Source: a virus. From it: a stretch of 50,066 nucleotides of DNA. Positions 1 to 50,066 of this stretch are shown here, one piece after another (within the stretch, counting starts at the first letter, position 1; each line of letters begins with the position of its first letter). The stretch covers positions 1 to 50,066 of the IMG/VR virus record IMGVR_UViG_3300037419_000163. The stretch is one strand, 5' to 3'. Under the pieces are notes generated by a model that worked only from the letters and a program-made list of their open reading frames with translations, had not been told where the DNA came from and did no database searches. Made by a program: the position numbers and the translations under genes.

Positions 1-127
1 TTTGCAGGCGACCATACAAGTCCGGTATTAGCTCCTGTTGATGTCTTATACCCCAGAACTACATTAGGTGTACAAGGACTTCCGGCATACCAATCCCCTG
101 TTTCTGTAATACTAAGGTCAGTCCCGA
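1..127. repeat. Terminal direct repeat: 1-127 is identical to 49940-50066 (circular-closure overlap or terminal redundancy)
   Basis: Compared both ends base by base. Identity is 127/127 and the match stops at 49939/49940. Confidence 0.95.
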
Positions 128-353
128 AAAAGAGTATGGCGTATGTTTCAGTACACCAAGCATTGTTCTTAAAATACTCTTTTCTCCACATGTAAGGTAC
201 CCCAGCCTTCCCCAAGTCCATATAGCCTGTGTAGATGCTTTGTAGGCCGTTTGTGGGGCTTTTCTGAAGGGTATATCGAGTATTAATGTTTCCTGTTACT
301 TTGTTTAAAGTTACTATATTATTATTAGGAAAATAGTCCTGCAAATTAATCAT
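1..353 (-). CDS. 5' part of a 276-aa hypothetical tail-module protein that wraps the junction (continues at 49939 down to 49462)
   Basis: ATG at 353-351 overlaps the TAA of the upstream gene (TAATG). I hand-translated 353->1 and then 49939->49462 and found one open frame that joins the listed 49462..49728 ORF. The N-terminus reads MINLQDYFPNNNIVTLNK. Confidence 0.7.
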   Translation of the reverse strand, partial: MINLQDYFPNNNIVTLNKVTGNINTRYTLQKSPTNGLQSIYTGYMDLGKAGVPYMWRKEYFKNNAWCTETYAILFFGTDLSITETGDWYAGSPCTPNVVLGYKTSTGANTGLVWSPA

Positions 354-1396
354 TATCTAACCCTACGTGCTGAGATTGATCCGTAAGCACCACAGGTACT
401 GACGGTAAAGCCTGCTACGGCTACTAAATATATTGTTATTGGTACGGATGTTATAATCCTTACTTTAGGAACTGTATAACCCATAGGAGTAGACCCAGGA
501 ACGAATGCGGCACACCTATGAGAAAATGCAAAACCTGTCATTGTATTACTTGCTGTACTAATAGAACCAAATAACGATGTAATGCTTGTGGTAGCTCCAT
601 AAACAAATTGAACAATTCCATCTACATCCCAATCTCCAGCCGATAGGTCTAGAGTTGTTACGTTTGCACTAACTGCTGAACTTAAATTAACAGCACTCGT
701 AGATAAGATAGTGGAAGATTTATATTCCCCAACACTACCTGCATTCGCATTATTACTGTTTACAGTCCCTTTAATACCTGCTGTTTCTGATAGAGTTAGA
801 AGTCCTCCAATAGTTGTAGCACCTGTAATATTAGCAGTACTACCAACAGTTAAGGTAGAGGAAAGAGCGGCGCTAGTCCCTGTCAAGCCTCCAGACAGTG
901 CTACGGTAGTACCTGTTAAACCTCCTGTAAGAGTTCCCCCAGTTATTGGTAAAGCTAATGTATTTACGTCTGCCCAAGAAGCATTACTACCATCAGTAGT
1001 TAATATTTTACCATCATTACCTGACTGTGCAGGAAGTGCAGCAGATGAGGCTACAACTTGCCACTTACCATCAGAAAGATCAGTTGCGAATACATTAGAA
1101 GTATGTTCTACGATACAGATGTAGCTACTGTTATTACTTTCAACTACATCCCCTACTTGGTAGGTTCTTGAAGCAATCCATGAACCTTCCCAATTAAACC
1201 CTGAAACAGTAATAGGATTTGCCTGATTTAGAATCAGGTTTCCATTCATATCCAGAGGAGCAAGCATCTGATTCGGGCCTGTTCCATCTCTAGATAGAGT
1301 ATTTTCTATTGCATTAGTAATTGCTGTACTATTAGCATTAATCAGGGTAGTAGAAGCAAATCCCGATGTGACACTATTTAAATTAACTTTAGACAT
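353..1396 (-). CDS. Tail fibre / receptor-binding protein
   Basis: 347 aa with a Gly/Thr/Ser-rich repeat tract (ITGGTLTGGLTGTTVALSGGLTGTSAALSSTLTVGSTANITGATTIGG). It sits in the tail module and is start/stop coupled on both sides. Confidence 0.6.
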   Translation of the reverse strand: MSKVNLNSVTSGFASTTLINANSTAITNAIENTLSRDGTGPNQMLAPLDMNGNLILNQANPITVSGFNWEGSWIASRTYQVGDVVESNNSSYICIVEHTSNVFATDLSDGKWQVVASSAALPAQSGNDGKILTTDGSNASWADVNTLALPITGGTLTGGLTGTTVALSGGLTGTSAALSSTLTVGSTANITGATTIGGLLTLSETAGIKGTVNSNNANAGSVGEYKSSTILSTSAVNLSSAVSANVTTLDLSAGDWDVDGIVQFVYGATTSITSLFGSISTASNTMTGFAFSHRCAAFVPGSTPMGYTVPKVRIITSVPITIYLVAVAGFTVSTCGAYGSISARRVR

Positions 1397-1659
1397 TATT
1401 TGGCGGCCCTCTTTTTGCGTAATGCTTCTTTGTGGAGATTAGTATGAGCAGAGACGACTCTAACATTCTTCGGGCTGTTACTGCCTCCTCTAACCAATTC
1501 TTTAATGTGGTCAGCTTGTCTAGGATCACCAACCTTAAGTCCTGCCCTCCTTCTAGCTGTATTTCTTTCTGCACGGTCTTTCGCTCTACTAGGTTTATGT
1601 TTGTGTTCCCAAGCGAGTTCCTTCTTATAATCTCGTTTACCATTAGTCATGAACGGCAT
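1396..1659 (-). CDS. Small basic protein with an HNH-like motif
   Basis: 87 aa. DHIKELVRGGSNSPKNVRVVSAHTNLHKE resembles a DH...N...N/H HNH core. TAATG-type coupling at both ends favours this frame over 1389..1643. Confidence 0.45.
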   Translation of the reverse strand: MPFMTNGKRDYKKELAWEHKHKPSRAKDRAERNTARRRAGLKVGDPRQADHIKELVRGGSNSPKNVRVVSAHTNLHKEALRKKRAAK

Positions 1660-2762
1660 TAGTTTCCCATCCCTGTTAGTGGAAGTCTACTGTTATAAAC
1701 TGATATAACTGTATTAGATTCGATTGGAGAACTTCCACTAAATACAATGCTACCAGTTGGTATAATTAAATGTGTCTTTATTAAAGGAGAAGAACCAGAT
1801 AGGCTAACCCCTCCTGATGGTGTGATTACATATGTATTTGAACCTGTAAAGGTAATTGGAGCAGTCCCACTAAATGTAATACCACCAGAGGGATTTATCG
1901 TAAAGCTCCTAGTACCTACTACTGGACTTGTGCCACTGAATGTGACCCCTCCCGTGGGATTTATAATCTTGGTCTTTATTAAGTTGGTTGTGCCACTTAA
2001 GGTTATTCCCCCAGTGGGGTTAATTGTAAAACTAGAGGCACTAGATGCTGCTACTGTCCACAGCCTTCTAGGCTGTGCCTTAAATAAGGAATTGCCTTTA
2101 CTTCTGTGGTACTCTCTAGACTCTTCAGCACTCCACAAAGCAGAGGTAAAGCCAAGGGATAGTATTGATGCATCCATATCCCATGAATTAGCTGCTGAGT
2201 ACATCCCTATTCTAAAATTCTTATCTCCTGCTACAAATGAAACTGGAGTAGAACTCCAAGTAAGTCCAGAATCGACACCATCGACATATAACTTACAAGA
2301 TGCAGCCGTACCACCTGATACAAAAACTAAACTACGGTTTGTAGTATTAAACCAAGATATTGTTCCAGAAGATTGATTTCCTAATAGCCATACAAAGTTA
2401 CTAGCATCTATTTGATACCAAGTTAAGGGGGAGGATTCAGCTACTAATGGAATATGCCCAAACTGAGAGGCGTTACCTACTCGCGGTGCCCAGAGAAAGA
2501 ATGTCCCAATATTACTATTAAGTTCTGGATATCCTGTATAAGATAGGTAATCATTTGAACCATCAAAGTTAATTATCCTACCATTTACTGAGTCTTGGAG
2601 AGTGGCATTGGAAATGGGCCACTTTCTACCATTAACTAAATCAACTGTGCCTTGTGAGGGGTTGAACAACATTTTCATACCCTTCCCCAGTCCCTGCTTG
2701 TCTAGAGGAGCCGAGTACTGAGGTTGGGTTGTGAATCTATTTGGCAGTATTAGTCCTGCCAT
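1659..2762 (-). CDS. Tail fibre-like protein: lectin/LamG-like N-domain plus about 5 C-terminal peptide repeats
   Basis: 367 aa. NFDGSNDYLSY-type region typical of concanavalin/LamG-like folds. The C-terminus repeats INPTGGITFSGT-like units. Confidence 0.55.
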   Translation of the reverse strand: MAGLILPNRFTTQPQYSAPLDKQGLGKGMKMLFNPSQGTVDLVNGRKWPISNATLQDSVNGRIINFDGSNDYLSYTGYPELNSNIGTFFLWAPRVGNASQFGHIPLVAESSPLTWYQIDASNFVWLLGNQSSGTISWFNTTNRSLVFVSGGTAASCKLYVDGVDSGLTWSSTPVSFVAGDKNFRIGMYSAANSWDMDASILSLGFTSALWSAEESREYHRSKGNSLFKAQPRRLWTVAASSASSFTINPTGGITLSGTTNLIKTKIINPTGGVTFSGTSPVVGTRSFTINPSGGITFSGTAPITFTGSNTYVITPSGGVSLSGSSPLIKTHLIIPTGSIVFSGSSPIESNTVISVYNSRLPLTGMGN

Positions 2763-2764
2763 AT

Positions 2765-3277
2765 TTACACCGTTTGAGCTTGAATACGCTCGTAATGAAA
2801 GTAATGATTCCCAGCAGTAGCGTCAAGAGCAGCTACAGAATCGTGATATACGAAAAGGCCATAAAAAGGTGGCATAGCACCAAAGGCTTGTGCTATACTT
2901 CGAGGTGGCATATACAAATTAAGACCTGTAGTAGCATCTGTGTTACCAGTCCAAAGCCACACCAAAGCACCTATCGCCACATTCTCTGAAGTCATTGTTT
3001 TCGCTGCATCTGTACCAGTAATACCGTCAGGATATGTTGGGGTACCTGATACTATTTTTATAGGAGCATATGCATATACAACTACTTTTTTAGCTGCTGT
3101 CGGGCCTGTCCCTAATTTAACTACCCCACTAACTAGATGATCTAAGTCAAGGTTAGTTGTATTATCGACAGCGGTTGAAGCTCTGCCAGCCCAAGTCGTG
3201 GAGGAGGCTAAAGAAGATACATCACACGTTATTGCTACTGTACTAGTAGCTGGATATTTTGATTTTATATCGGCCAT
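2765..3277 (-). CDS. Hypothetical virion/tail-associated protein
   Basis: 170-aa ORF in the co-directional tail module with tight spacing. Confidence 0.55.
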   Translation of the reverse strand: MADIKSKYPATSTVAITCDVSSLASSTTWAGRASTAVDNTTNLDLDHLVSGVVKLGTGPTAAKKVVVYAYAPIKIVSGTPTYPDGITGTDAAKTMTSENVAIGALVWLWTGNTDATTGLNLYMPPRSIAQAFGAMPPFYGLFVYHDSVAALDATAGNHYFHYERIQAQTV

Positions 3278-3280
3278 GCA

Positions 3281-3580
3281 TTAACTCGCAAAAACGTCTA
3301 TAGCTGCATTAACAGCAGTTTGAACAGTTGCATCACTTGCCCCTATAATTGCAGCCAAGGTAGCAGATTGATTCTGTGCCAACACAGCCCTTTTCATACG
3401 AATAACCTCGATATCTGGATTAGCATAGGCATTTTTAGCCCATACTAAACGATTAGCATGGTTAGTTACTGTATTGCTTTCAGTACGAACCATTTCAGCG
3501 GCGATGTAAACAGCCACACGGAGTTTATTATGTAGGATAGGGTCTTGCTCTGCTTGTAACAATTCTGCGTAAGTAGCCAT
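3281..3580 (-). CDS. Hypothetical protein
   Basis: 99-aa ORF in the co-directional late operon, 1-3 nt from its neighbours. Confidence 0.5.
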   Translation of the reverse strand: MATYAELLQAEQDPILHNKLRVAVYIAAEMVRTESNTVTNHANRLVWAKNAYANPDIEVIRMKRAVLAQNQSATLAAIIGASDATVQTAVNAAIDVFAS

Positions 3581-3581
3581 G

Positions 3582-3980
3582 TTAGTTTGCCGTTATAGTA
3601 GGGGCGATCTTTACGTTATCGCCGTTATTTGCTAAGGTAAAAGGAGCCGAGCCATCTCGCTCAGAATAAAGGAGAATCCCAGAAGTAAGCTGTACGACAA
3701 AGTAACCATAGATACTGTTACTAGTAGCCCCACCATTATGAGTAAAAGTTTGTTGAGCATAGCTATTAGAGCCGCTAGAGGCGGCTACCCATGAAGACCC
3801 TGTTAGAGTAATTGCAGCGTATCCAGAGAAGTCTGCCTCTGTATAAGTAGCAGCAGTATCACTTTCTGCTGGTGTAGTGTTTGATTTAAAGAGTTTGAGA
3901 ACTAGATTCTGAGCAGCAGTCTTATTAACAATCATATCTAGGACTAAATTCTCTCCTACGTCTGGAAAATTAAGAGCCAT
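3582..3980 (-). CDS. Hypothetical virion-associated protein
   Basis: 132-aa ORF. Its start overlaps the upstream stop at 3980. Confidence 0.55.
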   Translation of the reverse strand: MALNFPDVGENLVLDMIVNKTAAQNLVLKLFKSNTTPAESDTAATYTEADFSGYAAITLTGSSWVAASSGSNSYAQQTFTHNGGATSNSIYGYFVVQLTSGILLYSERDGSAPFTLANNGDNVKIAPTITAN

Positions 3981-4273
3981 TATTTATATCCTAGTTTAGA
4001 AGCTTGTTCTTTTGTGAAGTGTCTCCGAGCCTTGGGAATCTCATTAAAAAGGGCTTGACGAAGAGCAAGAATCGGATATAGCTTAGACTGCATGGTATAT
4101 CCATCTTTATCTACAATATGTACTTCTACATCAGTTCCTAGTTTGAATACGATACCTATACCATCAGGAGTCATAACCCACATGTTATTCCTCCATCCAA
4201 TATAATCGATTAAATTAGTTGGAACAATCTTATCTTTTTCTTGTACTTCTTTTTTCTTAAACCAACTGAGCAT
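3980..4273 (-). CDS. Hypothetical protein
   Basis: 97-aa ORF in the late operon. Confidence 0.5.
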   Translation of the reverse strand: MLSWFKKKEVQEKDKIVPTNLIDYIGWRNNMWVMTPDGIGIVFKLGTDVEVHIVDKDGYTMQSKLYPILALRQALFNEIPKARRHFTKEQASKLGYK

Positions 4274-4274
4274 G

Positions 4275-4604
4275 TTATTTCTCTATGTAAGTGATTGTTA
4301 TACCCGTAAATACGGCTGCGGATAAGTTAATGTTTAATGCTTCGCCTATATTGGTAGCACACCATCCGTATTGATGGAATGGTAATACAAACCCTCCGTT
4401 AGCTCCCACAGGCATCGTGCTTGATATTTGAGAGGCATCACTAAGGAATTTGACGTTATTTGCTAAGGTAGTAACAACAGCAAGTGAAAGAACTACAATT
4501 TGTTTTCCTGAAACAGCAGCGACCAGAGCATTGCTACCTAGTGTACTAGTGTCTAGGAAAGCTGTCTTTACTGGTAGATTAGGTATATCATTTACACTAC
4601 GCAC
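4275..4604 (-). CDS. Hypothetical protein
   Basis: 109-aa ORF in the late operon. Confidence 0.5.
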   Translation of the reverse strand: MRSVNDIPNLPVKTAFLDTSTLGSNALVAAVSGKQIVVLSLAVVTTLANNVKFLSDASQISSTMPVGANGGFVLPFHQYGWCATNIGEALNINLSAAVFTGITITYIEK

Positions 4605-4618
4605 AATTTCATCCCTTT

Positions 4619-5851
4619 TTAGTTAGTAAGTAAATCATCAGGGATGTAATATCCAACTCGACCATCTGCAAACATACACGCTGATTGAATCTTACCACTT
4701 CTCAACAACTCCTTAATTATTTCGCGGTAACTTATAATTAAAGTATCTTTAATACCCATAGTGGGATCATCATATTGAAAGTAAAATGTCCTTGCAATTC
4801 CTTTAGCGGCACAGACCATTAGACTGCGGGTTATAAATCGCTGTGCTAGTTCTACTGACATACCACTTACATCTGGGCCAATAGGAGCACTCTCTGTATC
4901 CCAAATCTCTTTACCTGAAACACCTGCTGTAACCATAGCTGCTTTTATAGTATCAATAACATCACATAGATCATTAATGTTATTACCACTTACATACAAG
5001 TGAGCACCAATAATATCTACCCAATCCTTCATGGTAGTTGATCCATCACCGCTTGCAGCAGCCATCATTCCAGTAAAATATTGTTCTGCTGTCCCTCCTC
5101 CTGTTGTGGCCCAAGAGGTTAAAGGAGGACAAACAATCTTAGCAGTTGGGTCTACTGCTTTTATAGCCTGATTTGCTCTCCGTACCATTTCAGAAAGTTT
5201 GGCGAATGTTCCAGTAAAGAACCCGGTTGTATCAGTTGGGCCTGTTCCGTCATTCTTATAGTTTGGTTCATTCCAAATTTCATAATACTTAATCTTACCT
5301 AAATATCTTGTGGCAATGGTTGTACAAAACCTATCCCATTTGGCCATATCAGCCGGTTCAGCAGCAATCCCACGATTATACTGATCTGGATCACCAACTT
5401 GATCCGAATAAGCATTACGTTCAGTAGGCCTTGCCGATGCCCACGTAGGAGTACCAAAGCAGGTAAACAGTAACTCTTTACCCGATCTATAATGAGTGTC
5501 TACCCATAAATCGAGGTCAGTAAAATCCCATACATTATCGCTTGTTTCAATGAACTGCCAACGGGATTTACCATTAGCCATATCATGCGAACGGATAGTA
5601 CCTATTTCTATTTCAGACTGACTATCATTTGCTCGATACTTAATATGACCACCAAAGAATTTCTTACCACATTTTATGATAGAAGTAGTCATCTCTGCTA
5701 CAGCAAGATCGGGAATTGCTGAAGCATTTGCATCAAAGCTAGTAAAATCTCGTTTTACGAAGAATGTAGCACGAGTTCCCACAAAGTGTCCCCCATAATG
5801 ACTGGTGGGATATTCAGGGCACCTTCCATTACTCAGTACGAAGTCAGTCAT
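4619..5851 (-). CDS. Glycoside hydrolase, clan GH-A TIM-barrel type; candidate tail-associated polysaccharide depolymerase
   Basis: 410 aa. YYEIWNEPN matches the NEP acid/base signature of clan GH-A. A downstream IWDTESAP is a candidate nucleophile Glu. It is embedded among tail genes. Confidence 0.6.
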   Translation of the reverse strand: MTDFVLSNGRCPEYPTSHYGGHFVGTRATFFVKRDFTSFDANASAIPDLAVAEMTTSIIKCGKKFFGGHIKYRANDSQSEIEIGTIRSHDMANGKSRWQFIETSDNVWDFTDLDLWVDTHYRSGKELLFTCFGTPTWASARPTERNAYSDQVGDPDQYNRGIAAEPADMAKWDRFCTTIATRYLGKIKYYEIWNEPNYKNDGTGPTDTTGFFTGTFAKLSEMVRRANQAIKAVDPTAKIVCPPLTSWATTGGGTAEQYFTGMMAAASGDGSTTMKDWVDIIGAHLYVSGNNINDLCDVIDTIKAAMVTAGVSGKEIWDTESAPIGPDVSGMSVELAQRFITRSLMVCAAKGIARTFYFQYDDPTMGIKDTLIISYREIIKELLRSGKIQSACMFADGRVGYYIPDDLLTN

Positions 5852-6438
5852 TAAGTGTTACCTGGGTAGTACCAAATAGAATAACCACGTAATATAATCT
5901 TCTCAGTTCCTACAGCACCCACAACATTAGAAGTCCAGCTACATTTGAAATCTATTACAACATCTTGAGTGGTATCTACGCTTGTAGTTGTATCTAAATC
6001 AGATGTACTATAGCTAGTACCATTAAGCATGATTTGAGACGACAGGCTATTTGCATTCTTGATTGCCAACATGAAAGCTGCATTCACATTAGTACTCATG
6101 GTGGGGCCTGTAATCCAATTCCCACCCCAGTCTACTCTTAGGGTTTTAGCATTAGATGAACTCGTACCCTTCCAATCCTGTTCAATGACCAGCTTCCCAT
6201 TATAGTTCATAGTATTACCGGGAAGGGTAACAGAGTAGAGAGTCTGAAATGCAGTATCTGTTGAGTTATCCGAAGACCTAGTTATAGGTGAATAAGATTG
6301 TGAAATAAGAATAGGAACCTTAACTACATTGCCATTAGGAAGAACCAATCCTTCAACTGCACCATTGGTTGATCGCCATACAGCAACTCCATTATAACCA
6401 CCCTTACCTAATCTATCATTTACATCCATCGTACCCAT
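5851..6438 (-). CDS. Hypothetical virion/tail protein
   Basis: 195-aa Ser/Thr/Asn-rich ORF. Its stop overlaps the next start at 5851. Confidence 0.5.
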   Translation of the reverse strand: MGTMDVNDRLGKGGYNGVAVWRSTNGAVEGLVLPNGNVVKVPILISQSYSPITRSSDNSTDTAFQTLYSVTLPGNTMNYNGKLVIEQDWKGTSSSNAKTLRVDWGGNWITGPTMSTNVNAAFMLAIKNANSLSSQIMLNGTSYSTSDLDTTTSVDTTQDVVIDFKCSWTSNVVGAVGTEKIILRGYSIWYYPGNT

Positions 6439-6447
6439 TCTTATCCG

Positions 6448-6975
6448 TTATCCTTTTAGTAGGCGTAAACCAATTCGTTCTATATCACTTTCCAATTCCT
6501 TCTCTACTCCTGCCTCTATACGCTTGGTTCTCTCCAACTCTTCTTTGGAAGGTCTTCCTCGCTTCGCAGCATATCCTCTCTCAGCAATATAACGGGCGGC
6601 AGAAACTCCTGCGGCATCGCCTCTTGACGAGGCTTTAATAACTGACCGGATGGCACTTGCCTTAAGCTTAATGTCAAGTTCCTCTCTCCACTCTGTGAAA
6701 ATTCCACGAAGCTGAGAATTACAAAGCTTAATCCAATGATCCCATGACTTAAAAGTTTCCTGTGCAAATTCATATTCTAAACCCGGAATGTGATCGTAAG
6801 AGAAGTATATCTTCTTCAGAGAAGGATAGGTAACTCCATCTACTTCATAGTCCTCATCCTTTAATGTCCATATAGGTGTGAAAGAGTCTGAACGTTTCTC
6901 GTAGAACAAACTCATGGTACGATAACGTCCATCATTATCTTTAAGAGGATTATTTGTAGGATTACTAAAAGCCAT
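6448..6975 (-). CDS. First gene of the late arm; possible DNA-binding / small-terminase-like protein
   Basis: 175 aa with an AAGGAA RBS upstream. The C-terminal AARYIAERGYAAKRGRPSKEE segment resembles small terminase / HTH proteins. This is a motif impression only. Confidence 0.3.
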   Translation of the reverse strand: MAFSNPTNNPLKDNDGRYRTMSLFYEKRSDSFTPIWTLKDEDYEVDGVTYPSLKKIYFSYDHIPGLEYEFAQETFKSWDHWIKLCNSQLRGIFTEWREELDIKLKASAIRSVIKASSRGDAAGVSAARYIAERGYAAKRGRPSKEELERTKRIEAGVEKELESDIERIGLRLLKG

Positions 6976-7108
6976 TATATTTCCTTCCAGCCATCGGAAC
7001 CGGGAATATTAAGAAACACTGTGTCGTCCTTAGAAGAAGGTGGGGTGTATTTTGATTTAAGAAGGTATGTGATTCACACATAGTCTTCTACCCGTTAGAC
7101 CATATTTA

Positions 7109-7117
7109 TGGTATAAT
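7109..7117 (+). promoter_or_regulatory. Extended -10 element TGGTATAAT
   Basis: Exact TGnTATAAT. No convincing -35. It is followed immediately by the 7122-7145 hairpin. Confidence 0.3.
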
Positions 7118-7121
7118 TTAT

Positions 7122-7150
7122 AAAGAAGGCTTTGTTGCCTTCTTTGTTTA
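7122..7150 (+). terminator. Perfect 9-bp hairpin AAAGAAGGC-tttgtt-GCCTTCTTT followed by a T-rich tail
   Basis: Read directly: 7122-7130 pairs with 7137-7145, then GTTTATTT. Confidence 0.45.
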
Positions 7151-7162
7151 TTTAGATTAGAA

Positions 7163-7182
7163 TGAGATGTTTTATCATCTCA
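7163..7182. promoter_or_regulatory. Hairpin TGAGATG-ttttat-CATCTCA
   Basis: 7-bp perfect stem, lying in the predicted 5' leader of the late (-) transcript. Confidence 0.4.
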
Positions 7183-7196
7183 ATAAAACAAGTAAT

Positions 7197-7205
7197 ATTA
7201 TACCA
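7197..7205 (-). promoter_or_regulatory. Extended -10 element TGGTATAAT on the - strand; candidate late-arm promoter
   Basis: The + strand reads ATTATACCA. It points toward gene 6448..6975. Confidence 0.4.
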
Positions 7206-7364
7206 TATTTTTACTTGTCTTTATAGATTCTGATATTAAATAGATTACATTATGTGAGGTGTCTACCACCGAACAATGCTCATAGTTCCTTTATACTGAA
7301 TGTCTTATGTCCCATATCCCACATTTCTATTAGATTTTATTTAGTTGTAATGCATTCTAAATCA

Positions 7365-7388
7365 ATACCCCCTATCCCCCATTACCCC
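7365..7388. repeat. Three tandem C-rich 8-mers ATACCCCC|TATCCCCC|ATTACCCC
   Basis: Read directly. Confidence 0.8.
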
Positions 7389-7461
7389 ATTAGGACATTA
7401 GGCTAATAAGAATTATTATTATTAGGACAATAGCCTATTGCCAATGAGAATTATTATTATT
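7389..7461. repeat. Iteron-like block: ATTAGGAC x2 (a third copy at 7944-7951), GAATTATTATTATT x2 (7410-7423, 7448-7461), palindrome CAATAGCCTATTG (7428-7440)
   Basis: Exact repeats read directly. Confidence 0.8.
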
Positions 7462-7505
7462 TAAGGTGTAATCAATTCTAATTCTCATTCTCACTTACTA
7501 ATAGC

Positions 7506-7559
7506 AATGATTATCATTACCAATTAGCCAATAGCCATGCGGTTTTCAATTCAATAGCC
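7506..7559. repeat. Palindrome AATGATTATCATT (7506-7518) plus two further CAATAGCC copies (7529-7536, 7552-7559)
   Basis: Read directly. Confidence 0.8.
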
Positions 7560-7591
7560 CATTGAGTAGTTATCCTGAATGCGAGTGCCAG

Positions 7592-7636
7592 GTATTACAA
7601 GTAATTCTTGTAGCATTCTTGTAACACTTGTAATAC
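7592..7636. promoter_or_regulatory. Operator-like array: 11-bp inverted repeat GTATTACAAGT / ACTTGTAATAC with three tandem 11-bp units (ATTCTTGTAGC, ATTCTTGTAAC, ACTTGTAATAC); the third unit is the right arm of the inverted repeat
   Basis: Arms at 7592-7602 and 7626-7636. Tandem units at 7604-7636. The array abuts the 7643-7651 promoter. Confidence 0.55.
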
Positions 7637-7642
7637 GGTATG

Positions 7643-7651
7643 TGCTATAAT
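7643..7651 (+). promoter_or_regulatory. Extended -10 promoter TGCTATAAT
   Basis: Exact TGnTATAAT. The expected TSS is near 7658. Confidence 0.5.
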
Positions 7652-7725
7652 GGTATTTGTTTAGTGGTAATGGTTTCCTTGGTTTCAGTCGCTACCTGGC
7701 AGCTCAGATTTTTGATGTTAGGGGG

Positions 7726-7754
7726 TTGACAAGGGTTTTAAACTCTGATTTAAT
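7726..7754 (+). promoter_or_regulatory. Sigma70-type promoter TTGACA-17 bp-TTTAAT
   Basis: Perfect -35, 17-bp spacer and a 4/6 match at -10. The expected TSS is near 7761. Confidence 0.5.
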
Positions 7755-8423
7755 GGCACCATGTTGTTTAGCACTTGGTTTCTGTCACACCGGCCTCACT
7801 TAGATGAGGACGTGCAAAAGGACGGTTTCTTAGTGGCTTGGGAAGAGTTCACGGCTCTCTAACTTAACGTGAAACCGCAAATGGATTTATTCCCGTCCTC
7901 ATGAGGAATATTCTAAGGATTAGCCTAGTAATTGTTTAAATGGATTAGGACTGCCACATCATTTACCCAATTACGATCTGATTAATCTTGAAGTTTGGAT
8001 ATTCAATACTGAATGATGAAACACTCATTCTTTATATTCGCGTAGGGTAATAAATCTTGAATGGGACGTGCGATTAATAATCGCTTAACAACTACCACAT
8101 ATTGCGGATGCTTACAGGGACATGGCAGGCACCATCTTAATTGTGTAAGCATACGATTGAAATCTTCTTAGCCTCCTAATGTTTGAATGGGAATGTATCC
8201 CGACTACGGAGATGGCAACTAAGAAGAGAATATAGTTTTAAAGGTATAACAAGGGATTAGTGCTAAAGACCGCACAGCATGGTTCAGGGTTAAGCGCAAG
8301 CGATAAGGGCAAACCGAATACGCCGCCTAATGTATAGGTAACACACAAGTTAGGTACTTGGGGCAAGAAACGAAATGCAAGAGTCGGTCAGCATTAACGA
8401 ATGTATAACCTGTAGGACAGAAT

Positions 8424-8456
8424 AAGCATTAAGGGCATTAGATGCTTAGTGCCCTT
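8424..8456 (+). terminator. Two interleaved hairpins, AAGCAT/ATGCTT (8424-8429/8442-8447) and AGGGCA/TGCCCT (8432-8437/8450-8455); weak terminator or translational control element
   Basis: Read directly. The downstream U-tract is poor (TATTGGTC). The element lies about 40 nt before the RBS of the first early gene. Confidence 0.35.
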
Positions 8457-8496
8457 ATTGGTCAATTCTGACCATAATCTAATGGAGATAATCACC

Positions 8497-9153
8497 ATGG
8501 CTACCAAATCAAAAGACAAAACGCAAGCGCAACAGGCAAAAACTTTTGAGGATAAGTCTGTTATTGAAGCTAAACCCGCGACAAGCGCCGCTATTGCTAA
8601 GGATACTAAGGCAATTGAGGCAGTCCAAAAAGTTGCCGTGGTCAAGGCAACTAACGATAAAGAGTTCCACGTACTCTGCCAACGTATTAAAGTTAGTGGT
8701 GATGTGCTTGCTACCACAATTCACAATGCTGGATTATATGCATTGCAGCAAGTGAATATTCACGGACAGACTCATCATGGTTTGATGCTTATTGAGGCAG
8801 TTGGCACTAAGCATGATAAGGTGCGTATTCTCAAGTGGCTAATGTTCTTTGGCAAGTTTGGGTACAAGAATAAACTCTTGATATACAAAAAGCGCAAAGA
8901 TATTGCGCCGGAAAATGTAGACAATTGGCTGAAACGTGCGGATGAAACCCCATACTGGGACTTAACCCCACAACCTGAAATGGAAGTAACCATTGATTAC
9001 TTATCAATGCTCAAGTCAATTGTCTCTCGTCATGAAGGCATTCCGAATCTTGAAGAGGCAGGGAAGAAAGTCACGGAAAAGAATGTTGGTGTATTGGCAG
9101 AGGTTTCCAAACTGCTAAAGAAATTTGGTGCGGAGGAACCAAAGACTGCTTAA
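8497..9153 (+). CDS. First early protein, function unknown
   Basis: GGAG at 8484-8487 lies 9 nt before the ATG at 8497 (MATKSKDK...). I prefer this to the listed 8449 start, which lies inside the hairpin element. Confidence 0.65.
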   Translation: MATKSKDKTQAQQAKTFEDKSVIEAKPATSAAIAKDTKAIEAVQKVAVVKATNDKEFHVLCQRIKVSGDVLATTIHNAGLYALQQVNIHGQTHHGLMLIEAVGTKHDKVRILKWLMFFGKFGYKNKLLIYKKRKDIAPENVDNWLKRADETPYWDLTPQPEMEVTIDYLSMLKSIVSRHEGIPNLEEAGKKVTEKNVGVLAEVSKLLKKFGAEEPKTA

Positions 9154-9164
9154 GTAATAAACTG

Positions 9165-9192
9165 AAAGGCATTAGCAATAATGCCTTTTGGC
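9165..9192 (+). terminator. Rho-independent terminator AAAGGCATT-agcaat-AATGCCTTT + TTGG
   Basis: 9-bp perfect stem just after the stop at 9153. Confidence 0.65.
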
Positions 9193-9216
9193 TTATTAAC
9201 TTGAAGGAGATACTAA

Positions 9217-9378
9217 ATGAAATACAAGGTTAAGTATAAAGGACATGTTGTTGCCGAATTCCTTTTTAGATTGGATGCAACAGTGTTTATAGAGAAGAAA
9301 AAGGAAACAACAATATTTCCTTTTCTCTATACACTACATGATGAGGATGATGTGGTAGTTAATCTCGATCTGGTTTAA
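9217..9378 (+). CDS. Small early protein (53 aa)
   Basis: Below the ORF-track cutoff. AAGGAGA lies 8 nt upstream of the ATG. Hand-translated as MKYKVKYKGHVVAEF... Confidence 0.5.
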   Translation: MKYKVKYKGHVVAEFLFRLDATVFIEKKKETTIFPFLYTLHDEDDVVVNLDLV

Positions 9379-9446
9379 ATGAGTCGGTCATTTTTTATTC
9401 ACGTTCACATAATTAAGGAGTAACTATCCAAAAGGCGAGGGCTCTA

Positions 9447-9608
9447 ATGAAAAAATATATTGTTGTTACATGGCAAATGGTTGGACATCTTTATGTCAAG
9501 AAATTTGATGAGTCTAAAGAATATGTTTTGTTTTTAGAACTAATCATTTCTCTAACAAAAGGAAATCATGCTTTTACTGTCTCTTATCTATTGGAAGAAT
9601 CTAAATGA
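9447..9608 (+). CDS. Small early protein (53 aa)
   Basis: Hand-translated as MKKYIVVTWQMVGH... Its stop overlaps the next ATG (ATGA) at 9605. Confidence 0.5.
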   Translation: MKKYIVVTWQMVGHLYVKKFDESKEYVLFLELIISLTKGNHAFTVSYLLEESK

Positions 9609-9826
9609 AAATGACATCTCCTATGACAAGGATTGCAAAAACAACTGTAAATAACTCTTTTATCAGTACAGTATATATTGGGTACTTAGACTTATTATTT
9701 GAAACAATGGTATTTGGTGGGAAACTGGATGGGGTAATGGATAGATGTGATACGCAGGAAGAGGCATTAAAAATGCATGAGAGAATGGTTGAAAGAGTAA
9801 AGAAATCTTACGAAAATAAAGCGTAA
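9605..9826 (+). CDS. Small early protein (73 aa)
   Basis: ATGA-coupled to the upstream ORF. Confidence 0.55.
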   Translation: MKMTSPMTRIAKTTVNNSFISTVYIGYLDLLFETMVFGGKLDGVMDRCDTQEEALKMHERMVERVKKSYENKA

Positions 9827-9905
9827 GATTAGAATTATCTGCAAAAATATTAGCAATAGTATTTTTGCGGGCTAATTTTGGCCGCACAATATAAAGGAAA
9901 ATATC

Positions 9906-10127
9906 ATGGCACAAAATGTCCTCGTTCAGCATCGTGTAAAGTTCAATGATAAAGGTGATGCTATTGGGCTGGAGTTCCACAAGGTCGGTCAGCGCGTTAT
10001 GCCAATCAGCCATTTCTTCAAACATAGAAGTGATAAGGGTAATCGAATGGTTCGTGTGCCTTCGGGTGATACGTGGGCGGTGAGGCCGGTGAACCATGAC
10101 CACTATCAATTCGTAACCACTCTTTAA
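9906..10127 (+). CDS. Small early protein (73 aa)
   Basis: AAGGAA RBS about 8 nt upstream. Confidence 0.55.
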   Translation: MAQNVLVQHRVKFNDKGDAIGLEFHKVGQRVMPISHFFKHRSDKGNRMVRVPSGDTWAVRPVNHDHYQFVTTL

Positions 10128-10247
10128 AATAGGAGACTAACGGCCAGGTTTTAATAATTGTGTGATGACAATAAACTTTGTACCCACATAACGGGAAAGG
10201 AGTTAATCATGTAAGATGTATTCCTAATTAAAGTTAGGAAACTGAAG

Positions 10248-10275
10248 GGAATTCCAAAAGAATTCCTTTTGGTTT
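10248..10275 (+). terminator. Rho-independent terminator GGAATTC-caaaa-GAATTCC + TTTTGGTTT
   Basis: Read directly. It is preceded by a second hairpin, TTCCTAA/TTAGGAA, at 10221-10240. Confidence 0.6.
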
Positions 10276-10316
10276 ATTAACTCGGTTTTTTAACCATGAA
10301 AAGAAGGAGGTATTAC

Positions 10317-10433
10317 GTGTCTGGTAAGTATGAAACACCATTATGGATTGCAACAATTGTCGCAACTGTAGTCGCAGGAGTTCCGATTGTTACGTTCATG
10401 TCTTTGTTCATAGTGCCATTATGGATAAATTAA
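10317..10433 (+). CDS. Small membrane protein (38 aa)
   Basis: GTG start 6 nt after AAGGAGG. It has a hydrophobic core (LWIATIVATVVAGVPIVTFMSLFIVPLW). Confidence 0.5.
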   Translation: MSGKYETPLWIATIVATVVAGVPIVTFMSLFIVPLWIN

Positions 10434-10579
10434 TCAAACGTATATGTCATGATGTAAAGACGATTGAAATAGTACTTCGATCTGAATTCATCAAAGACTC
10501 AAGAAAAATCAAAAGAATCAATGAGCTTGTAAAAGATTTGAAAAATAATTTGGAATTACTTACACAAGAGGAGAAGTAA
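10421..10579 (+). CDS. Small early protein (52 aa)
   Basis: Internal ATG (MDKLIKRICH...) of listed ORF 10343..10579. It overlaps the end of the preceding small gene. Confidence 0.45.
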   Translation: MDKLIKRICHDVKTIEIVLRSEFIKDSRKIKRINELVKDLKNNLELLTQEEK

Positions 10580-10583
10580 ATAA

Positions 10584-10772
10584 ATGTTTGTCGCCATGAT
10601 CTTTCATAAAGATTCGCACAATCCACACCTTTGCTCTGCAAGGGCAGCACGTGTAGCGCCGTTTAAATCGAAGGAAGTTGCAATAAGGGCGATTGAACGG
10701 ACTGGAAAGGAAGGGTATATCAAGCAACTTGGTATAGGCATTCCAGTCTGGCACAATGTAGGTACATTGTAA
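10584..10772 (+). CDS. Small early protein (62 aa)
   Basis: GAGGAGAAG RBS upstream. Confidence 0.55.
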   Translation: MFVAMIFHKDSHNPHLCSARAARVAPFKSKEVAIRAIERTGKEGYIKQLGIGIPVWHNVGTL

Positions 10773-10819
10773 TAACTTCTGTTATCTTCGATTAAATTCT
10801 ATTAAAAACGGACAAAAGA

Positions 10820-10990
10820 ATGAAAATATTAAGAGCAGCATTTGGTTTTGTGGATGTGTTTATCGGAGAAGGATGGTCTAATTGGACTAGAGTTCGCAAG
10901 ATAAAAACTAAGAATGGTTCTCGCGTGGTTTATATAAAGGGGAACAAATTGAATCACCATCAAATGAATACATTGGATAAAAAGATATGA
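10820..10990 (+). CDS. Small early protein (56 aa)
   Basis: Hand-translated as MKILRAAFGFVDVF... ATGA overlap with the next gene. Confidence 0.45.
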   Translation: MKILRAAFGFVDVFIGEGWSNWTRVRKIKTKNGSRVVYIKGNKLNHHQMNTLDKKI

Positions 10991-11199
10991 GAATACAATG
11001 TAAACCAGTAATAGAAGAGACTAACTCTGCTATTTGTATGGGTCATATTTATCAATCAAAAGCTACTAAAAACTTATTCATTGGAGTAGCTGGATCACGG
11101 TTAATTTATCTTGATAGTGGTCATGAAATTCCTATTGATGAGCCTAATAACTATATTGATGTAACTGATCGATTCTCTTTGCAGGAAATTAAGAAATGA
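10987..11199 (+). CDS. Hypothetical protein (70 aa), coupled to the amidotransferase gene
   Basis: ATGA overlaps at both ends. Confidence 0.55.
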   Translation: MRIQCKPVIEETNSAICMGHIYQSKATKNLFIGVAGSRLIYLDSGHEIPIDEPNNYIDVTDRFSLQEIKK

Positions 11200-11795
11200 A
11201 ACACAATCCAGGTATTTTTTATGATAGTAGTTGTCAAGATGTAGAGTTTGATGACTATTTGTTGTTAGGTGGTGGTACTGATATCAATCCAATCATGTAT
11301 GGGCAAAAGAGTTTCGGGTATTGTCAGTCTCCTGATAATAGAAGAGATGCTAGAAACCTTTCCGCTATCAAGAGATACACAATAGAAGGTAAACCTGTAA
11401 TTGGTATATGCCGTGGTCTACAGATTCTGGATGCTTACAATGGTGGAGAGTTAATCCAGCACTCGGTCGGTCATTCGTCGTTGGTTCCGGTATTCGTGCA
11501 AGAAGATGGAAGACTTCCAGATACACTTATTGATAACTGTCGCAGTTGTCATCACCAAGTTGTTGACCATACAAAGACAACAGGAAATATATTGGGGTAT
11601 TCCAATTATCAATACAGAGCGTTCTTTCCTGATACAACAAAGTGGCTTGGTATGCTCCCTCAGATAGTTTATTGGCCTGATCGTAAACATCTTGGGGTTC
11701 AGTTTCATCCTGAATGGCATGGTGAAAATCATTCCATGAATGTCTATCTTCGTTCCCTGATTAAAGAGTTCTTTGATCTGGAAAATGTACTGTAA
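11196..11795 (+). CDS. Class I glutamine amidotransferase-like / peptidase C26 (gamma-glutamyl hydrolase, PuuD-like)
   Basis: GKPVIGICRGLQIL (nucleophile Cys elbow), SCHHQVV, GVQFHPEW (His/Glu). Confidence 0.75.
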   Translation: MKHNPGIFYDSSCQDVEFDDYLLLGGGTDINPIMYGQKSFGYCQSPDNRRDARNLSAIKRYTIEGKPVIGICRGLQILDAYNGGELIQHSVGHSSLVPVFVQEDGRLPDTLIDNCRSCHHQVVDHTKTTGNILGYSNYQYRAFFPDTTKWLGMLPQIVYWPDRKHLGVQFHPEWHGENHSMNVYLRSLIKEFFDLENVL

Positions 11796-11832
11796 TTAAT
11801 CAATATTAAATTAAAAGGATTAGGATTTTAAC

Positions 11833-12621
11833 ATGGGTAATTTGTTTACAATTGGGACTGATACAGAGTTGTTTGCACACAACAAGAACAACGGACAAAT
11901 GATTTCTTTGTGTGGAAAAATCGGAGGTAGTAAGGACAAACCACTTCAAATAAAAGAACTTCCTCGTGGTTATTGTGTTCAAGAGGATAATGTTTCTTTG
12001 GAATTTAATATTCCTCCTGCCACATCGGAATTTGAATTTACCGAATCTATTGCTGCAATGATGATGAGGGTAGGGCTAATACTCAAAGAAATGGGTCTTT
12101 CAGTTTCAGCTATGGCTTCTGCTTCTTTTGCCAAATCTGAATTGACACACCCGAATGCACTTATCTTTGGATGTGAACCAGACTATAGTGCTTGGACTAT
12201 GAGCGAAAATCCAAAGCCTGCTTGTGATGATCCTACCTTTCGTACAGCAGGTGGACACGTCCATGTAGGAACTGATGCTAATATGATTCAAGCAGTTAAG
12301 TGGATGGACTTGTACCTTGGGGTTCCCTCTGTAATTATGGATAAATCCGAAGGAGCAGCAGAGCGTCGTCAACTTTATGGAAAGGCAGGGGCAATGCGTC
12401 CTAAGCCTTACGGATTTGAATATCGGGTTCTTAGTAACTTCTGGGTATTCAAACGTGAATTAACAAATTGGGTCTACAACAATACGCTCCATGCTGTTGC
12501 ACATTCAAAATCAGACATGCCCGAAGAACTTAATGATCGGATCGTCAATTGCATTAATAACTCCGATACTGTTGAAGCTCTTAAAATAGTTTCTAAATAT
12601 CGTATTCCTCATTTCGTATGA
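11833..12621 (+). CDS. Phage COOH-NH2 ligase (glutamine-synthetase-fold amidoligase), type-2-like
   Basis: IGTDTELF, SLEFNIPP, GGHVHVG and GFEYRVLSNFW follow the GS/GCS2-fold ligase motif order. Confidence 0.55.
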   Translation: MGNLFTIGTDTELFAHNKNNGQMISLCGKIGGSKDKPLQIKELPRGYCVQEDNVSLEFNIPPATSEFEFTESIAAMMMRVGLILKEMGLSVSAMASASFAKSELTHPNALIFGCEPDYSAWTMSENPKPACDDPTFRTAGGHVHVGTDANMIQAVKWMDLYLGVPSVIMDKSEGAAERRQLYGKAGAMRPKPYGFEYRVLSNFWVFKRELTNWVYNNTLHAVAHSKSDMPEELNDRIVNCINNSDTVEALKIVSKYRIPHFV

Positions 12622-13124
12622 AAGTAATCGAACATTTTAAAACATTATTACAAATCCCTGATGCATCTATAGCTCTTAATGAGGCACGAGCTAAACTCAG
12701 GGATACAATAATGCGTATAGATGGACACTTAATGAGTGTAGCAACTATGGATTTTGGTACACTCGTAGTTCATGACAAAGATGGTAATGGATATGATTTA
12801 AGTGGGGATGATATTAAGACCCTTGAATTTTTCCTACCAGAATCAGGGGTATATTTTATAAAGGACACACCTATAGCTCTTGTTAAAATTCCAAAGAGAC
12901 AATGGAAAAAGTCATTTAATTGGAGTTTCTACGAGGCTAGTAAAACTTTCAATATATGTGAGTTGGATGAGTCTAAGTGTCATGAAATCTATTTGCATAA
13001 GGGAACAGTGTATTATTTGACAACCCCTATTGGAAAGTATCAAGCTAGGACAGATAAGTTCATATGTCTTAACTCAGTTTTTGAAAATGAATTGAACACC
13101 TTTATTAAAAGATTAAAAAAATGA
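12618..13124 (+). CDS. Hypothetical protein inside the ligase cluster
   Basis: 168 aa with 4-nt overlaps on both sides. Confidence 0.6.
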   Translation: MKVIEHFKTLLQIPDASIALNEARAKLRDTIMRIDGHLMSVATMDFGTLVVHDKDGNGYDLSGDDIKTLEFFLPESGVYFIKDTPIALVKIPKRQWKKSFNWSFYEASKTFNICELDESKCHEIYLHKGTVYYLTTPIGKYQARTDKFICLNSVFENELNTFIKRLKK

Positions 13125-14233
13125 GTGAACCAAAGATAGGGGATATATATGTATATCCCAAACTCAAGGTATATGATGGACTTACGGGTAACTTTCCCAT
13201 TAGGAACCCTGATTTATATTTTGGGATTGAAGTTGAGGCTGAGATGGTCGGTCACATTTCATGCCATACCATACCTGGATCATGGAAGACAGTGGAAGAT
13301 GGCTCTCTCAAGATATCTGGTGCAGAGTATGTAACTGTTCCTATCAAGTTTAAGTTTCTAGAAGTAGAATTAAAAAGGCTTTTTGGAGCTATTAAAGAGG
13401 CCGAATTCTCTTGCCGCACATCCATTCATGTACATATGAATGCAAGAGATATGACTCCTGAAGAGATTGGAAGATTTCTTGTTATCTATATGATATTTGA
13501 GAAAAGCCTCTATCGATTTGCAGGATTTGATCGATGGAAAAATAACTTCTGTGTGCCAATTTACTGTTATGCTAATTATGCAGTAACTATGCTTAGTAGA
13601 CTTCTTAATGGTGGTGGACTATATGAGTCATGGACAAAGTACCATGGCTTAAACTTAGTACCTCTTTATGGTAAAGAAGATTCTTCGGCTAGAATTGGAA
13701 CAATTGAATTTCGTCAAATGAGAGGGAATAATGACGTTGAATTTATTCTCAATTGGTGTAATTTAATTTCCAGTATGAAGAATGCGGCAAAGACGATAGA
13801 GACTAAACAACTTATAGAGTACATTGAGTTTGGGGCGGTGAAGTCTCTAGCTTCAACAGTGTTTACTAAATGGCTCCATCTATTAGAAACAGATGAGTTT
13901 GAAGAAGACACATCTAGATGTCTTACTAAGACTAAATTTGTTCTAAATAAAGTTGGAACACTTAAGAATACTATCGACCAGCCTAAGCCCAGAGCCACAA
14001 AGGTAAAGATTCCTTCACCTTCATTACATACTACTATGAGTATTGATGATCTTATGGCAGATGTGCAAGTTGCATCTGTAAATGATCCTGTGCCAAATTC
14101 ACTTAATAATGCTGCTGCTTCATTTAATAATTGGTTTACTGCACATATACAAGCACAGCAGCAGCCGTCAACGGTATGGACAACAGTAACAGCTAACACT
14201 CAAAATAACAATAATACTACGGGAACTCTTTAA
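13121..14233 (+). CDS. Amidoligase (Amidoligase_2-like COOH-NH2 ligase)
   Basis: YFGIEVEAE, GSLKISGAEYVTVP, TSIHVHMN, GTIEFRQMRGN. Confidence 0.65.
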   Translation: MSEPKIGDIYVYPKLKVYDGLTGNFPIRNPDLYFGIEVEAEMVGHISCHTIPGSWKTVEDGSLKISGAEYVTVPIKFKFLEVELKRLFGAIKEAEFSCRTSIHVHMNARDMTPEEIGRFLVIYMIFEKSLYRFAGFDRWKNNFCVPIYCYANYAVTMLSRLLNGGGLYESWTKYHGLNLVPLYGKEDSSARIGTIEFRQMRGNNDVEFILNWCNLISSMKNAAKTIETKQLIEYIEFGAVKSLASTVFTKWLHLLETDEFEEDTSRCLTKTKFVLNKVGTLKNTIDQPKPRATKVKIPSPSLHTTMSIDDLMADVQVASVNDPVPNSLNNAAASFNNWFTAHIQAQQQPSTVWTTVTANTQNNNNTTGTL

Positions 14234-14235
14234 TT

Positions 14236-15402
14236 ATGTGTGGAATTGTAGGTGTAATGTCAAGATATGCAAATGGACTTTCATTGTCCCAAGTAGATAC
14301 ATTTCAAGAAATGTTATTCGTAGATCAACTACGAGGAAGACATGGAACGGGAATGTTTTGGGATACAAAGAAAAAGAAATCTAATATTATCAAAGGGCCA
14401 ATTCCCTCTCATGAATTTCTAGCCTGTGATAATGTACAAAAAGCCTTTAAGGAGATTTTCCAAGAAGCAAGTTTTATTGTTGGTCATAATCGTCATGCAA
14501 CTAGGGGTGCTCATACTTTTGAGAATACACATCCGTTCCGTGAGAATCACATTACATTGATTCATAATGGGACGTTGCATACTCATAAGCACATGAAAGA
14601 TGTTGAAGTGGATAGTCACGCTATCTGCCATTCTATGGGAGAGATAGGAGAGATACCTACTATTGAAAAGCTAGATGGGGCATTTGCATTAGTATGGTTT
14701 AATTCAAAAGATAAGACATTAAACTTCATTCGTAATTCGGAAAGGCCATTGCATCTTATTGAAACTTTAGGTGGGTGGTTCTTTTCGTCAGAGTTGGGAT
14801 TGGCCGAATGGATTCTTAAGCGGAATAAACTCTCAATTAGTAAATCGGAAATGATTGAGACAGGTTTGCTTTATACCTATTCCGTATATGACCATACGTT
14901 AACAACAGCACAGGTGAAGATTAAAGAACCTTATGATTATTACTTTAAGGGTAATAATAAATGGGAAGCAAAGAATCAGGATTACAGCAGGTCTACCATA
15001 GACTATACAGCACCATCTGCTGGCCCCTTGGTTGTAGCTCCTGAAATAAAGAAAGGAGAATCGAGTGTAGGAGTGGATTTTAAATTAGGACAGATGGTAA
15101 CATTTTCTCCTATACAAATACATGTATCGAATACCACTTATTATCTAGAAGGATTGTGTGATACTCCTCTGAATACCCCTGATATCTATGTTAAGGTGTT
15201 TAATGGTAATAAGACTTACTTAGAAGGATTGTTGGATCATCCTACTCTGAGGGGCGAGGTTACGCAGATATATAGTGATCCTAAGGATAAGAATATCAGT
15301 CTTCGTCTTAAGAATATTACTATGGCTTTATATCCAACTGAGGGAACTGATCTTCCTGATTCTGATCCCTATGTAACAAACATTATGCAGGGAGTTCATT
15401 AG
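14236..15402 (+). CDS. Class II (Ntn) glutamine amidotransferase domain protein with an unknown C-terminal domain
   Basis: N-terminal MCGIVGV (Cys2 nucleophile), GHNRHATRG, HPF, LIHNGTL, DSHAI. Confidence 0.75.
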   Translation: MCGIVGVMSRYANGLSLSQVDTFQEMLFVDQLRGRHGTGMFWDTKKKKSNIIKGPIPSHEFLACDNVQKAFKEIFQEASFIVGHNRHATRGAHTFENTHPFRENHITLIHNGTLHTHKHMKDVEVDSHAICHSMGEIGEIPTIEKLDGAFALVWFNSKDKTLNFIRNSERPLHLIETLGGWFFSSELGLAEWILKRNKLSISKSEMIETGLLYTYSVYDHTLTTAQVKIKEPYDYYFKGNNKWEAKNQDYSRSTIDYTAPSAGPLVVAPEIKKGESSVGVDFKLGQMVTFSPIQIHVSNTTYYLEGLCDTPLNTPDIYVKVFNGNKTYLEGLLDHPTLRGEVTQIYSDPKDKNISLRLKNITMALYPTEGTDLPDSDPYVTNIMQGVH

Positions 15403-16136
15403 TGAATAAGAATTTGGTAATTGTAAGTCCAAGTTGTACGGCTGATTCAGCAGTTCAACTGGCTTCTTTTTTAGAAGTCGGTCATGTTAACATTGCTGAT
15501 ATTCATGATGCATATGAGCCTGACCAAAAGATTATTAATTGGGGATGCTCACGTATTGAAGGCTTCTCAGCAGATAGGATTGTCCTCAATAAGCCGGGGG
15601 CAGTTCGACGTAGTTTGAACAAGTTAACGACATTTAAGCTACTTTCGGATAAAGTTCGTATGCCAACTATGACTCTTGATAAAGAAGAGGCAAAGGGTTG
15701 GGCAGCACAAGGACGAACTGTTGTATGCCGTAATCGAATCAAGGGATGTAAAGGGCAAGGTATAACTAAGTCCAAGAACCCTAGTGAGATTGAATCTATT
15801 GAAGCAAAGTTCTATACTCGTTTCATTGCTAATTGTGACGAGTATCGTATCAATGTATATAAGGGGAGAGTTCTTACAGTATATTATAAGGAACCGGCTG
15901 GGAACGATTTCAGATTCAAGATTAAATTGAATGAGGAAGAAGACTTTCAAGAGTGTGTACAAGAAATGATTAATGCTGTTCATGAACATCTTAAACTGGA
16001 TATGTTTGGTCTGGATGTTCTCCATACTCCAAAGGGAAAGTATTTTCTACTGGAAGTGAATAGTGCTCCTATTCTCTTTCCGATTACAATTAAAAGACTT
16101 GCAAAAGAAATTAAAAAGGATTTTGTAAATGGATAA
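15402..16136 (+). CDS. ATP-grasp ligase (RimK-like)
   Basis: GTG start overlapping the upstream stop. EYRINVYKGRVL and GLDVLHTPKGKYFLLEVNSAP are typical of the ATP-grasp C-terminal domain. Confidence 0.65.
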   Translation: MNKNLVIVSPSCTADSAVQLASFLEVGHVNIADIHDAYEPDQKIINWGCSRIEGFSADRIVLNKPGAVRRSLNKLTTFKLLSDKVRMPTMTLDKEEAKGWAAQGRTVVCRNRIKGCKGQGITKSKNPSEIESIEAKFYTRFIANCDEYRINVYKGRVLTVYYKEPAGNDFRFKIKLNEEEDFQECVQEMINAVHEHLKLDMFGLDVLHTPKGKYFLLEVNSAPILFPITIKRLAKEIKKDFVNG

Positions 16137-16812
16137 GGTTGCAATTAAGCTGTTCCCCGTTGAGAAGAACGCTATAATTTTCTCTGAGATAGGTCAGTTC
16201 ATGGATATTAAGTTTGCATATCTTAATAGTGACTATGAACAAGTCCATAAAGAATGCAAGTGTCGTGATTTTCTAGGAGATATTCCTTGGAGTAGAGCAA
16301 CGGGTAGTCAAGTTCGTATCTATGGTATGAATTATAATTTTGCAGAAAAACCATATGATGTTAATGTTACACGTTTCTCTCTTAAATTTCCTAGACAACA
16401 AGCAATGCTCAGCTTCATTGAGCACTTTTCATTCTTGACGGATAAAGAAGAAAAGTATGGAATTCCTATCAGTGTTCTATATGAGACTAATGAACTGAAT
16501 ACATTGGTTATTGAATCTTCACATCACTGGCAGTCTAACAACTGGAAGCTAAGTCTTCTTACATTTTACATTAAGTGTATGGCATATCCAGAACTAGGCA
16601 AATATAATGGGCCGGAAGCTAGTTATATTAGTTATCTGAAACCTAAGAGGGAAGAGATTCTTCTTAAAAATATAATGAAACCAATGGAAGACACTATTGA
16701 TGACTTATCCACTTCACATAATTATTCAGGATTTGTTGCATTATTGAATACTGATAGTTGGACTGGTCATCCTGCTAGAAAATATTTTGTTGGAGAGGAC
16801 AAACTAGTATAA
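16129..16812 (+). CDS. Hypothetical protein coupled to the ATP-grasp gene
   Basis: 227 aa with an 8-nt overlap upstream and a 1-nt overlap downstream. Confidence 0.6.
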   Translation: MDKVAIKLFPVEKNAIIFSEIGQFMDIKFAYLNSDYEQVHKECKCRDFLGDIPWSRATGSQVRIYGMNYNFAEKPYDVNVTRFSLKFPRQQAMLSFIEHFSFLTDKEEKYGIPISVLYETNELNTLVIESSHHWQSNNWKLSLLTFYIKCMAYPELGKYNGPEASYISYLKPKREEILLKNIMKPMEDTIDDLSTSHNYSGFVALLNTDSWTGHPARKYFVGEDKLV

Positions 16813-17036
16813 TGAGATGTCTTTCTTGTAATATAATCTTAACTGATTTTGAAGCTACACGGAAATATGAATCGTCAGGTGCGTATATTGATATGTGCTT
16901 GAATTGCTTCAGCAAAGCAGATATGGCAGATGTATTAGTAATTGACAGAGCCGATCTTCTTAACGAAGTTAATCAGGTTCCTGACGATGATGCAGAGTTG
17001 TTTGAAGAGGACTGTAATGGGATCGACTGTTGCTAA
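16812..17036 (+). CDS. Zn-ribbon-like small protein with an acidic C-terminus
   Basis: CLSC...CLNC, ending DDDAELFEEDCNGIDCC. Confidence 0.55.
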   Translation: MRCLSCNIILTDFEATRKYESSGAYIDMCLNCFSKADMADVLVIDRADLLNEVNQVPDDDAELFEEDCNGIDCC

Positions 17037-17076
17037 ACACTATTTTGAATGTCATGTGATGAATTGGGATTGTTGA

Positions 17077-17433
17077 ATGGTCAAAAGATTTGATGTAGAT
17101 CATGATAGATATGGAGATTCATTCGGAGAAATAATTGAATCTACTGAGGGAGAGTATGTAAAGTATTCTGATATGCAGACCTATCTTATTTTATTCCGAT
17201 GTAATCTTGAGATGGCTATTAAGCATGATTGTGCTATAGAAATTGAAGAGATTGAGGCAGAAGTGGAGGGGCTGAGGAAGGATGCGGAGCGGTATCGGTG
17301 GATGATGAAAAAACACGACGGCTTTTACAAGTCAGTTGATGCTATGTGGGATAAGTATAAATACAACGACGGGCGCCCATCTAAAGAAGAATTTGACGCC
17401 GCCATCGACGCCGCAATGAAGGAGACGAAATGA
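17077..17433 (+). CDS. Hypothetical protein (118 aa)
   Basis: ORF with a coiled-coil-like central region. Confidence 0.55.
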   Translation: MVKRFDVDHDRYGDSFGEIIESTEGEYVKYSDMQTYLILFRCNLEMAIKHDCAIEIEEIEAEVEGLRKDAERYRWMMKKHDGFYKSVDAMWDKYKYNDGRPSKEEFDAAIDAAMKETK

Positions 17434-17615
17434 AAGCCTTGCTAATTATTATCTTTGTTTCAAAACATCTCGCAATGCCGCCGACTATCTCATCGCAATC
17501 TTTTGAATCGATGGAGCAGTGTGTGCAGGCCCGACATCAAATTAAACAAATCATCGACAAGGAACACAGCATAGACAGCAGGTTAACCGAAACCATAAGG
17601 TGCGTTAAGTTATGA
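17430..17615 (+). CDS. Small hypothetical protein with a hydrophobic N-terminus
   Basis: ATGA overlap. Starts MKALLIIIFVSKHLA. Confidence 0.5.
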   Translation: MKALLIIIFVSKHLAMPPTISSQSFESMEQCVQARHQIKQIIDKEHSIDSRLTETIRCVKL

Positions 17616-17767
17616 AACTACCAGAAGGATGGCCAACAGAAGAGATGATCCGAGCGGCTTATGATAGTGGCTGCGTAGATTACCTCACAGACAGGAGCAA
17701 AGTAATAAAGCTCTTTAATGTGATGCTCTCAGCCGCGCCGACACCACCAGCGCAGCAAAATGATTAA
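17612..17767 (+). CDS. Small hypothetical protein (51 aa)
   Basis: Hand-translated as MKLPEGWPTEEMIRAAYDSG... Coupled to both neighbours. Confidence 0.45.
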   Translation: MKLPEGWPTEEMIRAAYDSGCVDYLTDRSKVIKLFNVMLSAAPTPPAQQND

Positions 17768-18519
17768 TGTCAAATGAATCTTATCTCATTAGTCAAGAAC
17801 GTTGTCCTTCATGCGCTAGTCTTGGCCGTGATAGCACTGGGGATAACCTTAGCATTTACTCCGATGGTCATTCTTATTGCTATGGTTGTGGATATTATAA
17901 GAATGGCTCCGCCCTGCATAGATTTGTAAGTAAAGAAAATTATAGTCAGATGGAAAGACATCATGTATATCTTCCATCTGATTCTAATATTGAATATCCA
18001 CAAAGAGCCTTAGAATGGATCAACCAATATGAACTTAATCGCAATGATTTATTGGCAAATAATGTGGTATGGTCGGAGAGTAAAGAACGGCTATATTTTC
18101 CTGTATATGGTAATGAGGGCTTACTCGCATACCAAGGGAGATACTTCGGTAATAGTAGCACTGACAAGAAATGGTGGGGAAAGGGAGATTTTAAAAATAT
18201 ATTCCCGTTCTATGGGGCTGCGAGTCGGTCACTTGTACTGGTAGAGGATGTAGTCTCAGCAGTAAAACTAAGTAGGGTTACTCAGTCTTTATGGCTCAGT
18301 GGTAATCATGTAGGGGCAGACAGATGGAAAAGGCTATTTAAACTGATTCCTAAGGGGCTACAGTGCATTATTTGGCTAGACCCTGACATGTACACCAAGT
18401 CAATTAAAGAAGGTCGTCTAGGGGCTTCATATGGATTGAATACCAAAAGTATTCTTTCTGATAAAGACCCAAAGGAACACAGCTTTGAAGAAATAAAAAG
18501 GATACTGAATGCCGATTGA
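17767..18519 (+). CDS. DNA primase (Zn-finger + Toprim, T7 gp4 N-terminal-like)
   Basis: CPSC...CYGC zinc finger; LVLVEDVVSAVKL and WLDPD Toprim-like motifs. Confidence 0.75.
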   Translation: MSNESYLISQERCPSCASLGRDSTGDNLSIYSDGHSYCYGCGYYKNGSALHRFVSKENYSQMERHHVYLPSDSNIEYPQRALEWINQYELNRNDLLANNVVWSESKERLYFPVYGNEGLLAYQGRYFGNSSTDKKWWGKGDFKNIFPFYGAASRSLVLVEDVVSAVKLSRVTQSLWLSGNHVGADRWKRLFKLIPKGLQCIIWLDPDMYTKSIKEGRLGASYGLNTKSILSDKDPKEHSFEEIKRILNAD

Positions 18520-18682
18520 CATGATTTATAAGGATGAGTTGATTAAAGAAATACTGGACACCTTAGATGATTATCTGACAGCCCAGATATGTGGATCAGA
18601 GGATGCATGGTTATATATGGAATCACTTCATGTGCATATGAAAAAGTATAAGGAGCTTACCAGATATGAAAGACCTCATTAG
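18509..18682 (+). CDS. Small hypothetical protein (57 aa)
   Basis: Hand-translated as MPIDMIYKDELIKEILD... It overlaps the primase end. Confidence 0.4.
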   Translation: MPIDMIYKDELIKEILDTLDDYLTAQICGSEDAWLYMESLHVHMKKYKELTRYERPH

Positions 18683-18821
18683 AAAACATAAAACTCTAAC
18701 CGCAATACTTTTAACTTTGACTATGCCTATCTGGATAATTCCGGCAGGTATAGCTGTGGTAGCCATAATTTTCTATGCAGCGATACGAGGTTTGTTAGAC
18801 GATATTATAGAAAGTGATTGA
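18666..18821 (+). CDS. Small membrane protein (51 aa)
   Basis: MKDLIRKHKTLTAILLTLTMPIWIIPAGIAVVAIIFYAAI... Confidence 0.45.
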   Translation: MKDLIRKHKTLTAILLTLTMPIWIIPAGIAVVAIIFYAAIRGLLDDIIESD

Positions 18822-18846
18822 CAAACACTAAAAAATAGTGTAGAAT
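18818..18846 (+). promoter_or_regulatory. Sigma70 promoter TTGACA-17 bp-TAGAAT
   Basis: Perfect -35 and a 17-bp spacer containing CACTA..TAGTG. Confidence 0.6.
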
Positions 18847-18878
18847 AAGATTATAATATATTATATATAATATATAAA

Positions 18879-18901
18879 GAATAATACTAACAGTATTATT
18901 C
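18879..18901. promoter_or_regulatory. Perfect 10-bp hairpin GAATAATACT-aac-AGTATTATTC within a roughly 90% A+T tract
   Basis: Read directly. It lies between the promoter and the helicase start. Confidence 0.6.
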
Positions 18902-18930
18902 TAATAATATATAATAATAAGGAATAAATA

Positions 18931-20136
18931 TTGATTGAATTAATTCTAATAAAACACTTATTGGCGATAAACAACTACAACAAATATCGCCATTTTATTC
19001 GTATAAAAGAAAAGAAAGAACTTGAAGAACTCTACAAGATACTAGACTCTATGATGGGTTCGTATGGTAGAGACTTAACGTTCTCAGAGTTTAAAGCTAC
19101 TGCTCTCCATACTAACAAGGAACTTGAGTTCCTTCTTGATAGAATAGAAGAACAAGACATAGGAGAGGATGTCCTTGAAGAATTGGTTAGAAGCCTTGTA
19201 GAGCGTAATTGGGCTCATGACCATGCCATCCTATCAATTGAAGTTTCTGAAGGCAAGAAGCCCCTTCAAAATCTCTTAGATCACTATTCTCAAGTAGAGG
19301 ATAAAGTTAAAGTTGAAGAGGTTTCATTTGTAACACAAGATTTAGAGGAGTTATACCATGAAACAGTTTCAACTCCAGGTCTCAGATGGAGACTTAATTC
19401 GCTTAATAGAAGCCTTGGATCATTACGTAAGGGGGATTTCGGTTTCCTATTTGCCCGCCCCGAAACAGGAAAAACTACTTTCCTTGCGTCTGAGATTACG
19501 CACTTTGCGGGACAAATCCCAGAAGGAGGAGGGCCAATCCTGTGGTTCAATAATGAAGAACAAGGAAACAAAGTCCAAATCAGAATATACCAAGCAGCCC
19601 TTGGATGTGACCTTGCCAAACTTTATGCGGATCGCCAAAGAAGTCAAGCGTATTTCCAACGCGCTACCAGAGGGAACATTAGAATATTCGATTCGTCTGC
19701 GATCCATCGCAAACAAGTTGAGCGCCTATGCAAAGAGTTACAACCGTCACTTGTCCTCTTCGATCAAATTGACAAAATCAAAGGATTCGATAACGATAGA
19801 GAAGACTTGAGACTTGGCTCAATCTACATCTGGGCTAGGGAGTTAGCAAAAAGCTATTGCCCTGTTATTGGAGTTTGCCAAGCGGATGTTAGTGGAGAAG
19901 GAAAGAAGTGGCTCACAATGGATAATGTAGCCAATGCTAAAACTTCTAAACAAGCTGAAGCTGATTGGATATTAGGGATTGGAACAGTACATGAATTGGG
20001 TTTGGAACACGTTCGTTATCTTCATATTTCAAAGAATAAGTTGGCGGGGGATGAGGATAGTGATCCCTCTATGAGACATGGGAAGATTGAAGTTATAATT
20101 GATCCAACCATTGCCCGATATAAGGAGTATACATGA
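18931..20136 (+). CDS. Replicative DNA helicase (DnaB / T7 gp4 helicase-like)
   Basis: TTG start. Walker A is FARPETGKTTF and Walker B-like is SLVLFDQIDKI. Confidence 0.8.
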   Translation: MIELILIKHLLAINNYNKYRHFIRIKEKKELEELYKILDSMMGSYGRDLTFSEFKATALHTNKELEFLLDRIEEQDIGEDVLEELVRSLVERNWAHDHAILSIEVSEGKKPLQNLLDHYSQVEDKVKVEEVSFVTQDLEELYHETVSTPGLRWRLNSLNRSLGSLRKGDFGFLFARPETGKTTFLASEITHFAGQIPEGGGPILWFNNEEQGNKVQIRIYQAALGCDLAKLYADRQRSQAYFQRATRGNIRIFDSSAIHRKQVERLCKELQPSLVLFDQIDKIKGFDNDREDLRLGSIYIWARELAKSYCPVIGVCQADVSGEGKKWLTMDNVANAKTSKQAEADWILGIGTVHELGLEHVRYLHISKNKLAGDEDSDPSMRHGKIEVIIDPTIARYKEYT

Positions 20137-20231
20137 AATATAATTACTATTGTGCCAGATGTCATGTTTGGCATACTACTAAAGCATCATGGAAAAAGTG
20201 TCTAACTTCGTCCAACGGGAAAAGTCAATGA
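20133..20231 (+). CDS. Tiny Cys-containing ORF (32 aa)
   Basis: AAGGAG lies 5 nt upstream of the ATG. ATGA overlaps on both sides. The sequence is MKYNYYCARCHVWH... Confidence 0.4.
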   Translation: MKYNYYCARCHVWHTTKASWKKCLTSSNGKSQ

Positions 20232-20482
20232 CATATAAGGTTGTTAAGCAGAAATGGTCTACGGATAAAAAAGATACTGGTTACGAGCAGGGATGGGTAT
20301 GTGAACATTGTGGAGCTTCAACTACCACGGTATATATCCCCACCAGTCATGACCATACGGATGAGTCAGTAAATATGTGTACTTGTGGACAAGGACAAAG
20401 ATTTCAAGATGTTTGGCCTACTCTAACAAAGAACATATATCCAAATCATCCAATGGAATGGTATAGGAGGTATTTCTCATGA
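20228..20482 (+). CDS. Zn-ribbon-like protein (84 aa)
   Basis: Internal ATG of listed ORF 20189..20482, coupled to the tiny ORF. CEHC...CTC. Confidence 0.55.
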   Translation: MTYKVVKQKWSTDKKDTGYEQGWVCEHCGASTTTVYIPTSHDHTDESVNMCTCGQGQRFQDVWPTLTKNIYPNHPMEWYRRYFS

Positions 20483-20838
20483 TATTTGTATTTGGTAGTA
20501 ATCGGATGGGAGTGCATGGAGCAGGGGCTGCAAAACATGCTAAGGAGTATTATGGGGCAATCATGGGAAAGCCTGAAGGTCTACAAGGACAGTCTTATGC
20601 TATCCCCACTAAATATACTGCCAAGGGAACTGCGATGTCCCTCGAAGAAATAAAAGAAGGTGTAATTCGTTTTCTAGAATACGCTAAAAATAATCCAGAT
20701 ACTAGATTCTATCTTACTCCTATAGGTACAGGTCTAGCAGGATATAAACATTCAGATATTGCTCCTATGTTTAAGGGGGTAAGTTCTAATGTACAAATCC
20801 CTACTGTATGGATTGATTACTTAATTGAGAGGACATAA
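20479..20838 (+). CDS. Conserved-looking phage protein; possible SLOG/DprA-like Rossmann fold
   Basis: FVFGSNRMGVHGAGAAKHA ... GLQGQSYAIPTK. The fold assignment is from memory only. Confidence 0.3.
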   Translation: MIFVFGSNRMGVHGAGAAKHAKEYYGAIMGKPEGLQGQSYAIPTKYTAKGTAMSLEEIKEGVIRFLEYAKNNPDTRFYLTPIGTGLAGYKHSDIAPMFKGVSSNVQIPTVWIDYLIERT

Positions 20839-21041
20839 TGGTATTACGATGGAATCTAACTGAGAAGGGGATTGAGCAAAGTCCTGATGGAAACTTAGTC
20901 CGTTACGGTGCTTATCTAGAAAGAGATAGATGTGTGAAGTATGTCGCTGAGAAACTAAAAGAAACATTAAGACGAGAGAGACATCACCGAGCATACATCA
21001 AAGAGCTAGAAGAACGAATAGAAACACTTAATAAAGACTGA
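20838..21041 (+). CDS. Hypothetical protein (67 aa)
   Basis: Coupled ORF. Confidence 0.5.
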   Translation: MVLRWNLTEKGIEQSPDGNLVRYGAYLERDRCVKYVAEKLKETLRRERHHRAYIKELEERIETLNKD

Positions 21042-21048
21042 GGGACTA

Positions 21049-21186
21049 ATGATTAAAGAATTTGTTTTAACAATATTAGGCACCATGTTATTCTTTTTAA
21101 CTTTTGTATTAATTGTTCCGTGGCTAATAGGTTTTACTGGACAATACGTTGATTTTGTGCAGGCATATTTTAAAGGAACACCATGA
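21049..21186 (+). CDS. Small membrane protein (45 aa)
   Basis: GAGGGA RBS. Sequence MIKEFVLTILGTMLFFLTFVLIVPWLIGF. ATGA overlap downstream. Confidence 0.45.
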   Translation: MIKEFVLTILGTMLFFLTFVLIVPWLIGFTGQYVDFVQAYFKGTP

Positions 21187-21389
21187 AACTAAATCGTTTT
21201 AATATTGAAGCAACAATGTGGGAGGATGAAGATGATGATGATTATGATGATCCAAAAACAGTATTAACTGAGGTAGCAGATAGCAAAGGTATTTATTGTT
21301 TCTTCTCTGAAGCTGATCGTATCATCAAGGAGTTGGAAAAGCGGGTTGAATTTCTGGAATTTAAACTTAATCACAAAGGACTAATATGA
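21183..21389 (+). CDS. Hypothetical acidic protein (68 aa)
   Basis: Coupled ORF. Confidence 0.5.
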   Translation: MKLNRFNIEATMWEDEDDDDYDDPKTVLTEVADSKGIYCFFSEADRIIKELEKRVEFLEFKLNHKGLI

Positions 21390-21664
21390 AAACGCTAATT
21401 ATGTTTTGTATTATTATCTGTGCTTGTGGACTTGAGATTGAAGAAGGAATAGCCCAACAACAACCACGGTGCTATTCTAATCCATATGATCGGCATGTAA
21501 TATGTGAGGATCGAGGGCACATTCAACCATGGATTGATAATCGGAATAGCTATGATACTCCTTATACTCGGAAGTATCCTCCTTACCAACCGCAAGATAA
21601 TAAGTCAATAGAAATTCATAATAATAATGAATGTCATTTGGCTATTGGTTGTATCAAGAAATGA
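21386..21664 (+). CDS. Small secreted protein or lipoprotein candidate (92 aa)
   Basis: N-terminal MKTLIMFCIIICACG signal-like segment. Confidence 0.45.
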   Translation: MKTLIMFCIIICACGLEIEEGIAQQQPRCYSNPYDRHVICEDRGHIQPWIDNRNSYDTPYTRKYPPYQPQDNKSIEIHNNNECHLAIGCIKK

Positions 21665-22872
21665 TGAAGTATGTTACGTTCGATGTTGAAACAACTACCT
21701 CAAATAAGGGAAACCCTTTTGATAAATCTAACCGCCTTGTCTGCTATGGTCTGCGTTATGGTGGCGATTCCGATAATATTATTAGTTTCTCTCATGAGCC
21801 TGAAGACCGCGAAAGAGTGGACAGAATATTTAGATCAGAAACTTATATGGTTGTTGGCTTCAATCTCAAATTTGACCTCAACTGGTGGAGAAGAATAGGA
21901 GGAGTTTATCCCAAGCGTGTTTGGGATTGTCAAATAGCTGAGTTTCTTCTTTCAAATCAAGAAGCGAAATACCCTAGTCTCGATGATGCTCTTCTTAAGT
22001 ATGGGTTCCCTCCTAAGCTGGACGTAGTTAAGACAGAGTATTGGGATAAGGGGATTAATACAGATCAGGTTCCTAGAGAAATACTATCTAAGTATCTCGC
22101 AGGAGACTTAGAGAAGACTGAACAGGTCTTTAAGCAACAATATCATATGTTCCATTCTGCTCAATACAAGCATCTCTACCCTTTATTCAAACTACAATGC
22201 ATGGATTTACTTGTATTAGCAGATATGGAATGGAATGGTGTACTATTTAATGTGGAGAAAGCATTAGCACATGCCAACAAGGTTCAGAAGAGACAAGATG
22301 AAATCCAAAGGGCGATTAGTGAGTACGTTGGAAACGTACCTTTTGTCCTTACTAGCGACGCCCACCTTTCTGCTATTCTTTATGGTGGGATCATTCTGGA
22401 AGAGTTTAGAATCCCTATTGGAGTTTATAAATCCGGGGCGAAAGCAGGGCAACCAAGATACAAAATAGCTCATAAAACATATGAGTTTCCTCAGTTAATT
22501 GCTCCATTAAAAGGGAGTCAAGTTAAAGAGAAAGTATCCCAAAAAGAATTAGAGTTCATTCAGAAAGGAATTCTGACAGAGCCAAGGAAACAATATGCGG
22601 TAAATGAGGACACACTAAAACAACTAAAGCCAAGTAAACAAGGACGTATTATACTAGACTTGATTATGGAGAATAACAAGTTAGATAAGTTACGTTCTAC
22701 TTACTTGGAAGGATGGCCCAAGTTAATTGAGAAGATGAACTGGGAGCCGGGTATGTTACATAGTCAACTGAATCAGGTATTAGCTATTACAGGAAGACTG
22801 AGTAGTAGTAATCCTAATGGACAGAATGCTGATAAGATGACTAAACTTTTTTGTGAGAGTAGATATGATTAA
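21661..22872 (+). CDS. Family-A DNA polymerase, part 1 (3'-5' exonuclease plus N-terminal polymerase region)
   Basis: YVTFDVETT (ExoI). It ends just after TGRLSSSNPNGQN (the PNLQN-type motif). The start is moved to the ATGA overlap at 21661. Confidence 0.75.
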   Translation: MMKYVTFDVETTTSNKGNPFDKSNRLVCYGLRYGGDSDNIISFSHEPEDRERVDRIFRSETYMVVGFNLKFDLNWWRRIGGVYPKRVWDCQIAEFLLSNQEAKYPSLDDALLKYGFPPKLDVVKTEYWDKGINTDQVPREILSKYLAGDLEKTEQVFKQQYHMFHSAQYKHLYPLFKLQCMDLLVLADMEWNGVLFNVEKALAHANKVQKRQDEIQRAISEYVGNVPFVLTSDAHLSAILYGGIILEEFRIPIGVYKSGAKAGQPRYKIAHKTYEFPQLIAPLKGSQVKEKVSQKELEFIQKGILTEPRKQYAVNEDTLKQLKPSKQGRIILDLIMENNKLDKLRSTYLEGWPKLIEKMNWEPGMLHSQLNQVLAITGRLSSSNPNGQNADKMTKLFCESRYD

Positions 22873-23026
22873 ATATAGAATTAGGCAAGATACATGGGGA
22901 GATCATATAGTGGAAAAGAAGTACTTACTCTTCCCCTTTATTTGGTGGCAGGTTCGAGAGGTAGGTTCAGAGAAACAAGCGAGGGAAATAGTAGACCTCT
23001 TAAAGAAGAAACCAATTTATCTATGA
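22865..23026 (+). CDS. 53-aa ORF occupying the gap between the two polymerase parts
   Basis: Hand-translated as MIKYRIRQDTWGDHIVEKKY... It overlaps the end of part 1. Confidence 0.4.
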   Translation: MIKYRIRQDTWGDHIVEKKYLLFPFIWWQVREVGSEKQAREIVDLLKKKPIYL

Positions 23027-23038
23027 GGATATACATGA

Positions 23039-23776
23039 GTGCCACTAATCCAATGTGATGCTAAGGGTCTTGAGATATACTGTGGAGCCTATCTAAGCCA
23101 AGACAAGGTTCTAATGGAAGAACTTGTCCAAGGTTTGGATATTCACAGATTAAATCAAGAAGCCCTTGGATTACCTCCCGGAGATATTGGTAGACTTATT
23201 GCCAAAATCTTCATCTTTCGCTTAATGTACGGAGGGAGTGCTTACTCTTATGCCCATGATTCAGACTTCATGGGTGTAAGTACATCAGAGAAATTCTGGC
23301 AAGCAAAGATTGATGCCTTCTATAATAAGTATAAAGGTTTTAGGGATTGGCACATTAAGATTGTCAGAGATGCAACTAGAAATGGATACTTACTAATGCC
23401 TACTGGTCGTAGGTATGATTTTGAATTGGTTCGTAACTTTAGAGGGGAATTAGAACCCCCACAAACAACAATTAAGAATTATCCAGTTCAGGGTTTAGGT
23501 GCTGATGTAATGGCAATTGCAAGAGTCTCATTTAAAAGAAGATGGAATAATGAAAATGTTAATGGCGTTCTTATCAATACAGTCCACGATTCTATTGTTT
23601 GTGACATTGCAGGATGTGAAGCTGGAAAAGTGGCAAATCTTTTCCATAGTGTATTTATGGATTTGCCTGCTAATTTCAAGCGTGTATTCGGTGTCGAATT
23701 TAATCTTCCTTTAAGATGTGAGGTAAAATATGGAAAAAACATGTTAGAGATGGAAGAATACAAATTAGCTGCATAG
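23039..23776 (+). CDS. Family-A DNA polymerase, part 2 (motif A onward)
   Basis: GTG start 9 nt after GAGGA. DAKGLEIYCGAYLSQD (motif A-like), KIFIFRLMYG (motif B-like), TVHDSIV (motif C). Confidence 0.75.
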   Translation: MPLIQCDAKGLEIYCGAYLSQDKVLMEELVQGLDIHRLNQEALGLPPGDIGRLIAKIFIFRLMYGGSAYSYAHDSDFMGVSTSEKFWQAKIDAFYNKYKGFRDWHIKIVRDATRNGYLLMPTGRRYDFELVRNFRGELEPPQTTIKNYPVQGLGADVMAIARVSFKRRWNNENVNGVLINTVHDSIVCDIAGCEAGKVANLFHSVFMDLPANFKRVFGVEFNLPLRCEVKYGKNMLEMEEYKLAA

Positions 23777-23785
23777 GAGTAATTA

Positions 23786-24364
23786 GTGTCGAAGCTAACT
23801 AAAGAGAATAAAGAAGATATATTAGCTAGGCTAGCAGAAGGGGAAGTGTACCAATCTATAGCTAATACCTATAATGTAACACGTGAATGTATAAGGCAAC
23901 TAGCCTCTAAAAATAAATTAGATGGAGTTGGACTTGTTAAACGTCGAGAGGAACGATACCAAGAATGGCTTTCCAAAATGGAGAAAACATATGGAGAATT
24001 CTTTGACGGTTCTAAAGTTAATAAGAGTGATTTATTAACAATATGTAAAGAGAAATTTAGAATTAAAAAGTATCTTGCTAAACGAAAAGGAGTAGAGTTT
24101 TCTGTAGAATTTAAAGATATAAAATGGAATGAGAAGTGCCCAGTATTAGGCATTGAGATAGATTATTTTCTAGAAAAACATGGAGATAATAGTCCTTCAA
24201 TTTCTAAGATTGATCCCGCAAAGGGATTTGTAGCTGGAAACACAGTGGTGATATCTGATAAAGCTGTAAGACTTATAAGAGGGCTAAGAACTAGGCATAA
24301 AGATGATAGGAAATTAAATGATATAACATCTTATTTGATGCGTATGGTATGTCAAGTAAATTAA
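23786..24364 (+). CDS. HTH plus degenerate His-Me/HNH-like homing-endonuclease-family protein
   Basis: N-terminal HTH-like EVYQSIANTYNVTRECIRQL. CPVLGIEIDY...NSPSISKIDPAKGFVAGNTVVIS resembles the SxDRID..GY..GN family, but its catalytic positions are altered. Confidence 0.4.
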   Translation: MSKLTKENKEDILARLAEGEVYQSIANTYNVTRECIRQLASKNKLDGVGLVKRREERYQEWLSKMEKTYGEFFDGSKVNKSDLLTICKEKFRIKKYLAKRKGVEFSVEFKDIKWNEKCPVLGIEIDYFLEKHGDNSPSISKIDPAKGFVAGNTVVISDKAVRLIRGLRTRHKDDRKLNDITSYLMRMVCQVN

Positions 24365-24373
24365 TGTTATAAT
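24365..24373 (+). promoter_or_regulatory. Extended -10 promoter TGTTATAAT
   Basis: Exact TGnTATAAT, about 34 nt upstream of the ATG at 24407. Confidence 0.45.
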
Positions 24374-24406
24374 ATATGTATATTAAAATTTAATAAGGAG
24401 AAAGTC

Positions 24407-24952
24407 ATGCAAGTCTCAGTCCAAGCAAAATTGATGGAAGTTGAAATGGATGTAAACATCGCCAAGAATGGCGGGGGTTCTTATAGGGGAACTCGAATTG
24501 TTTACCGTGATGCCGAAGGATCGTTGAAAGAGCAGAACATTCATAGTAATGCTCTTAGGTTTAATCCCGGTCTTAAGCAATCAATTATAGGATTGTCTCC
24601 AGGTGATGCATTCACCATGCTGAAGGAAAAGGAAGGGGAATTTTGGAATGTCAAATCCATCTCTAAGGGAGTGGTACAAGAAGCTGTTTCAACAAAGGCC
24701 GGAGCTACATCAGAGGGAAAAGCAAGTACTTCCCCAAGAAGTACATACGAAACTCCAGAAGAACGAGCAAGGAGGCAAGTCTTAATTGTACGTCAATCCT
24801 CTGTTTCTAGTGCCATTGCTTATGCAGCAACTCAAAAATCCCCAATGAAGATTGAGGAGATTCTAAAGATTGCCGCACAGATTAATGATTTTGTATTTGA
24901 TAATGAGTCCGGTGATGGTTCGATTGATGACATAGAAAGCGACGTACTTTAA
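24407..24952 (+). CDS. Single-stranded DNA-binding protein candidate
   Basis: 181 aa with an AAGGAG RBS. The acidic C-terminal tail (DNESGDGSIDDIESDVL) and the position in the replisome module support the call. Confidence 0.45.
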   Translation: MQVSVQAKLMEVEMDVNIAKNGGGSYRGTRIVYRDAEGSLKEQNIHSNALRFNPGLKQSIIGLSPGDAFTMLKEKEGEFWNVKSISKGVVQEAVSTKAGATSEGKASTSPRSTYETPEERARRQVLIVRQSSVSSAIAYAATQKSPMKIEEILKIAAQINDFVFDNESGDGSIDDIESDVL

Positions 24953-24954
24953 TC

Positions 24955-25662
24955 ATGACTACCGCCTTAATTGATGGTGACATAATTGCTTATGTCAACG
25001 CGGCCAGCGCCGAACAGGAAGATGTAAAATATGCACTCCTTCGCGCTGATAATCAAATAAGGATGATACTCGATTATTTAAAAGCAGAGAAGTATAGAGT
25101 TTTCTTATCAGGAGGGTCTAACTTCAGATATGAAGTAAACCCTTCCTACAAGGCCAATAGGACAGCACCAGACCCAATTCATAGACAAGCAGTTCATAGA
25201 TTCTTAATTGATGAATGGAATGCCGAAGAAACAGAAGGCTATGAAGCGGATGATGCTCTAGGATGTAATCAAACGGATGATACAATTATTTGTTCCTTAG
25301 ACAAAGATTTGTTGATGATTCCGGGAAAACATTATAGTTGGCCTATGATGAGAAAAGGAGTGGTAATACGGGATCATAGAATCTTAGATGTTACATATGA
25401 ACAGGGCATTAAGACGTTCTATAAGCAAATGCTTATTGGAGACACGTCAGATAACATCAACGGGGTAACTGGTCTTGGGCCAGCCAAGTCATCTAAGATA
25501 ATTGATCCTATCGAAACAGAGAAGGAAATGTATGCCAAGGTTCGAGAGCTATATAATGATGATGATAGGTTTGCCTGTAATCTTGATTGTTTATGGATTT
25601 GGCGTCAGCTAGGAATTACATTCTCACTAAGAGGGGAACACCTCGTTGGAAGTACCACATAA
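24955..25662 (+). CDS. 5'-3' exonuclease (FEN / T7 gp6-like)
   Basis: LIDGDIIAY, YEADDALG, SLDKDLLMIPG. Confidence 0.7.
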   Translation: MTTALIDGDIIAYVNAASAEQEDVKYALLRADNQIRMILDYLKAEKYRVFLSGGSNFRYEVNPSYKANRTAPDPIHRQAVHRFLIDEWNAEETEGYEADDALGCNQTDDTIICSLDKDLLMIPGKHYSWPMMRKGVVIRDHRILDVTYEQGIKTFYKQMLIGDTSDNINGVTGLGPAKSSKIIDPIETEKEMYAKVRELYNDDDRFACNLDCLWIWRQLGITFSLRGEHLVGSTT

Positions 25663-25828
25663 TTTAAAGACCGCAACTGAATTTGAATATTTAGAATGGT
25701 TTTACCATACAATGCGGCAAGGTAAGAATGAATGGTTCGCCCGTACAATGGCAGAAAGATTCACAAGAGAACGGGGTAAAAAATGTCCTTTTATATTTAT
25801 AACCCATAATGGGGATAAGTTGGACTGA
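25646..25828 (+). CDS. Hypothetical protein (start uncertain)
   Basis: 60-aa ORF with a TTG start overlapping its neighbour. Confidence 0.35.
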   Translation: MEVPHNLKTATEFEYLEWFYHTMRQGKNEWFARTMAERFTRERGKKCPFIFITHNGDKLD

Positions 25829-26159
25829 AGGAAGACTGAAGGGATTTATTACTACGGCACTACGATCTGCGATGAGGCGTTATCCTCCTAAATATGAATG
25901 CATAAATGCAGCATATGTTGGGAAGAAGATAAACAAGAAATCGGGACGTAGTGCCAAGCATTATAAATGTAATAAGTGTAAAGGAGATTTTCCTTCCACA
26001 GATATTAATGTAGATCATATTGATCCAGTAGTATCGAATGAAGGGTTTGTGGATTGGAATACATTCATTGAACGATTATTCTGCAAAGTAGAGAATCTTC
26101 AAGTTCTATGTATTGAATGCCATAAGCAGAAATCTAAAGAAGAACGAAATAAACGTTAA
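25809..26159 (+). CDS. HNH endonuclease
   Basis: NVDHIDPVV ... NLQVLCIECHKQK. Confidence 0.8.
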   Translation: MGISWTEGRLKGFITTALRSAMRRYPPKYECINAAYVGKKINKKSGRSAKHYKCNKCKGDFPSTDINVDHIDPVVSNEGFVDWNTFIERLFCKVENLQVLCIECHKQKSKEERNKR

Positions 26160-26180
26160 AAAAAAAGAGACAAATATTTA

Positions 26181-26933
26181 ATGAAAATATTGTTGCTCGA
26201 TATAGAAACGGCTCCAAATCTAGCATACGTGTGGGGATTATATAAAGAAAACATACCAATTGCTAGACTTGTTGAGAGTGGATATGTTCTTTGTTTTGCT
26301 GCTAAGTGGGTAGGAGAAGAACGGATTCGATTTAACTCTATCAGAGATGATACTCATCCTGAAATAATGTTAGATGAAATCCATAGTCTTCTAGATGAGG
26401 CAGATGTAGTAGTCCATTATAATGGAACCCATTTCGATATTCCAACTTTGAATAGAGAATTTCTGTTATATGGATTTACTCCTCCCTCTCCATACTATCA
26501 AGTGGATTTGCTTAAGGTAGCTAGGGAAAGATTTAAATTCTCAAGTAATAAACTAGAATTTATTGCCAAAGAATTACAGATCACAAACAAGGTAAAACAC
26601 GCAGGTTATAGTTTGTGGACTGGATGCATGAATAATGATCCAGCTTCATGGGAACAAATGGAAGAGTATAATAAAGGGGATGTAGTTACCCTTGAAGACC
26701 TCTACAAAGTGTTTCTACCTTGGATTAAAAACCATCCCAACCATGGATTGTATAGTGATAACAAGAATATTTGTCCTTCCTGTGGAAGTACACACTATCA
26801 TAAACGTGGGAAATTAACAACAAGGGCAGGTATCTATGAGCGATATCATTGTCAGGGTTGTGGAGCTTGGTTCAGAGGAAATGTCAATCAGATCAGCCCT
26901 GCCAAGAAACACATGCTCGTGGCCCACTGTTAA
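26181..26933 (+). CDS. RNase H-fold 3'-5' exonuclease-like protein with a C-terminal Zn ribbon
   Basis: MKILLLDIETAPN (DxE), HYNGTHFDIP, CPSCGS...CQGCG. Confidence 0.65.
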   Translation: MKILLLDIETAPNLAYVWGLYKENIPIARLVESGYVLCFAAKWVGEERIRFNSIRDDTHPEIMLDEIHSLLDEADVVVHYNGTHFDIPTLNREFLLYGFTPPSPYYQVDLLKVARERFKFSSNKLEFIAKELQITNKVKHAGYSLWTGCMNNDPASWEQMEEYNKGDVVTLEDLYKVFLPWIKNHPNHGLYSDNKNICPSCGSTHYHKRGKLTTRAGIYERYHCQGCGAWFRGNVNQISPAKKHMLVAHC

Positions 26934-26967
26934 TTTTGGCCCTATAAATCTTTGGAACTTACCTAAA

Positions 26968-27141
26968 ATGCTTACAAGCAAAGATGTTAGAGAACGACTA
27001 AAAACTCTTCCTGAGATTGATCTTCTCGAAATCCTTGACATTTCATCCGAAGAAATTGTAGATAGATTCGATGATAAGATTGAAGATAAAGAAGAATATT
27101 TTATTTCAGATTTAGATGAAGAGGAATGGGAAGATGGATAA
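26968..27141 (+). CDS. Small acidic protein (57 aa)
   Basis: Internal ATG (MLTSKDVRERL...) of listed ORF 26836..27141. The upstream part overlaps the exonuclease gene. Confidence 0.4.
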   Translation: MLTSKDVRERLKTLPEIDLLEILDISSEEIVDRFDDKIEDKEEYFISDLDEEEWEDG

Positions 27142-29083
27142 ACGATTACCATCAGTTTATCAAGATATAATTCATAAAACAAAGTATGCACGATTCTTGG
27201 ATAGTGAAGGCCGACGAGAGGAGTGGGATGAGACAGTAGGACGTTTGATCGAGTATCTGGCATATAGATTAGATAATATAACTACAATTAATGATTATAG
27301 TTTTCTTAGTGAACTTCAAGAGGCTATTCTAAACCTTGAGGTAATGCCCTCCATGCGTCTGTTAATGACAGCAGGAGAGGCTTGCGAGAAGGATAATATA
27401 GCAGCCTATAATTGTGCTTATGTAGCTATCAATAACAAAAGAGCCTTGTCGGAGGCTCTTTATATTCTAATGAATGGAACAGGAGTGGGATTTAGTTGTG
27501 AGCGACAAGAGGTTGCTCAACTTCCTCCCGTTCCCAGTGAACTAGTAGTTAGTGGAGATACTATTGTTGTTGCCGATAGCAAAATTGGATGGGCTAAGGC
27601 TTATAAGAAACTCCTGTCTAGCTTGTGGGAGGGGGACTTACCTCAGTTCGACTTCAGTAGGGTACGTCCGGCAGGTGCGAGGCTTAGAACCTTTGGGGGT
27701 CGAGCTAGTGGGCCACAACCTCTGCTCAACCTGTTCCTGTTTACCATCGAAGTATTTAAGAAAGCTGCTGGAAGAAAGTTAACCAGTATTGAAGTACACG
27801 ATATTATGTGTATGATTGCTGAGATTGTGGTGGTGGGAGGAGTTCGTCGTAGTGCTTTAATCAGTCTTAGCAATCTGACCGACCGCCGCATGAGAGAGGC
27901 CAAAATGGGCGAATGGTGGCGAGATAATAAGCAACGAGCCCTCTCCAATAATAGTGTATGTTATACTGAGAAACCAGATGCTGAAACTTTCATGGAAGAG
28001 TGGGTGTCTCTCGTTAAGTCCAAGTCAGGCGAAAGGGGCATCTTTAACCGGGTTGCTGCACAAAATCAAGCCGCTAAGTGGGAAAGACGAGATCGTAATA
28101 GAACTTACGGATGCAATCCTTGCTCAGAGATTATTCTTAGAGATAAAGAATTCTGCAACCTTACAGAAGTTGTGGTTCGAGAGCAAGATACTTATGAAAG
28201 CCTCAAACACAAAGTTAGACTTGCAACCATACTTGGAACAATACAATCTACTCTAACTGATTTTAATTTCCTAAGTGAAGAATGGAAACGGAATACTGAG
28301 GAAGAGCGATTGTTAGGTGTAAGTCTCACAGGTATTATGGACAACCTTGTTCTTAATGGTACGTTCTTTAATGGGAATGAGCCTGTTGGTTTTGATGAGG
28401 TTGGAGGGGAGACATTAGCTTATACTTTAGAAAGTCTTAGAGACTATGCAAGGGAAGTAAATGAGGGATTTGCTAAGCAACTTGGGATACCTCCTTCTGT
28501 GGCTATTACTTGCGTTAAACCAAGTGGTACTGTCTCTCAGTTGGTGGATAGTGCTAGCGGGATTCACGCTAGGCATAATCAGTACTACATTAGGCGTATT
28601 AGAATGGATAAGAAAGACCCGATCTATAGATTCTTAAAGGAAAAAGGAATTCCTATTGAGGATGATATTCGGGTTCCAGATAGTACAGCAGTTGCTAGTT
28701 TTCCAATGAAGGCACCTGAGGGTGCTGTCTGTAGAATGGATAGAACTGCAATTGAACAATTGGACTTATGGCTTATCTATCAACGTCATTGGTGTGAGCA
28801 TAAACCTTCTGTTACAATTTCAGTTAAGGATCATGAATGGCCCGAAGTAGGGGCATGGGTTTGGAAACACTTTGATGAGGTTTCTGGAATTAGTTTCCTT
28901 CCATTTTCAGATCATACTTATCAACAAGCTCCTTACGAGGATATAAGTAAGGAGAAGTATGAGGAAATGATTGGATCAATCCCTACTAATATTGATTGGA
29001 AAGAATTAGATGAGTCAACCGATAATACTGAAGGAAGTCAAACACTCGCCTGTGTTGGGCCAGATGGATGTGAAATCTTCTAA
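27134..29083 (+). CDS. nrdJ: Class II (adenosylcobalamin-dependent) ribonucleotide reductase
   Basis: GCNPCSEIIL, EFCNLTEV and a C-terminal Cys pair (LACVGPDGCEIF). The start could also be 27116. Confidence 0.85.
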   Translation: MDKRLPSVYQDIIHKTKYARFLDSEGRREEWDETVGRLIEYLAYRLDNITTINDYSFLSELQEAILNLEVMPSMRLLMTAGEACEKDNIAAYNCAYVAINNKRALSEALYILMNGTGVGFSCERQEVAQLPPVPSELVVSGDTIVVADSKIGWAKAYKKLLSSLWEGDLPQFDFSRVRPAGARLRTFGGRASGPQPLLNLFLFTIEVFKKAAGRKLTSIEVHDIMCMIAEIVVVGGVRRSALISLSNLTDRRMREAKMGEWWRDNKQRALSNNSVCYTEKPDAETFMEEWVSLVKSKSGERGIFNRVAAQNQAAKWERRDRNRTYGCNPCSEIILRDKEFCNLTEVVVREQDTYESLKHKVRLATILGTIQSTLTDFNFLSEEWKRNTEEERLLGVSLTGIMDNLVLNGTFFNGNEPVGFDEVGGETLAYTLESLRDYAREVNEGFAKQLGIPPSVAITCVKPSGTVSQLVDSASGIHARHNQYYIRRIRMDKKDPIYRFLKEKGIPIEDDIRVPDSTAVASFPMKAPEGAVCRMDRTAIEQLDLWLIYQRHWCEHKPSVTISVKDHEWPEVGAWVWKHFDEVSGISFLPFSDHTYQQAPYEDISKEKYEEMIGSIPTNIDWKELDESTDNTEGSQTLACVGPDGCEIF

Positions 29084-29198
29084 ATGTATAGGTCAATGTA
29101 GACTAGATTCTACCAAGGAATATTGTGCTGGATGTGGAAGAACGATGAAGGAAATCAAGGAGAATTATGCAAGGAAACGAGCTAACAGAAATACTTAG
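29064..29198 (+). CDS. Cys-rich DUF1289-like small protein
   Basis: KCIGQCRLDSTKEYCAGCGRTMKEI matches the CxGxCxxD...CxGCxRTxxEI pattern I recall for DUF1289. Confidence 0.5.
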   Translation: MDVKSSKCIGQCRLDSTKEYCAGCGRTMKEIKENYARKRANRNT

Positions 29199-29355
29199 TG
29201 GTATTATTGCAAACCTCGAAAGTGAGGGAATTAATCTACAAGAAACACCCGCATTGTTTAAGTGGCGGCATCCACAACACAATGAGTATGAGTTTCACCT
29301 ATTGATTAAAATAGTAGATGCAAATGATGTTGAGGAACAGAAGTATGTCCACTAA
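29167..29355 (+). CDS. Hypothetical protein (62 aa)
   Basis: AAGGAGA RBS. Confidence 0.55.
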   Translation: MQGNELTEILSGIIANLESEGINLQETPALFKWRHPQHNEYEFHLLIKIVDANDVEEQKYVH

Positions 29356-29575
29356 TGCACTGAATACCCAAGTTGGTGGGAATCATTATAAAGAGTATGC
29401 TATTCAGCCTATCCAGTATGCACATGCTAACAAACTAGGGCCATGTGAATTTAGTGTAGTTAAGTATGTAACACGATGGCAATCTAAGGGCGGTATTCAG
29501 GATTTGCAGAAAGCAAAGCACGTAATTGATTTGCTAATTGAAATGGAATCGAGCAACAATGCAAGTTCTGGATAA
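29345..29575 (+). CDS. DUF3310-like protein
   Basis: GAGGA RBS 8 nt upstream of the ATG at 29345. QVGGNHYKEYAIQPIQY...VVKYVTRW...DLQKAKHVIDLL pattern. Confidence 0.55.
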   Translation: MSTNALNTQVGGNHYKEYAIQPIQYAHANKLGPCEFSVVKYVTRWQSKGGIQDLQKAKHVIDLLIEMESSNNASSG

Positions 29576-30221
29576 AGGATATATAGAACTGAGGGATCGT
29601 ATGGGAGGTGATCTTTCAGTAGTGAGGGCAGCAAGGATTAGTTATGATGCAGAATGGAGAACAGGTGAAGATGAAGGAAAGGATGAAAAGCTAATTAGCT
29701 ATCTCCTTAAGAATAATCACACTTCTCCCTTTGAGCATGTTTTCTTTACATTTGAAATTAAATGTCCAATGTTTATTGGGGAGCAATGGCTCCGACATCG
29801 AACATGGAAATTTAATAAAATCAGTGGAAGATATACTGAGTTACCCAAGGAATTCTATCTACCTGATCGAGATCAAATAACTACTCAGTCAACTCATAAT
29901 AAACAAATGAGGACAGATGAGGTTAATGAGAATTCAGAATACATCCGAAGAATTATAAATGATGAGAATGAAGAATCATTTCACACCTACAAATCTTTGT
30001 TGAAGTTAGGATGCCCAAGGGAATTAGCAAGAGGTGTACTTACTGCTAATATTTATACTAGGATGGTGGCTTCAGTAGACTTACATAACCTCTTACATTT
30101 CTTACGATTGAGGCTACACGAACATGCCCAATATGAGATAAGAGTTTATGCTGAAGCAATTATGAAATTAATTGAACCTATTGTACCAATAACATTAAAA
30201 GCATTTAAAACAACATTGTAA
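29559..30221 (+). CDS. thyX: Flavin-dependent thymidylate synthase
   Basis: ThyX signature RHRTWKFNKISGRY (RHRxxSxxxxSxR). ATG at 29559 preferred over the TTG at 29538. Confidence 0.9.
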   Translation: MQVLDKGYIELRDRMGGDLSVVRAARISYDAEWRTGEDEGKDEKLISYLLKNNHTSPFEHVFFTFEIKCPMFIGEQWLRHRTWKFNKISGRYTELPKEFYLPDRDQITTQSTHNKQMRTDEVNENSEYIRRIINDENEESFHTYKSLLKLGCPRELARGVLTANIYTRMVASVDLHNLLHFLRLRLHEHAQYEIRVYAEAIMKLIEPIVPITLKAFKTTL

Positions 30222-30227
30222 GTTTTA

Positions 30228-30275
30228 GGGGGAACTCGGATAGCTGTGGCGTCTATCTGGGCTCCCCCTTTTTTA
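30228..30275. terminator. GC-rich hairpin (GGGGGA...TCCCCC with inner GATAG/CTATC) plus a T6 run, sitting between the convergent arms
   Basis: Read directly. The T-run follows on the + strand. Confidence 0.7.
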
Positions 30276-30278
30276 TGT

Positions 30279-30530
30279 TTATTTCTTATCCCTCAGATAA
30301 TCATCAATCTTGTTAATCTTTTCGTACAGGGTTGTATGACTATCCCGAAGACTATCTTTAAATTCTGCTATTGCTTCTTTAAAGTCGTCTTTCCTAGTGT
30401 AGTTTGATGCAACGTCAAGTCGTAGATTTTCCAATTGCTCTCGTGTCTCCTTTTGTCCGTTCCACAGAAGTTTAATGAACCATGCGGCCACCCCCGTAAC
30501 AACATATATGGCGTATTCCAAAACATTCAT
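30279..30530 (-). CDS. Small protein with an N-terminal TM helix and a coiled coil (last gene of the late arm)
   Basis: YAIYVVTGVAAWFIKLLW followed by a charged helical region. Confidence 0.5.
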   Translation of the reverse strand: MNVLEYAIYVVTGVAAWFIKLLWNGQKETREQLENLRLDVASNYTRKDDFKEAIAEFKDSLRDSHTTLYEKINKIDDYLRDKK

Positions 30531-30531
30531 T

Positions 30532-32793
30532 TTATTTCATTCCAAGTGCAGCCATTATCTGGCTTGGTCTAATTGGCCTCCCTTCTGCAATTGACATTGC
30601 ATGGAGAAGATCAGCTTTCACTGAAGGGTTATTTAAATCTAAAGGAGTATTAGGATCAAACCCAGTATGCTTCACTAGAGTCTTCACATAATTAGCTTTA
30701 GATGTACTACCTTTTTCATTCTCGTTATTCCAAAGACCACCAATCTGATCTAAAGTTTTTAAAGGCTTACCAGTTGTTTGTCCATTAAAATAACGATCTA
30801 GTTGATTACTTGCAGCACGTATCCCATCTTCAGTATTATTGAATTGTTGGAATACACCTTGTTTACCGGGCACCGTTAAATTTAGAGGGTTAGACGAGTT
30901 AGGTTTACCCCCTTCTTGCTTTCCTTCTTGTTGAGGAATCAATCCCTTCAGAGCATCATACTGTGGGTACAATAACTCAGAAGCCTTCTTAGTATCAGAG
31001 CCAATAAGGTTACTAAAAGCACGTAACCCATTATTAATTCTAATACCATATTTCTGTAAAAGAAAATCAGTGTCAGCCTGATTACTTGTTTGAATATTTA
31101 AGCGTCCATCAGGCAGCGTACCTATTCTGACTTCGGTTCCTTTGTTACTAACCGATGCCACGTCTGACTTAAAATCCTTAAGAGTGAGGTTGAGATACTC
31201 TTCAAGATTTTCAGAGGCCTTACCGCTCGCAACTTCACCCAAAGACTTAAAACTATCACGATTACTGTTATTACCCAAGACTTTAATGTAGTCATCATAG
31301 AATTTATATTTCTCCGCTGTGGTTGCAAATTTACCATTTTTACTATCTGCATGAACTGTGGAAATAATATTTTCCAGTCCAGATATACTTGCAGTGTCTC
31401 CTTTCTTTATTGATCCGGCTAATACATCTACAGCATTAGCTACAGCATTTTTACCAGAAGGGTCTTTTACAGTATAGTCTGTATTCAGTCCATTCTGTAC
31501 CCCAGAGAGAACATTACCAAGAGTCTTAGTAATCTTACCCATTACTACTCGTCCTTCTTCAGTAGCCAACAGTCTAGGAGCATTAGCTGTACTTAGAATT
31601 TGAGTAAGCATATTCATAGCTTGGGGACTTACTAATTTAGCTGTGTCAAGGTAGTCCTGATCCCGTACTAAGCTTGCTTGGTTCTTTAGGTAGTTTACTC
31701 GATCTTCTTTATTAGTAAACTTCTCCAGCATAGCTAAGTTAGAATCTGCTTGTTTATTAGCATAGTCCACTACTTCCTTAACACCCGGACGATGCATAAC
31801 CGGATTTGCTCTTTCCGCAACTCCTTGCTTAAGTTGTTGATAGGCTTGACGAGCAATGTCAAGGCCATGGGAACCACTAGCATCACTATTAAGAATACTA
31901 ATTAATTGGTCATGGGTTTGATTGAGAAGACCATTGACTCCATGAATGCCAAATTTATTTACGAAGTCCCCTGCTTGAGCTACCTCATTAGCATCTCTTA
32001 AAGCCCCTTGGCGACTGATAACGTCAGCAGCAAATTTCTCTTTCTGTACAATAGAATTCTGATCTTCAGCATATTGAAGATCAAAGTTACCATACCTATC
32101 ATAACGAAGAGGAATGTTATTCTCTTTTGAGATTTGCATTGCATAGTCAACTCGTTTCTGAAGTTGCTTCTCAGCACTGTCTTGACCAGCTTGCTCTGCC
32201 TTCATCAGAGATTCAACACCTGATAGATTTAATACCTTTTTAGTATGATTAATAATATCATCATACAAAGCAGGATTACGATTAATGGCTTGTCTAGTAA
32301 TGGCTAATGAACGTTGAGCAAACTCATCAGGGCTCATTACCCCCTGATTCATTGCCTTTTTCATTGTACTAAGTTTATCTTGGAAATGTTTATCTACATT
32401 ATCAATGTCTTCAATAGAAGCTCCTTCTCCTAGTTTATTCCAGAGAGAGTTGGAGACACCGTCCAAGGTGGCTGCATCTATAGCGGCTTCTTGTGCAATC
32501 TGAGGGTTCTTTTTGCTATTAATATAATCATTAATATTCTCCTCATGCTGTCTCTCAAGATCAGCTAATTGCATTCCTTCGTTGAACTCTTGCCCATACT
32601 TGATTCCAGCCACTGCAATGTTTCCAACATTTTCAGCTAGATTAGCAAGACCTTGGAACTTGATAGCAGGAGCACGATTTACAACTCCTTGGGTACTAAA
32701 GCTACTAGCTTCAATACTGGGAGCGGAAAGTCCAGTTGCATCAACTCCAAATTGAGTAGGGGTTCTTTGTTGTCTTATACGTTCAACAGCCAT
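30532..32793 (-). CDS. Internal virion / ejection protein candidate (753 aa)
   Basis: Large helical Gln/Asn/Ala-rich ORF next to the giant virion protein, by analogy with the podovirus gp14-16 region. Confidence 0.4.
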   Translation of the reverse strand: MAVERIRQQRTPTQFGVDATGLSAPSIEASSFSTQGVVNRAPAIKFQGLANLAENVGNIAVAGIKYGQEFNEGMQLADLERQHEENINDYINSKKNPQIAQEAAIDAATLDGVSNSLWNKLGEGASIEDIDNVDKHFQDKLSTMKKAMNQGVMSPDEFAQRSLAITRQAINRNPALYDDIINHTKKVLNLSGVESLMKAEQAGQDSAEKQLQKRVDYAMQISKENNIPLRYDRYGNFDLQYAEDQNSIVQKEKFAADVISRQGALRDANEVAQAGDFVNKFGIHGVNGLLNQTHDQLISILNSDASGSHGLDIARQAYQQLKQGVAERANPVMHRPGVKEVVDYANKQADSNLAMLEKFTNKEDRVNYLKNQASLVRDQDYLDTAKLVSPQAMNMLTQILSTANAPRLLATEEGRVVMGKITKTLGNVLSGVQNGLNTDYTVKDPSGKNAVANAVDVLAGSIKKGDTASISGLENIISTVHADSKNGKFATTAEKYKFYDDYIKVLGNNSNRDSFKSLGEVASGKASENLEEYLNLTLKDFKSDVASVSNKGTEVRIGTLPDGRLNIQTSNQADTDFLLQKYGIRINNGLRAFSNLIGSDTKKASELLYPQYDALKGLIPQQEGKQEGGKPNSSNPLNLTVPGKQGVFQQFNNTEDGIRAASNQLDRYFNGQTTGKPLKTLDQIGGLWNNENEKGSTSKANYVKTLVKHTGFDPNTPLDLNNPSVKADLLHAMSIAEGRPIRPSQIMAALGMK

Positions 32794-35700
32794 TATAGTT
32801 TGCCTTCATCCAAAAGTTTAACAAAGTTTTGTGTATCTGCGTTCTTTGATCTTCTCAAGATATCCATAACTCTAGTCATTGCTGCGTTATTCTCATTGGA
32901 ATGATGCTTCCAAACATCAGCAAATATAGATTGCTTGAGAGTTGTATAACTGTTCCGATCTAACTTAACAATTTCATCCATCAATTCCAGTTTGTCTTGT
33001 TCCGTAAATTGCTTTTCAGGGAGCAGTGAAATGAAACTGTTGAGTCTATTAGCATACTGTTCAAAGTCATCCTCACCTATTTTATTACGGATGTTCATCA
33101 TAGATTGATGAATGTCTTTGGCCATTTGTTTCTTCTCGGCTCTATGTTCTCCTAAGATATTTAATGAGTCGTAGGCATCTATTTCTTTCTGAGACTGAGC
33201 ACCTAAAAACATCTTGCCATAGGCTTCTGCCAGTGAGTATTGATCTCCGACAGTATTGCCATTAGCAGTTACCTTATCCCGCATTCCAAGAAGTAATAAT
33301 CCTTGGGAGTAGTTATTAAAGCCAGAGGCTAGTTCAGCAGCTTCGAGTGCGGCCTGTTTAAAGCCTTGCCCATTAATCTCTCTAGTGGTAAACCATCCCT
33401 GCATTTGACCGACCGCCTTGCCGAAGCTACTTGCAATACTAAAGGATGGGTACCGAGGGCCAGCAGGTTTATTATCAAAGAGTTTCCATGACTCATGAAG
33501 TACATCTAAGTAAGGCAAGAAGCCTTCGGAGTATGGAGTTAGACTCTTCGAGATTGCCAAATCAGAAGGCGTATCAGGATCAATCTGAGAAGCAATCAAC
33601 CTATTAGCAGCATAGTCTACAAGACCTCTTTTAACTACTTCGGCATTAGCTTTAAGATCAGGATCATCTGACCTTTCGATAAAGTAATAAGCAGCGGCTC
33701 CAGCAGGAAGGCCATACTTGGCTCCATAGAGAGATAAGCGTACGGCAGCCAACCTAGCTCTTTGAGCAGGAGACATTATAGTTGCATTGTCTTGAATCAG
33801 ATTCATCAAGAGTTTCTGGCTAATAGCTGCGAACTGAAATAGAACAGACAAGGCACCTTCCTGATAGGGAAGATTACCTGCCTTATTCATTGTTCCAGAT
33901 AGACGCATACCTTCAGCAGCAATAGCTTCTTTGGCTTCTTTAGTTCTCCAATCCTTACCCGGATTTTGTTGATGCCATAATGCCTTAGCTTGTAAGTACA
34001 TCCCAACTCTGTTGGTCAATTCAGCAGCATCAAATCCTACAGTACGAGTAGCTCTAGGTAGAGCTTTAATTGTATTCTGTAAATCCTTAAGAGCCTTCTC
34101 AGGAATATTCTCTACAAGGTTTCTATCTACCTCTTTGAATATCCCATGTACTAGAACATTCATATCAATAGATTGAAGCATCCCTGACTTCTCAATTGCT
34201 TCCACAACTTCATGGAATTCTTCAGGGGGCATACTAGACATACGGCTAGTATAACCTTTCATGATCTTTGCAAAGGGTTTCAATAAGGTTGCATTACTAG
34301 AGAGTGCCATCCTAACTGCCATCATATCCTTAAAGGAATTAGCGGCTGTATGAGGATTGATAGCATACATTTCCATTAGCTGTGCTGGCTGAATAAGCCA
34401 TTGTCTAATGGGGCTCATATGAATATATGCAACACTAGAAATCATCTTAGGGTACTTAACAGCAAGATTCCCTTGACTTCCTAAGTCTCTTAATAATCCC
34501 GCTGGTATCTTCCACTTCTCAAGGATATCAGCAATATTATGAAGACTCTTTTTCCACAGATGATCTCCAAGAGTTTCATAGGTTTTCATCTTGCTATAGA
34601 ATTCAAACATTCTATGAGCAGTGTCGAACTCTTGTTTCTCAGCACGTCCCATATTCTCAAGAGGTTTAATATCTGTCTTGAATTGTGGGAACTCTCCTTG
34701 TGAAAGGAACTTACCAAATCCTTTAGTGAAGGCGTCTCTAAAACTATTCTCCCATGCGCTAAAGGCTTCTATCCTAGAGAGACTTTGTGCTGTCTTAACT
34801 AAAGATGCAAGCCTATCTTCAATGCGAGCAGGGCCATGAAGAGAAGGCAAACGTTCCCCTCTCTTCTGTGATTGCTTAAACATTTGATTATGGACTTGGT
34901 AATCTGTAACCACTTTACCAAATGTATCTTGCCTTTCAGGACGAACAGTTACAACATGATTTGGATTATCCGCTTGAGCTTGTTTGGCTATTTGCCTAGC
35001 TTCATATTCATTCTTAGCTGCACCAACTGTCTTAGAATAATTCCTAAGTTTCTCTTGGTCAGTAATTCTAACTCCATTAACCTCAAGTGTATTAGGACGT
35101 ATATCAACAAAGAACGGTTCCTTGACCATTCTAGGAGAGTATCCCGGTACTCTAGGCAGTACCTCATTAGGTAGAAGAGATAGCGTAGTCTTCCCTCCGA
35201 CAATACCGAACTCATGTACTTTACCAGCCTCCTCAATATGCTCAGCAAGTCGTACTATCTTTCTACCAGAATTAGCTATTTCATCGGGCTTAAATGGAAT
35301 TGCCTTATTAAGATCATAGTCCCAGATAGTTTGAATATCTTTAGTGCCAGCAGGCAGCTTAGGAGAAGCAGCCCCTAAATAATTACCAGCTTCATCATAA
35401 ACACCTTTCATGTCATCATTCAATAGTTTGTTTCTTTGAATGCGATTAGCAAAGTTATGATTGTAATGTTGCATCCTACGCCAGTAGGTGTGAGTTTCAA
35501 ATAGGTTATCAATTTCCCTAGAGCTAAGATCAGGGAACTTGGCACTCATGTCTGCTTTACTAAATGACTCTATTCCTAATTCTTCGGCATCGTTTATAAG
35601 AGTGTTTAACTCTTTACCATGTTTAGTATGGGCGATGTTCTTAGTGAAGGCTGTAACAAAGGTATCTTCCAATCGGGCATTTCTTTCAATCCCACGAATG

Positions 35701-37472
35701 GCAGCTTGTTCAACTTCATTGGGTAATCTTCCCGTAGGGAATAACCACCTACCTAAAGCAGAACGGGCCAAGGAAGATACATCCATTCCTAGTACAGATG
35801 TTTGAATACTATCCGGGCCAAAGGTACGAATAGAGATATCATCATATACTCGGTTCCATTTCCATTCTAAATGGAATGGGCCTACTGGCTTTCCTTTCTT
35901 ATCAGTACCAGTACCTACAATATTAAGGTTCCCTCTCTCACTTTCAGGGAGTTGCTTAATGGAATAGGCGAGATTCTTAGCAGCCTCAGTCGCTTCATCA
36001 AACGTAAGAAACTTACCTGTAGCATTAGGGCCGAATACCATAGTTCCTTCTGACATTCCAGTAGAAGGAAGACTTACCATACTATTAGACTGTTGATAAT
36101 AGCTGCCCCTATTCTCCTTAATTACTTGGAAAATATTAGCAGCATCTTGATCCCTTTTGGTAGCATCTACAATATTAGGATCATATCTAAAGTCATTAAA
36201 CTCCCGTTCCATCTGGTTGTCGAGTTCATGAATCTTAGCAGCTAGGTCAGGATTATCTTTAGCTATGTTTTCATCTAACTTAGGAAGAACCCAATCATTA
36301 ACAATCGATCCTTTCTCTGCTCCTAGTCCTTCAGAGATAATTCCACTCTTGTCTTTAAGAGCCATAGCTCCAAGAGTTTCAGCCATCTTAGGATTGGCAG
36401 CTTTAGTTACATCAGCAGGACTTCCCGGAGGAATACTAGGAGTATTATTAACCCTTGCTCCCCTACCGAATACAGCACCAATCAATCCACCAAGGACTGC
36501 ATTGACAGTCATTGATTTAGGATCAAATTGTTTCTGTTGGAGTTCAGGATAGGCTTCTAGAATCTTATTCTGAATAGTAGTGTTTAGTTCTCCAAGTGCA
36601 ACAGCCCCTCCACCATTAAGGGCTATAGTCTTAAGAATACCAGCAGCCTTAAAGATAGGTAGAGCAAAGTCTGCCCCTGTCATTCCGGCATCAGCTAATG
36701 AAGCATTCAACCTATCTTCATCTGTTACATTAGGATTGGTTCCAAGTTCAGCAAACTTAGACATACCGGCAAGTGATCCACCGGCTAACACCATTCCGGG
36801 AATACCAGCCACAGCACCAGCAATACCACCACCAATCAATCCTACGGCATGACCAATACCAGTTGTTAGAGGATTAGCTTCTGATAGCTTTTTGAACTCT
36901 TCATGTCCTTTCTTGTACTCTTCATCCGAAACCAGTCCAAGGGTATTACCTGCCCCTTGATAGAGATGAGATATACCACCAAGGAAGGATTTTAATTTGT
37001 CTGTATTATTAGCAATATCGTATTGCCGTTGCTCATAATCCATTTGAGCACGGCGATTCTTCATATTGTCTACAACCCAATCCTGTCTATTTTGATCGGC
37101 TACCGTATCATTTAGGATATCATTAGCAGCAGTCTTTTGAATGTATCGATCTTTAAGATTACCGGGAACATATCCACTCTGAGAATAATGACGAAGCACT
37201 GCCTTCTTCACTTCAGAAGAAACAGTGTTATCTCCTATGATTCCTTCAATGGCTTGACGATTACCTGCGTCTTGTTCTTGGTTCCATTGACTCTTTACAT
37301 TATTGACAAACTCAGATTCCCCAGTGGTTTCTAAGTCCATCTTAGCACTGGTATAATCAGCAACAGGGTTTCCAGTGGAAGCAGAGGCAGCATAGAATGC
37401 CTGTTCACTAGCTTCCTTACTAGAAGGAAGAGGGCGTTCTGCCTCTATAGGAGGAACAATAAAATCGTCCAA
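32793..37472 (-). CDS. Giant internal virion / ejectosome protein candidate (1559 aa)
   Basis: Supported by size, by a Gly-rich hydrophobic block (GIGHAVGLIGGGIAGAVAGIPGMVLAGG) and by position after the tail-tubular-like genes. Confidence 0.5.
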   Translation of the reverse strand: MDDFIVPPIEAERPLPSSKEASEQAFYAASASTGNPVADYTSAKMDLETTGESEFVNNVKSQWNQEQDAGNRQAIEGIIGDNTVSSEVKKAVLRHYSQSGYVPGNLKDRYIQKTAANDILNDTVADQNRQDWVVDNMKNRRAQMDYEQRQYDIANNTDKLKSFLGGISHLYQGAGNTLGLVSDEEYKKGHEEFKKLSEANPLTTGIGHAVGLIGGGIAGAVAGIPGMVLAGGSLAGMSKFAELGTNPNVTDEDRLNASLADAGMTGADFALPIFKAAGILKTIALNGGGAVALGELNTTIQNKILEAYPELQQKQFDPKSMTVNAVLGGLIGAVFGRGARVNNTPSIPPGSPADVTKAANPKMAETLGAMALKDKSGIISEGLGAEKGSIVNDWVLPKLDENIAKDNPDLAAKIHELDNQMEREFNDFRYDPNIVDATKRDQDAANIFQVIKENRGSYYQQSNSMVSLPSTGMSEGTMVFGPNATGKFLTFDEATEAAKNLAYSIKQLPESERGNLNIVGTGTDKKGKPVGPFHLEWKWNRVYDDISIRTFGPDSIQTSVLGMDVSSLARSALGRWLFPTGRLPNEVEQAAIRGIERNARLEDTFVTAFTKNIAHTKHGKELNTLINDAEELGIESFSKADMSAKFPDLSSREIDNLFETHTYWRRMQHYNHNFANRIQRNKLLNDDMKGVYDEAGNYLGAASPKLPAGTKDIQTIWDYDLNKAIPFKPDEIANSGRKIVRLAEHIEEAGKVHEFGIVGGKTTLSLLPNEVLPRVPGYSPRMVKEPFFVDIRPNTLEVNGVRITDQEKLRNYSKTVGAAKNEYEARQIAKQAQADNPNHVVTVRPERQDTFGKVVTDYQVHNQMFKQSQKRGERLPSLHGPARIEDRLASLVKTAQSLSRIEAFSAWENSFRDAFTKGFGKFLSQGEFPQFKTDIKPLENMGRAEKQEFDTAHRMFEFYSKMKTYETLGDHLWKKSLHNIADILEKWKIPAGLLRDLGSQGNLAVKYPKMISSVAYIHMSPIRQWLIQPAQLMEMYAINPHTAANSFKDMMAVRMALSSNATLLKPFAKIMKGYTSRMSSMPPEEFHEVVEAIEKSGMLQSIDMNVLVHGIFKEVDRNLVENIPEKALKDLQNTIKALPRATRTVGFDAAELTNRVGMYLQAKALWHQQNPGKDWRTKEAKEAIAAEGMRLSGTMNKAGNLPYQEGALSVLFQFAAISQKLLMNLIQDNATIMSPAQRARLAAVRLSLYGAKYGLPAGAAAYYFIERSDDPDLKANAEVVKRGLVDYAANRLIASQIDPDTPSDLAISKSLTPYSEGFLPYLDVLHESWKLFDNKPAGPRYPSFSIASSFGKAVGQMQGWFTTREINGQGFKQAALEAAELASGFNNYSQGLLLLGMRDKVTANGNTVGDQYSLAEAYGKMFLGAQSQKEIDAYDSLNILGEHRAEKKQMAKDIHQSMMNIRNKIGEDDFEQYANRLNSFISLLPEKQFTEQDKLELMDEIVKLDRNSYTTLKQSIFADVWKHHSNENNAAMTRVMDILRRSKNADTQNFVKLLDEGKL

Positions 37473-37479
37473 TTATGTC

Positions 37480-38037
37480 CTAATCAAAAATAGATTGAAA
37501 TGTATTGCCACCACCTGCTGAGAGGCCAGCCCCTTTACCACCACCCAACATGGTAGAGACTGCTCCTGCTGTATTACTCACAGCCCCAAAGATAGACTGC
37601 CACATTTGTCCCTTAGCACCAGCAGTATAGAAGTCACTTTGAGCCTGAGCAGAACGCTGATTAGCAGCACTGATCTGAGCAGCAAAGTCAGACATCTGCC
37701 CTAGATTACCAAGATTCTGTCCTAGCTGTGAACGTAGACTTCCTGTTGCACCAGATAGTCCTGAGGAACCTCCATTAGTTGGCCCTACTCCAATTCCAGC
37801 GTTACCAGCAGTGGCAATTACATTCGCCCTACGAATTCGTTCTTCCCTAACTTGGGCAATACGATCTCGTTGAGCAATTGCGTTTGCCCTAGCTTGTTCT
37901 ACACGCTGAGCTTCTTGTTGAGCTTCAAATTGACGTTGAGCGGCTTTCTGTTGTTTCTTAGCGGCTCCCATCTGCATAACAGTGCCGCCGATAGAAGCAG
38001 CAACACCTACAACAGCGGCAACAACGGCTATTGGCAT
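37480..38037 (-). CDS. Internal virion protein candidate with an N-terminal TM helix
   Basis: MPIAVVAAVVGVAASIGGTVM, then a Gln/Ala/Arg-rich coiled coil and a Gly-rich C-terminus. Confidence 0.45.
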   Translation of the reverse strand: MPIAVVAAVVGVAASIGGTVMQMGAAKKQQKAAQRQFEAQQEAQRVEQARANAIAQRDRIAQVREERIRRANVIATAGNAGIGVGPTNGGSSGLSGATGSLRSQLGQNLGNLGQMSDFAAQISAANQRSAQAQSDFYTAGAKGQMWQSIFGAVSNTAGAVSTMLGGGKGAGLSAGGGNTFQSIFD

Positions 38038-38444
38038 ATATCCTCCTTACTTATTCCGTACAATTCTTGGTCTTCCATTTTACCATCTAATAGGAAACTA
38101 TTTTTTATGATACCTTCTTTCTGCATTCCGACTGCGTTAGCCAGTTTAATAGCAAGCCGGTTATGTACCGGAATAGTTGAAATCAATTTGCGTAATTTAA
38201 CCATGCTATTAAATACATACTGAAGGGCTGCCTTACTTATATCCGATGCAAACCTTCGGTACCGCTTATCCAATGAAGACAAATGAACTTCATACATTTC
38301 CTCTGAATGAGGAACCAATAGATAATGTCCTATTGATTCTCCATCTACAATAATATGCAGTTGTATAGTAAATAGCTGTAAACCCTTCTCTGGATAGAAC
38401 GACAGCACTAGACAGAAGCTCCACCAGTGAGGGTCACTCCCCAT
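38028..38444 (-). CDS. GNAT (RimJ/RimL-like) acetyltransferase-fold protein, apparently degenerate or truncated
   Basis: LRKLISTIPVHNRLAIKLANAVGMQKEGIIKNSFLLDGKMEDQELYGI matches the C-terminal GNAT pattern (N..S..l..k.GF..EG). No clear Q/RxxGxG/A CoA loop. It overlaps the upstream gene by 37 nt. Confidence 0.45.
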   Translation of the reverse strand: MGSDPHWWSFCLVLSFYPEKGLQLFTIQLHIIVDGESIGHYLLVPHSEEMYEVHLSSLDKRYRRFASDISKAALQYVFNSMVKLRKLISTIPVHNRLAIKLANAVGMQKEGIIKNSFLLDGKMEDQELYGISKEDICQ

Positions 38445-40831
38445 CCTAAGAGGCGTAAGTCTTTACTATCTTCTGATTCTATTTTCAATGATAGTACCCT
38501 ACCCATTCCTCTTAGTTTATTTTTAGTTGAGATAACTTCTTCTCCGGTATCGAAAACATCACTACTCCCAGAAGGAGTGTAGTTACGTCTGAATCGATAT
38601 GCCTGAAACTGACTTCCCCATTTACCACTGGAAGCAGAATTAGCCCAATTCCATTGTGCTTGTATTAAGCAAGAGGATGGATTGGTAATTTGCAGTTCTC
38701 CAGTATCATCCAATTCAAATCCATCTTCTGTCTTTTCAAAGAAGGTTACTAAGTAAGGGACTTGTTTCTTTCTTAACATTTCACCAAACAATTCATAACC
38801 AGTTACAAGGAAACTACTATAATTTGCACCAACCGAATCTGCGGATATCCAGTCTCTAAATCCTGTGTTGTTATACTTACTCAGAGTGAAGCTACTTCCT
38901 ATTAAGGTTAAGAAACTAAATTGACTACTCCGAGAAGCTAGTATTGTCGAGGTAACAACAACATCTGATAAGTCTGTAACCTGTACAGGGTCTAAATCAA
39001 CATAAACACTTTCATCTGTCGTTGAAGAGAGGTATCTGGGAATCTCAACATAAGCGCAAATAGAAGGGCTAGTACCTGTTATTGGGGAAATACTATTAGT
39101 GTAGAAACTTTTAATATTTAAATCTAATACTAGTTCCCTGTTATATTTATTTAAATAATTAGAAGCACTATAAGTGGGGCTATCATTATAAATCCACCTA
39201 ACTCTATTCTCTTGTTCATCATAGTAACCTCTAGCATTATCACGGGCAGCACTGGAGAGACTATTATAAAGAGACTGAATTGTAGAGATAGTTAAATTCT
39301 CAGCTTGGTATCTTCCACTGATTGGGTCTTGTGTAAGGACGAATATTCCGGCCTTCGCCCAGTAAATAATACCACCACTAAATTCCACAACACTCTTTGC
39401 ATTGTTGGTACCTACAGAACTTATCTTTGAAATCTGATAACCTGTAGCAGTGAAGCCACCAGTATCACCAAAGATTTCCCAGACTCCGTTCTGAGCAAAT
39501 ACTACTAATGAGGTACGGGTTGCTAAGAGTTTATATATCTTTGTGATTTCAGGAATCTGAATCGTTCCACCATCTGTTGCAACTACATCATTAATGGTAG
39601 GGGAAGTAGGATCAGCAACCTGATAACATTTTCCTAATTGGTCTTTCGATGTGGCTATCTGAGAGAAGAATATATAACCCGTATAGTTAGGAGATTTACC
39701 ATCTCCTGAGGTAATTATAGAGTTAATTCCCGAATAGAAAGCACGGCTTGCAAAGGAGGCTACCGTTGTAACCCTTCCGCTTTCAGTATCAGCAGGTAGG
39801 GTAGTGAGCCCAGTTAGTGCTCGTCTAGAAGTTCCTCTATCATAAGCGTCAAGAATAAAAGCACCTTTTGCCGCCTCAACTTTATAGATAGAATTCTTAA
39901 CTAAAGAATTAGGATCATACTTTTCAAAGTTGGCTGCTGATGCATCACCAATCTTTCCAAGCGTCCAAGTATCACAGTTACTAGGATAAACTCCGATTGT
40001 ATTCTTCGTACATTCAATAGCTCCGATAGATATAGGGGTGGAAGAGGTAATGACCTCGGAGGTTTGTACCCATCCACTCGTAGCAGGAGTTCTATTGTAG
40101 ATACCATCAGTGACAGCTTGTAAGAAATCTGGCCCTGCTTTGTCTTTAATAAAAAGCCAGTTACCAGAAGTTTTAACAACGTCTGTAGAAACAACACCAG
40201 CACAAATGGAGGTTATACCCGCATTCCATCCCTGATTAATTAAGTTATAATTATGGGTTTGGGTAAGGGTTGTCGGACGAGAGTCTATGGGAAGGGTATC
40301 AACAACTCCCCAAATATCGCGAACTTGTATAGGTACAATCTCACTAGTTACTAGCTGAGTAGTTCTATCATACGTTAAGAGAATAGGCCTATTAATGTCA
40401 GATGAAACAATAACTAATTGATTGTTGATAGTCGTTGTTTCGATATCTGCATTAGCAAGTCCACTGATAACTAATGGGTTTCCACCATTCAGGAAATTAG
40501 CAGAGGGGGATATTTGCAGTAGGTTGATAAACCAAAGTCTATCGTAGATACGGATAACACCAATGCTTACAGTGGTGTCTCCATTAGGAGACTCCCACTT
40601 GTGAAAGGATTGTTTACTTGATGCTAGAATAGCAGTGGATATACCTGTATCTTTTAGAGCATATCCAAACTCATAGTCCATCCCCAATCTGCGAGAAATT
40701 TTGCCATTGCGCTCCAATACAAAATTATCCAAATCCAGAGCAGCATTCTCTGGAAAGGTTAAGGGGGAAACCTCAGTGACGAGTCCCCCTGTAAAATTAT
40801 TATATTGTTTCTCTGACTTCGCAGCGGTCAT
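38408..40831 (-). CDS. Tail tubular protein B-like (nozzle) candidate
   Basis: 807 aa. Its size and order (after the adaptor-like gene, before the internal proteins) mirror T7 gp12. Confidence 0.45.
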   Translation of the reverse strand: MTAAKSEKQYNNFTGGLVTEVSPLTFPENAALDLDNFVLERNGKISRRLGMDYEFGYALKDTGISTAILASSKQSFHKWESPNGDTTVSIGVIRIYDRLWFINLLQISPSANFLNGGNPLVISGLANADIETTTINNQLVIVSSDINRPILLTYDRTTQLVTSEIVPIQVRDIWGVVDTLPIDSRPTTLTQTHNYNLINQGWNAGITSICAGVVSTDVVKTSGNWLFIKDKAGPDFLQAVTDGIYNRTPATSGWVQTSEVITSSTPISIGAIECTKNTIGVYPSNCDTWTLGKIGDASAANFEKYDPNSLVKNSIYKVEAAKGAFILDAYDRGTSRRALTGLTTLPADTESGRVTTVASFASRAFYSGINSIITSGDGKSPNYTGYIFFSQIATSKDQLGKCYQVADPTSPTINDVVATDGGTIQIPEITKIYKLLATRTSLVVFAQNGVWEIFGDTGGFTATGYQISKISSVGTNNAKSVVEFSGGIIYWAKAGIFVLTQDPISGRYQAENLTISTIQSLYNSLSSAARDNARGYYDEQENRVRWIYNDSPTYSASNYLNKYNRELVLDLNIKSFYTNSISPITGTSPSICAYVEIPRYLSSTTDESVYVDLDPVQVTDLSDVVVTSTILASRSSQFSFLTLIGSSFTLSKYNNTGFRDWISADSVGANYSSFLVTGYELFGEMLRKKQVPYLVTFFEKTEDGFELDDTGELQITNPSSCLIQAQWNWANSASSGKWGSQFQAYRFRRNYTPSGSSDVFDTGEEVISTKNKLRGMGRVLSLKIESEDSKDLRLLGWGVTLTGGASV

Positions 40832-41031
40832 TATTTCTTGTCTTTAGGTTTGGTTCTTTCTAAATATTGTTGTACAGCAGAATCAGCAAATCGTTCTTGT
40901 GTGAATAGTCCGAGTAACTCAAGGGGAAGTTCACCACCTGGATAAAACTGGAACCTATAAGCTGCCGTCTTTGCATCTACAATCAATTGAATCTTTTTAC
41001 CACCCCAGTTATCCCATTCTTTTATAATCAT
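40831..41031 (-). CDS. Small hypothetical protein (66 aa)
   Basis: Coupled ORF. Confidence 0.45.
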   Translation of the reverse strand: MIIKEWDNWGGKKIQLIVDAKTAAYRFQFYPGGELPLELLGLFTQERFADSAVQQYLERTKPKDKK

Positions 41032-41800
41032 TGTTTACCTTTTGAGAGCCTGATTTCCTACCAAAATCTGGAAGGAGAACACCATTCCTAAGTCGCCATG
41101 CTTCTTCACTCATCCTACGTCTTTGTGTAACTGAGTGTTGTTCAGCTTTAGGATTAGGACTTTGTTTTAATACTACGAAAGCGATAGACTTCGATTCATT
41201 TAATAGATAACTAAAAGCCTGTATTGGCAGGTCTGGTATAAAGGTATCTTCCATTGTCCATGTAGGATACACCTTGCCATAACACTGTGTCTTAGAGGTC
41301 TGGGAAGTCGAGTCTACAGCACTGTCAAATGCATCCAAGATGATATGTTCATTATCAAATGAAGTATAAAATGTTGGATTTGTATCATTAAGAATATTAA
41401 ATTTGATACCTGTTGCATCAGTTACCACAGTGACATTAGAAGCATCACTATGTCTCGCATCAACCAATCTCATAAACTCAACAGGCGTTTTATATTTTAA
41501 TTCTTGAAACTTATCAAAAGTATCGTTCGTGGTTCTAACATTATATTTAACATATATAAGATTAATTACGTTTGTAGGCAATCTCATATATGTTGGACGG
41601 CTAGTTGTCCCTGATGCTTCTAGTTGAAAGAACTGAAATAGCTGAGGCCAATCCTTTCCATCTATAATATTAAAGTAAGTAGTTTTGACTATCTGTGCTA
41701 CCTGTGTAGCTTCAACAGTATCAGATATACTATTGACTTCATCAGAGTCTAAGTCTGATAGAATATCTTGGACTATATCTAACAAAGTCATAGTAGCCAT
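41009..41800 (-). CDS. Head-tail adaptor / tail tubular protein A-like candidate
   Basis: 263 aa. The call rests on gene order only. Confidence 0.4.
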   Translation of the reverse strand: MATMTLLDIVQDILSDLDSDEVNSISDTVEATQVAQIVKTTYFNIIDGKDWPQLFQFFQLEASGTTSRPTYMRLPTNVINLIYVKYNVRTTNDTFDKFQELKYKTPVEFMRLVDARHSDASNVTVVTDATGIKFNILNDTNPTFYTSFDNEHIILDAFDSAVDSTSQTSKTQCYGKVYPTWTMEDTFIPDLPIQAFSYLLNESKSIAFVVLKQSPNPKAEQHSVTQRRRMSEEAWRLRNGVLLPDFGRKSGSQKVNNDYKRMG

Positions 41801-42360
41801 TATGAACGCCCTATTGTTATAGCAGCAAGCCAGAGATTATAGACACGAACATCCCCTGAAGCTCCATCATTCTTTATATAGATTTCTATATAATCATTTG
41901 TGGATAAGTTAATATCAGCAGAGAGAACAACGTTAACAGGAGAGCCTGTTACAATAGTTGTCAGGTTCTCTGTAAGAGTTATAATGCTACCATTCTTATA
42001 AAGAGCAGCCCTTACATTCCTGTTTGCACCAGATGATTGATCTATATATATACTTCCAGTAAGTCTAACTGGCCGTGTCAGAGTTCCTGTATAAGTCAAA
42101 CGAGCAGTAGTTGCTTCAGTAAACTCTATAGGAATTCCACTAGCTGTCGTAGTTACCAAGACCTTGGTGTAGACAGAAGGATAGGTAATAGAAGTAGGAG
42201 CAGCTACATTAGAAAAAGCAACAGAGCCATGGGCATTTGAATATATCCATGAACCACTTCCCGCTCCATCGGAAATATATACTTTCCCTACACTAGCGGT
42301 AGAGACACCCTTAGGTTCGTGTAAGTCTGCTTCAGTAATATTCTTATGCTGTATTGCCAT
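41800..42360 (-). CDS. Hypothetical virion protein (186 aa)
   Basis: Beta-rich ORF downstream of the capsid cassette. Confidence 0.5.
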   Translation of the reverse strand: MAIQHKNITEADLHEPKGVSTASVGKVYISDGAGSGSWIYSNAHGSVAFSNVAAPTSITYPSVYTKVLVTTTASGIPIEFTEATTARLTYTGTLTRPVRLTGSIYIDQSSGANRNVRAALYKNGSIITLTENLTTIVTGSPVNVVLSADINLSTNDYIEIYIKNDGASGDVRVYNLWLAAITIGRS

Positions 42361-42372
42361 TTAATATCCAAT

Positions 42373-42409
42373 AAAAAAGGAAGAAGAAGTTTTATCCCCT
42401 TCTTCCTCT
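42373..42409 (-). terminator. Rho-independent terminator on the - strand (AGGAAGAAG...CTTCTTCCT + T6)
   Basis: The + strand shows A6 and then the hairpin. It lies just after the 172-aa gene that follows the capsid gene. Confidence 0.6.
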
Positions 42410-42427
42410 TTGTTTAGTTAGCTACTC

Positions 42428-42946
42428 TTACAGACCGGCGTCAATGTAGGTAACAATCAAACGGGCTTTACCAGCAGTGAAGTCATCAACAGTCGGAGTT
42501 ACCACAAGCTCACCAGCAGCCGCACCAATTGTTTTACCAATCAAAGCGCCCGGTGTTCCACTAGCACCATCAATGATTGCACCAGCTACACCAAGGGTTG
42601 TTTGGGTTGCTTGAGCAGCGGTAATCAAACCATCCAAGTCAATGTCTGTTCCATCGGCTTGTTCCAAACCAATGTCCATATCAGACGTGGTAGAGGTAGA
42701 TACCCACGGAGTAATAACCTGTAGCTTTGCACTAAGAATCGTAGAGTTAGCAGGAATACTAAACTCAAGATTCGTAGAACCACCAATTACATCCGTACCT
42801 GCATTAGTACCAATCTGAGTATAATCAAATGTCCATTGGACAGATTTAATTACATCAATATCAATACGACCACCAAAATGGGAGTCAGTTTTACGAGGGC
42901 CAAAATGATTGAAGACCCCACGGAGAGCTTGTTTTTCGAAAGTCAT
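42428..42946 (-). CDS. Hypothetical capsid-associated protein (possible decoration protein)
   Basis: 172 aa, immediately after the major capsid gene and inside the promoter-to-terminator cassette. Confidence 0.4.
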   Translation of the reverse strand: MTFEKQALRGVFNHFGPRKTDSHFGGRIDIDVIKSVQWTFDYTQIGTNAGTDVIGGSTNLEFSIPANSTILSAKLQVITPWVSTSTTSDMDIGLEQADGTDIDLDGLITAAQATQTTLGVAGAIIDGASGTPGALIGKTIGAAAGELVVTPTVDDFTAGKARLIVTYIDAGL

Positions 42947-42958
42947 AATAATCCCTAA

Positions 42959-43954
42959 TTAGTAAGTAGTACCAGAGGTCAGAATCACGCCCACTGTATC
43001 CAGACGTTGCAAGCCAAACCCGAAACGGGAAGTAACTTGGAATTGGTCAGAACGCAGATCATGCTCACGCCAACCTTCAGTTTGGGGATGCCGTCTCCAA
43101 GCGTGCATAACAGGTTTGCAAGTATCATCTGATACACACATAAACACATTGGCCACGTCGCCTACTTGTGCAGTCGTATTGGCCAGATTATACGAAGAAG
43201 CATTGATAGCTTCGGTTGCAGTCTTGACGGGGAGGAAGTTCGACGTCCAGATATCCCAACCAAAGATATTCTTTACGAACTTATGTTCACGTACAAAACC
43301 CTCATTGATAATACCTTCAAACATGGGGTTGTTGCTAACATTAACCAAATTCGTAAGGCTATTGAGTGAAGCCTCAACCAAAGGATCAACGATTGCAATA
43401 CGACCAGCCGCAGGTACATTGGCTTTATCAAATGCCAGTTTCATGGCAATGAAGTCAGCAATGGACATGATACGGGTAGTTACACCAGAGCCGCCAGCGA
43501 TCCAACGATGGGGGCGACCATTAACCAAGTTTACATTGGCAAGAGTCTGACCCGTACCGGAAGCAGAAGCAGCGATGGAGAGGAAACGAGATTCATGTTG
43601 AATGCTCAAGGCACGAGTGCTTTCTACAGCACGCATACTCATCAAGGTATCAATCTGAGAACCATCTTCGCGGAGGTCATCCGATACACGCCATGCATCA
43701 CCTACGTAATCCGTAATGGACATGGTGATGGTATTCGTATCAATCGGATTGAATACCAGAGGAGTATCTTCAGCCGCATCTTGAATCGTTACCGTACCAA
43801 CCGTTTTAATGTTAAGAGTCGTACCAGTACCGAAATCCGATACATCACGCCAGAAACCATCTGGCAACATGTACGTTTGCAGATTGTCAAGAATAAATTG
43901 ACTATATTGTTGTGCCTCAATAAAGGCAGTTGTGTTACTCCGAAGCTGAGACAT
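42959..43954 (-). CDS. Major capsid protein
   Basis: 331 aa. It follows the portal and scaffold genes in canonical order, and its size and composition are typical of HK97-fold podovirus capsid proteins. Confidence 0.7.
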   Translation of the reverse strand: MSQLRSNTTAFIEAQQYSQFILDNLQTYMLPDGFWRDVSDFGTGTTLNIKTVGTVTIQDAAEDTPLVFNPIDTNTITMSITDYVGDAWRVSDDLREDGSQIDTLMSMRAVESTRALSIQHESRFLSIAASASGTGQTLANVNLVNGRPHRWIAGGSGVTTRIMSIADFIAMKLAFDKANVPAAGRIAIVDPLVEASLNSLTNLVNVSNNPMFEGIINEGFVREHKFVKNIFGWDIWTSNFLPVKTATEAINASSYNLANTTAQVGDVANVFMCVSDDTCKPVMHAWRRHPQTEGWREHDLRSDQFQVTSRFGFGLQRLDTVGVILTSGTTY

Positions 43955-43973
43955 AGTATTCCTTTAAATGAAA

Positions 43974-44678
43974 TTAACCTAGATTTTGTTTTACTTTCTC
44001 ACCTGCACGACGCCAAGCATCGACAAGATCACGAGTACTGTTAGTCTTAGCAACCTTAGCAGAAAGGGGTTCCTGCGAGTTAGTCCTAAAGGTTTCAGTA
44101 TTCACATCACTCTTAACCTTACCTGTTATATTTACTGGCTTATTCAAACCAGCTAATTTAATTACAGCAAGTGGAGAAGTCTTAGCCAACTCGTTAAGCA
44201 CACCAACAGACATACCAGCCTCAGCAGCAATCTTGTTGTATTGCTCCTCAGCCTTATCCCCGAATGCCTCTTTAAAAGCAGACACTACAGTAGAGGTATT
44301 ACTTTTGTGTTGCTTAACAGTTTCTGTTTGTGATACAATTTGCTTTACTAATTTTACTACAGCGTCTTGGTCAATTTCTTTATGTGGGGCTGTCTCCCCG
44401 TTAGGAATACCAGACTTTAGTTCGTCGAGAAGTTCTTGAGTAGTGCGACGTTTGGTTACTTCTTCCCTCAGAGTAGCTAACTCTTGCTCAAGTTTACTAA
44501 TATGAGTTTGAGCATGGGGAAGGGCTGCCATTGCCGCTTCAACTGTCTTGTACTTCTTGCCTTCACCTACCAGTTCATTCAATTCTGGTGGAATTGAGAT
44601 AATGGGGTTGACTACAGGCGGTACTTCTTGAGGCACTACATCTGCTGGGTCAGCAGTAAAAAGGGATGTATCAGTCAA
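43974..44678 (-). CDS. Scaffolding protein candidate
   Basis: 234 aa, helical and charged, lying between portal and capsid. TTG start 6 nt after AAGGA. Confidence 0.55.
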   Translation of the reverse strand: MTDTSLFTADPADVVPQEVPPVVNPIISIPPELNELVGEGKKYKTVEAAMAALPHAQTHISKLEQELATLREEVTKRRTTQELLDELKSGIPNGETAPHKEIDQDAVVKLVKQIVSQTETVKQHKSNTSTVVSAFKEAFGDKAEEQYNKIAAEAGMSVGVLNELAKTSPLAVIKLAGLNKPVNITGKVKSDVNTETFRTNSQEPLSAKVAKTNSTRDLVDAWRRAGEKVKQNLG

Positions 44679-44903
44679 TTATAGTCCTTGGTCTGGAATA
44701 AATTGTTTAAGTTTATCCAACATTTTGAGCATCCCTAACTGGAATGCTTGGAATTCAGCCCATGAAGCAGAGTCAAATCTTACTTCATCTAGTTGTTTTC
44801 TATGGGCTAATCTTATTTCAGCATCCAAATAATTATGAATAATCTGATAAGCTTCTTCTTTACTTATCGGAGGATTATTTGGGTCTTTTAAAGATTTTAA
44901 CAT
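44679..44903 (-). CDS. Small hypothetical protein (74 aa), possibly translated from a leaderless mRNA
   Basis: No SD. TGATATAAT ends 7 nt upstream of the ATG. Confidence 0.5.
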   Translation of the reverse strand: MLKSLKDPNNPPISKEEAYQIIHNYLDAEIRLAHRKQLDEVRFDSASWAEFQAFQLGMLKMLDKLKQFIPDQGL

Positions 44904-44910
44904 GGCTACT

Positions 44911-44919
44911 ATTATATCA
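44911..44919 (-). promoter_or_regulatory. Extended -10 promoter TGATATAAT (- strand) ahead of the scaffold/capsid cassette
   Basis: The + strand reads ATTATATCA. Confidence 0.45.
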
Positions 44920-44953
44920 CATATGGTCTTGACTTAATAGATTCTTATAGATA

Positions 44954-46741
44954 TTATTGTCTAGGAGGCATTCCCTGAGGAGCTACCATATTTTCTTCCA
45001 CAGGAGTTGCATCTTCAGCTTGAACAGTCTTAGTCACTTGATTCATTAGACGTTGTGTTTCAGCTTGCTCAATAACTGCGATGTTGTCTTTAATAATCTT
45101 GAACCTTTCAAATCCCATTGCTTCCTCAACCAGTCTAGCAAGAGCCTTAGCAGAGGTATGCGGAGCAATTGTCTGCCCAATAGGGCTGTTATAAACCCCC
45201 AGAAGATTCTGCATTAACTGAGCACGGGCAGCATAATGTCTTGCTCCCATAGGACGTAGTTTACCCTTAGCTGTAATATCATCCTTAGTAATGTTAATAA
45301 ACTCAGCAACCCCCAGATCATCATCCATAACCCTAATCAAATCTTTAGTAGAGAGATTACGTTTAGCTAATTCAAGCATCACGTTAAGAATCTTTTCTAG
45401 TAATTCGATTTCAAATTTATTAGTCTTATGGTGGAAGATTCTACCAGCAGCATTCTCTAATGTCTGTACTTCAAATGCAGTCTTCTCTCCCGGAGTACGA
45501 ATACCCATAGCTTGTTTAGGAGCACCTGCCATTTCTTCCATTAAACTCATCAACCCTGCAATTTCATTGTTGACTTGAAATGCAGCAGGATTAGGTGGAA
45601 GCAATCCTACCTCTCCATCTTCTGGTACATGTACTGTAACTCCCGGTGCCCAAGTAAAGGGTTCTACTTCTCCTTTAATTTGAATAGGGGGCATAATAGT
45701 CATATCAAGAGCATCGGCTTTCAGATTCTCAAGATGATCCAGACGATATTGCATCCCTACCAAGTTATCTAATGGCCCCATGCCGTAGAGGTTATCAGGA
45801 CGATCCCGCCACCCCACATGCACCTTATTATCCCGGCCTATCCAGCTAGGGTTGTCAATGTTTCTGAGAATGTAGCAGCGATCTATGATGGTAATAATCT
45901 TATTCTCATAGAGCTTCTCATCTAGAACATCGTAGTAATCCCCCTCAAACTCAATGATTTCAACCAGACCTGAGCCATAATATTCAGAGAGAGTGCCGAA
46001 ACCATCAGCTACATATCCTTCAGCCTTATTGATATCCTCCATCCGAAAGGATGAGAGATTCTTACGCAACTTAATACTTTTCTCTAGTACCTTATTATCA
46101 AACTTCAAATCAGTACGATAAAGCATCTCCTTCTTCAATTCTCCAATACTCTTAAGGTAACGAGTAAACTTAGGTGAATATTCAAAGGCAGGTGCAGAAG
46201 GATTAAATACTATGTCAAAGGGAGAAATGCGCACAGCCTTCGGCCCTACATATGTTACTACTTCCTCTTTAGTCAAGGGGTCAATATGTGTCTCATTAAC
46301 CCATTGCCCTTCTAGGAATACATTTCCATAATCAATGTAATCATACAAGCACTGAGAGATAGTCTCACGGAAGCCCGATAACCTACATTTGTTTTTCATA
46401 TAGGCTTCGATAGCTTCTCTCTTTTGTTTGGTTACATCATCCTCATTCTCCCCTTCCCAGATAAGCCAGTCATCATTAGGAAACAGAGCATCCATATAGT
46501 TTGCATGAAGATTATCACGAATCTGTGTGAGCTTCGGAATGGTAGTTCTATTCTTCCAAGGCAGAGTACTATTCGTAGTCGTGGAGGTATCAGTGGCAAA
46601 GATATAATTACGGAGTTCTCTCCATTCTTTTTCTTTCTCCATCTTTTGAATACGCCACCGCTCATAGAGAGCTACTAACTGTCTAGCTAGATTGTCTTCG
46701 TTAAGAATAAAATCTTTTATTGTAGCAACTTTTCCAGCCAT
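44954..46741 (-). CDS. Portal protein
   Basis: 595 aa, immediately downstream of the large terminase and overlapping it by 1 nt. Confidence 0.7.
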   Translation of the reverse strand: MAGKVATIKDFILNEDNLARQLVALYERWRIQKMEKEKEWRELRNYIFATDTSTTTNSTLPWKNRTTIPKLTQIRDNLHANYMDALFPNDDWLIWEGENEDDVTKQKREAIEAYMKNKCRLSGFRETISQCLYDYIDYGNVFLEGQWVNETHIDPLTKEEVVTYVGPKAVRISPFDIVFNPSAPAFEYSPKFTRYLKSIGELKKEMLYRTDLKFDNKVLEKSIKLRKNLSSFRMEDINKAEGYVADGFGTLSEYYGSGLVEIIEFEGDYYDVLDEKLYENKIITIIDRCYILRNIDNPSWIGRDNKVHVGWRDRPDNLYGMGPLDNLVGMQYRLDHLENLKADALDMTIMPPIQIKGEVEPFTWAPGVTVHVPEDGEVGLLPPNPAAFQVNNEIAGLMSLMEEMAGAPKQAMGIRTPGEKTAFEVQTLENAAGRIFHHKTNKFEIELLEKILNVMLELAKRNLSTKDLIRVMDDDLGVAEFINITKDDITAKGKLRPMGARHYAARAQLMQNLLGVYNSPIGQTIAPHTSAKALARLVEEAMGFERFKIIKDNIAVIEQAETQRLMNQVTKTVQAEDATPVEENMVAPQGMPPRQ

Positions 46742-48267
46742 TACACTATACCTCCAAATCTAGGATGAGACTTAATATTCATTACGTTCTGTTCTACATT
46801 CCATTGTTTAGGAATAATTGCAATATCAATTGCATTTGCTAAGGCATCTTTAATGTCATCATGTGGAGGACGCTGCATAACTAGTTCTTCTTCTAGGGAT
46901 TGACAGTTTCCCCCTCGATAGTGCCACACTTGAAGGTTATCGTATTTAGGTTCTAAGATAGCGGATAACCTTTCCTCTTTAGCTCCTTCATGTCTGTTAG
47001 GACGATATTCATCTATTGACAAAGGAAGCCCATTAGGTTTGATATAACTTTCCTTTAACTCATTAACGATTTGTTTCTGAGCAACAGAGATTTCAGCCCT
47101 TATCTTCCTGAACCCCCACTTCTGCTGTGCTTTAACAATATGATTAAAGTATTCCGTAATCCGATCTGTTTTAAATCTGTCAATATCCAAGATATAATAA
47201 TTACCAAGTCTATCGACACCTATGACAACCAACGCTGTGTAATCAGCCTTCTTACTAAGCGAAAAAGCAAAGTCAATAGCTGCATATACGTTTAGTTTCC
47301 TATCTCGGAGGAACCAAGTCCCTCCTTCCTGTTTCAGTAGATTTCTTTCGTAGTACTGGAATTTATCGGAACTTATTGAGGCAGACTCAGAGCTATTAGG
47401 ATTGTTATAATATTGAGCGTAATACTGAGTGGTATCAACATATTTAGCCTTGATTCGAGCCAGTATTTTTGCATCAAATCCGAACGGAGTTCCATCCATA
47501 CGCTGTGCACGTGGCCAAAGAAACTCCCCATCCGTTTCCACAACTCTCTGAAAGACTTCATAGACTTCTTCCTCTTTTTCTATATCCCCATCATCATTGT
47601 ATAAAGTCTCTCTCATTGTGATAAGAGTGTCGTATATATCTCTTGGATGGTATCTTGTTCCTACTACAACTTCTAACGCTCCGGGGTTCTCAATACTGGC
47701 AAGCTGAGAGTAGAGAGACGCAACTTTATCTCTGCCCTCTTCTGTATAAGCATTAGCCGGAACAACCAAGTCATCAAGGATAACGTGGCTAGCATGGAAC
47801 CCAGTAACAGAGCCTGTAATACCAGTTGCTTTAACAGTAGCATCTCTAATACCTTCTAGTTTACGTTTTGGATGATCTACACATATTTCTTCTACAGCCC
47901 ATTTCTCTCTTTTACCTTCATCCGGCCCAATCATTTCAGGCCAATAACGACGATAAATAGGACTATCTATAATTTGTTTTATCTGATATAATTGCTTCTC
48001 AGCAAGAGGAGCGGTAGCTGATACATACAGAATTGTAACCGCAGGGTCTTTAGTAATCCACCATGCGGCTAGATAAGCTGCAATCTTACTCTTCATATGA
48101 CCACGAGGAAGGAGAACAAGTTTATTAGCCTTGCCCTCTTGTCTTGTTAGCCACATGGAGAGTTCGATATGAACAGCCCCTAGTAGAACATGTGGGGCTA
48201 CAAGCCGAATGAATGACACAAAGTCATTCTCGGCCTGTTCCCTTATTTGTATTATCTTATCCTTCAA
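46741..48267 (-). CDS. terL: Terminase large subunit
   Basis: 508 aa. VLLPRGHMKSK (Walker A-like), HVILDDLV (Walker B-like), and a C-terminal nuclease-like region with AAIDFA and DDIKDA. Confidence 0.8.
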   Translation of the reverse strand: MKDKIIQIREQAENDFVSFIRLVAPHVLLGAVHIELSMWLTRQEGKANKLVLLPRGHMKSKIAAYLAAWWITKDPAVTILYVSATAPLAEKQLYQIKQIIDSPIYRRYWPEMIGPDEGKREKWAVEEICVDHPKRKLEGIRDATVKATGITGSVTGFHASHVILDDLVVPANAYTEEGRDKVASLYSQLASIENPGALEVVVGTRYHPRDIYDTLITMRETLYNDDGDIEKEEEVYEVFQRVVETDGEFLWPRAQRMDGTPFGFDAKILARIKAKYVDTTQYYAQYYNNPNSSESASISSDKFQYYERNLLKQEGGTWFLRDRKLNVYAAIDFAFSLSKKADYTALVVIGVDRLGNYYILDIDRFKTDRITEYFNHIVKAQQKWGFRKIRAEISVAQKQIVNELKESYIKPNGLPLSIDEYRPNRHEGAKEERLSAILEPKYDNLQVWHYRGGNCQSLEEELVMQRPPHDDIKDALANAIDIAIIPKQWNVEQNVMNIKSHPRFGGIV

Positions 48268-48727
48268 TGTCTTTCTTTGCGACCCATTTTCTTACTGCGT
48301 TAAGCCCTTCTCGGTCTTGATCGCCTTCTTCAACGATATCCCTAACTCTGTTTCGATATTGGTCAATTGCTCGCTCAACTTCGGGCCAGTTGATGGTGGT
48401 TGTTTCGCCGCCTCCGGTACAAACTTGAGGGGCTGGGGGCAATTGGCGGCTACGGGCAACCTCGTCGCGCAACCTGTTGTTATCAGAACGCAACTTAGTA
48501 ATAGTATCCACGTAAACTTTATCGACTTCATCTTTAGTCTCCTTACTCTCCTTATTGTCCTTCTTTGTCTCTTTCTCTTGGGCATCTCCAACTACTTCTA
48601 CTGCTTTGATCGAAGACCTACAAGCATCTAGTTCAGCAGAGATAATCTTGGTATAAATTCCCAATGAGACTGAAACCAATACTAACGCAACACATAGCCA
48701 ATGGATTGGATCAAAATTCATCTTCAC
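48257..48727 (-). CDS. Rz: i-spanin (Rz-like)
   Basis: N-terminal TM (HWLCVALVLVSVSLGIY), a charged coiled coil, and position after the endolysin. Confidence 0.65.
   Translation of the reverse strand: MKMNFDPIHWLCVALVLVSVSLGIYTKIISAELDACRSSIKAVEVVGDAQEKETKKDNKESKETKDEVDKVYVDTITKLRSDNNRLRDEVARSRQLPPAPQVCTGGGETTTINWPEVERAIDQYRNRVRDIVEEGDQDREGLNAVRKWVAKKDIEG
48292..48531 (-). CDS. Rz1: o-spanin (Rz1-like lipoprotein) embedded out of frame within the i-spanin gene
   Basis: AAGGAG lies 7 nt upstream of the ATG at 48531. MKSIKFTWILLLSCVLITTGC lipobox-like signal and a Pro-rich mature region. Confidence 0.65.
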   Translation of the reverse strand: MKSIKFTWILLLSCVLITTGCATRLPVAANCPQPLKFVPEAAKQPPSTGPKLSEQLTNIETELGISLKKAIKTEKGLTQ

Positions 48728-49181
48728 CCTCCTTAATAGCTGCTAGACAGCCAGCTACTTCTTTCTCCCTCCTACCTCTAATCTCAGGGGGTTTATTCCA
48801 TAAGGCCATAGCTTTACAGGCTTCCTCATGTTTACCCTCTTTTAAAAGTTTTAATGTGGTTGACCCACAATATCCCTTAACTCCGATGTTATATGTAAAG
48901 TGAAGATGCCAATCATATTCTTTTTGGAACATTGTCACTTCATCCCCAATACACTTTTTCATCCCTCTTCCATGTTCATCATCAACACTTTCAAGAAGTC
49001 TTACTAAAGCCTTTTGAGGAGTGGTTTTATCTCCTAGTTTTACATTCTTTGTTTCCCCATAACCATTTGTCGGAACTCCGACTGAATCTAGATAAGCCGT
49101 GGTTCTTAGTCCCTCCGCACTAGCGAGAAGGACTAGACCCACCCCAGACATTTGAAGAAACTTGACTGGGATTTTTGGCAT
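48711..49181 (-). CDS. SAR endolysin, GH24 (T4/P21 lysozyme-like)
   Basis: Catalytic pattern EGLRTTAYLDSVGVPTNGYGET. Weakly hydrophobic N-terminal signal-anchor FLQMSGVGLVLLASA. Confidence 0.8.
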   Translation of the reverse strand: MPKIPVKFLQMSGVGLVLLASAEGLRTTAYLDSVGVPTNGYGETKNVKLGDKTTPQKALVRLLESVDDEHGRGMKKCIGDEVTMFQKEYDWHLHFTYNIGVKGYCGSTTLKLLKEGKHEEACKAMALWNKPPEIRGRREKEVAGCLAAIKEGEDEF

Positions 49182-49465
49182 TAAAATATAAACTTCAGTA
49201 AGCCGAAGATTAGATGAGCCGCATTAATTACATCACCGATTGCTAAGAGAGCGACACCAAATCCGACTGCAATAGGCATTGACCAGCCTGATTTAGCCCA
49301 CTTAACTAGCCATGGATCAATTGCTCCTTCGCCTACACGCAACCAGTCTTGTACTTGTTGCAATCCCTGATTAGCGTGATTCTTGGCATCCTCTAAAGTC
49401 TCTGAGTTTGCGATTAAAGCGAATAAGTCTTTTACGTTTCCTACAATTCCAGTTACTCCACTCAT
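49181..49465 (-). CDS. Holin / pinholin candidate
   Basis: 94 aa with two C-terminal hydrophobic segments (MPIAVGFGVALLAIG, AAHLIFGLLKFIF), directly upstream of the endolysin. Confidence 0.35.
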   Translation of the reverse strand: MSGVTGIVGNVKDLFALIANSETLEDAKNHANQGLQQVQDWLRVGEGAIDPWLVKWAKSGWSMPIAVGFGVALLAIGDVINAAHLIFGLLKFIF

Positions 49466-50066
49466 GGTATTCCCTCGTCAATATAAGTTGCCCATTGTCC
49501 GGGCCATTGAAATATATCACCTGTACAGTTCGACATTCCCCACCACGATCCATCTTCAATGAAGGGACAATCTTCTTGAATAATACCCACACCTTTTGCC
49601 AACCACAATTCGATTACATAACTATTATAATCTTTGTATGATTGATAATATGGGCCTTTGCCTTTTGCTGCTAAAGGACAATCACATCTAATTATTGGAC
49701 GGCTAGATTGTTTAGTCCCATGATACATTACAATATGGATTACATCAGTATATGTCTTTCCATACCCTGCTCCCCATACCCCACTTGCATCCCTTCCGTA
49801 TGGAACCGTATATTGTGGAAGTGCCTCAATAAGTCCGGTTCTACTAAAGGCTTTTGCTCCTGAGTTAGTATAAGCTGCTCCCGGTGTATTCTGCCTCCAT
49901 ACATCTACTTCTATTGTTGCTGGTGATTCCGTAATACCATTTGCAGGCGACCATACAAGTCCGGTATTAGCTCCTGTTGATGTCTTATACCCCAGAACTA
50001 CATTAGGTGTACAAGGACTTCCGGCATACCAATCCCCTGTTTCTGTAATACTAAGGTCAGTCCCGA
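49462..50066 (-). CDS. 3' part of the junction-spanning 276-aa hypothetical protein (49940-50066 duplicates 1-127)
   Basis: The frame stays open from the window end to the stop at 49462 (hand-translated) and is continuous with 353->1. Confidence 0.7.
   Translation of the reverse strand, partial: GTDLSITETGDWYAGSPCTPNVVLGYKTSTGANTGLVWSPANGITESPATIEVDVWRQNTPGAAYTNSGAKAFSRTGLIEALPQYTVPYGRDASGVWGAGYGKTYTDVIHIVMYHGTKQSSRPIIRCDCPLAAKGKGPYYQSYKDYNSYVIELWLAKGVGIIQEDCPFIEDGSWWGMSNCTGDIFQWPGQWATYIDEGIP
49940..50066. repeat. Second copy of the 127-bp terminal direct repeat
   Basis: Identical to 1-127. Confidence 0.95.

What the first reader, a model, noticed from the sequence alone, without database searches (positions are those of the whole stretch)
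7658..8460. Candidate 0.7-0.8 kb structured non-coding RNA (or an unusually long structured leader) fed by tandem sigma70-type promoters
Genes in this genome abut or overlap almost everywhere, yet this stretch has no ORF of 60 aa or more on either strand. The short + strand ORFs I found (33 aa at 7761, 36 aa at 8061, 18 aa at 8179, 16 aa at 8375) have no Shine-Dalgarno site, whereas real genes here carry strong AAGGAG-type sites. Two + strand promoters point into the region: TGCTATAAT at 7643-7651 and TTGACA-17-TTTAAT at 7726-7754. Composition changes from AT-rich repeats (7130-7560) to balanced sequence containing several perfect, nested helices. A 9-bp helix (7804-7812/7894-7902) encloses a 7-bp helix (7823-7829/7871-7877). 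There is a hairpin at 8011-8016/8025-8030 and a palindrome at 8070-8084. A second 9-bp helix (8108-8116/8144-8152) encloses 8122-8125/8132-8135. A third 9-bp helix (8163-8171/8219-8227) encloses 8173-8176/8208-8211 and 8189-8192/8198-8201. Short motifs also recur: AATCTTGAA x2, TTGAATGGGA x2, GGATTAG x3, GGTTTC x4. The size class and phage context resemble the large ornate phage/metagenome RNAs (GOLLD, ROOL), but I cannot recognise their consensus by eye. The class is therefore open and it could be new.
Basis: partly seen in the sequence, partly recalled or inferred. Interest (0 to 1): 0.8.

Follow-up and report, generated by a model that had tools for sequence, protein, structure and literature searches.

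The report
New structured early RNA of podophages
The gene-free stretch just after this phage's early promoters encodes a previously undescribed, elaborately folded non-coding RNA that is conserved in at least 16 related viral or bacterial sequences; its job is still unknown.

Summary
Window 7658-8496 lies in a 1.5-kb divergent gap of a complete ~49.9-kb Zobellviridae-like podophage genome.

Homologous ORF-free regions precede the same first early gene in 15 other phage contigs. One more copy sits in the Nitrosospira sp. Nsp14 genome. In close relatives the region shows no codon periodicity and has frame-breaking indels, while the adjacent gene shows both coding signatures.

Compensatory changes support these elements on the + strand:
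- an H-type pseudoknot (7844-7871);
- a long-range helix (7884-7894 / 8045-8056);
- a hairpin with loop UAAUA followed by UAACAAC (8070-8092);
- a terminal hairpin T1 (8430-8457);
- a hairpin before the ribosome-binding site (8460-8473).

G·U pairs outnumber A·C cells 27 to 7, which points to + strand RNA. A consensus TTGACA -35 box precedes the RNA in most members. No Rfam family matches, including GOLLD and ROOL, and I found nothing in the literature.

In Nitrosospira the RNA has its own promoter and terminal hairpin, and no co-directional gene follows. I therefore favour an autonomous early RNA module that doubles as the early-operon leader. The function is inferred, not shown.

The parts
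7643..7651 (+). Promoter P1: extended -10 TGcTATAAT; transcription start near 7658
   Evidence: Sequence. The block 7614-7671 aligns with L009 353-411, which holds TTGACA-17-TATACT. L011 also has a second upstream TTGACA promoter. The generic scan does not flag P1.
7726..7754 (+). Promoter P2: TTGACA-17-TTTAAT; transcription start near 7761
   Evidence: A consensus or near-consensus -35 box with 16-18 nt spacing stands upstream of the RNA in 10 members (TTGACA in 8, TTGACT in L008, TTGACG in L002). L033 has TTGACG-17-TATATT. In group A the -35 box lies 117-126 nt before the pseudoknot.
7761..8457 (+). Whole structured non-coding RNA (about 700 nt from P2, about 800 nt from P1), ending at hairpin T1
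   Evidence: Homologous ORF-poor regions occur in 15 phage contigs and 1 bacterial contig. There is no codon periodicity and indels break the frame. No Rfam match. A descriptor scan gives a single hit in the window and 0 hits in 300 shuffles.
7786..7821 (+). 5' domain found only in group A: CACACCGGCC, local hairpin 7794-7798/7805-7809, and the conserved single-stranded block GACGUGCAAAAGG (7809-7821)
   Evidence: Alignment A2. BLAST matches window 7786-7821 to L009 526-561 at 86%. The hairpin arms differ but stay complementary in L011 (CTATG/CATAG) and L008 (CATG/CATG).
7844..7871 (+). H-type pseudoknot PK1: S1 7844-7847/7855-7858 (AGAG/CUCU), S2 7850-7853/7868-7871 (CACG/CGUG), loop 7859-7867 CUAACUUAA (family consensus AUAACAA)
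   Evidence: In A4, 13 sequences are 90% paired (S2 100%) and 7 of 8 pairs change on both sides. The covariation score is 0.747 against 0.27 +/- 0.05 in shuffles (0/500) and at most 0.165 when partners are slid. Model R3, built without the window, has its top hit at 7840-7876 (14.8 bits, E 0.19).
7884..7894 (+). Long-range helix P2, 5' strand (GAUUUAUU + invariant CCC)
   Evidence: It pairs with 8045-8056. Duplex energy of the variable arms is -4.74 kcal/mol for cognate partners and -2.07 for non-cognate partners across 14 members (0 of 20000 permutations). The cognate partner ranks first in 8 of 14, including the window. RNAalifold recovers the helix in group B.
7895..8044 (+). Variable internal domain enclosed by P2; in the window it holds hairpin 7928-7943/7959-7974
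   Evidence: Inverted repeat I14 and the constrained fold. In groups B and C this domain holds covarying helices: GGUUAC/GUAACC, a GUGA-N4-UCAC hairpin followed by UAAC, and a P4 hairpin. The window's version is not alignable to them.
8045..8056 (+). P2, 3' strand: invariant GGG (within (C/U)AGGG), bulged U8048, AAUAAAUC
   Evidence: The (C/U)AGGG motif is present in all members except L027, which has CUAGAG.
8070..8092 (+). Hairpin 8070-8074/8080-8084 with loop UAAUA, followed by UUAACAAC
   Evidence: In A5, 13 sequences are 95% paired and all 5 pairs change on both sides. The score is 1.02 against 0.26 +/- 0.07 (0/500). Model R2, built from 13 other members only, hits 8065-8096 on the + strand with 26.8 bits and E 2e-5; the next hit has E 1.
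8108..8152 (+). Hairpin with conserved internal loop (GGGAC / CUUAAUUG): outer stem 8108-8116/8144-8152, inner stem 8122-8125/8132-8135
   Evidence: BLAST matches L027 501-535 to window 8113-8147 at 86%. In L023 and L027 both stems have different, complementary sequences while the loop motifs GGAAC and CUUAAUUG are kept. Only three sequences support this.
8163..8227 (+). Three nested helices (8163-8171/8219-8227, 8173-8176/8208-8211, 8189-8192/8198-8201); accessory domain of group A
   Evidence: The helices are complementary and most are in the MFE fold. Analogous nested helices with different sequences occur in L008 (UGUACC/GGUACA, CUCA/UGAG, CCAUG/CAUGG). Support is moderate.
8228..8427 (+). 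3' extension found only in group A (conserved blocks such as GGUUCARRG at 8281); absent from L011 and from groups B and C
   Evidence: Alignment A2 and the motif table. I did not resolve its structure.
8430..8457 (+). Terminal hairpin T1 (UAAGGGCA/UGCCCUUA) with conserved loop ends CAUUAG...UAGUG; probable 3' end, leaky terminator or stabiliser
   Evidence: In A6, 13 sequences are 89% paired and 7 of 9 pairs change on both sides. The score is 0.655 against 0.23 (0/500), with 16 G·U pairs. In groups B and C the 3' arm runs into a U5 tract. The terminator scan does not call T1 in the window.
8459..8474 (+). Hairpin T2 (GGUCA-AUUC-UGACC) just before the ribosome-binding site
   Evidence: The equivalent stem in groups B and C is 98% paired, with 6 of 7 pairs compensatory (A9). 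An identical palindrome stands before the orthologous gene in L008. A palindromic operator cannot be excluded for this element alone.
8484..8499 (+). Shine-Dalgarno GGAG (8484-8487) and ATG (8497) of the first early gene (218 aa, phrog_1448)

Best explanation
Shown. The stretch encodes a member of a previously undescribed family of structured non-coding RNA, read from the + strand. The family has a conserved core of about 250 nt: an H-type pseudoknot PK1; a long-range helix P2 that closes a multi-helix domain; and a hairpin with loop UAAUA followed by UAACAAC. Lineage-specific 5' and 3' extensions flank the core. The RNA ends in a conserved hairpin T1, followed by a second hairpin T2 and the ribosome-binding site of the first early gene.

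Inferred. Host RNA polymerase makes this RNA first after infection, from one or two strong sigma70-type promoters. T1 acts as a leaky terminator and 3' stabiliser. A discrete RNA therefore accumulates, while read-through transcripts carry it as the leader of the early operon. The RNA is an autonomous module: its function does not depend on the downstream gene. It most likely works by binding a host or phage factor, for takeover, counter-defence or control of the transcription/translation machinery.

My probabilities: real conserved structured RNA on the + strand, 0.93. Autonomous module rather than a mere gene-specific leader, about 0.6. Trans-acting factor-binding mechanism, about 0.35-0.4.
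For: - Homologous regions exist in 16 sequences with the same synteny.
- The region is non-coding. Mismatches by codon position are 24/31/19, 20/22/20 and 48/53/48, with indels that are not multiples of 3. In the adjacent gene they are 56/16/10, 78/26/18 and 68/35/22. Five members have no ATG ORF of 25 aa or more.
- Covariation supports PK1, the UAAUA hairpin, T1, T2 and P2. In group B, 28 of 39 RNAalifold pairs are compensatory.
- Strand: 27 G·U cells against 7 A·C cells. PK1 and P2 cannot be explained as DNA operators.
- A model built from group B alone finds group C at E 6e-10 to 3e-3, L009 at E 0.0065 and L033 at E 0.068. A module model built without the window finds 8065-8096 at E 2e-5. 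The descriptor scan gives one hit in the window and none in 300 shuffles.
- TTGACA promoters are conserved upstream.
- Autonomy: in Nitrosospira sp. Nsp14 (L033) the RNA has its own TTGACG-17-TATATT promoter and ends at the hairpin GGGGUAC/GUACCCC. It faces a convergent gene, with no co-directional ORF of 60 aa or more in the 1.2 kb directly downstream. In L008, L024 and L001/L015 other small genes separate the RNA from the phrog_1448 gene.
Against: - There are no transcript data, so the ends, the abundance and termination at T1 are all inferred.
- In the window T1 is followed by UUAUUGG, a poor U-tract, and the terminator scan does not call it.
- In every phage member a co-directional gene follows with no clear promoter of its own, so the RNA is physically a leader.
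- Autonomy rests on one bacterial locus, which could be a decaying or rearranged prophage fragment.
- L001 lacks PK1 through a 38-nt deletion.
- The group-B model does not find the window significantly (top hit at the right place, E 0.67). The PK1 model gives E 0.19. The window's membership therefore rests on modules, synteny and group-A intermediates.
- Only 16 related sequences are available. Shuffle controls ignore phylogeny.
- The thermodynamic z-score is weak.
Confidence: 0.5

Rival explanations
1. A purely cis-acting regulatory leader. The folded RNA would modify the transcribing polymerase (processive antitermination in the manner of HK022 put, lambda nut or the rrn boxA leaders). Alternatively it would sense a cellular signal and decide read-through of T1 and access to the ribosome-binding site through T2.
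For: - It sits directly downstream of the early promoters and upstream of a terminator-like hairpin and a roughly 22-kb co-directional early/middle gene block.
- Two conserved single-stranded UAACAA motifs resemble the 3' half of boxA.
- In groups B and C, T2 may be half of a second pseudoknot (GGGGC/GCCCU) abutting the SD.
- In all phage members a gene follows.
Against: - The full boxA consensus is absent. Its 'GCU' part covaries as helix S2.
- The RNA is 5-10 times larger than any known antiterminator RNA.
- The L033 copy has no downstream co-directional gene.
- The gene that follows differs among members.
- The proposed second pseudoknot stem never varies, so it is unproven.
Confidence: 0.25
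2. An origin transcript, that is, a primer RNA. Like ColE1 RNA II, this would be a long structured transcript from a host promoter next to an AT-rich repeat region. It would form a hybrid with the DNA and prime leading-strand synthesis. A satellite-like island would carry it in order to be replicated by the helper phage.
For: - AT-rich direct and inverted repeats lie just upstream at 7389-7520.
- The transcript has no ORF and a size similar to RNA II.
- The RNA, a conserved upstream DNA element and a structural-gene homologue are all shared with a small element in Nitrosospira that carries an integrase fragment.
Against: - No origin has been mapped.
- The cumulative GC skew bottoms out near 7400-7600, upstream of the RNA, which coincides with the gene-strand switch.
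- Conserved pseudoknot and loop sequences across very divergent members point to tertiary structure or factor binding, not merely R-loop formation.
- I noticed no conserved promoter-like sequence on the opposite strand of the RNA segment, and the promoter-like sites the scan lists there are no more than chance would give.
Confidence: 0.1
3. DNA-level elements (operators for the winged-helix-like first early protein, cruciforms or single-strand signals) rather than RNA structure.
For: - T2 is a perfect palindrome in the window and in L008.
- The first early protein has a helix-turn-helix plus wing-like predicted fold, though PDB matches are weak (E above 0.2).
- The motif GGUCGGUCA recurs near promoters in relatives.
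Against: - Interleaved pseudoknot stems and a helix whose strands lie 150 nt apart are not operator geometry.
- G·U cells outnumber A·C cells 27 to 7, which shows strand asymmetry.
- Loop sequences, not stems, are the conserved parts.
Confidence: 0.03
4. Hidden small protein genes (33 aa at 7761, 36 aa at 8061 and others).
For: Short ATG ORFs exist. An automatic annotation of MW202697 calls seven tiny ORFs in the equivalent gap.
Against: There is no codon periodicity and indels break the frame. The ORFs are not conserved in position or presence. Five members have no ATG ORF of 25 aa or more. The window's short ORFs lack a Shine-Dalgarno site.
Confidence: 0.02

Closest known systems
GOLLD and ROOL large ornate RNAs (Rfam families; often phage- or prophage-borne)
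   Same: Same size class (about 0.5-0.8 kb). Carried by phages. Many conserved helices and pseudoknots. Conserved loop and junction nucleotides. Unknown biochemical function.
   Different: No covariance-model match even at permissive E-values. No neighbouring tRNA genes in the window. Fixed position as the first transcribed segment after the early promoters. So far restricted to one podophage clade plus one Nitrosospira locus.
Cis-acting antiterminator RNAs: HK022 putL/putR, lambda nut (boxA-boxB), rrn leader boxA (my own knowledge of these systems)
   Same: Structured RNA immediately downstream of early promoters and ahead of a terminator-like hairpin and a long operon. The motif UAACAA equals the 3' half of rrn boxA (GCUCUUUAACAA).
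   Different: The core of 250 nt or more compares with about 12-70 nt. The U-rich centre of boxA is missing and the flanking bases covary as a helix. One member has no downstream operon.
ColE1 RNA II primer transcript
   Same: A long (about 550 nt), ORF-free, multi-hairpin transcript from a sigma70 promoter next to an AT-rich region.
   Different: No mapped origin. No identified antisense RNA I-like unit. Conservation is concentrated in loops and pseudoknots, not in a G-rich/C-rich hybrid-forming pair.
phi29 pRNA
   Same: A non-coding RNA of a podophage, transcribed from the outermost early promoter.
   Different: 174 nt against about 700 nt. No match in the Rfam search, which I take to include a pRNA family. 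The phage class is different, with no sign here of protein-primed replication.
Translational-operator pseudoknots in 5' leaders (T4 gene 32, ribosomal-protein operons)
   Same: H-type pseudoknot(s) with an A-rich third loop in an untranslated leader. T2, and possibly a second pseudoknot, abuts the Shine-Dalgarno site.
   Different: PK1 lies about 630 nt upstream of the start codon and is embedded in a much larger conserved fold. No cognate RNA-binding protein has been identified.
Leader-derived regulatory RNAs of satellites and prophages (P4 CI RNA, P1 C4 RNA)
   Same: A functional RNA carved from the leader of an early operon. It is also present on an integrated element.
   Different: Those RNAs are about 70-80 nt and act by antisense pairing. 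I identified no target-complementary sites here.

Membership tests
GOLLD / ROOL / HEARO / any Rfam 15 family | The covariance model reaches the family's gathering score | tested here: not met
   No match at gathering threshold in the whole window. Only noise (E at least 1.2, at most 20 bits) in 7000-8600. Nothing at E up to 1 in the RNA regions of 9 relatives.
GOLLD / ROOL | Frequent adjacency to tRNA genes in phage or prophage DNA | tested here: not met
   ARAGORN finds no tRNA or tmRNA in the window.
Structured non-coding RNA (generic) | Conserved base pairs maintained by compensatory substitutions in homologues | tested here: met
   In every count of structure pairs analysis the named structure exceeds all 500 shuffles and all slid versions; for P2 the cognate pairing beats all 20000 permutations, and in group B 28 of 39 RNAalifold pairs are compensatory.
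Structured non-coding RNA (generic) | Absence of coding signal | tested here: met
   Flat mismatch distribution over codon positions, with indels that are not multiples of 3. The adjacent gene shows a strong third-position excess.
H-type pseudoknot | Two interleaved stems (S1 5', S2 5', S1 3', loop, S2 3'), both supported | tested here: met
   In A4, S1 is 81% paired (two rows are misregistered by the aligner) and S2 is 100% paired. Seven of 8 pairs change on both sides.
boxA/nut-type antiterminator | boxA consensus GCUCUUUAACAA (or CGCUCUUA) as a single-stranded element | tested here: not met
   Only UAACAA is conserved. The upstream bases vary and covary as stem S2, and the U-rich centre is absent.
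boxA/nut- or put-type antiterminator | Makes RNA polymerase resistant to terminators in cis | not testable with these tools
   This needs in vitro transcription or reporter assays.
Intrinsic terminator (for T1) | G+C-rich stem followed directly by a U-tract | tested here: inconclusive
   Not called in the window (tail UUAUUGG). In groups B and C the stem runs into UUUUU. The stem itself covaries.
Known riboswitch classes | Match to a known aptamer model | tested here: not met
   No Rfam match.
ColE1 RNA II-type primer | 3' end at a mapped origin, RNase H processing, antisense RNA I | not testable with these tools
   Only circumstantial evidence: AT-rich repeats upstream.

The most novel reading that the evidence does not exclude
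This is a new class of large, autonomously functioning structured RNA: a ribozyme, an RNA-only assembly or the scaffold of an RNP. It would be a portable module shared between lytic podophages, where it is the very first thing transcribed, and a small element in a Nitrosospira genome that carries an integrase fragment. It would act in trans in phage-host or phage-satellite conflict rather than regulating its neighbouring gene.
Probability: 0.3. Interest if true: 0.85.

Novelty: new variant of a known kind. Interest (0 to 1): 0.72.

Why it matters
Large RNAs with conserved pseudoknots, long-range helices and invariant loop nucleotides are rare. Historically they have turned out to be ribozymes, riboswitches, RNP scaffolds or, as with GOLLD, ROOL and OLE, RNA-only assemblies.

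This one has a sharply defined biological setting. It is the first product of the early promoters of a clade of uncultured soil and freshwater podophages, which gives a concrete handle on function. One copy lies in a cultured bacterium, Nitrosospira sp. Nsp14, so transcript mapping and genetics are feasible now.

It also shows that the "empty" 0.7-2 kb gaps at the early end of these phage genomes are neither junk nor tiny genes. One public record annotates seven tiny ORFs in the equivalent gap.

Tried and rejected
- **Rfam.** Searches at gathering and at permissive thresholds on the window and 9 relatives found nothing.
- **BLASTN.** I searched the window RNA, the L033 RNA and the L017 RNA against 50,697 phage records, and the L033 RNA against plasmids. 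No isolate carries the RNA. Only the upstream DNA element matched MW202697.
- **MEP402.** This closest cultured relative by the neighbouring structural gene is negative by nhmmer and by CM.
- **IMG/VR pattern scans.** They returned no new members. L007, L032, L034 and L035 were chance matches, in an unrelated context or inside coding sequence.
- **Whole-core model from group B.** It did not detect the window significantly (E 0.67). HMMs using sequence only reached group A only weakly (E 0.01-0.04). The iterated alignment exceeded the 400-column limit, so I used module models instead.
- **Small-ORF hypothesis.** Rejected.
- **boxA reading.** Rejected on the consensus.
They are present and appear in the unconstrained MFE fold. 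They are not conserved, and they cross P2 or overlap PK1.
- **Second pseudoknot stem GGGGC/GCCCU.** It never varies, so it is neither supported nor refuted.
- **The first early protein.** No Pfam or PDB relative. AF2 pLDDT is 70. There are only weak winged-helix resemblances, plus uncharacterised early proteins of phiKMV-like phages. This gave no functional clue for the RNA.
Full report
**Setting**

The window is a complete, circularly closed phage genome. Its first and last 127 bases are identical, so the genome is about 49.9 kb. Structural genes run on the - strand. A block of early and metabolic genes runs on the + strand from 8497 to about 30.2 kb. The neighbouring gene 6448-6975 (phrog_8035) places the phage among Zobellviridae-like podophages. 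Its closest cultured relatives are Methylophilales phages MEP401 and MEP402, at about 51% identity in that protein.

The finding lies in the 1.5-kb divergent gap 6976-8496. The left part of the gap is AT-rich and repetitive. The right part, 7658-8496, is the candidate RNA.

**Observation**

- No ORF of 60 aa or more lies inside the stretch.
- The four short motifs recur as stated.
- Both promoter-like sequences are present.

By itself this is not compelling. The promoter scan is at chance level and flags neither site. The + strand MFE z-score is only -1.64. No Rfam model matches.

**Relatives**

I searched with the first early protein (218 aa, phrog_1448). Protein search, contig look-up and degenerate-pattern scans recovered the same arrangement in 15 other phage contigs. 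The arrangement is: structural gene, a gap of 1-2 kb without credible genes, then the early gene. By similarity the contigs fall into three groups:

| Group | Members |
|---|---|
| A | window, L008, L009, L011 |
| B | L001, L015, L013, L024, L012, L002 (= MW202697) |
| C | L023, L027, L017, L029, L016 |

A scan of one genome per prokaryotic species with a pseudoknot pattern gave one more true member, in Nitrosospira sp. Nsp14 (L033), and three chance hits inside genes.

**Non-coding**

In close pairs, mismatches in the gap are evenly spread over the three codon positions (24/31/19, 20/22/20, 48/53/48) and indels break the frame. The adjacent gene shows the expected third-position excess (56/16/10, 78/26/18, 68/35/22) and only one indel, of 3 nt. 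Five members have no ATG ORF of 25 aa or more.

**Structure**

Conserved blocks occur in the same order in all groups.

1. **H-type pseudoknot PK1.** In the window, S1 is 7844-7847/7855-7858, S2 is 7850-7853/7868-7871, and the A-rich loop is CUAACUUAA. In 13 sequences the stems take many different but complementary sequences. Cells are 90% paired, and the covariation score is 0.747 against 0.27 +/- 0.05 in shuffles (0/500) and at most 0.165 when partners are slid.
2. **Long-range helix P2.** An invariant CCC (7892-7894) pairs with an invariant GGG (8045-8047). The helix is extended by arms that differ in every member yet match their own partner. In the window the arms are GAUUUAUU/AAUAAAUC, 8 bp. 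Cognate arms give -4.74 kcal/mol against -2.07 for non-cognate arms (0 of 20000 permutations).
3. **The domain enclosed by P2.** In group B, RNAalifold finds P2 enclosing further covarying helices. Of 39 predicted pairs, 28 are compensatory.
4. **The UAAUA hairpin.** This is the hairpin 8070-8084 with loop UAAUA, followed by UAACAAC. It is 95% paired, all five pairs change on both sides, and the score is 1.02 against 0.26.
5. **The hairpin 8108-8152.** It keeps its internal-loop motifs (GGRAC, CUUAAUUG), while both stems are rewritten in L023 and L027.
6. **Terminal hairpin T1 (8430-8457).** It is 89% paired, with a score of 0.655 against 0.23.
7. **Hairpin T2 before the ribosome-binding site.** It is 98% paired in groups B and C, with 6 of 7 pairs compensatory.

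Across these helices, G·U cells outnumber A·C cells 27 to 7, so the + strand is the folded one.

**Independent tests of homology**

- A covariance model built from group B alone finds group C at E 6e-10 to 3e-3, L009 at E 0.0065 and L033 at E 0.068.
- That model puts its best window hit at the right place, but without significance (E 0.67). The window is a divergent member.
- A module model built from 13 other members finds 8065-8096 at E 2e-5, with the next hit at E 1.
- The PK1 model's top hit is 7840-7876 (E 0.19).
- A descriptor requiring PK1, CCCG, P2 and the UAAUA hairpin in order hits the window once, at 7840/7892/8045/8075. It hits none of 300 shuffled windows.

**Promoters**

A TTGACA or near-consensus -35 box with 16-18 nt spacing precedes the RNA in 10 members, and L033 has TTGACG-17-TATATT. 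Group A has two such promoters about 95 nt apart, each followed by a duplicated segment.

- Comparative data support the palindrome 8070-8084 and the hairpin 8108-8152.
- The 8163-8227 domain has an analogue in L008.
- The helices 7804-7812/7894-7902 and 7823-7829/7871-7877 are window-specific. They compete with a conserved local hairpin (7794-7798/7805-7809), cross P2 and touch PK1.
- The hairpin 8011-8016/8025-8030 lies in a variable segment.

**What it does**

In phages the RNA is physically the 5' leader of the early operon. In groups B and C, T1 looks like a leaky intrinsic terminator because its stem runs into a U5 tract. It looks less so in the window.

Three facts argue that the RNA is a module in its own right:

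- In Nitrosospira it has its own promoter and ends at a strong hairpin. It faces a convergent gene, and no co-directional ORF follows.
- The gene that follows differs among phage members.
- Conservation is concentrated in loops, junctions and pseudoknots, as in RNAs that fold into a tertiary structure or bind a factor.

The Nitrosospira locus also carries an integrase fragment, a 62%-identical homologue of window ORF 37480-38037, and the conserved upstream DNA element. It therefore looks like a prophage remnant or a satellite related to this phage clade.

I therefore favour an autonomous early RNA that accumulates through partial termination at T1 and acts on a host or phage factor. This step is inference. 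The main rival is a cis-acting antitermination or attenuation leader. An origin-primer transcript is a weaker rival. DNA operators and hidden peptides are essentially excluded for the core.

**Novelty**

No Rfam 15 family matched. No isolate phage or plasmid record carries the RNA. Three full-text searches turned up no paper describing it. It is a new RNA family. It belongs to the known categories of orphan large structured phage RNAs and structured early leaders, but is related to none of their members.

Noticed in passing
window 7322-7400: A conserved DNA element, AATTTCTAT(T/G)AGATTTTATTTAGTTGTAATGCA, followed by three C-tracts (ACCCCC..CCCCC..ACCCC). It is present in every long relative, 1.0-1.3 kb upstream of the first early gene (1.9 kb in L008, which has an extra gene), and also in the Nitrosospira locus (L033 7150-7240), there inverted relative to the RNA. 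It overlaps a - strand promoter-like site (TTTAGA-16-TAAAAT, 7361 to 7334). It may be the leftward promoter or regulatory region of the structural operon, or a packaging or origin signal.
   Followed up: partly
window 7389-7520: AT-rich direct and inverted repeats (for example ATTAGGACATTAGGCTAATAAGAATTATTATT twice, and palindromic AATGAGAATTATTATTATTTA / TAATCAATTCTAATTCTCATT). They resemble iterons and may be an origin of replication.
   Followed up: no
window 1-127 and 49940-50066: The first and last 127 bases are identical. The window is therefore a circularly closed assembly of a complete genome of about 49.9 kb.
   Followed up: yes
L033 (Nitrosospira sp. Nsp14, NZ_FOPV01000035.1) 1-8000: A small mobile-element-like region. 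It holds a tyrosine-integrase fragment (181-483), a 187-aa protein 62% identical to window ORF 37480-38037, and a 399-aa protein (phrog_4756) containing the sequence LPIHDSFIV, which recalls motif C of single-subunit RNA polymerases. It also holds the structured RNA, the conserved DNA element, and tRNA-Lys(CTT) at 7386-7461. It could be a prophage remnant or a satellite of this phage clade.
   Followed up: partly
window 8383-8389 and 9383-9389; L009 430 and 1130; L011 95 and 693; L008 3713; L001 3782; L013 about 2830: The motif (G)GTCGGTCA recurs. It often lies 12-25 nt upstream of a TTGACA box or about 12 nt before a TATAAC-like hexamer. GTCGGTC occurs 7 times on the + strand of the window's early region, but 5 of those are inside genes. 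It may be a regulator-binding box or a phage-specific promoter element.
   Followed up: partly
L001 4340-4390 compared with L015 2850-2910: L001 carries a natural deletion of about 38 nt that removes the whole pseudoknot PK1 from an otherwise 80-85% identical RNA. PK1 may therefore be dispensable, or that genome may be defective.
   Followed up: partly
L024 600-950: T1-like hairpins (GARAAG..CA / UG..CUUUUU) occur twice, flanking a small ORF that sits between the RNA and the phrog_1448 gene. The hairpin type may therefore be a general punctuation element of the early operon.
   Followed up: no
window 7120-7147: An 11-bp hairpin followed by a T-run (terminator-like on the + strand). It is conserved in L008 (2869-2971 resembles window 7117-7213 at 76%). 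It lies in the leader of the leftward structural operon.
   Followed up: no
window 11196-15402: An early-gene cluster: glutamine amidotransferase, COOH-NH2 ligase, amidoligase and a GFAT-like aminotransferase. The combination suggests synthesis of a modified metabolite or a macromolecule modification.
   Followed up: no
window 8497-9153: The first early protein has no Pfam or PDB sequence match. The AF2 model (pLDDT 70) shows a helix-turn-helix plus beta-hairpin, with weak resemblance to MarR/PrfA winged-helix regulators. It gives significant fold matches only to uncharacterised early proteins of phiKMV-like and other podophages.
   Followed up: partly

What the first reader, a model, noticed from the sequence alone, without database searches (positions are those of the whole stretch)
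11196..16812. Seven translationally coupled genes: two COOH-NH2 amidoligases, an ATP-grasp ligase, class I and class II glutamine amidotransferases and two unknowns
Motifs in the translations identify five enzymes. One is a peptidase-C26/GATase-I protein (GICRG, HHQ, QFHPE). One is a type-2-like phage COOH-NH2 ligase (GTDTE, GGHVHVG, FEYR). One is an Amidoligase_2-like ligase (GIEVE, HVHMN, IEFRQ). One is an Ntn GATase-II (MCGIVG, GHNRHATRG) with an unassigned roughly 190-aa C-terminal domain. One is a RimK-like ATP-grasp ligase. Two unknown ORFs (12618-13124 and 16129-16812) are interleaved, and 4-8 nt overlaps link most junctions. As far as I recall, comparative genomics from the Aravind group (the phiEco32-like COOH-NH2 ligase work) predicted such phage clusters to build a peptide or gamma-glutamyl-type tag or metabolite. 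I am not aware of any experimentally defined product or target. Three amide-bond-forming ligases together with two amide/ammonia-handling enzymes imply a multi-step small-molecule, peptide or macromolecule modification pathway expressed with the early and replication genes.
Basis: partly seen in the sequence, partly recalled or inferred. Interest (0 to 1): 0.8.

Follow-up and report, generated by a model that had tools for sequence, protein, structure and literature searches.

The report
Conserved phage gamma-glutamyl amide-bond gene module
This is a real, tightly packed set of eight phage genes encoding three ATP-dependent amide-bond ligases, two glutamine-amidotransferase-type hydrolases and three small helper proteins; it is an expanded version of a cassette phage genomics has recognised since 2009, and its product and target have never been determined experimentally.

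Summary
All seven ORFs sit at the stated coordinates and all five enzyme assignments survive profile searches.

The window is a complete phage genome of about 49.9 kb with a LUZ24/tf-like layout. The unit probably extends to an eighth gene, a Zn-ribbon protein with an acidic tail at 16812-17036.

The gene order GATase-I, ligase type 2, u3, Amidoligase_2, GATase-II, ATP-grasp, (u7), Zn, primase recurs in about 60 of 124 related viral or MAG loci at 20-65% identity. Each ligase stays next to its own amidotransferase even where the order is rearranged.

New details:
- The GATase-I is closest to PuuD-type gamma-glutamyl-amine hydrolases.
- The ATP-grasp is closest to RimK.
- The GATase-II carries a C-terminal OB-like barrel.
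- ORF3 belongs to the LUZ24 gp17 family.
- ORF7 is a large, enzyme-like family with no solved fold relative.

The cassette is already described as a "gamma-glutamyl amide / putative peptidoglycan modification" operon (Iyer 2009; Hardies 2013), and I found no experimental function up to 2026.

The best reading is a cytoplasmic pathway that builds and trims gamma-glutamyl amides on an amine or a protein tail (confidence about 0.4). I rate it a new variant of a known but uncharacterised kind, of moderate interest.

The parts
11196..11795 (+). G1: class-I GATase-fold / Peptidase C26 Cys hydrolase (199 aa), genetically paired with the type-2 ligase
   Evidence: Pfam Peptidase_C26 6e-17 and GATase 1.3e-9; phrog_7218 3e-25. 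C72, H171, E173 and HHQ119-121 are kept in 99-100% of 106 distinct family members. The family profile against PDB hits Lin1909 3fij at 1.5e-27 and PuuD 6vtv at 2.3e-15, against CarA/GuaA at about 1e-9. It is adjacent to L2 in 100 of 105 loci.
11833..12621 (+). L2: phage phiEco32-like COOH-NH2 ligase type 2 (262 aa)
   Evidence: Pfam PF14395 5.8e-15, above the gathering score; phrog_3815 7e-75. Invariant D10, E12, E57, C114, D117, R137, H142, H144, E196-Y-R198 in 14 diverse members. tblastn finds it in 319 phage records, at least 575 IMG/VR stretches and only MAG contigs among 185,579 species genomes. No solved relative by sequence or profile.
12618..13124 (+). u3: small protein always placed between the two ligases (168 aa); LUZ24 gp17 family
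   Evidence: No Pfam, PHROG or NCBIfam hit, and only itself in the 5.8-billion-protein word-indexed search. Local profiles seeded from ORF3 and from LUZ24 gp17 converge on the same ORFs (57 shared). It lies between L2 and AL in 92 of 92 loci. Conserved motif P..G.Y...R.P.RQW(K/R)(R/K)(G/S). No PDB hit.
13121..14233 (+). AL: Amidoligase_2-family carboxylate-amine ligase (370 aa) with a variable, low-complexity C-terminal tail
   Evidence: Pfam PF12224 1e-6, 29.3 bits above the gathering score of 22; phrog_7469 3.7e-37. Invariant G35, E37, E39, E41, E69, R99, H103, H105, E127, R138, E196-F-R198 in 27 members. tblastn matches in relatives cover only residues 1-283. No solved relative.
14236..15402 (+). 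G2: Ntn (class-II) GATase-fold enzyme (388 aa): catalytic domain of about 1-235, a disordered linker, and an OB-like beta-barrel at about residues 285-365 (nt 15088-15330)
   Evidence: Pfam GATase_6 4e-15, GATase_4 and GATase_7; phrog_4736 8e-77. M-C-G N-terminus and the HNR..T.G / HNG / VDS motifs are at least 90% conserved in 39 homologues. In the AF2 model of residues 190-388 the barrel part has pLDDT above 90 and the topology b1-b2-b3-helix-b4-b5. Foldseek top hits are all OB folds (SSB 3koj E 1.9e-3 prob 1.0, PolC, PriB, RPA, Pot1, AspRS). It is adjacent to AL in 99 of 102 loci.
15402..16136 (+). AG: RimK-family ATP-grasp ligase (244 aa, GTG start overlapping the G2 stop)
   Evidence: phrog_2599 3.5e-30; NCBIfam MptN 8e-8 and rimK_fam 3.9e-7, both far below the curated cut-offs. 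The family profile against PDB hits RimK 7qys at 3.8e-16 and 4iwx at 4e-15, Ddl at 3e-8 and LysX 1uc8 at 8e-6. Invariant K73, E146, R148, D204, E217, N219.
16129..16812 (+). u7: enzyme-like protein of unknown fold (227 aa), with an invariant KCRDFLGD motif
   Evidence: No Pfam, PHROG, NCBIfam or PADLOC hit. 14 homologues and 1208 clusters at E<=1e-3 among 1.84 billion representatives. 32 invariant columns, mostly polar or aromatic. AF2 pLDDT 84, pTM 0.85. No PDB fold match (best E 0.24, TM<=0.25); the only BFVD match is an uncharacterised phage protein. It is present once, twice or fused in relatives, and also occurs in minimal u7-u7-L2-G1-GGCT modules.
16812..17036 (+). Zn: small Zn-ribbon protein with an acidic tail (74 aa); a possible eighth member (it may instead belong with the primase that follows it)
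   Evidence: CxxC-x22-CxxC plus a tail with 31% D/E; the start overlaps the ORF7 stop by 1 nt. It is conserved right after u7/AG and right before the primase in most loci. Of 79 loci with G2 and a downstream primase, 44 have a separate Zn ORF only, 25 have both a separate ORF and a Zn ribbon fused to the G2 C-terminus, 10 have the fusion only, and 0 have neither (Fisher p=1.3e-4, not corrected for relatedness). No LysW or other family hit.

Best explanation
Shown: the region is the window's copy of a conserved module, essentially restricted to phages, of the phiEco32/LUZ24 type. The window version has eight co-directional, tightly packed genes (11196-17036) lying just upstream of the primase and helicase.

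The module encodes:
- three ATP-dependent carboxylate-amine ligases: L2 (PF14395), AL (PF12224) and a RimK-family ATP-grasp (AG);
- two Cys-nucleophile amidotransferase-fold enzymes, each genetically paired with one ligase (G1 with L2, G2 with AL);
- three accessory proteins: u3 between the ligases, the enzyme-like u7, and a Zn ribbon with an acidic tail.

Inferred mechanism: a cytoplasmic pathway that builds and trims gamma-glutamyl-type amide bonds.
1. L2 ligates a carboxylate, most likely the gamma-carboxyl of glutamate, to an amine acceptor. This resembles PuuA, PauA and gamma-glutamylcysteine ligases.
2. G1, whose closest solved relatives are PuuD-type gamma-glutamyl-amine hydrolases, later removes or processes that gamma-glutamyl group.
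3. AL and G2 form a second make-and-cleave pair. In other phages GGCT plays the cleaving role.
4. The RimK-like ATP-grasp adds alpha-linked glutamate to a terminal carboxylate.
5. u3 probably bridges the two ligases, and u7 probably supplies a further, unknown catalytic step.

The product would be a small glutamate-containing amide adduct on an amine metabolite (a polyamine-like compound is a good candidate) or on an acidic protein tail. It would be made early in infection alongside the replication enzymes. Neither the acceptor nor the biological purpose is known.
For: All enzyme folds are confirmed and the catalytic residues are invariant across families.

The module order is conserved in about 60 of 124 loci. 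L2-G1 are adjacent in 100/105 loci and AL-G2 in 99/102. In rearranged loci the figures are 22/25 and 13/16, against 0/17 for AL-G1. L2-u3-AL holds in 92/92.

The G1 profile is 6-18 orders of magnitude closer to Peptidase C26 / PuuD-type gamma-glutamyl-amine hydrolases (3fij 1.5e-27; 6vtv PuuD 2.3e-15) than to ammonia-donating GATase subunits (CarA, GuaA about 1e-9). Pfam Peptidase_C26 scores 62.6 bits against 38.4 for GATase.

A gamma-glutamyl cyclotransferase, which can only act on gamma-glutamyl amides, belongs to the module in LUZ24, tf, the Alcaligenes phage, L076/L078 and the minimal u7-u7-L2-G1-GGCT modules. In Clostridium prophages amidoligase pairs with GGCT instead of a GATase.

The ATP-grasp is closest to RimK alpha-L-glutamate ligases.

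From established knowledge, several pathways pair a ligase with a hydrolase or cyclotransferase and use gamma-glutamyl as a transient handle: PuuA/PuuD, EgtA/EgtC and BtrJ/BtrG.

Against: No substrate, product or phenotype is known for any member of the cassette; the whole mechanism is inference from folds and gene order.

L2 and AL have no solved or biochemically characterised close relative, so 'glutamate' as their carboxylate substrate is assumed.

G2 keeps every residue an ammonia-donating Ntn amidotransferase needs. Tight ligase-GATase adjacency is also what two-subunit glutamine-dependent amidotransferases show. GGCT co-occurs with G1 rather than replacing it, so the three 'trimming' enzymes are not simply interchangeable.

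The window itself has no GGCT.

The roles of u3, u7, the OB-like domain and the Zn ribbon are unexplained.
Confidence: 0.4

Rival explanations
1. Glutamine-dependent amidation. G1 and G2 are true ammonia donors that form heteromeric amidotransferases with L2 and AL. Each ligase activates a carboxylate as an acyl-phosphate and converts it to a carboxamide (R-COOH + ATP + Gln -> R-CONH2), as MurT/GatD or asparagine synthetase do. The ATP-grasp adds a residue before or after.
For: The L2-G1 and AL-G2 pairings are strict and survive rearrangement, as expected for two-subunit amidotransferases. G1 keeps the Cys-His-Glu triad. G2 keeps the N-terminal Cys and the Arg / Asn-Gly / Asp glutamine-binding motifs. 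NCBIfam lists GuaA, CarA, GlmS, AsnB and PurF glutaminase domains among the weak hits. From general knowledge, GS-like ligases naturally use ammonia.
Against: G1 is much closer to PuuD/C26 gamma-glutamyl-amine hydrolases than to any ammonia-donating subunit. The recurring GGCT in the module has no role in an amidation scheme. Amidoligase pairs with GGCT instead of a GATase in Firmicute prophages. G2 carries an OB-like domain on a flexible linker rather than a synthase domain.
Confidence: 0.2
2. Protein-centred pathway. The small Zn-ribbon protein with the acidic tail is the acceptor. It would be either a LysW-like amino-group carrier loaded by the RimK/LysX-family ATP-grasp, or a RimK-type substrate whose tail is glutamylated. 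The ligases and hydrolases would then work on the tethered group, and the OB-like domain of G2 would serve as a docking module.
For: The Zn-ribbon ORF has a CxxC-x22-CxxC core plus a tail that is 35% D/E and 5% K/R (medians). 34 of 62 distinct members end in E or D. It is syntenic with the module in most loci, and no complete module lacks a Zn ribbon (0 of 79). The ATP-grasp is of the RimK/LysX family. From general knowledge, LysW is a roughly 54-aa Zn-ribbon protein with an acidic tail that is loaded by LysX. An archaeal-virus genome-map legend lists LysW, a GlmS-type glutaminase and a carboxylate-amine ligase consecutively, which is only a lead.
Against: There is no sequence match to LysW in Pfam or in PDB profile searches. 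The C-terminal residue is not conserved, and the window's copy ends in ...IDCC. The Zn ORF is always next to the primase, so it could belong to the replication genes instead. LUZ24-like and minimal modules lack it. The Zn ribbons fused to G2 have no acidic tail. The OB-like domain is slightly acidic (median net charge -2), which is a poor fit for binding an acidic tail.
Confidence: 0.15
3. Cell-wall (peptidoglycan precursor) modification that blocks superinfection or changes lysis. This is the hypothesis repeated in the literature.
For: It was proposed by Iyer et al. 2009 and repeated in phage genome papers. Peptidoglycan stem peptides contain a gamma-glutamyl linkage and an ATP-grasp-made D-Ala-D-Ala bond, and they are amidated by GATase-dependent enzymes (general knowledge).
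Against: The hypothesis has never been tested. The module has no Mur-ligase, transferase, membrane or secreted component. It sits among replication and nucleotide genes, not lysis genes. Amidoligase + GATase pairs are reported in viruses of Poseidoniales archaea, which have no peptidoglycan. The OB-like and Zn-ribbon parts are not expected for a lipid II or UDP-MurNAc-peptide pathway.
Confidence: 0.1
4. Nucleic-acid modification. The cassette decorates phage DNA or host/phage tRNA with an amino-acid-derived group, targeted by the OB-like domain and Zn ribbons.
For: The G2 C-terminal barrel matches nucleic-acid-binding OB folds first (SSB, PriB, RPA, PolC, AspRS anticodon-binding domain). Zn ribbons are obligatory. 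The module always abuts the primase/helicase. Amidoligase and amidotransferase genes co-occur with thymidine hypermodification genes in some viral contigs.
Against: The genome encodes ThyX and no hydroxymethylase or kinase was seen among the annotated ORFs. Native nanopore sequencing against an amplified control of a Vicosavirus related to UFV-P2, which carries the cassette, reported only nicks and no base modification. The OB-like domain is not basic (median net charge -2) and is poorly conserved. Foldseek E-values are weak (at best 1.9e-3). The LUZ24-type nick motif is not enriched here (4 found, 4.8 expected). The window has no tRNA genes.
Confidence: 0.08

Closest known systems
phiEco32/LUZ24-type phage 'gamma-glutamyl amide / unusual peptide bond' operon, also called the 'putative peptidoglycan modification module' (Iyer et al. 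2009; Hardies et al. 2013; LUZ24 gp16-gp22, tf gp19-gp25, PaP3, RIO-1, PSA-HP1)
   Same: The core and its order are the same: type-2 COOH-NH2 ligase, gp17-family small protein, Amidoligase_2, class-II GATase, ATP-grasp. The position just upstream of the primase/helicase in the early/replication arm of a podophage is also the same.
   Different: The window version has no GGCT/AIG2. It adds a PuuD-like class-I GATase/C26 enzyme, the u7 protein and a separate Zn-ribbon ORF with an acidic tail. Its G2 lacks the C-terminal Zn ribbon seen in LUZ24 and tf. Proteins are only 32-42% identical to LUZ24, and the ATP-grasp and u3 are not detectable by BLAST. In the IMG/VR sample the G1-containing form is the dominant one, but the papers I read do not describe it.
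Puu/Pau/Spu polyamine gamma-glutamylation pathway (PuuA GS-like gamma-glutamyl-putrescine synthetase + PuuD Peptidase C26 hydrolase)
   Same: It pairs a GS/GCS-superfamily carboxylate-amine ligase with a C26 class-I GATase-fold hydrolase. The G1 family profile hits PuuD (6vtv) at 2.3e-15 and related C26 structures at up to 1.5e-27.
   Different: L2 is not a recognisable PuuA/GlnA homologue (no PDB or NCBIfam hit). The oxidase and dehydrogenase steps of Puu are absent. Polyamines as the substrate are a guess.
RimK (ribosomal protein S6 alpha-L-glutamate ligase) and its relatives LysX/ArgX with the LysW carrier protein
   Same: The ATP-grasp is of the RimK family (7qys 3.8e-16, 4iwx 4e-15, LysX 8e-6). 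A small Zn-ribbon protein with an acidic tail is encoded nearby, which recalls the S6 tail and LysW.
   Different: Curated RimK, LysX and MptN cut-offs are not reached. The Zn-ribbon protein has no detectable LysW similarity and no conserved C-terminal Glu motif. There are no LysZ, LysY, LysJ or LysK-type enzymes.
Gamma-glutamyl 'handle' biosyntheses (ergothioneine EgtA/EgtC; butirosin BtrJ/BtrG)
   Same: The logic is the same: a GCS2-type or ATP-grasp ligase installs glutamate, and a class-II GATase-fold (EgtC) or GGCT-fold (BtrG) enzyme removes it. tf gp25 is annotated BtrG-like. ORF5 gives a weak EgtC hit (0.0029).
   Different: There is no homology beyond the superfamily level, and the other enzymes of those pathways are absent.

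Membership tests
phiEco32/LUZ24-type phage amidoligase cassette | Type-2 phage COOH-NH2 ligase (Pfam PF14395) present | tested here: met
   55.7 bits against a gathering score of 25, E 5.8e-15; 42% identical to LUZ24 gp16.
phiEco32/LUZ24-type phage amidoligase cassette | Second ligase of the Amidoligase_2 family (PF12224), separated from the first by a gp17-family small protein | tested here: met
   29.3 bits against a gathering score of 22. ORF3- and gp17-seeded profiles converge (57 shared ORFs). The order L2-u3-AL holds in 92/92 loci. A direct hhalign of the early, small alignments was inconclusive (probability 30%).
phiEco32/LUZ24-type phage amidoligase cassette | Class-II (Ntn) glutamine amidotransferase and ATP-grasp ligase downstream | tested here: met
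phiEco32/LUZ24-type phage amidoligase cassette | GGCT/AIG2 gamma-glutamyl cyclotransferase in the cassette | tested here: not met
   A GGCT profile built from LUZ24 gp22 and relatives finds nothing among all six-frame ORFs of the complete genome. GGCT is also absent from most environmental relatives, so it is a variable component rather than a universal one.
phiEco32/LUZ24-type phage amidoligase cassette | Located in the early/replication arm of a tailed phage, next to the primase/helicase | tested here: met
   Primase at 17767, DnaB at 18931, PolA, RNR and ThyX downstream on the same strand. The module abuts the primase in about 75 loci.
Peptidase C26 / PuuD-like gamma-glutamyl-amine hydrolases (ORF1) | Class-I GATase fold with the Cys-His-Glu triad plus the C26 signature motifs (GGxDIxPxxYG, HHQ) | tested here: met
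   Pfam 62.6 bits against 20.5. C72, H171, E173, HHQ, G26-G27-x-D29 and Y35 are 98-100% conserved. PDB profile hits to 3fij and 6vtv. The curated NCBIfam PuuD equivalog cut-off is not reached (29.6 against 266 bits), so it is a family member and not a PuuD orthologue.
Peptidase C26 / PuuD-like gamma-glutamyl-amine hydrolases (ORF1) | Hydrolyses gamma-glutamyl-amines rather than donating ammonia | not testable with these tools
   Needs an enzyme assay.
RimK-family ATP-grasp alpha-L-glutamate ligases (ORF6) | ATP-grasp fold with the Lys / Glu-Arg / Asp-Glu-Asn ATP-Mg residues, and closest similarity to RimK | tested here: met
   Profile against PDB: RimK 3.8e-16 to 4e-15, next best Ddl at 3e-8. 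Invariant K73, E146, R148, D204, E217, N219.
RimK-family ATP-grasp alpha-L-glutamate ligases (ORF6) | Reaches the curated family thresholds (Pfam RimK, NCBIfam rimK_fam) | tested here: not met
   Pfam RimK 20.6 bits against 21; rimK_fam 29.7 against 143.4. It is a distant relative, not an orthologue.
LysW-type amino-group carrier protein (ORF 16812-17036) | Small Zn ribbon followed by an acidic tail | tested here: met
   CxxC-x22-CxxC. The median tail is 33 aa, 35% D/E and 5% K/R.
LysW-type amino-group carrier protein (ORF 16812-17036) | Sequence membership (Pfam LysW Zn-ribbon model or similarity to solved LysW chains) and a conserved C-terminal Glu acceptor motif | tested here: not met
   No LysW hit for any of 28 members at E<=1 in Pfam, and none in the PDB profile search at E<=10. 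The C-terminal residue is E in 20/62 and D in 14/62 members, and the window copy ends in CC.
Thymidine/pyrimidine DNA hypermodification clusters | dUMP/dCMP hydroxymethylase or TET/JBP plus 5-HMUDK kinase and aGPT-Pplase | tested here: not met
   The only thymidylate-synthase-type gene is ThyX (Pfam Thy1 3.4e-52). None of the ORFs scanned in the replication arm matches such enzymes. Not every small ORF was scanned.
Two-subunit glutamine-dependent amidotransferase (ligase + glutaminase complex) | Physical complex with an ammonia tunnel and synthase-stimulated glutaminase activity | not testable with these tools
Only the conserved adjacency is shown.

The most novel reading that the evidence does not exclude
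The cassette is a protein-templated biosynthetic or tagging system of phages. The acidic-tailed Zn-ribbon protein would act as a LysW-like carrier, or as a RimK-type substrate, on which the three ligases and two hydrolases assemble a glutamate-containing adduct. u7 would be a new enzyme fold, and the OB-like domain of the class-II amidotransferase would be the docking module. The product would serve the replication machinery or counter a host defence. If so, this would be the first carrier-protein-mediated pathway of this type, or the first enzymatic protein-tail glutamylation system, known in viruses.
Probability: 0.15. Interest if true: 0.8.

Novelty: new variant of a known kind. Interest (0 to 1): 0.55.

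Why it matters
This cassette is among the most widespread multi-enzyme modules of tailed phages whose function is still unknown. It occurs in 319 sequenced phages, including therapy candidates of the LUZ24/PaP3 group, and in at least 575 IMG/VR contigs. Several marine and freshwater lineages carry it.

For about 15 years it has been labelled a "peptidoglycan modification" module without any test of that label.

This work adds several concrete handles for experiments:
- The dominant environmental form has eight genes.
- The ligases and amidotransferase-fold enzymes form fixed pairs.
- The class-I enzyme is PuuD-like.
- The ATP-grasp is RimK-like.
- Three accessory proteins, one with no known fold, are integral parts.

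These points turn a vague annotation into specific assays: gamma-glutamyl-amine chemistry, glutamylation of an acidic tail, and complex formation. They also weaken the cell-wall and DNA-hypermodification ideas. If the product turns out to be a new metabolite, a protein tag or an anti-defence molecule, the finding would matter for phage biology and for enzymology, since it would involve two ligase families and one fold with no structure.

Tried and rejected
1. A megablast of the cluster against 50,697 phage records found nothing. The phage has no close sequenced relative, so I used protein-level and profile searches instead.

2. Single-sequence searches for ORF3 found only itself in the 5.8-billion-protein database. 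Single-protein scans of IMG/VR for ORF3 and ORF7 also found nothing. Alignment-based scans worked.

3. An early hhalign of ORF3 against the LUZ24 gp17 family was inconclusive (probability 30%). The link only appeared with profiles built from about 80 loci.

4. The ORF7 family is not related to LUZ24 gp14/gp15, tf gp17/gp18 or other flanking hypothetical proteins (hmmsearch --max, E>0.2). One hhalign script timed out.

5. The ORF7 model has no PDB fold match. Its only BFVD match is an uncharacterised phage protein.

6. L2 and AL gave no PDB hits by sequence or profile. A profile-profile comparison of L2 against AL aligned only the R-T-x-G-H-x-H motif (probability 0.8%). Their common superfamily therefore rests on Pfam/Iyer classification, not on my tests.

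7. The idea that G1 replaces GGCT is rejected, because the two co-occur in several loci.

8. A link to the LUZ24-type nicks is rejected for this phage, because the motif is not enriched.

9. Thymidine hypermodification is rejected: the genome has ThyX only and no hydroxymethylase or kinase was seen.

10. LysW membership of the Zn-ribbon protein is not supported by sequence.

11. The idea that the OB-like domain is basic (nucleic-acid or acidic-tail binding) is not supported; its median net charge is -2.

12. No protein of the module matches PADLOC defence models.

13. The promoter scan found no more sites than shuffled sequence (37 against 44), so operon boundaries could not be set.

14. The Iyer 2009 paper itself is not in the library. 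Its content is taken from papers that cite it and from memory.

Full report
**Observation**

The seven + strand ORFs are at exactly the stated coordinates, and the quoted motifs are in their translations. Junctions are +37, -4, -4, +2, -1 and -8 nt, so the genes are tightly packed.

The packing continues on both sides. The upstream ORF 10987-11199 overlaps ORF1 by 4 nt. A 74-aa ORF (16812-17036) starts on the last base of the ORF7 stop codon.

The window is a whole phage genome. It has an exact 127-bp terminal overlap, which leaves about 49.9 kb of unique sequence. It is a single JGI contig and encodes no tRNA.

The layout resembles LUZ24, tf and PaP3:
- The early and replication genes lie on the + strand from about 8.4 to 30.2 kb. 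They include a primase, DnaB, a split PolA, exonucleases, RNR and ThyX.
- The structural genes lie on the - strand.

There is no close sequenced relative at the DNA level.

**Enzyme assignments**

| ORF | Assignment | Evidence |
|---|---|---|
| ORF1 | Peptidase_C26 / class-I GATase | Pfam 6e-17 and 1.3e-9 |
| ORF2 | COOH-NH2_lig PF14395 | 5.8e-15, above the gathering score; PHROG 7e-75 |
| ORF4 | Amidoligase_2 PF12224 | 1e-6, above the gathering score; PHROG 4e-37 |
| ORF5 | GATase_6/4/7 in residues 1-190 | 4e-15; PHROG 8e-77 |
| ORF6 | RimK-family ATP-grasp | PHROG 3.5e-30; details below |

As a single sequence, ORF6 only reaches sub-threshold ATP-grasp hits. A profile of 29 family members hits solved RimK structures at 3.8e-16 to 4e-15, ahead of Ddl (3e-8) and LysX (8e-6). 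The ATP-grasp catalytic residues are invariant.

Catalytic residues are conserved in every family:
- G1: C72, H171, E173 and HHQ in 99-100% of 106 sequences.
- G2: the N-terminal Cys and the glutamine-binding motifs.
- L2: the D/E-rich metal site, the H-x-H motif and the E-(Y/F)-R motif.
- AL: the corresponding motifs.

Neither ligase has a solved relative detectable by sequence or profile.

**The unit is conserved**

The closest record is MW202697.1, a Manatee Spring podovirus. It has all seven genes in the same order, including an unannotated ATP-grasp.

An alignment-based scan of IMG/VR with ORF7 returned ten loci, and most carry the whole set. A scan with the L2 alignment found at least 575 viral stretches. 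A scan of one genome for each of 185,579 species found 35 hits. All were on MAG contigs, and most showed the same phage-like architecture. L2 is therefore essentially restricted to phages.

I used locally built family profiles on 124 non-duplicate loci. The order G1-L2-u3-AL-G2-AG-(u7)-(u7)-Zn-primase is found complete in about 60 of them. Most of the others are cut by contig ends.

| Adjacency | All loci | Rearranged loci only |
|---|---|---|
| L2-u3-AL | 92/92 | not counted |
| L2-G1 | 100/105 | 22/25 |
| AL-G2 | 99/102 | 13/16 |
| AL-G1 | 3/97 | 0/17 |

The module therefore consists of two ligase/amidotransferase pairs joined by u3, plus the ATP-grasp.

Cultured phages keep the core L2-u3-AL-G2-AG just upstream of the primase/helicase, usually together with a GGCT/AIG2 cyclotransferase. 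This is seen in LUZ24, tf, the Alcaligenes phage QDWS535 and Pseudoalteromonas phage Slicky01.

A minimal variant, u7-u7-L2-G1-GGCT-G1, exists in several MAG contigs.

**The unknown parts**

*ORF3.* It has no database match by itself. Profiles seeded from it and from LUZ24 gp17 converge on the same ORFs, so it is the gp17-family protein that always sits between the two ligases. It has one short conserved motif, RQW(K/R), and no fold assignment.

*ORF7.* It belongs to a large family: 1208 clusters in 1.84 billion representatives. The family has 32 invariant, mostly polar or aromatic positions, including KCRDFLGD. The predicted structure is confident (pLDDT 84, pTM 0.85) but has no PDB fold match. 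It looks like an enzyme with a fold not represented among solved structures.

*The C-terminal half of ORF5.* It consists of a disordered linker of about 50 residues followed by a five-stranded barrel with a helix between strands 3 and 4. Foldseek places this barrel among nucleic-acid-type OB folds, but weakly (best E 1.9e-3). The domain is slightly acidic and poorly conserved, so I treat it as a docking domain of unknown specificity.

*The 74-aa ORF after ORF7.* It is a Zn ribbon with an acidic tail and is conserved in synteny. Among 79 loci that have both G2 and a downstream primase, none lacks a Zn ribbon:
- 44 have the separate Zn ORF only.
- 25 have the separate ORF and also a Zn ribbon fused to the G2 C-terminus.
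- 10 have the fusion only.

The Fisher p-value is 1.3e-4 and is not corrected for relatedness. However, the Zn ORF is always next to the primase, and the fused ribbons lack acidic tails. Its membership in the module is therefore probable, not certain.

**Mechanism**

Two readings compete for the amidotransferase-fold enzymes. They could be ammonia donors to the ligases, or they could be hydrolases of gamma-glutamyl amides made by the ligases. The evidence favours the second reading, at least for the L2/G1 pair.
- The G1 family profile matches Peptidase C26 / PuuD-type gamma-glutamyl-amine hydrolases at 1.5e-27 to 2.3e-15. It matches CarA and GuaA glutaminase subunits only at about 1e-9.
- A gamma-glutamyl cyclotransferase recurs in variants of the module.
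- Amidoligase pairs with GGCT in Firmicute prophages.

Known pathways use the same logic of a transient gamma-glutamyl handle: PuuA/PuuD, EgtA/EgtC and BtrJ/BtrG (general knowledge).

The RimK-like ATP-grasp would add alpha-linked glutamate to a terminal carboxylate.

I therefore propose a cytoplasmic pathway that builds and trims a gamma-glutamyl amide, producing a small glutamate-containing adduct on an amine metabolite or an acidic protein tail. My confidence is about 0.4. Every step beyond the fold assignments and the gene pairing is inference.

**Rivals**

| Rival | Confidence | Main points |
|---|---|---|
| Glutamine-dependent amidation | 0.2 | Fits the strict pairing and the intact glutaminase sites. 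It does not explain GGCT or the PuuD-like nature of G1. |
| Protein-centred (LysW- or RimK-substrate-like) pathway around the Zn-ribbon protein | 0.15 | Attractive, but fails the sequence tests for LysW. It also lacks a conserved C-terminal acceptor residue. |
| Peptidoglycan modification, the literature hypothesis | 0.1 | Untested. Sits poorly with the absence of any wall-related component. Amidoligase + GATase pairs are reported in viruses of archaea without peptidoglycan. |
| DNA or tRNA modification | 0.08 | Suggested by the OB-like fold and the replication context. The evidence against it is listed below. |

Evidence against DNA or tRNA modification:
- The genome has ThyX only.
- The barrel is not basic.
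- A relative of UFV-P2, which carries the cassette, gave normal native nanopore reads apart from nicks.
- The nick motif is not enriched in this genome.

**Comparison with what is known, and novelty**

The cassette was predicted by Iyer et al. 2009. [quoted passage not shown] Others call it a "peptidoglycan modification cassette".

Nine full-text searches, with the relevant papers read, found no experimental determination of product, target or phenotype up to 2025-26.

The window's version differs from the described ones in four ways:
- It lacks GGCT.
- It adds the PuuD-like G1.
- It adds u7.
- It adds the separate Zn-ribbon gene.

This G1-containing form is the commonest one in IMG/VR. I rate it a new variant of a known, uncharacterised kind.

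**Verdict**

The novelty claim is reduced because the cassette is well known in phage genomics.

The interest is moderate, at about 0.55. Its existence is not surprising. It is nonetheless a long-standing open question that the present anatomy makes directly testable.

Noticed in passing
window 1-127 and 49940-50066: The first 127 bases are repeated exactly at the end of the window. The contig is therefore a complete, circularly closed or terminally redundant phage genome with about 49,939 bp of unique sequence.
   Followed up: partly
window 21631-24364: The family-A DNA polymerase is split into two ORFs (21631-22872 and 23039-23776), followed by an endonuclease-like ORF (23786-24364, phrog_3322). 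A split polymerase is also reported for LUZ24-like phages.
   Followed up: no
L004 11040-13145; L006 13323-15473; L012 13094-15241: In several related contigs the DnaB helicase matches the window's protein in two pieces separated by about 0.8-0.9 kb. This suggests an intein, intron or homing-endonuclease insertion that the window's gene lacks.
   Followed up: no
window 4619-5851 (-): A 410-aa ORF near the tail-fibre genes has a weak glycoside-hydrolase (GH5 cellulase-like) match just below the Pfam threshold (23.4 bits against 23.5). It may be a polysaccharide depolymerase.
   Followed up: no
L001 16338-17677; L005-L008; proteins P0136 and P0137: The u7 gene occurs as a tandem pair (one divergent copy plus one conserved copy) in many relatives, and as a fused 421-aa two-domain protein in the representative library. 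The window has a single copy.
   Followed up: partly
L014 982-3263 (Pseudoalteromonas phage Slicky01): Ribose-phosphate pyrophosphokinase and nicotinate phosphoribosyltransferase genes (NAD salvage or reconstitution type) lie a few kb upstream of the amidoligase cassette in this phage.
   Followed up: no
window 7000-19000: Terminator-like hairpins are about twice as frequent as in shuffled sequence (13 against 5.8, sd 2.2). Examples are at 7120-7147 at the strand switch and at 9838-9871. Sigma-70-like promoter matches are not enriched.
   Followed up: no
window 13121-14233, residues about 285-370 of ORF4: The Amidoligase_2 protein ends in a low-complexity tail of about 90 aa rich in N, Q and T. 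Relatives do not conserve it: matches stop at residue 283 or earlier, and homologues range from 250 to 445 aa.
   Followed up: no
window 8449-9153: A 234-aa early ORF (phrog_1448, unknown function) is conserved 2-3 kb upstream of the cassette in L001, L003, L004 and L006.
   Followed up: no
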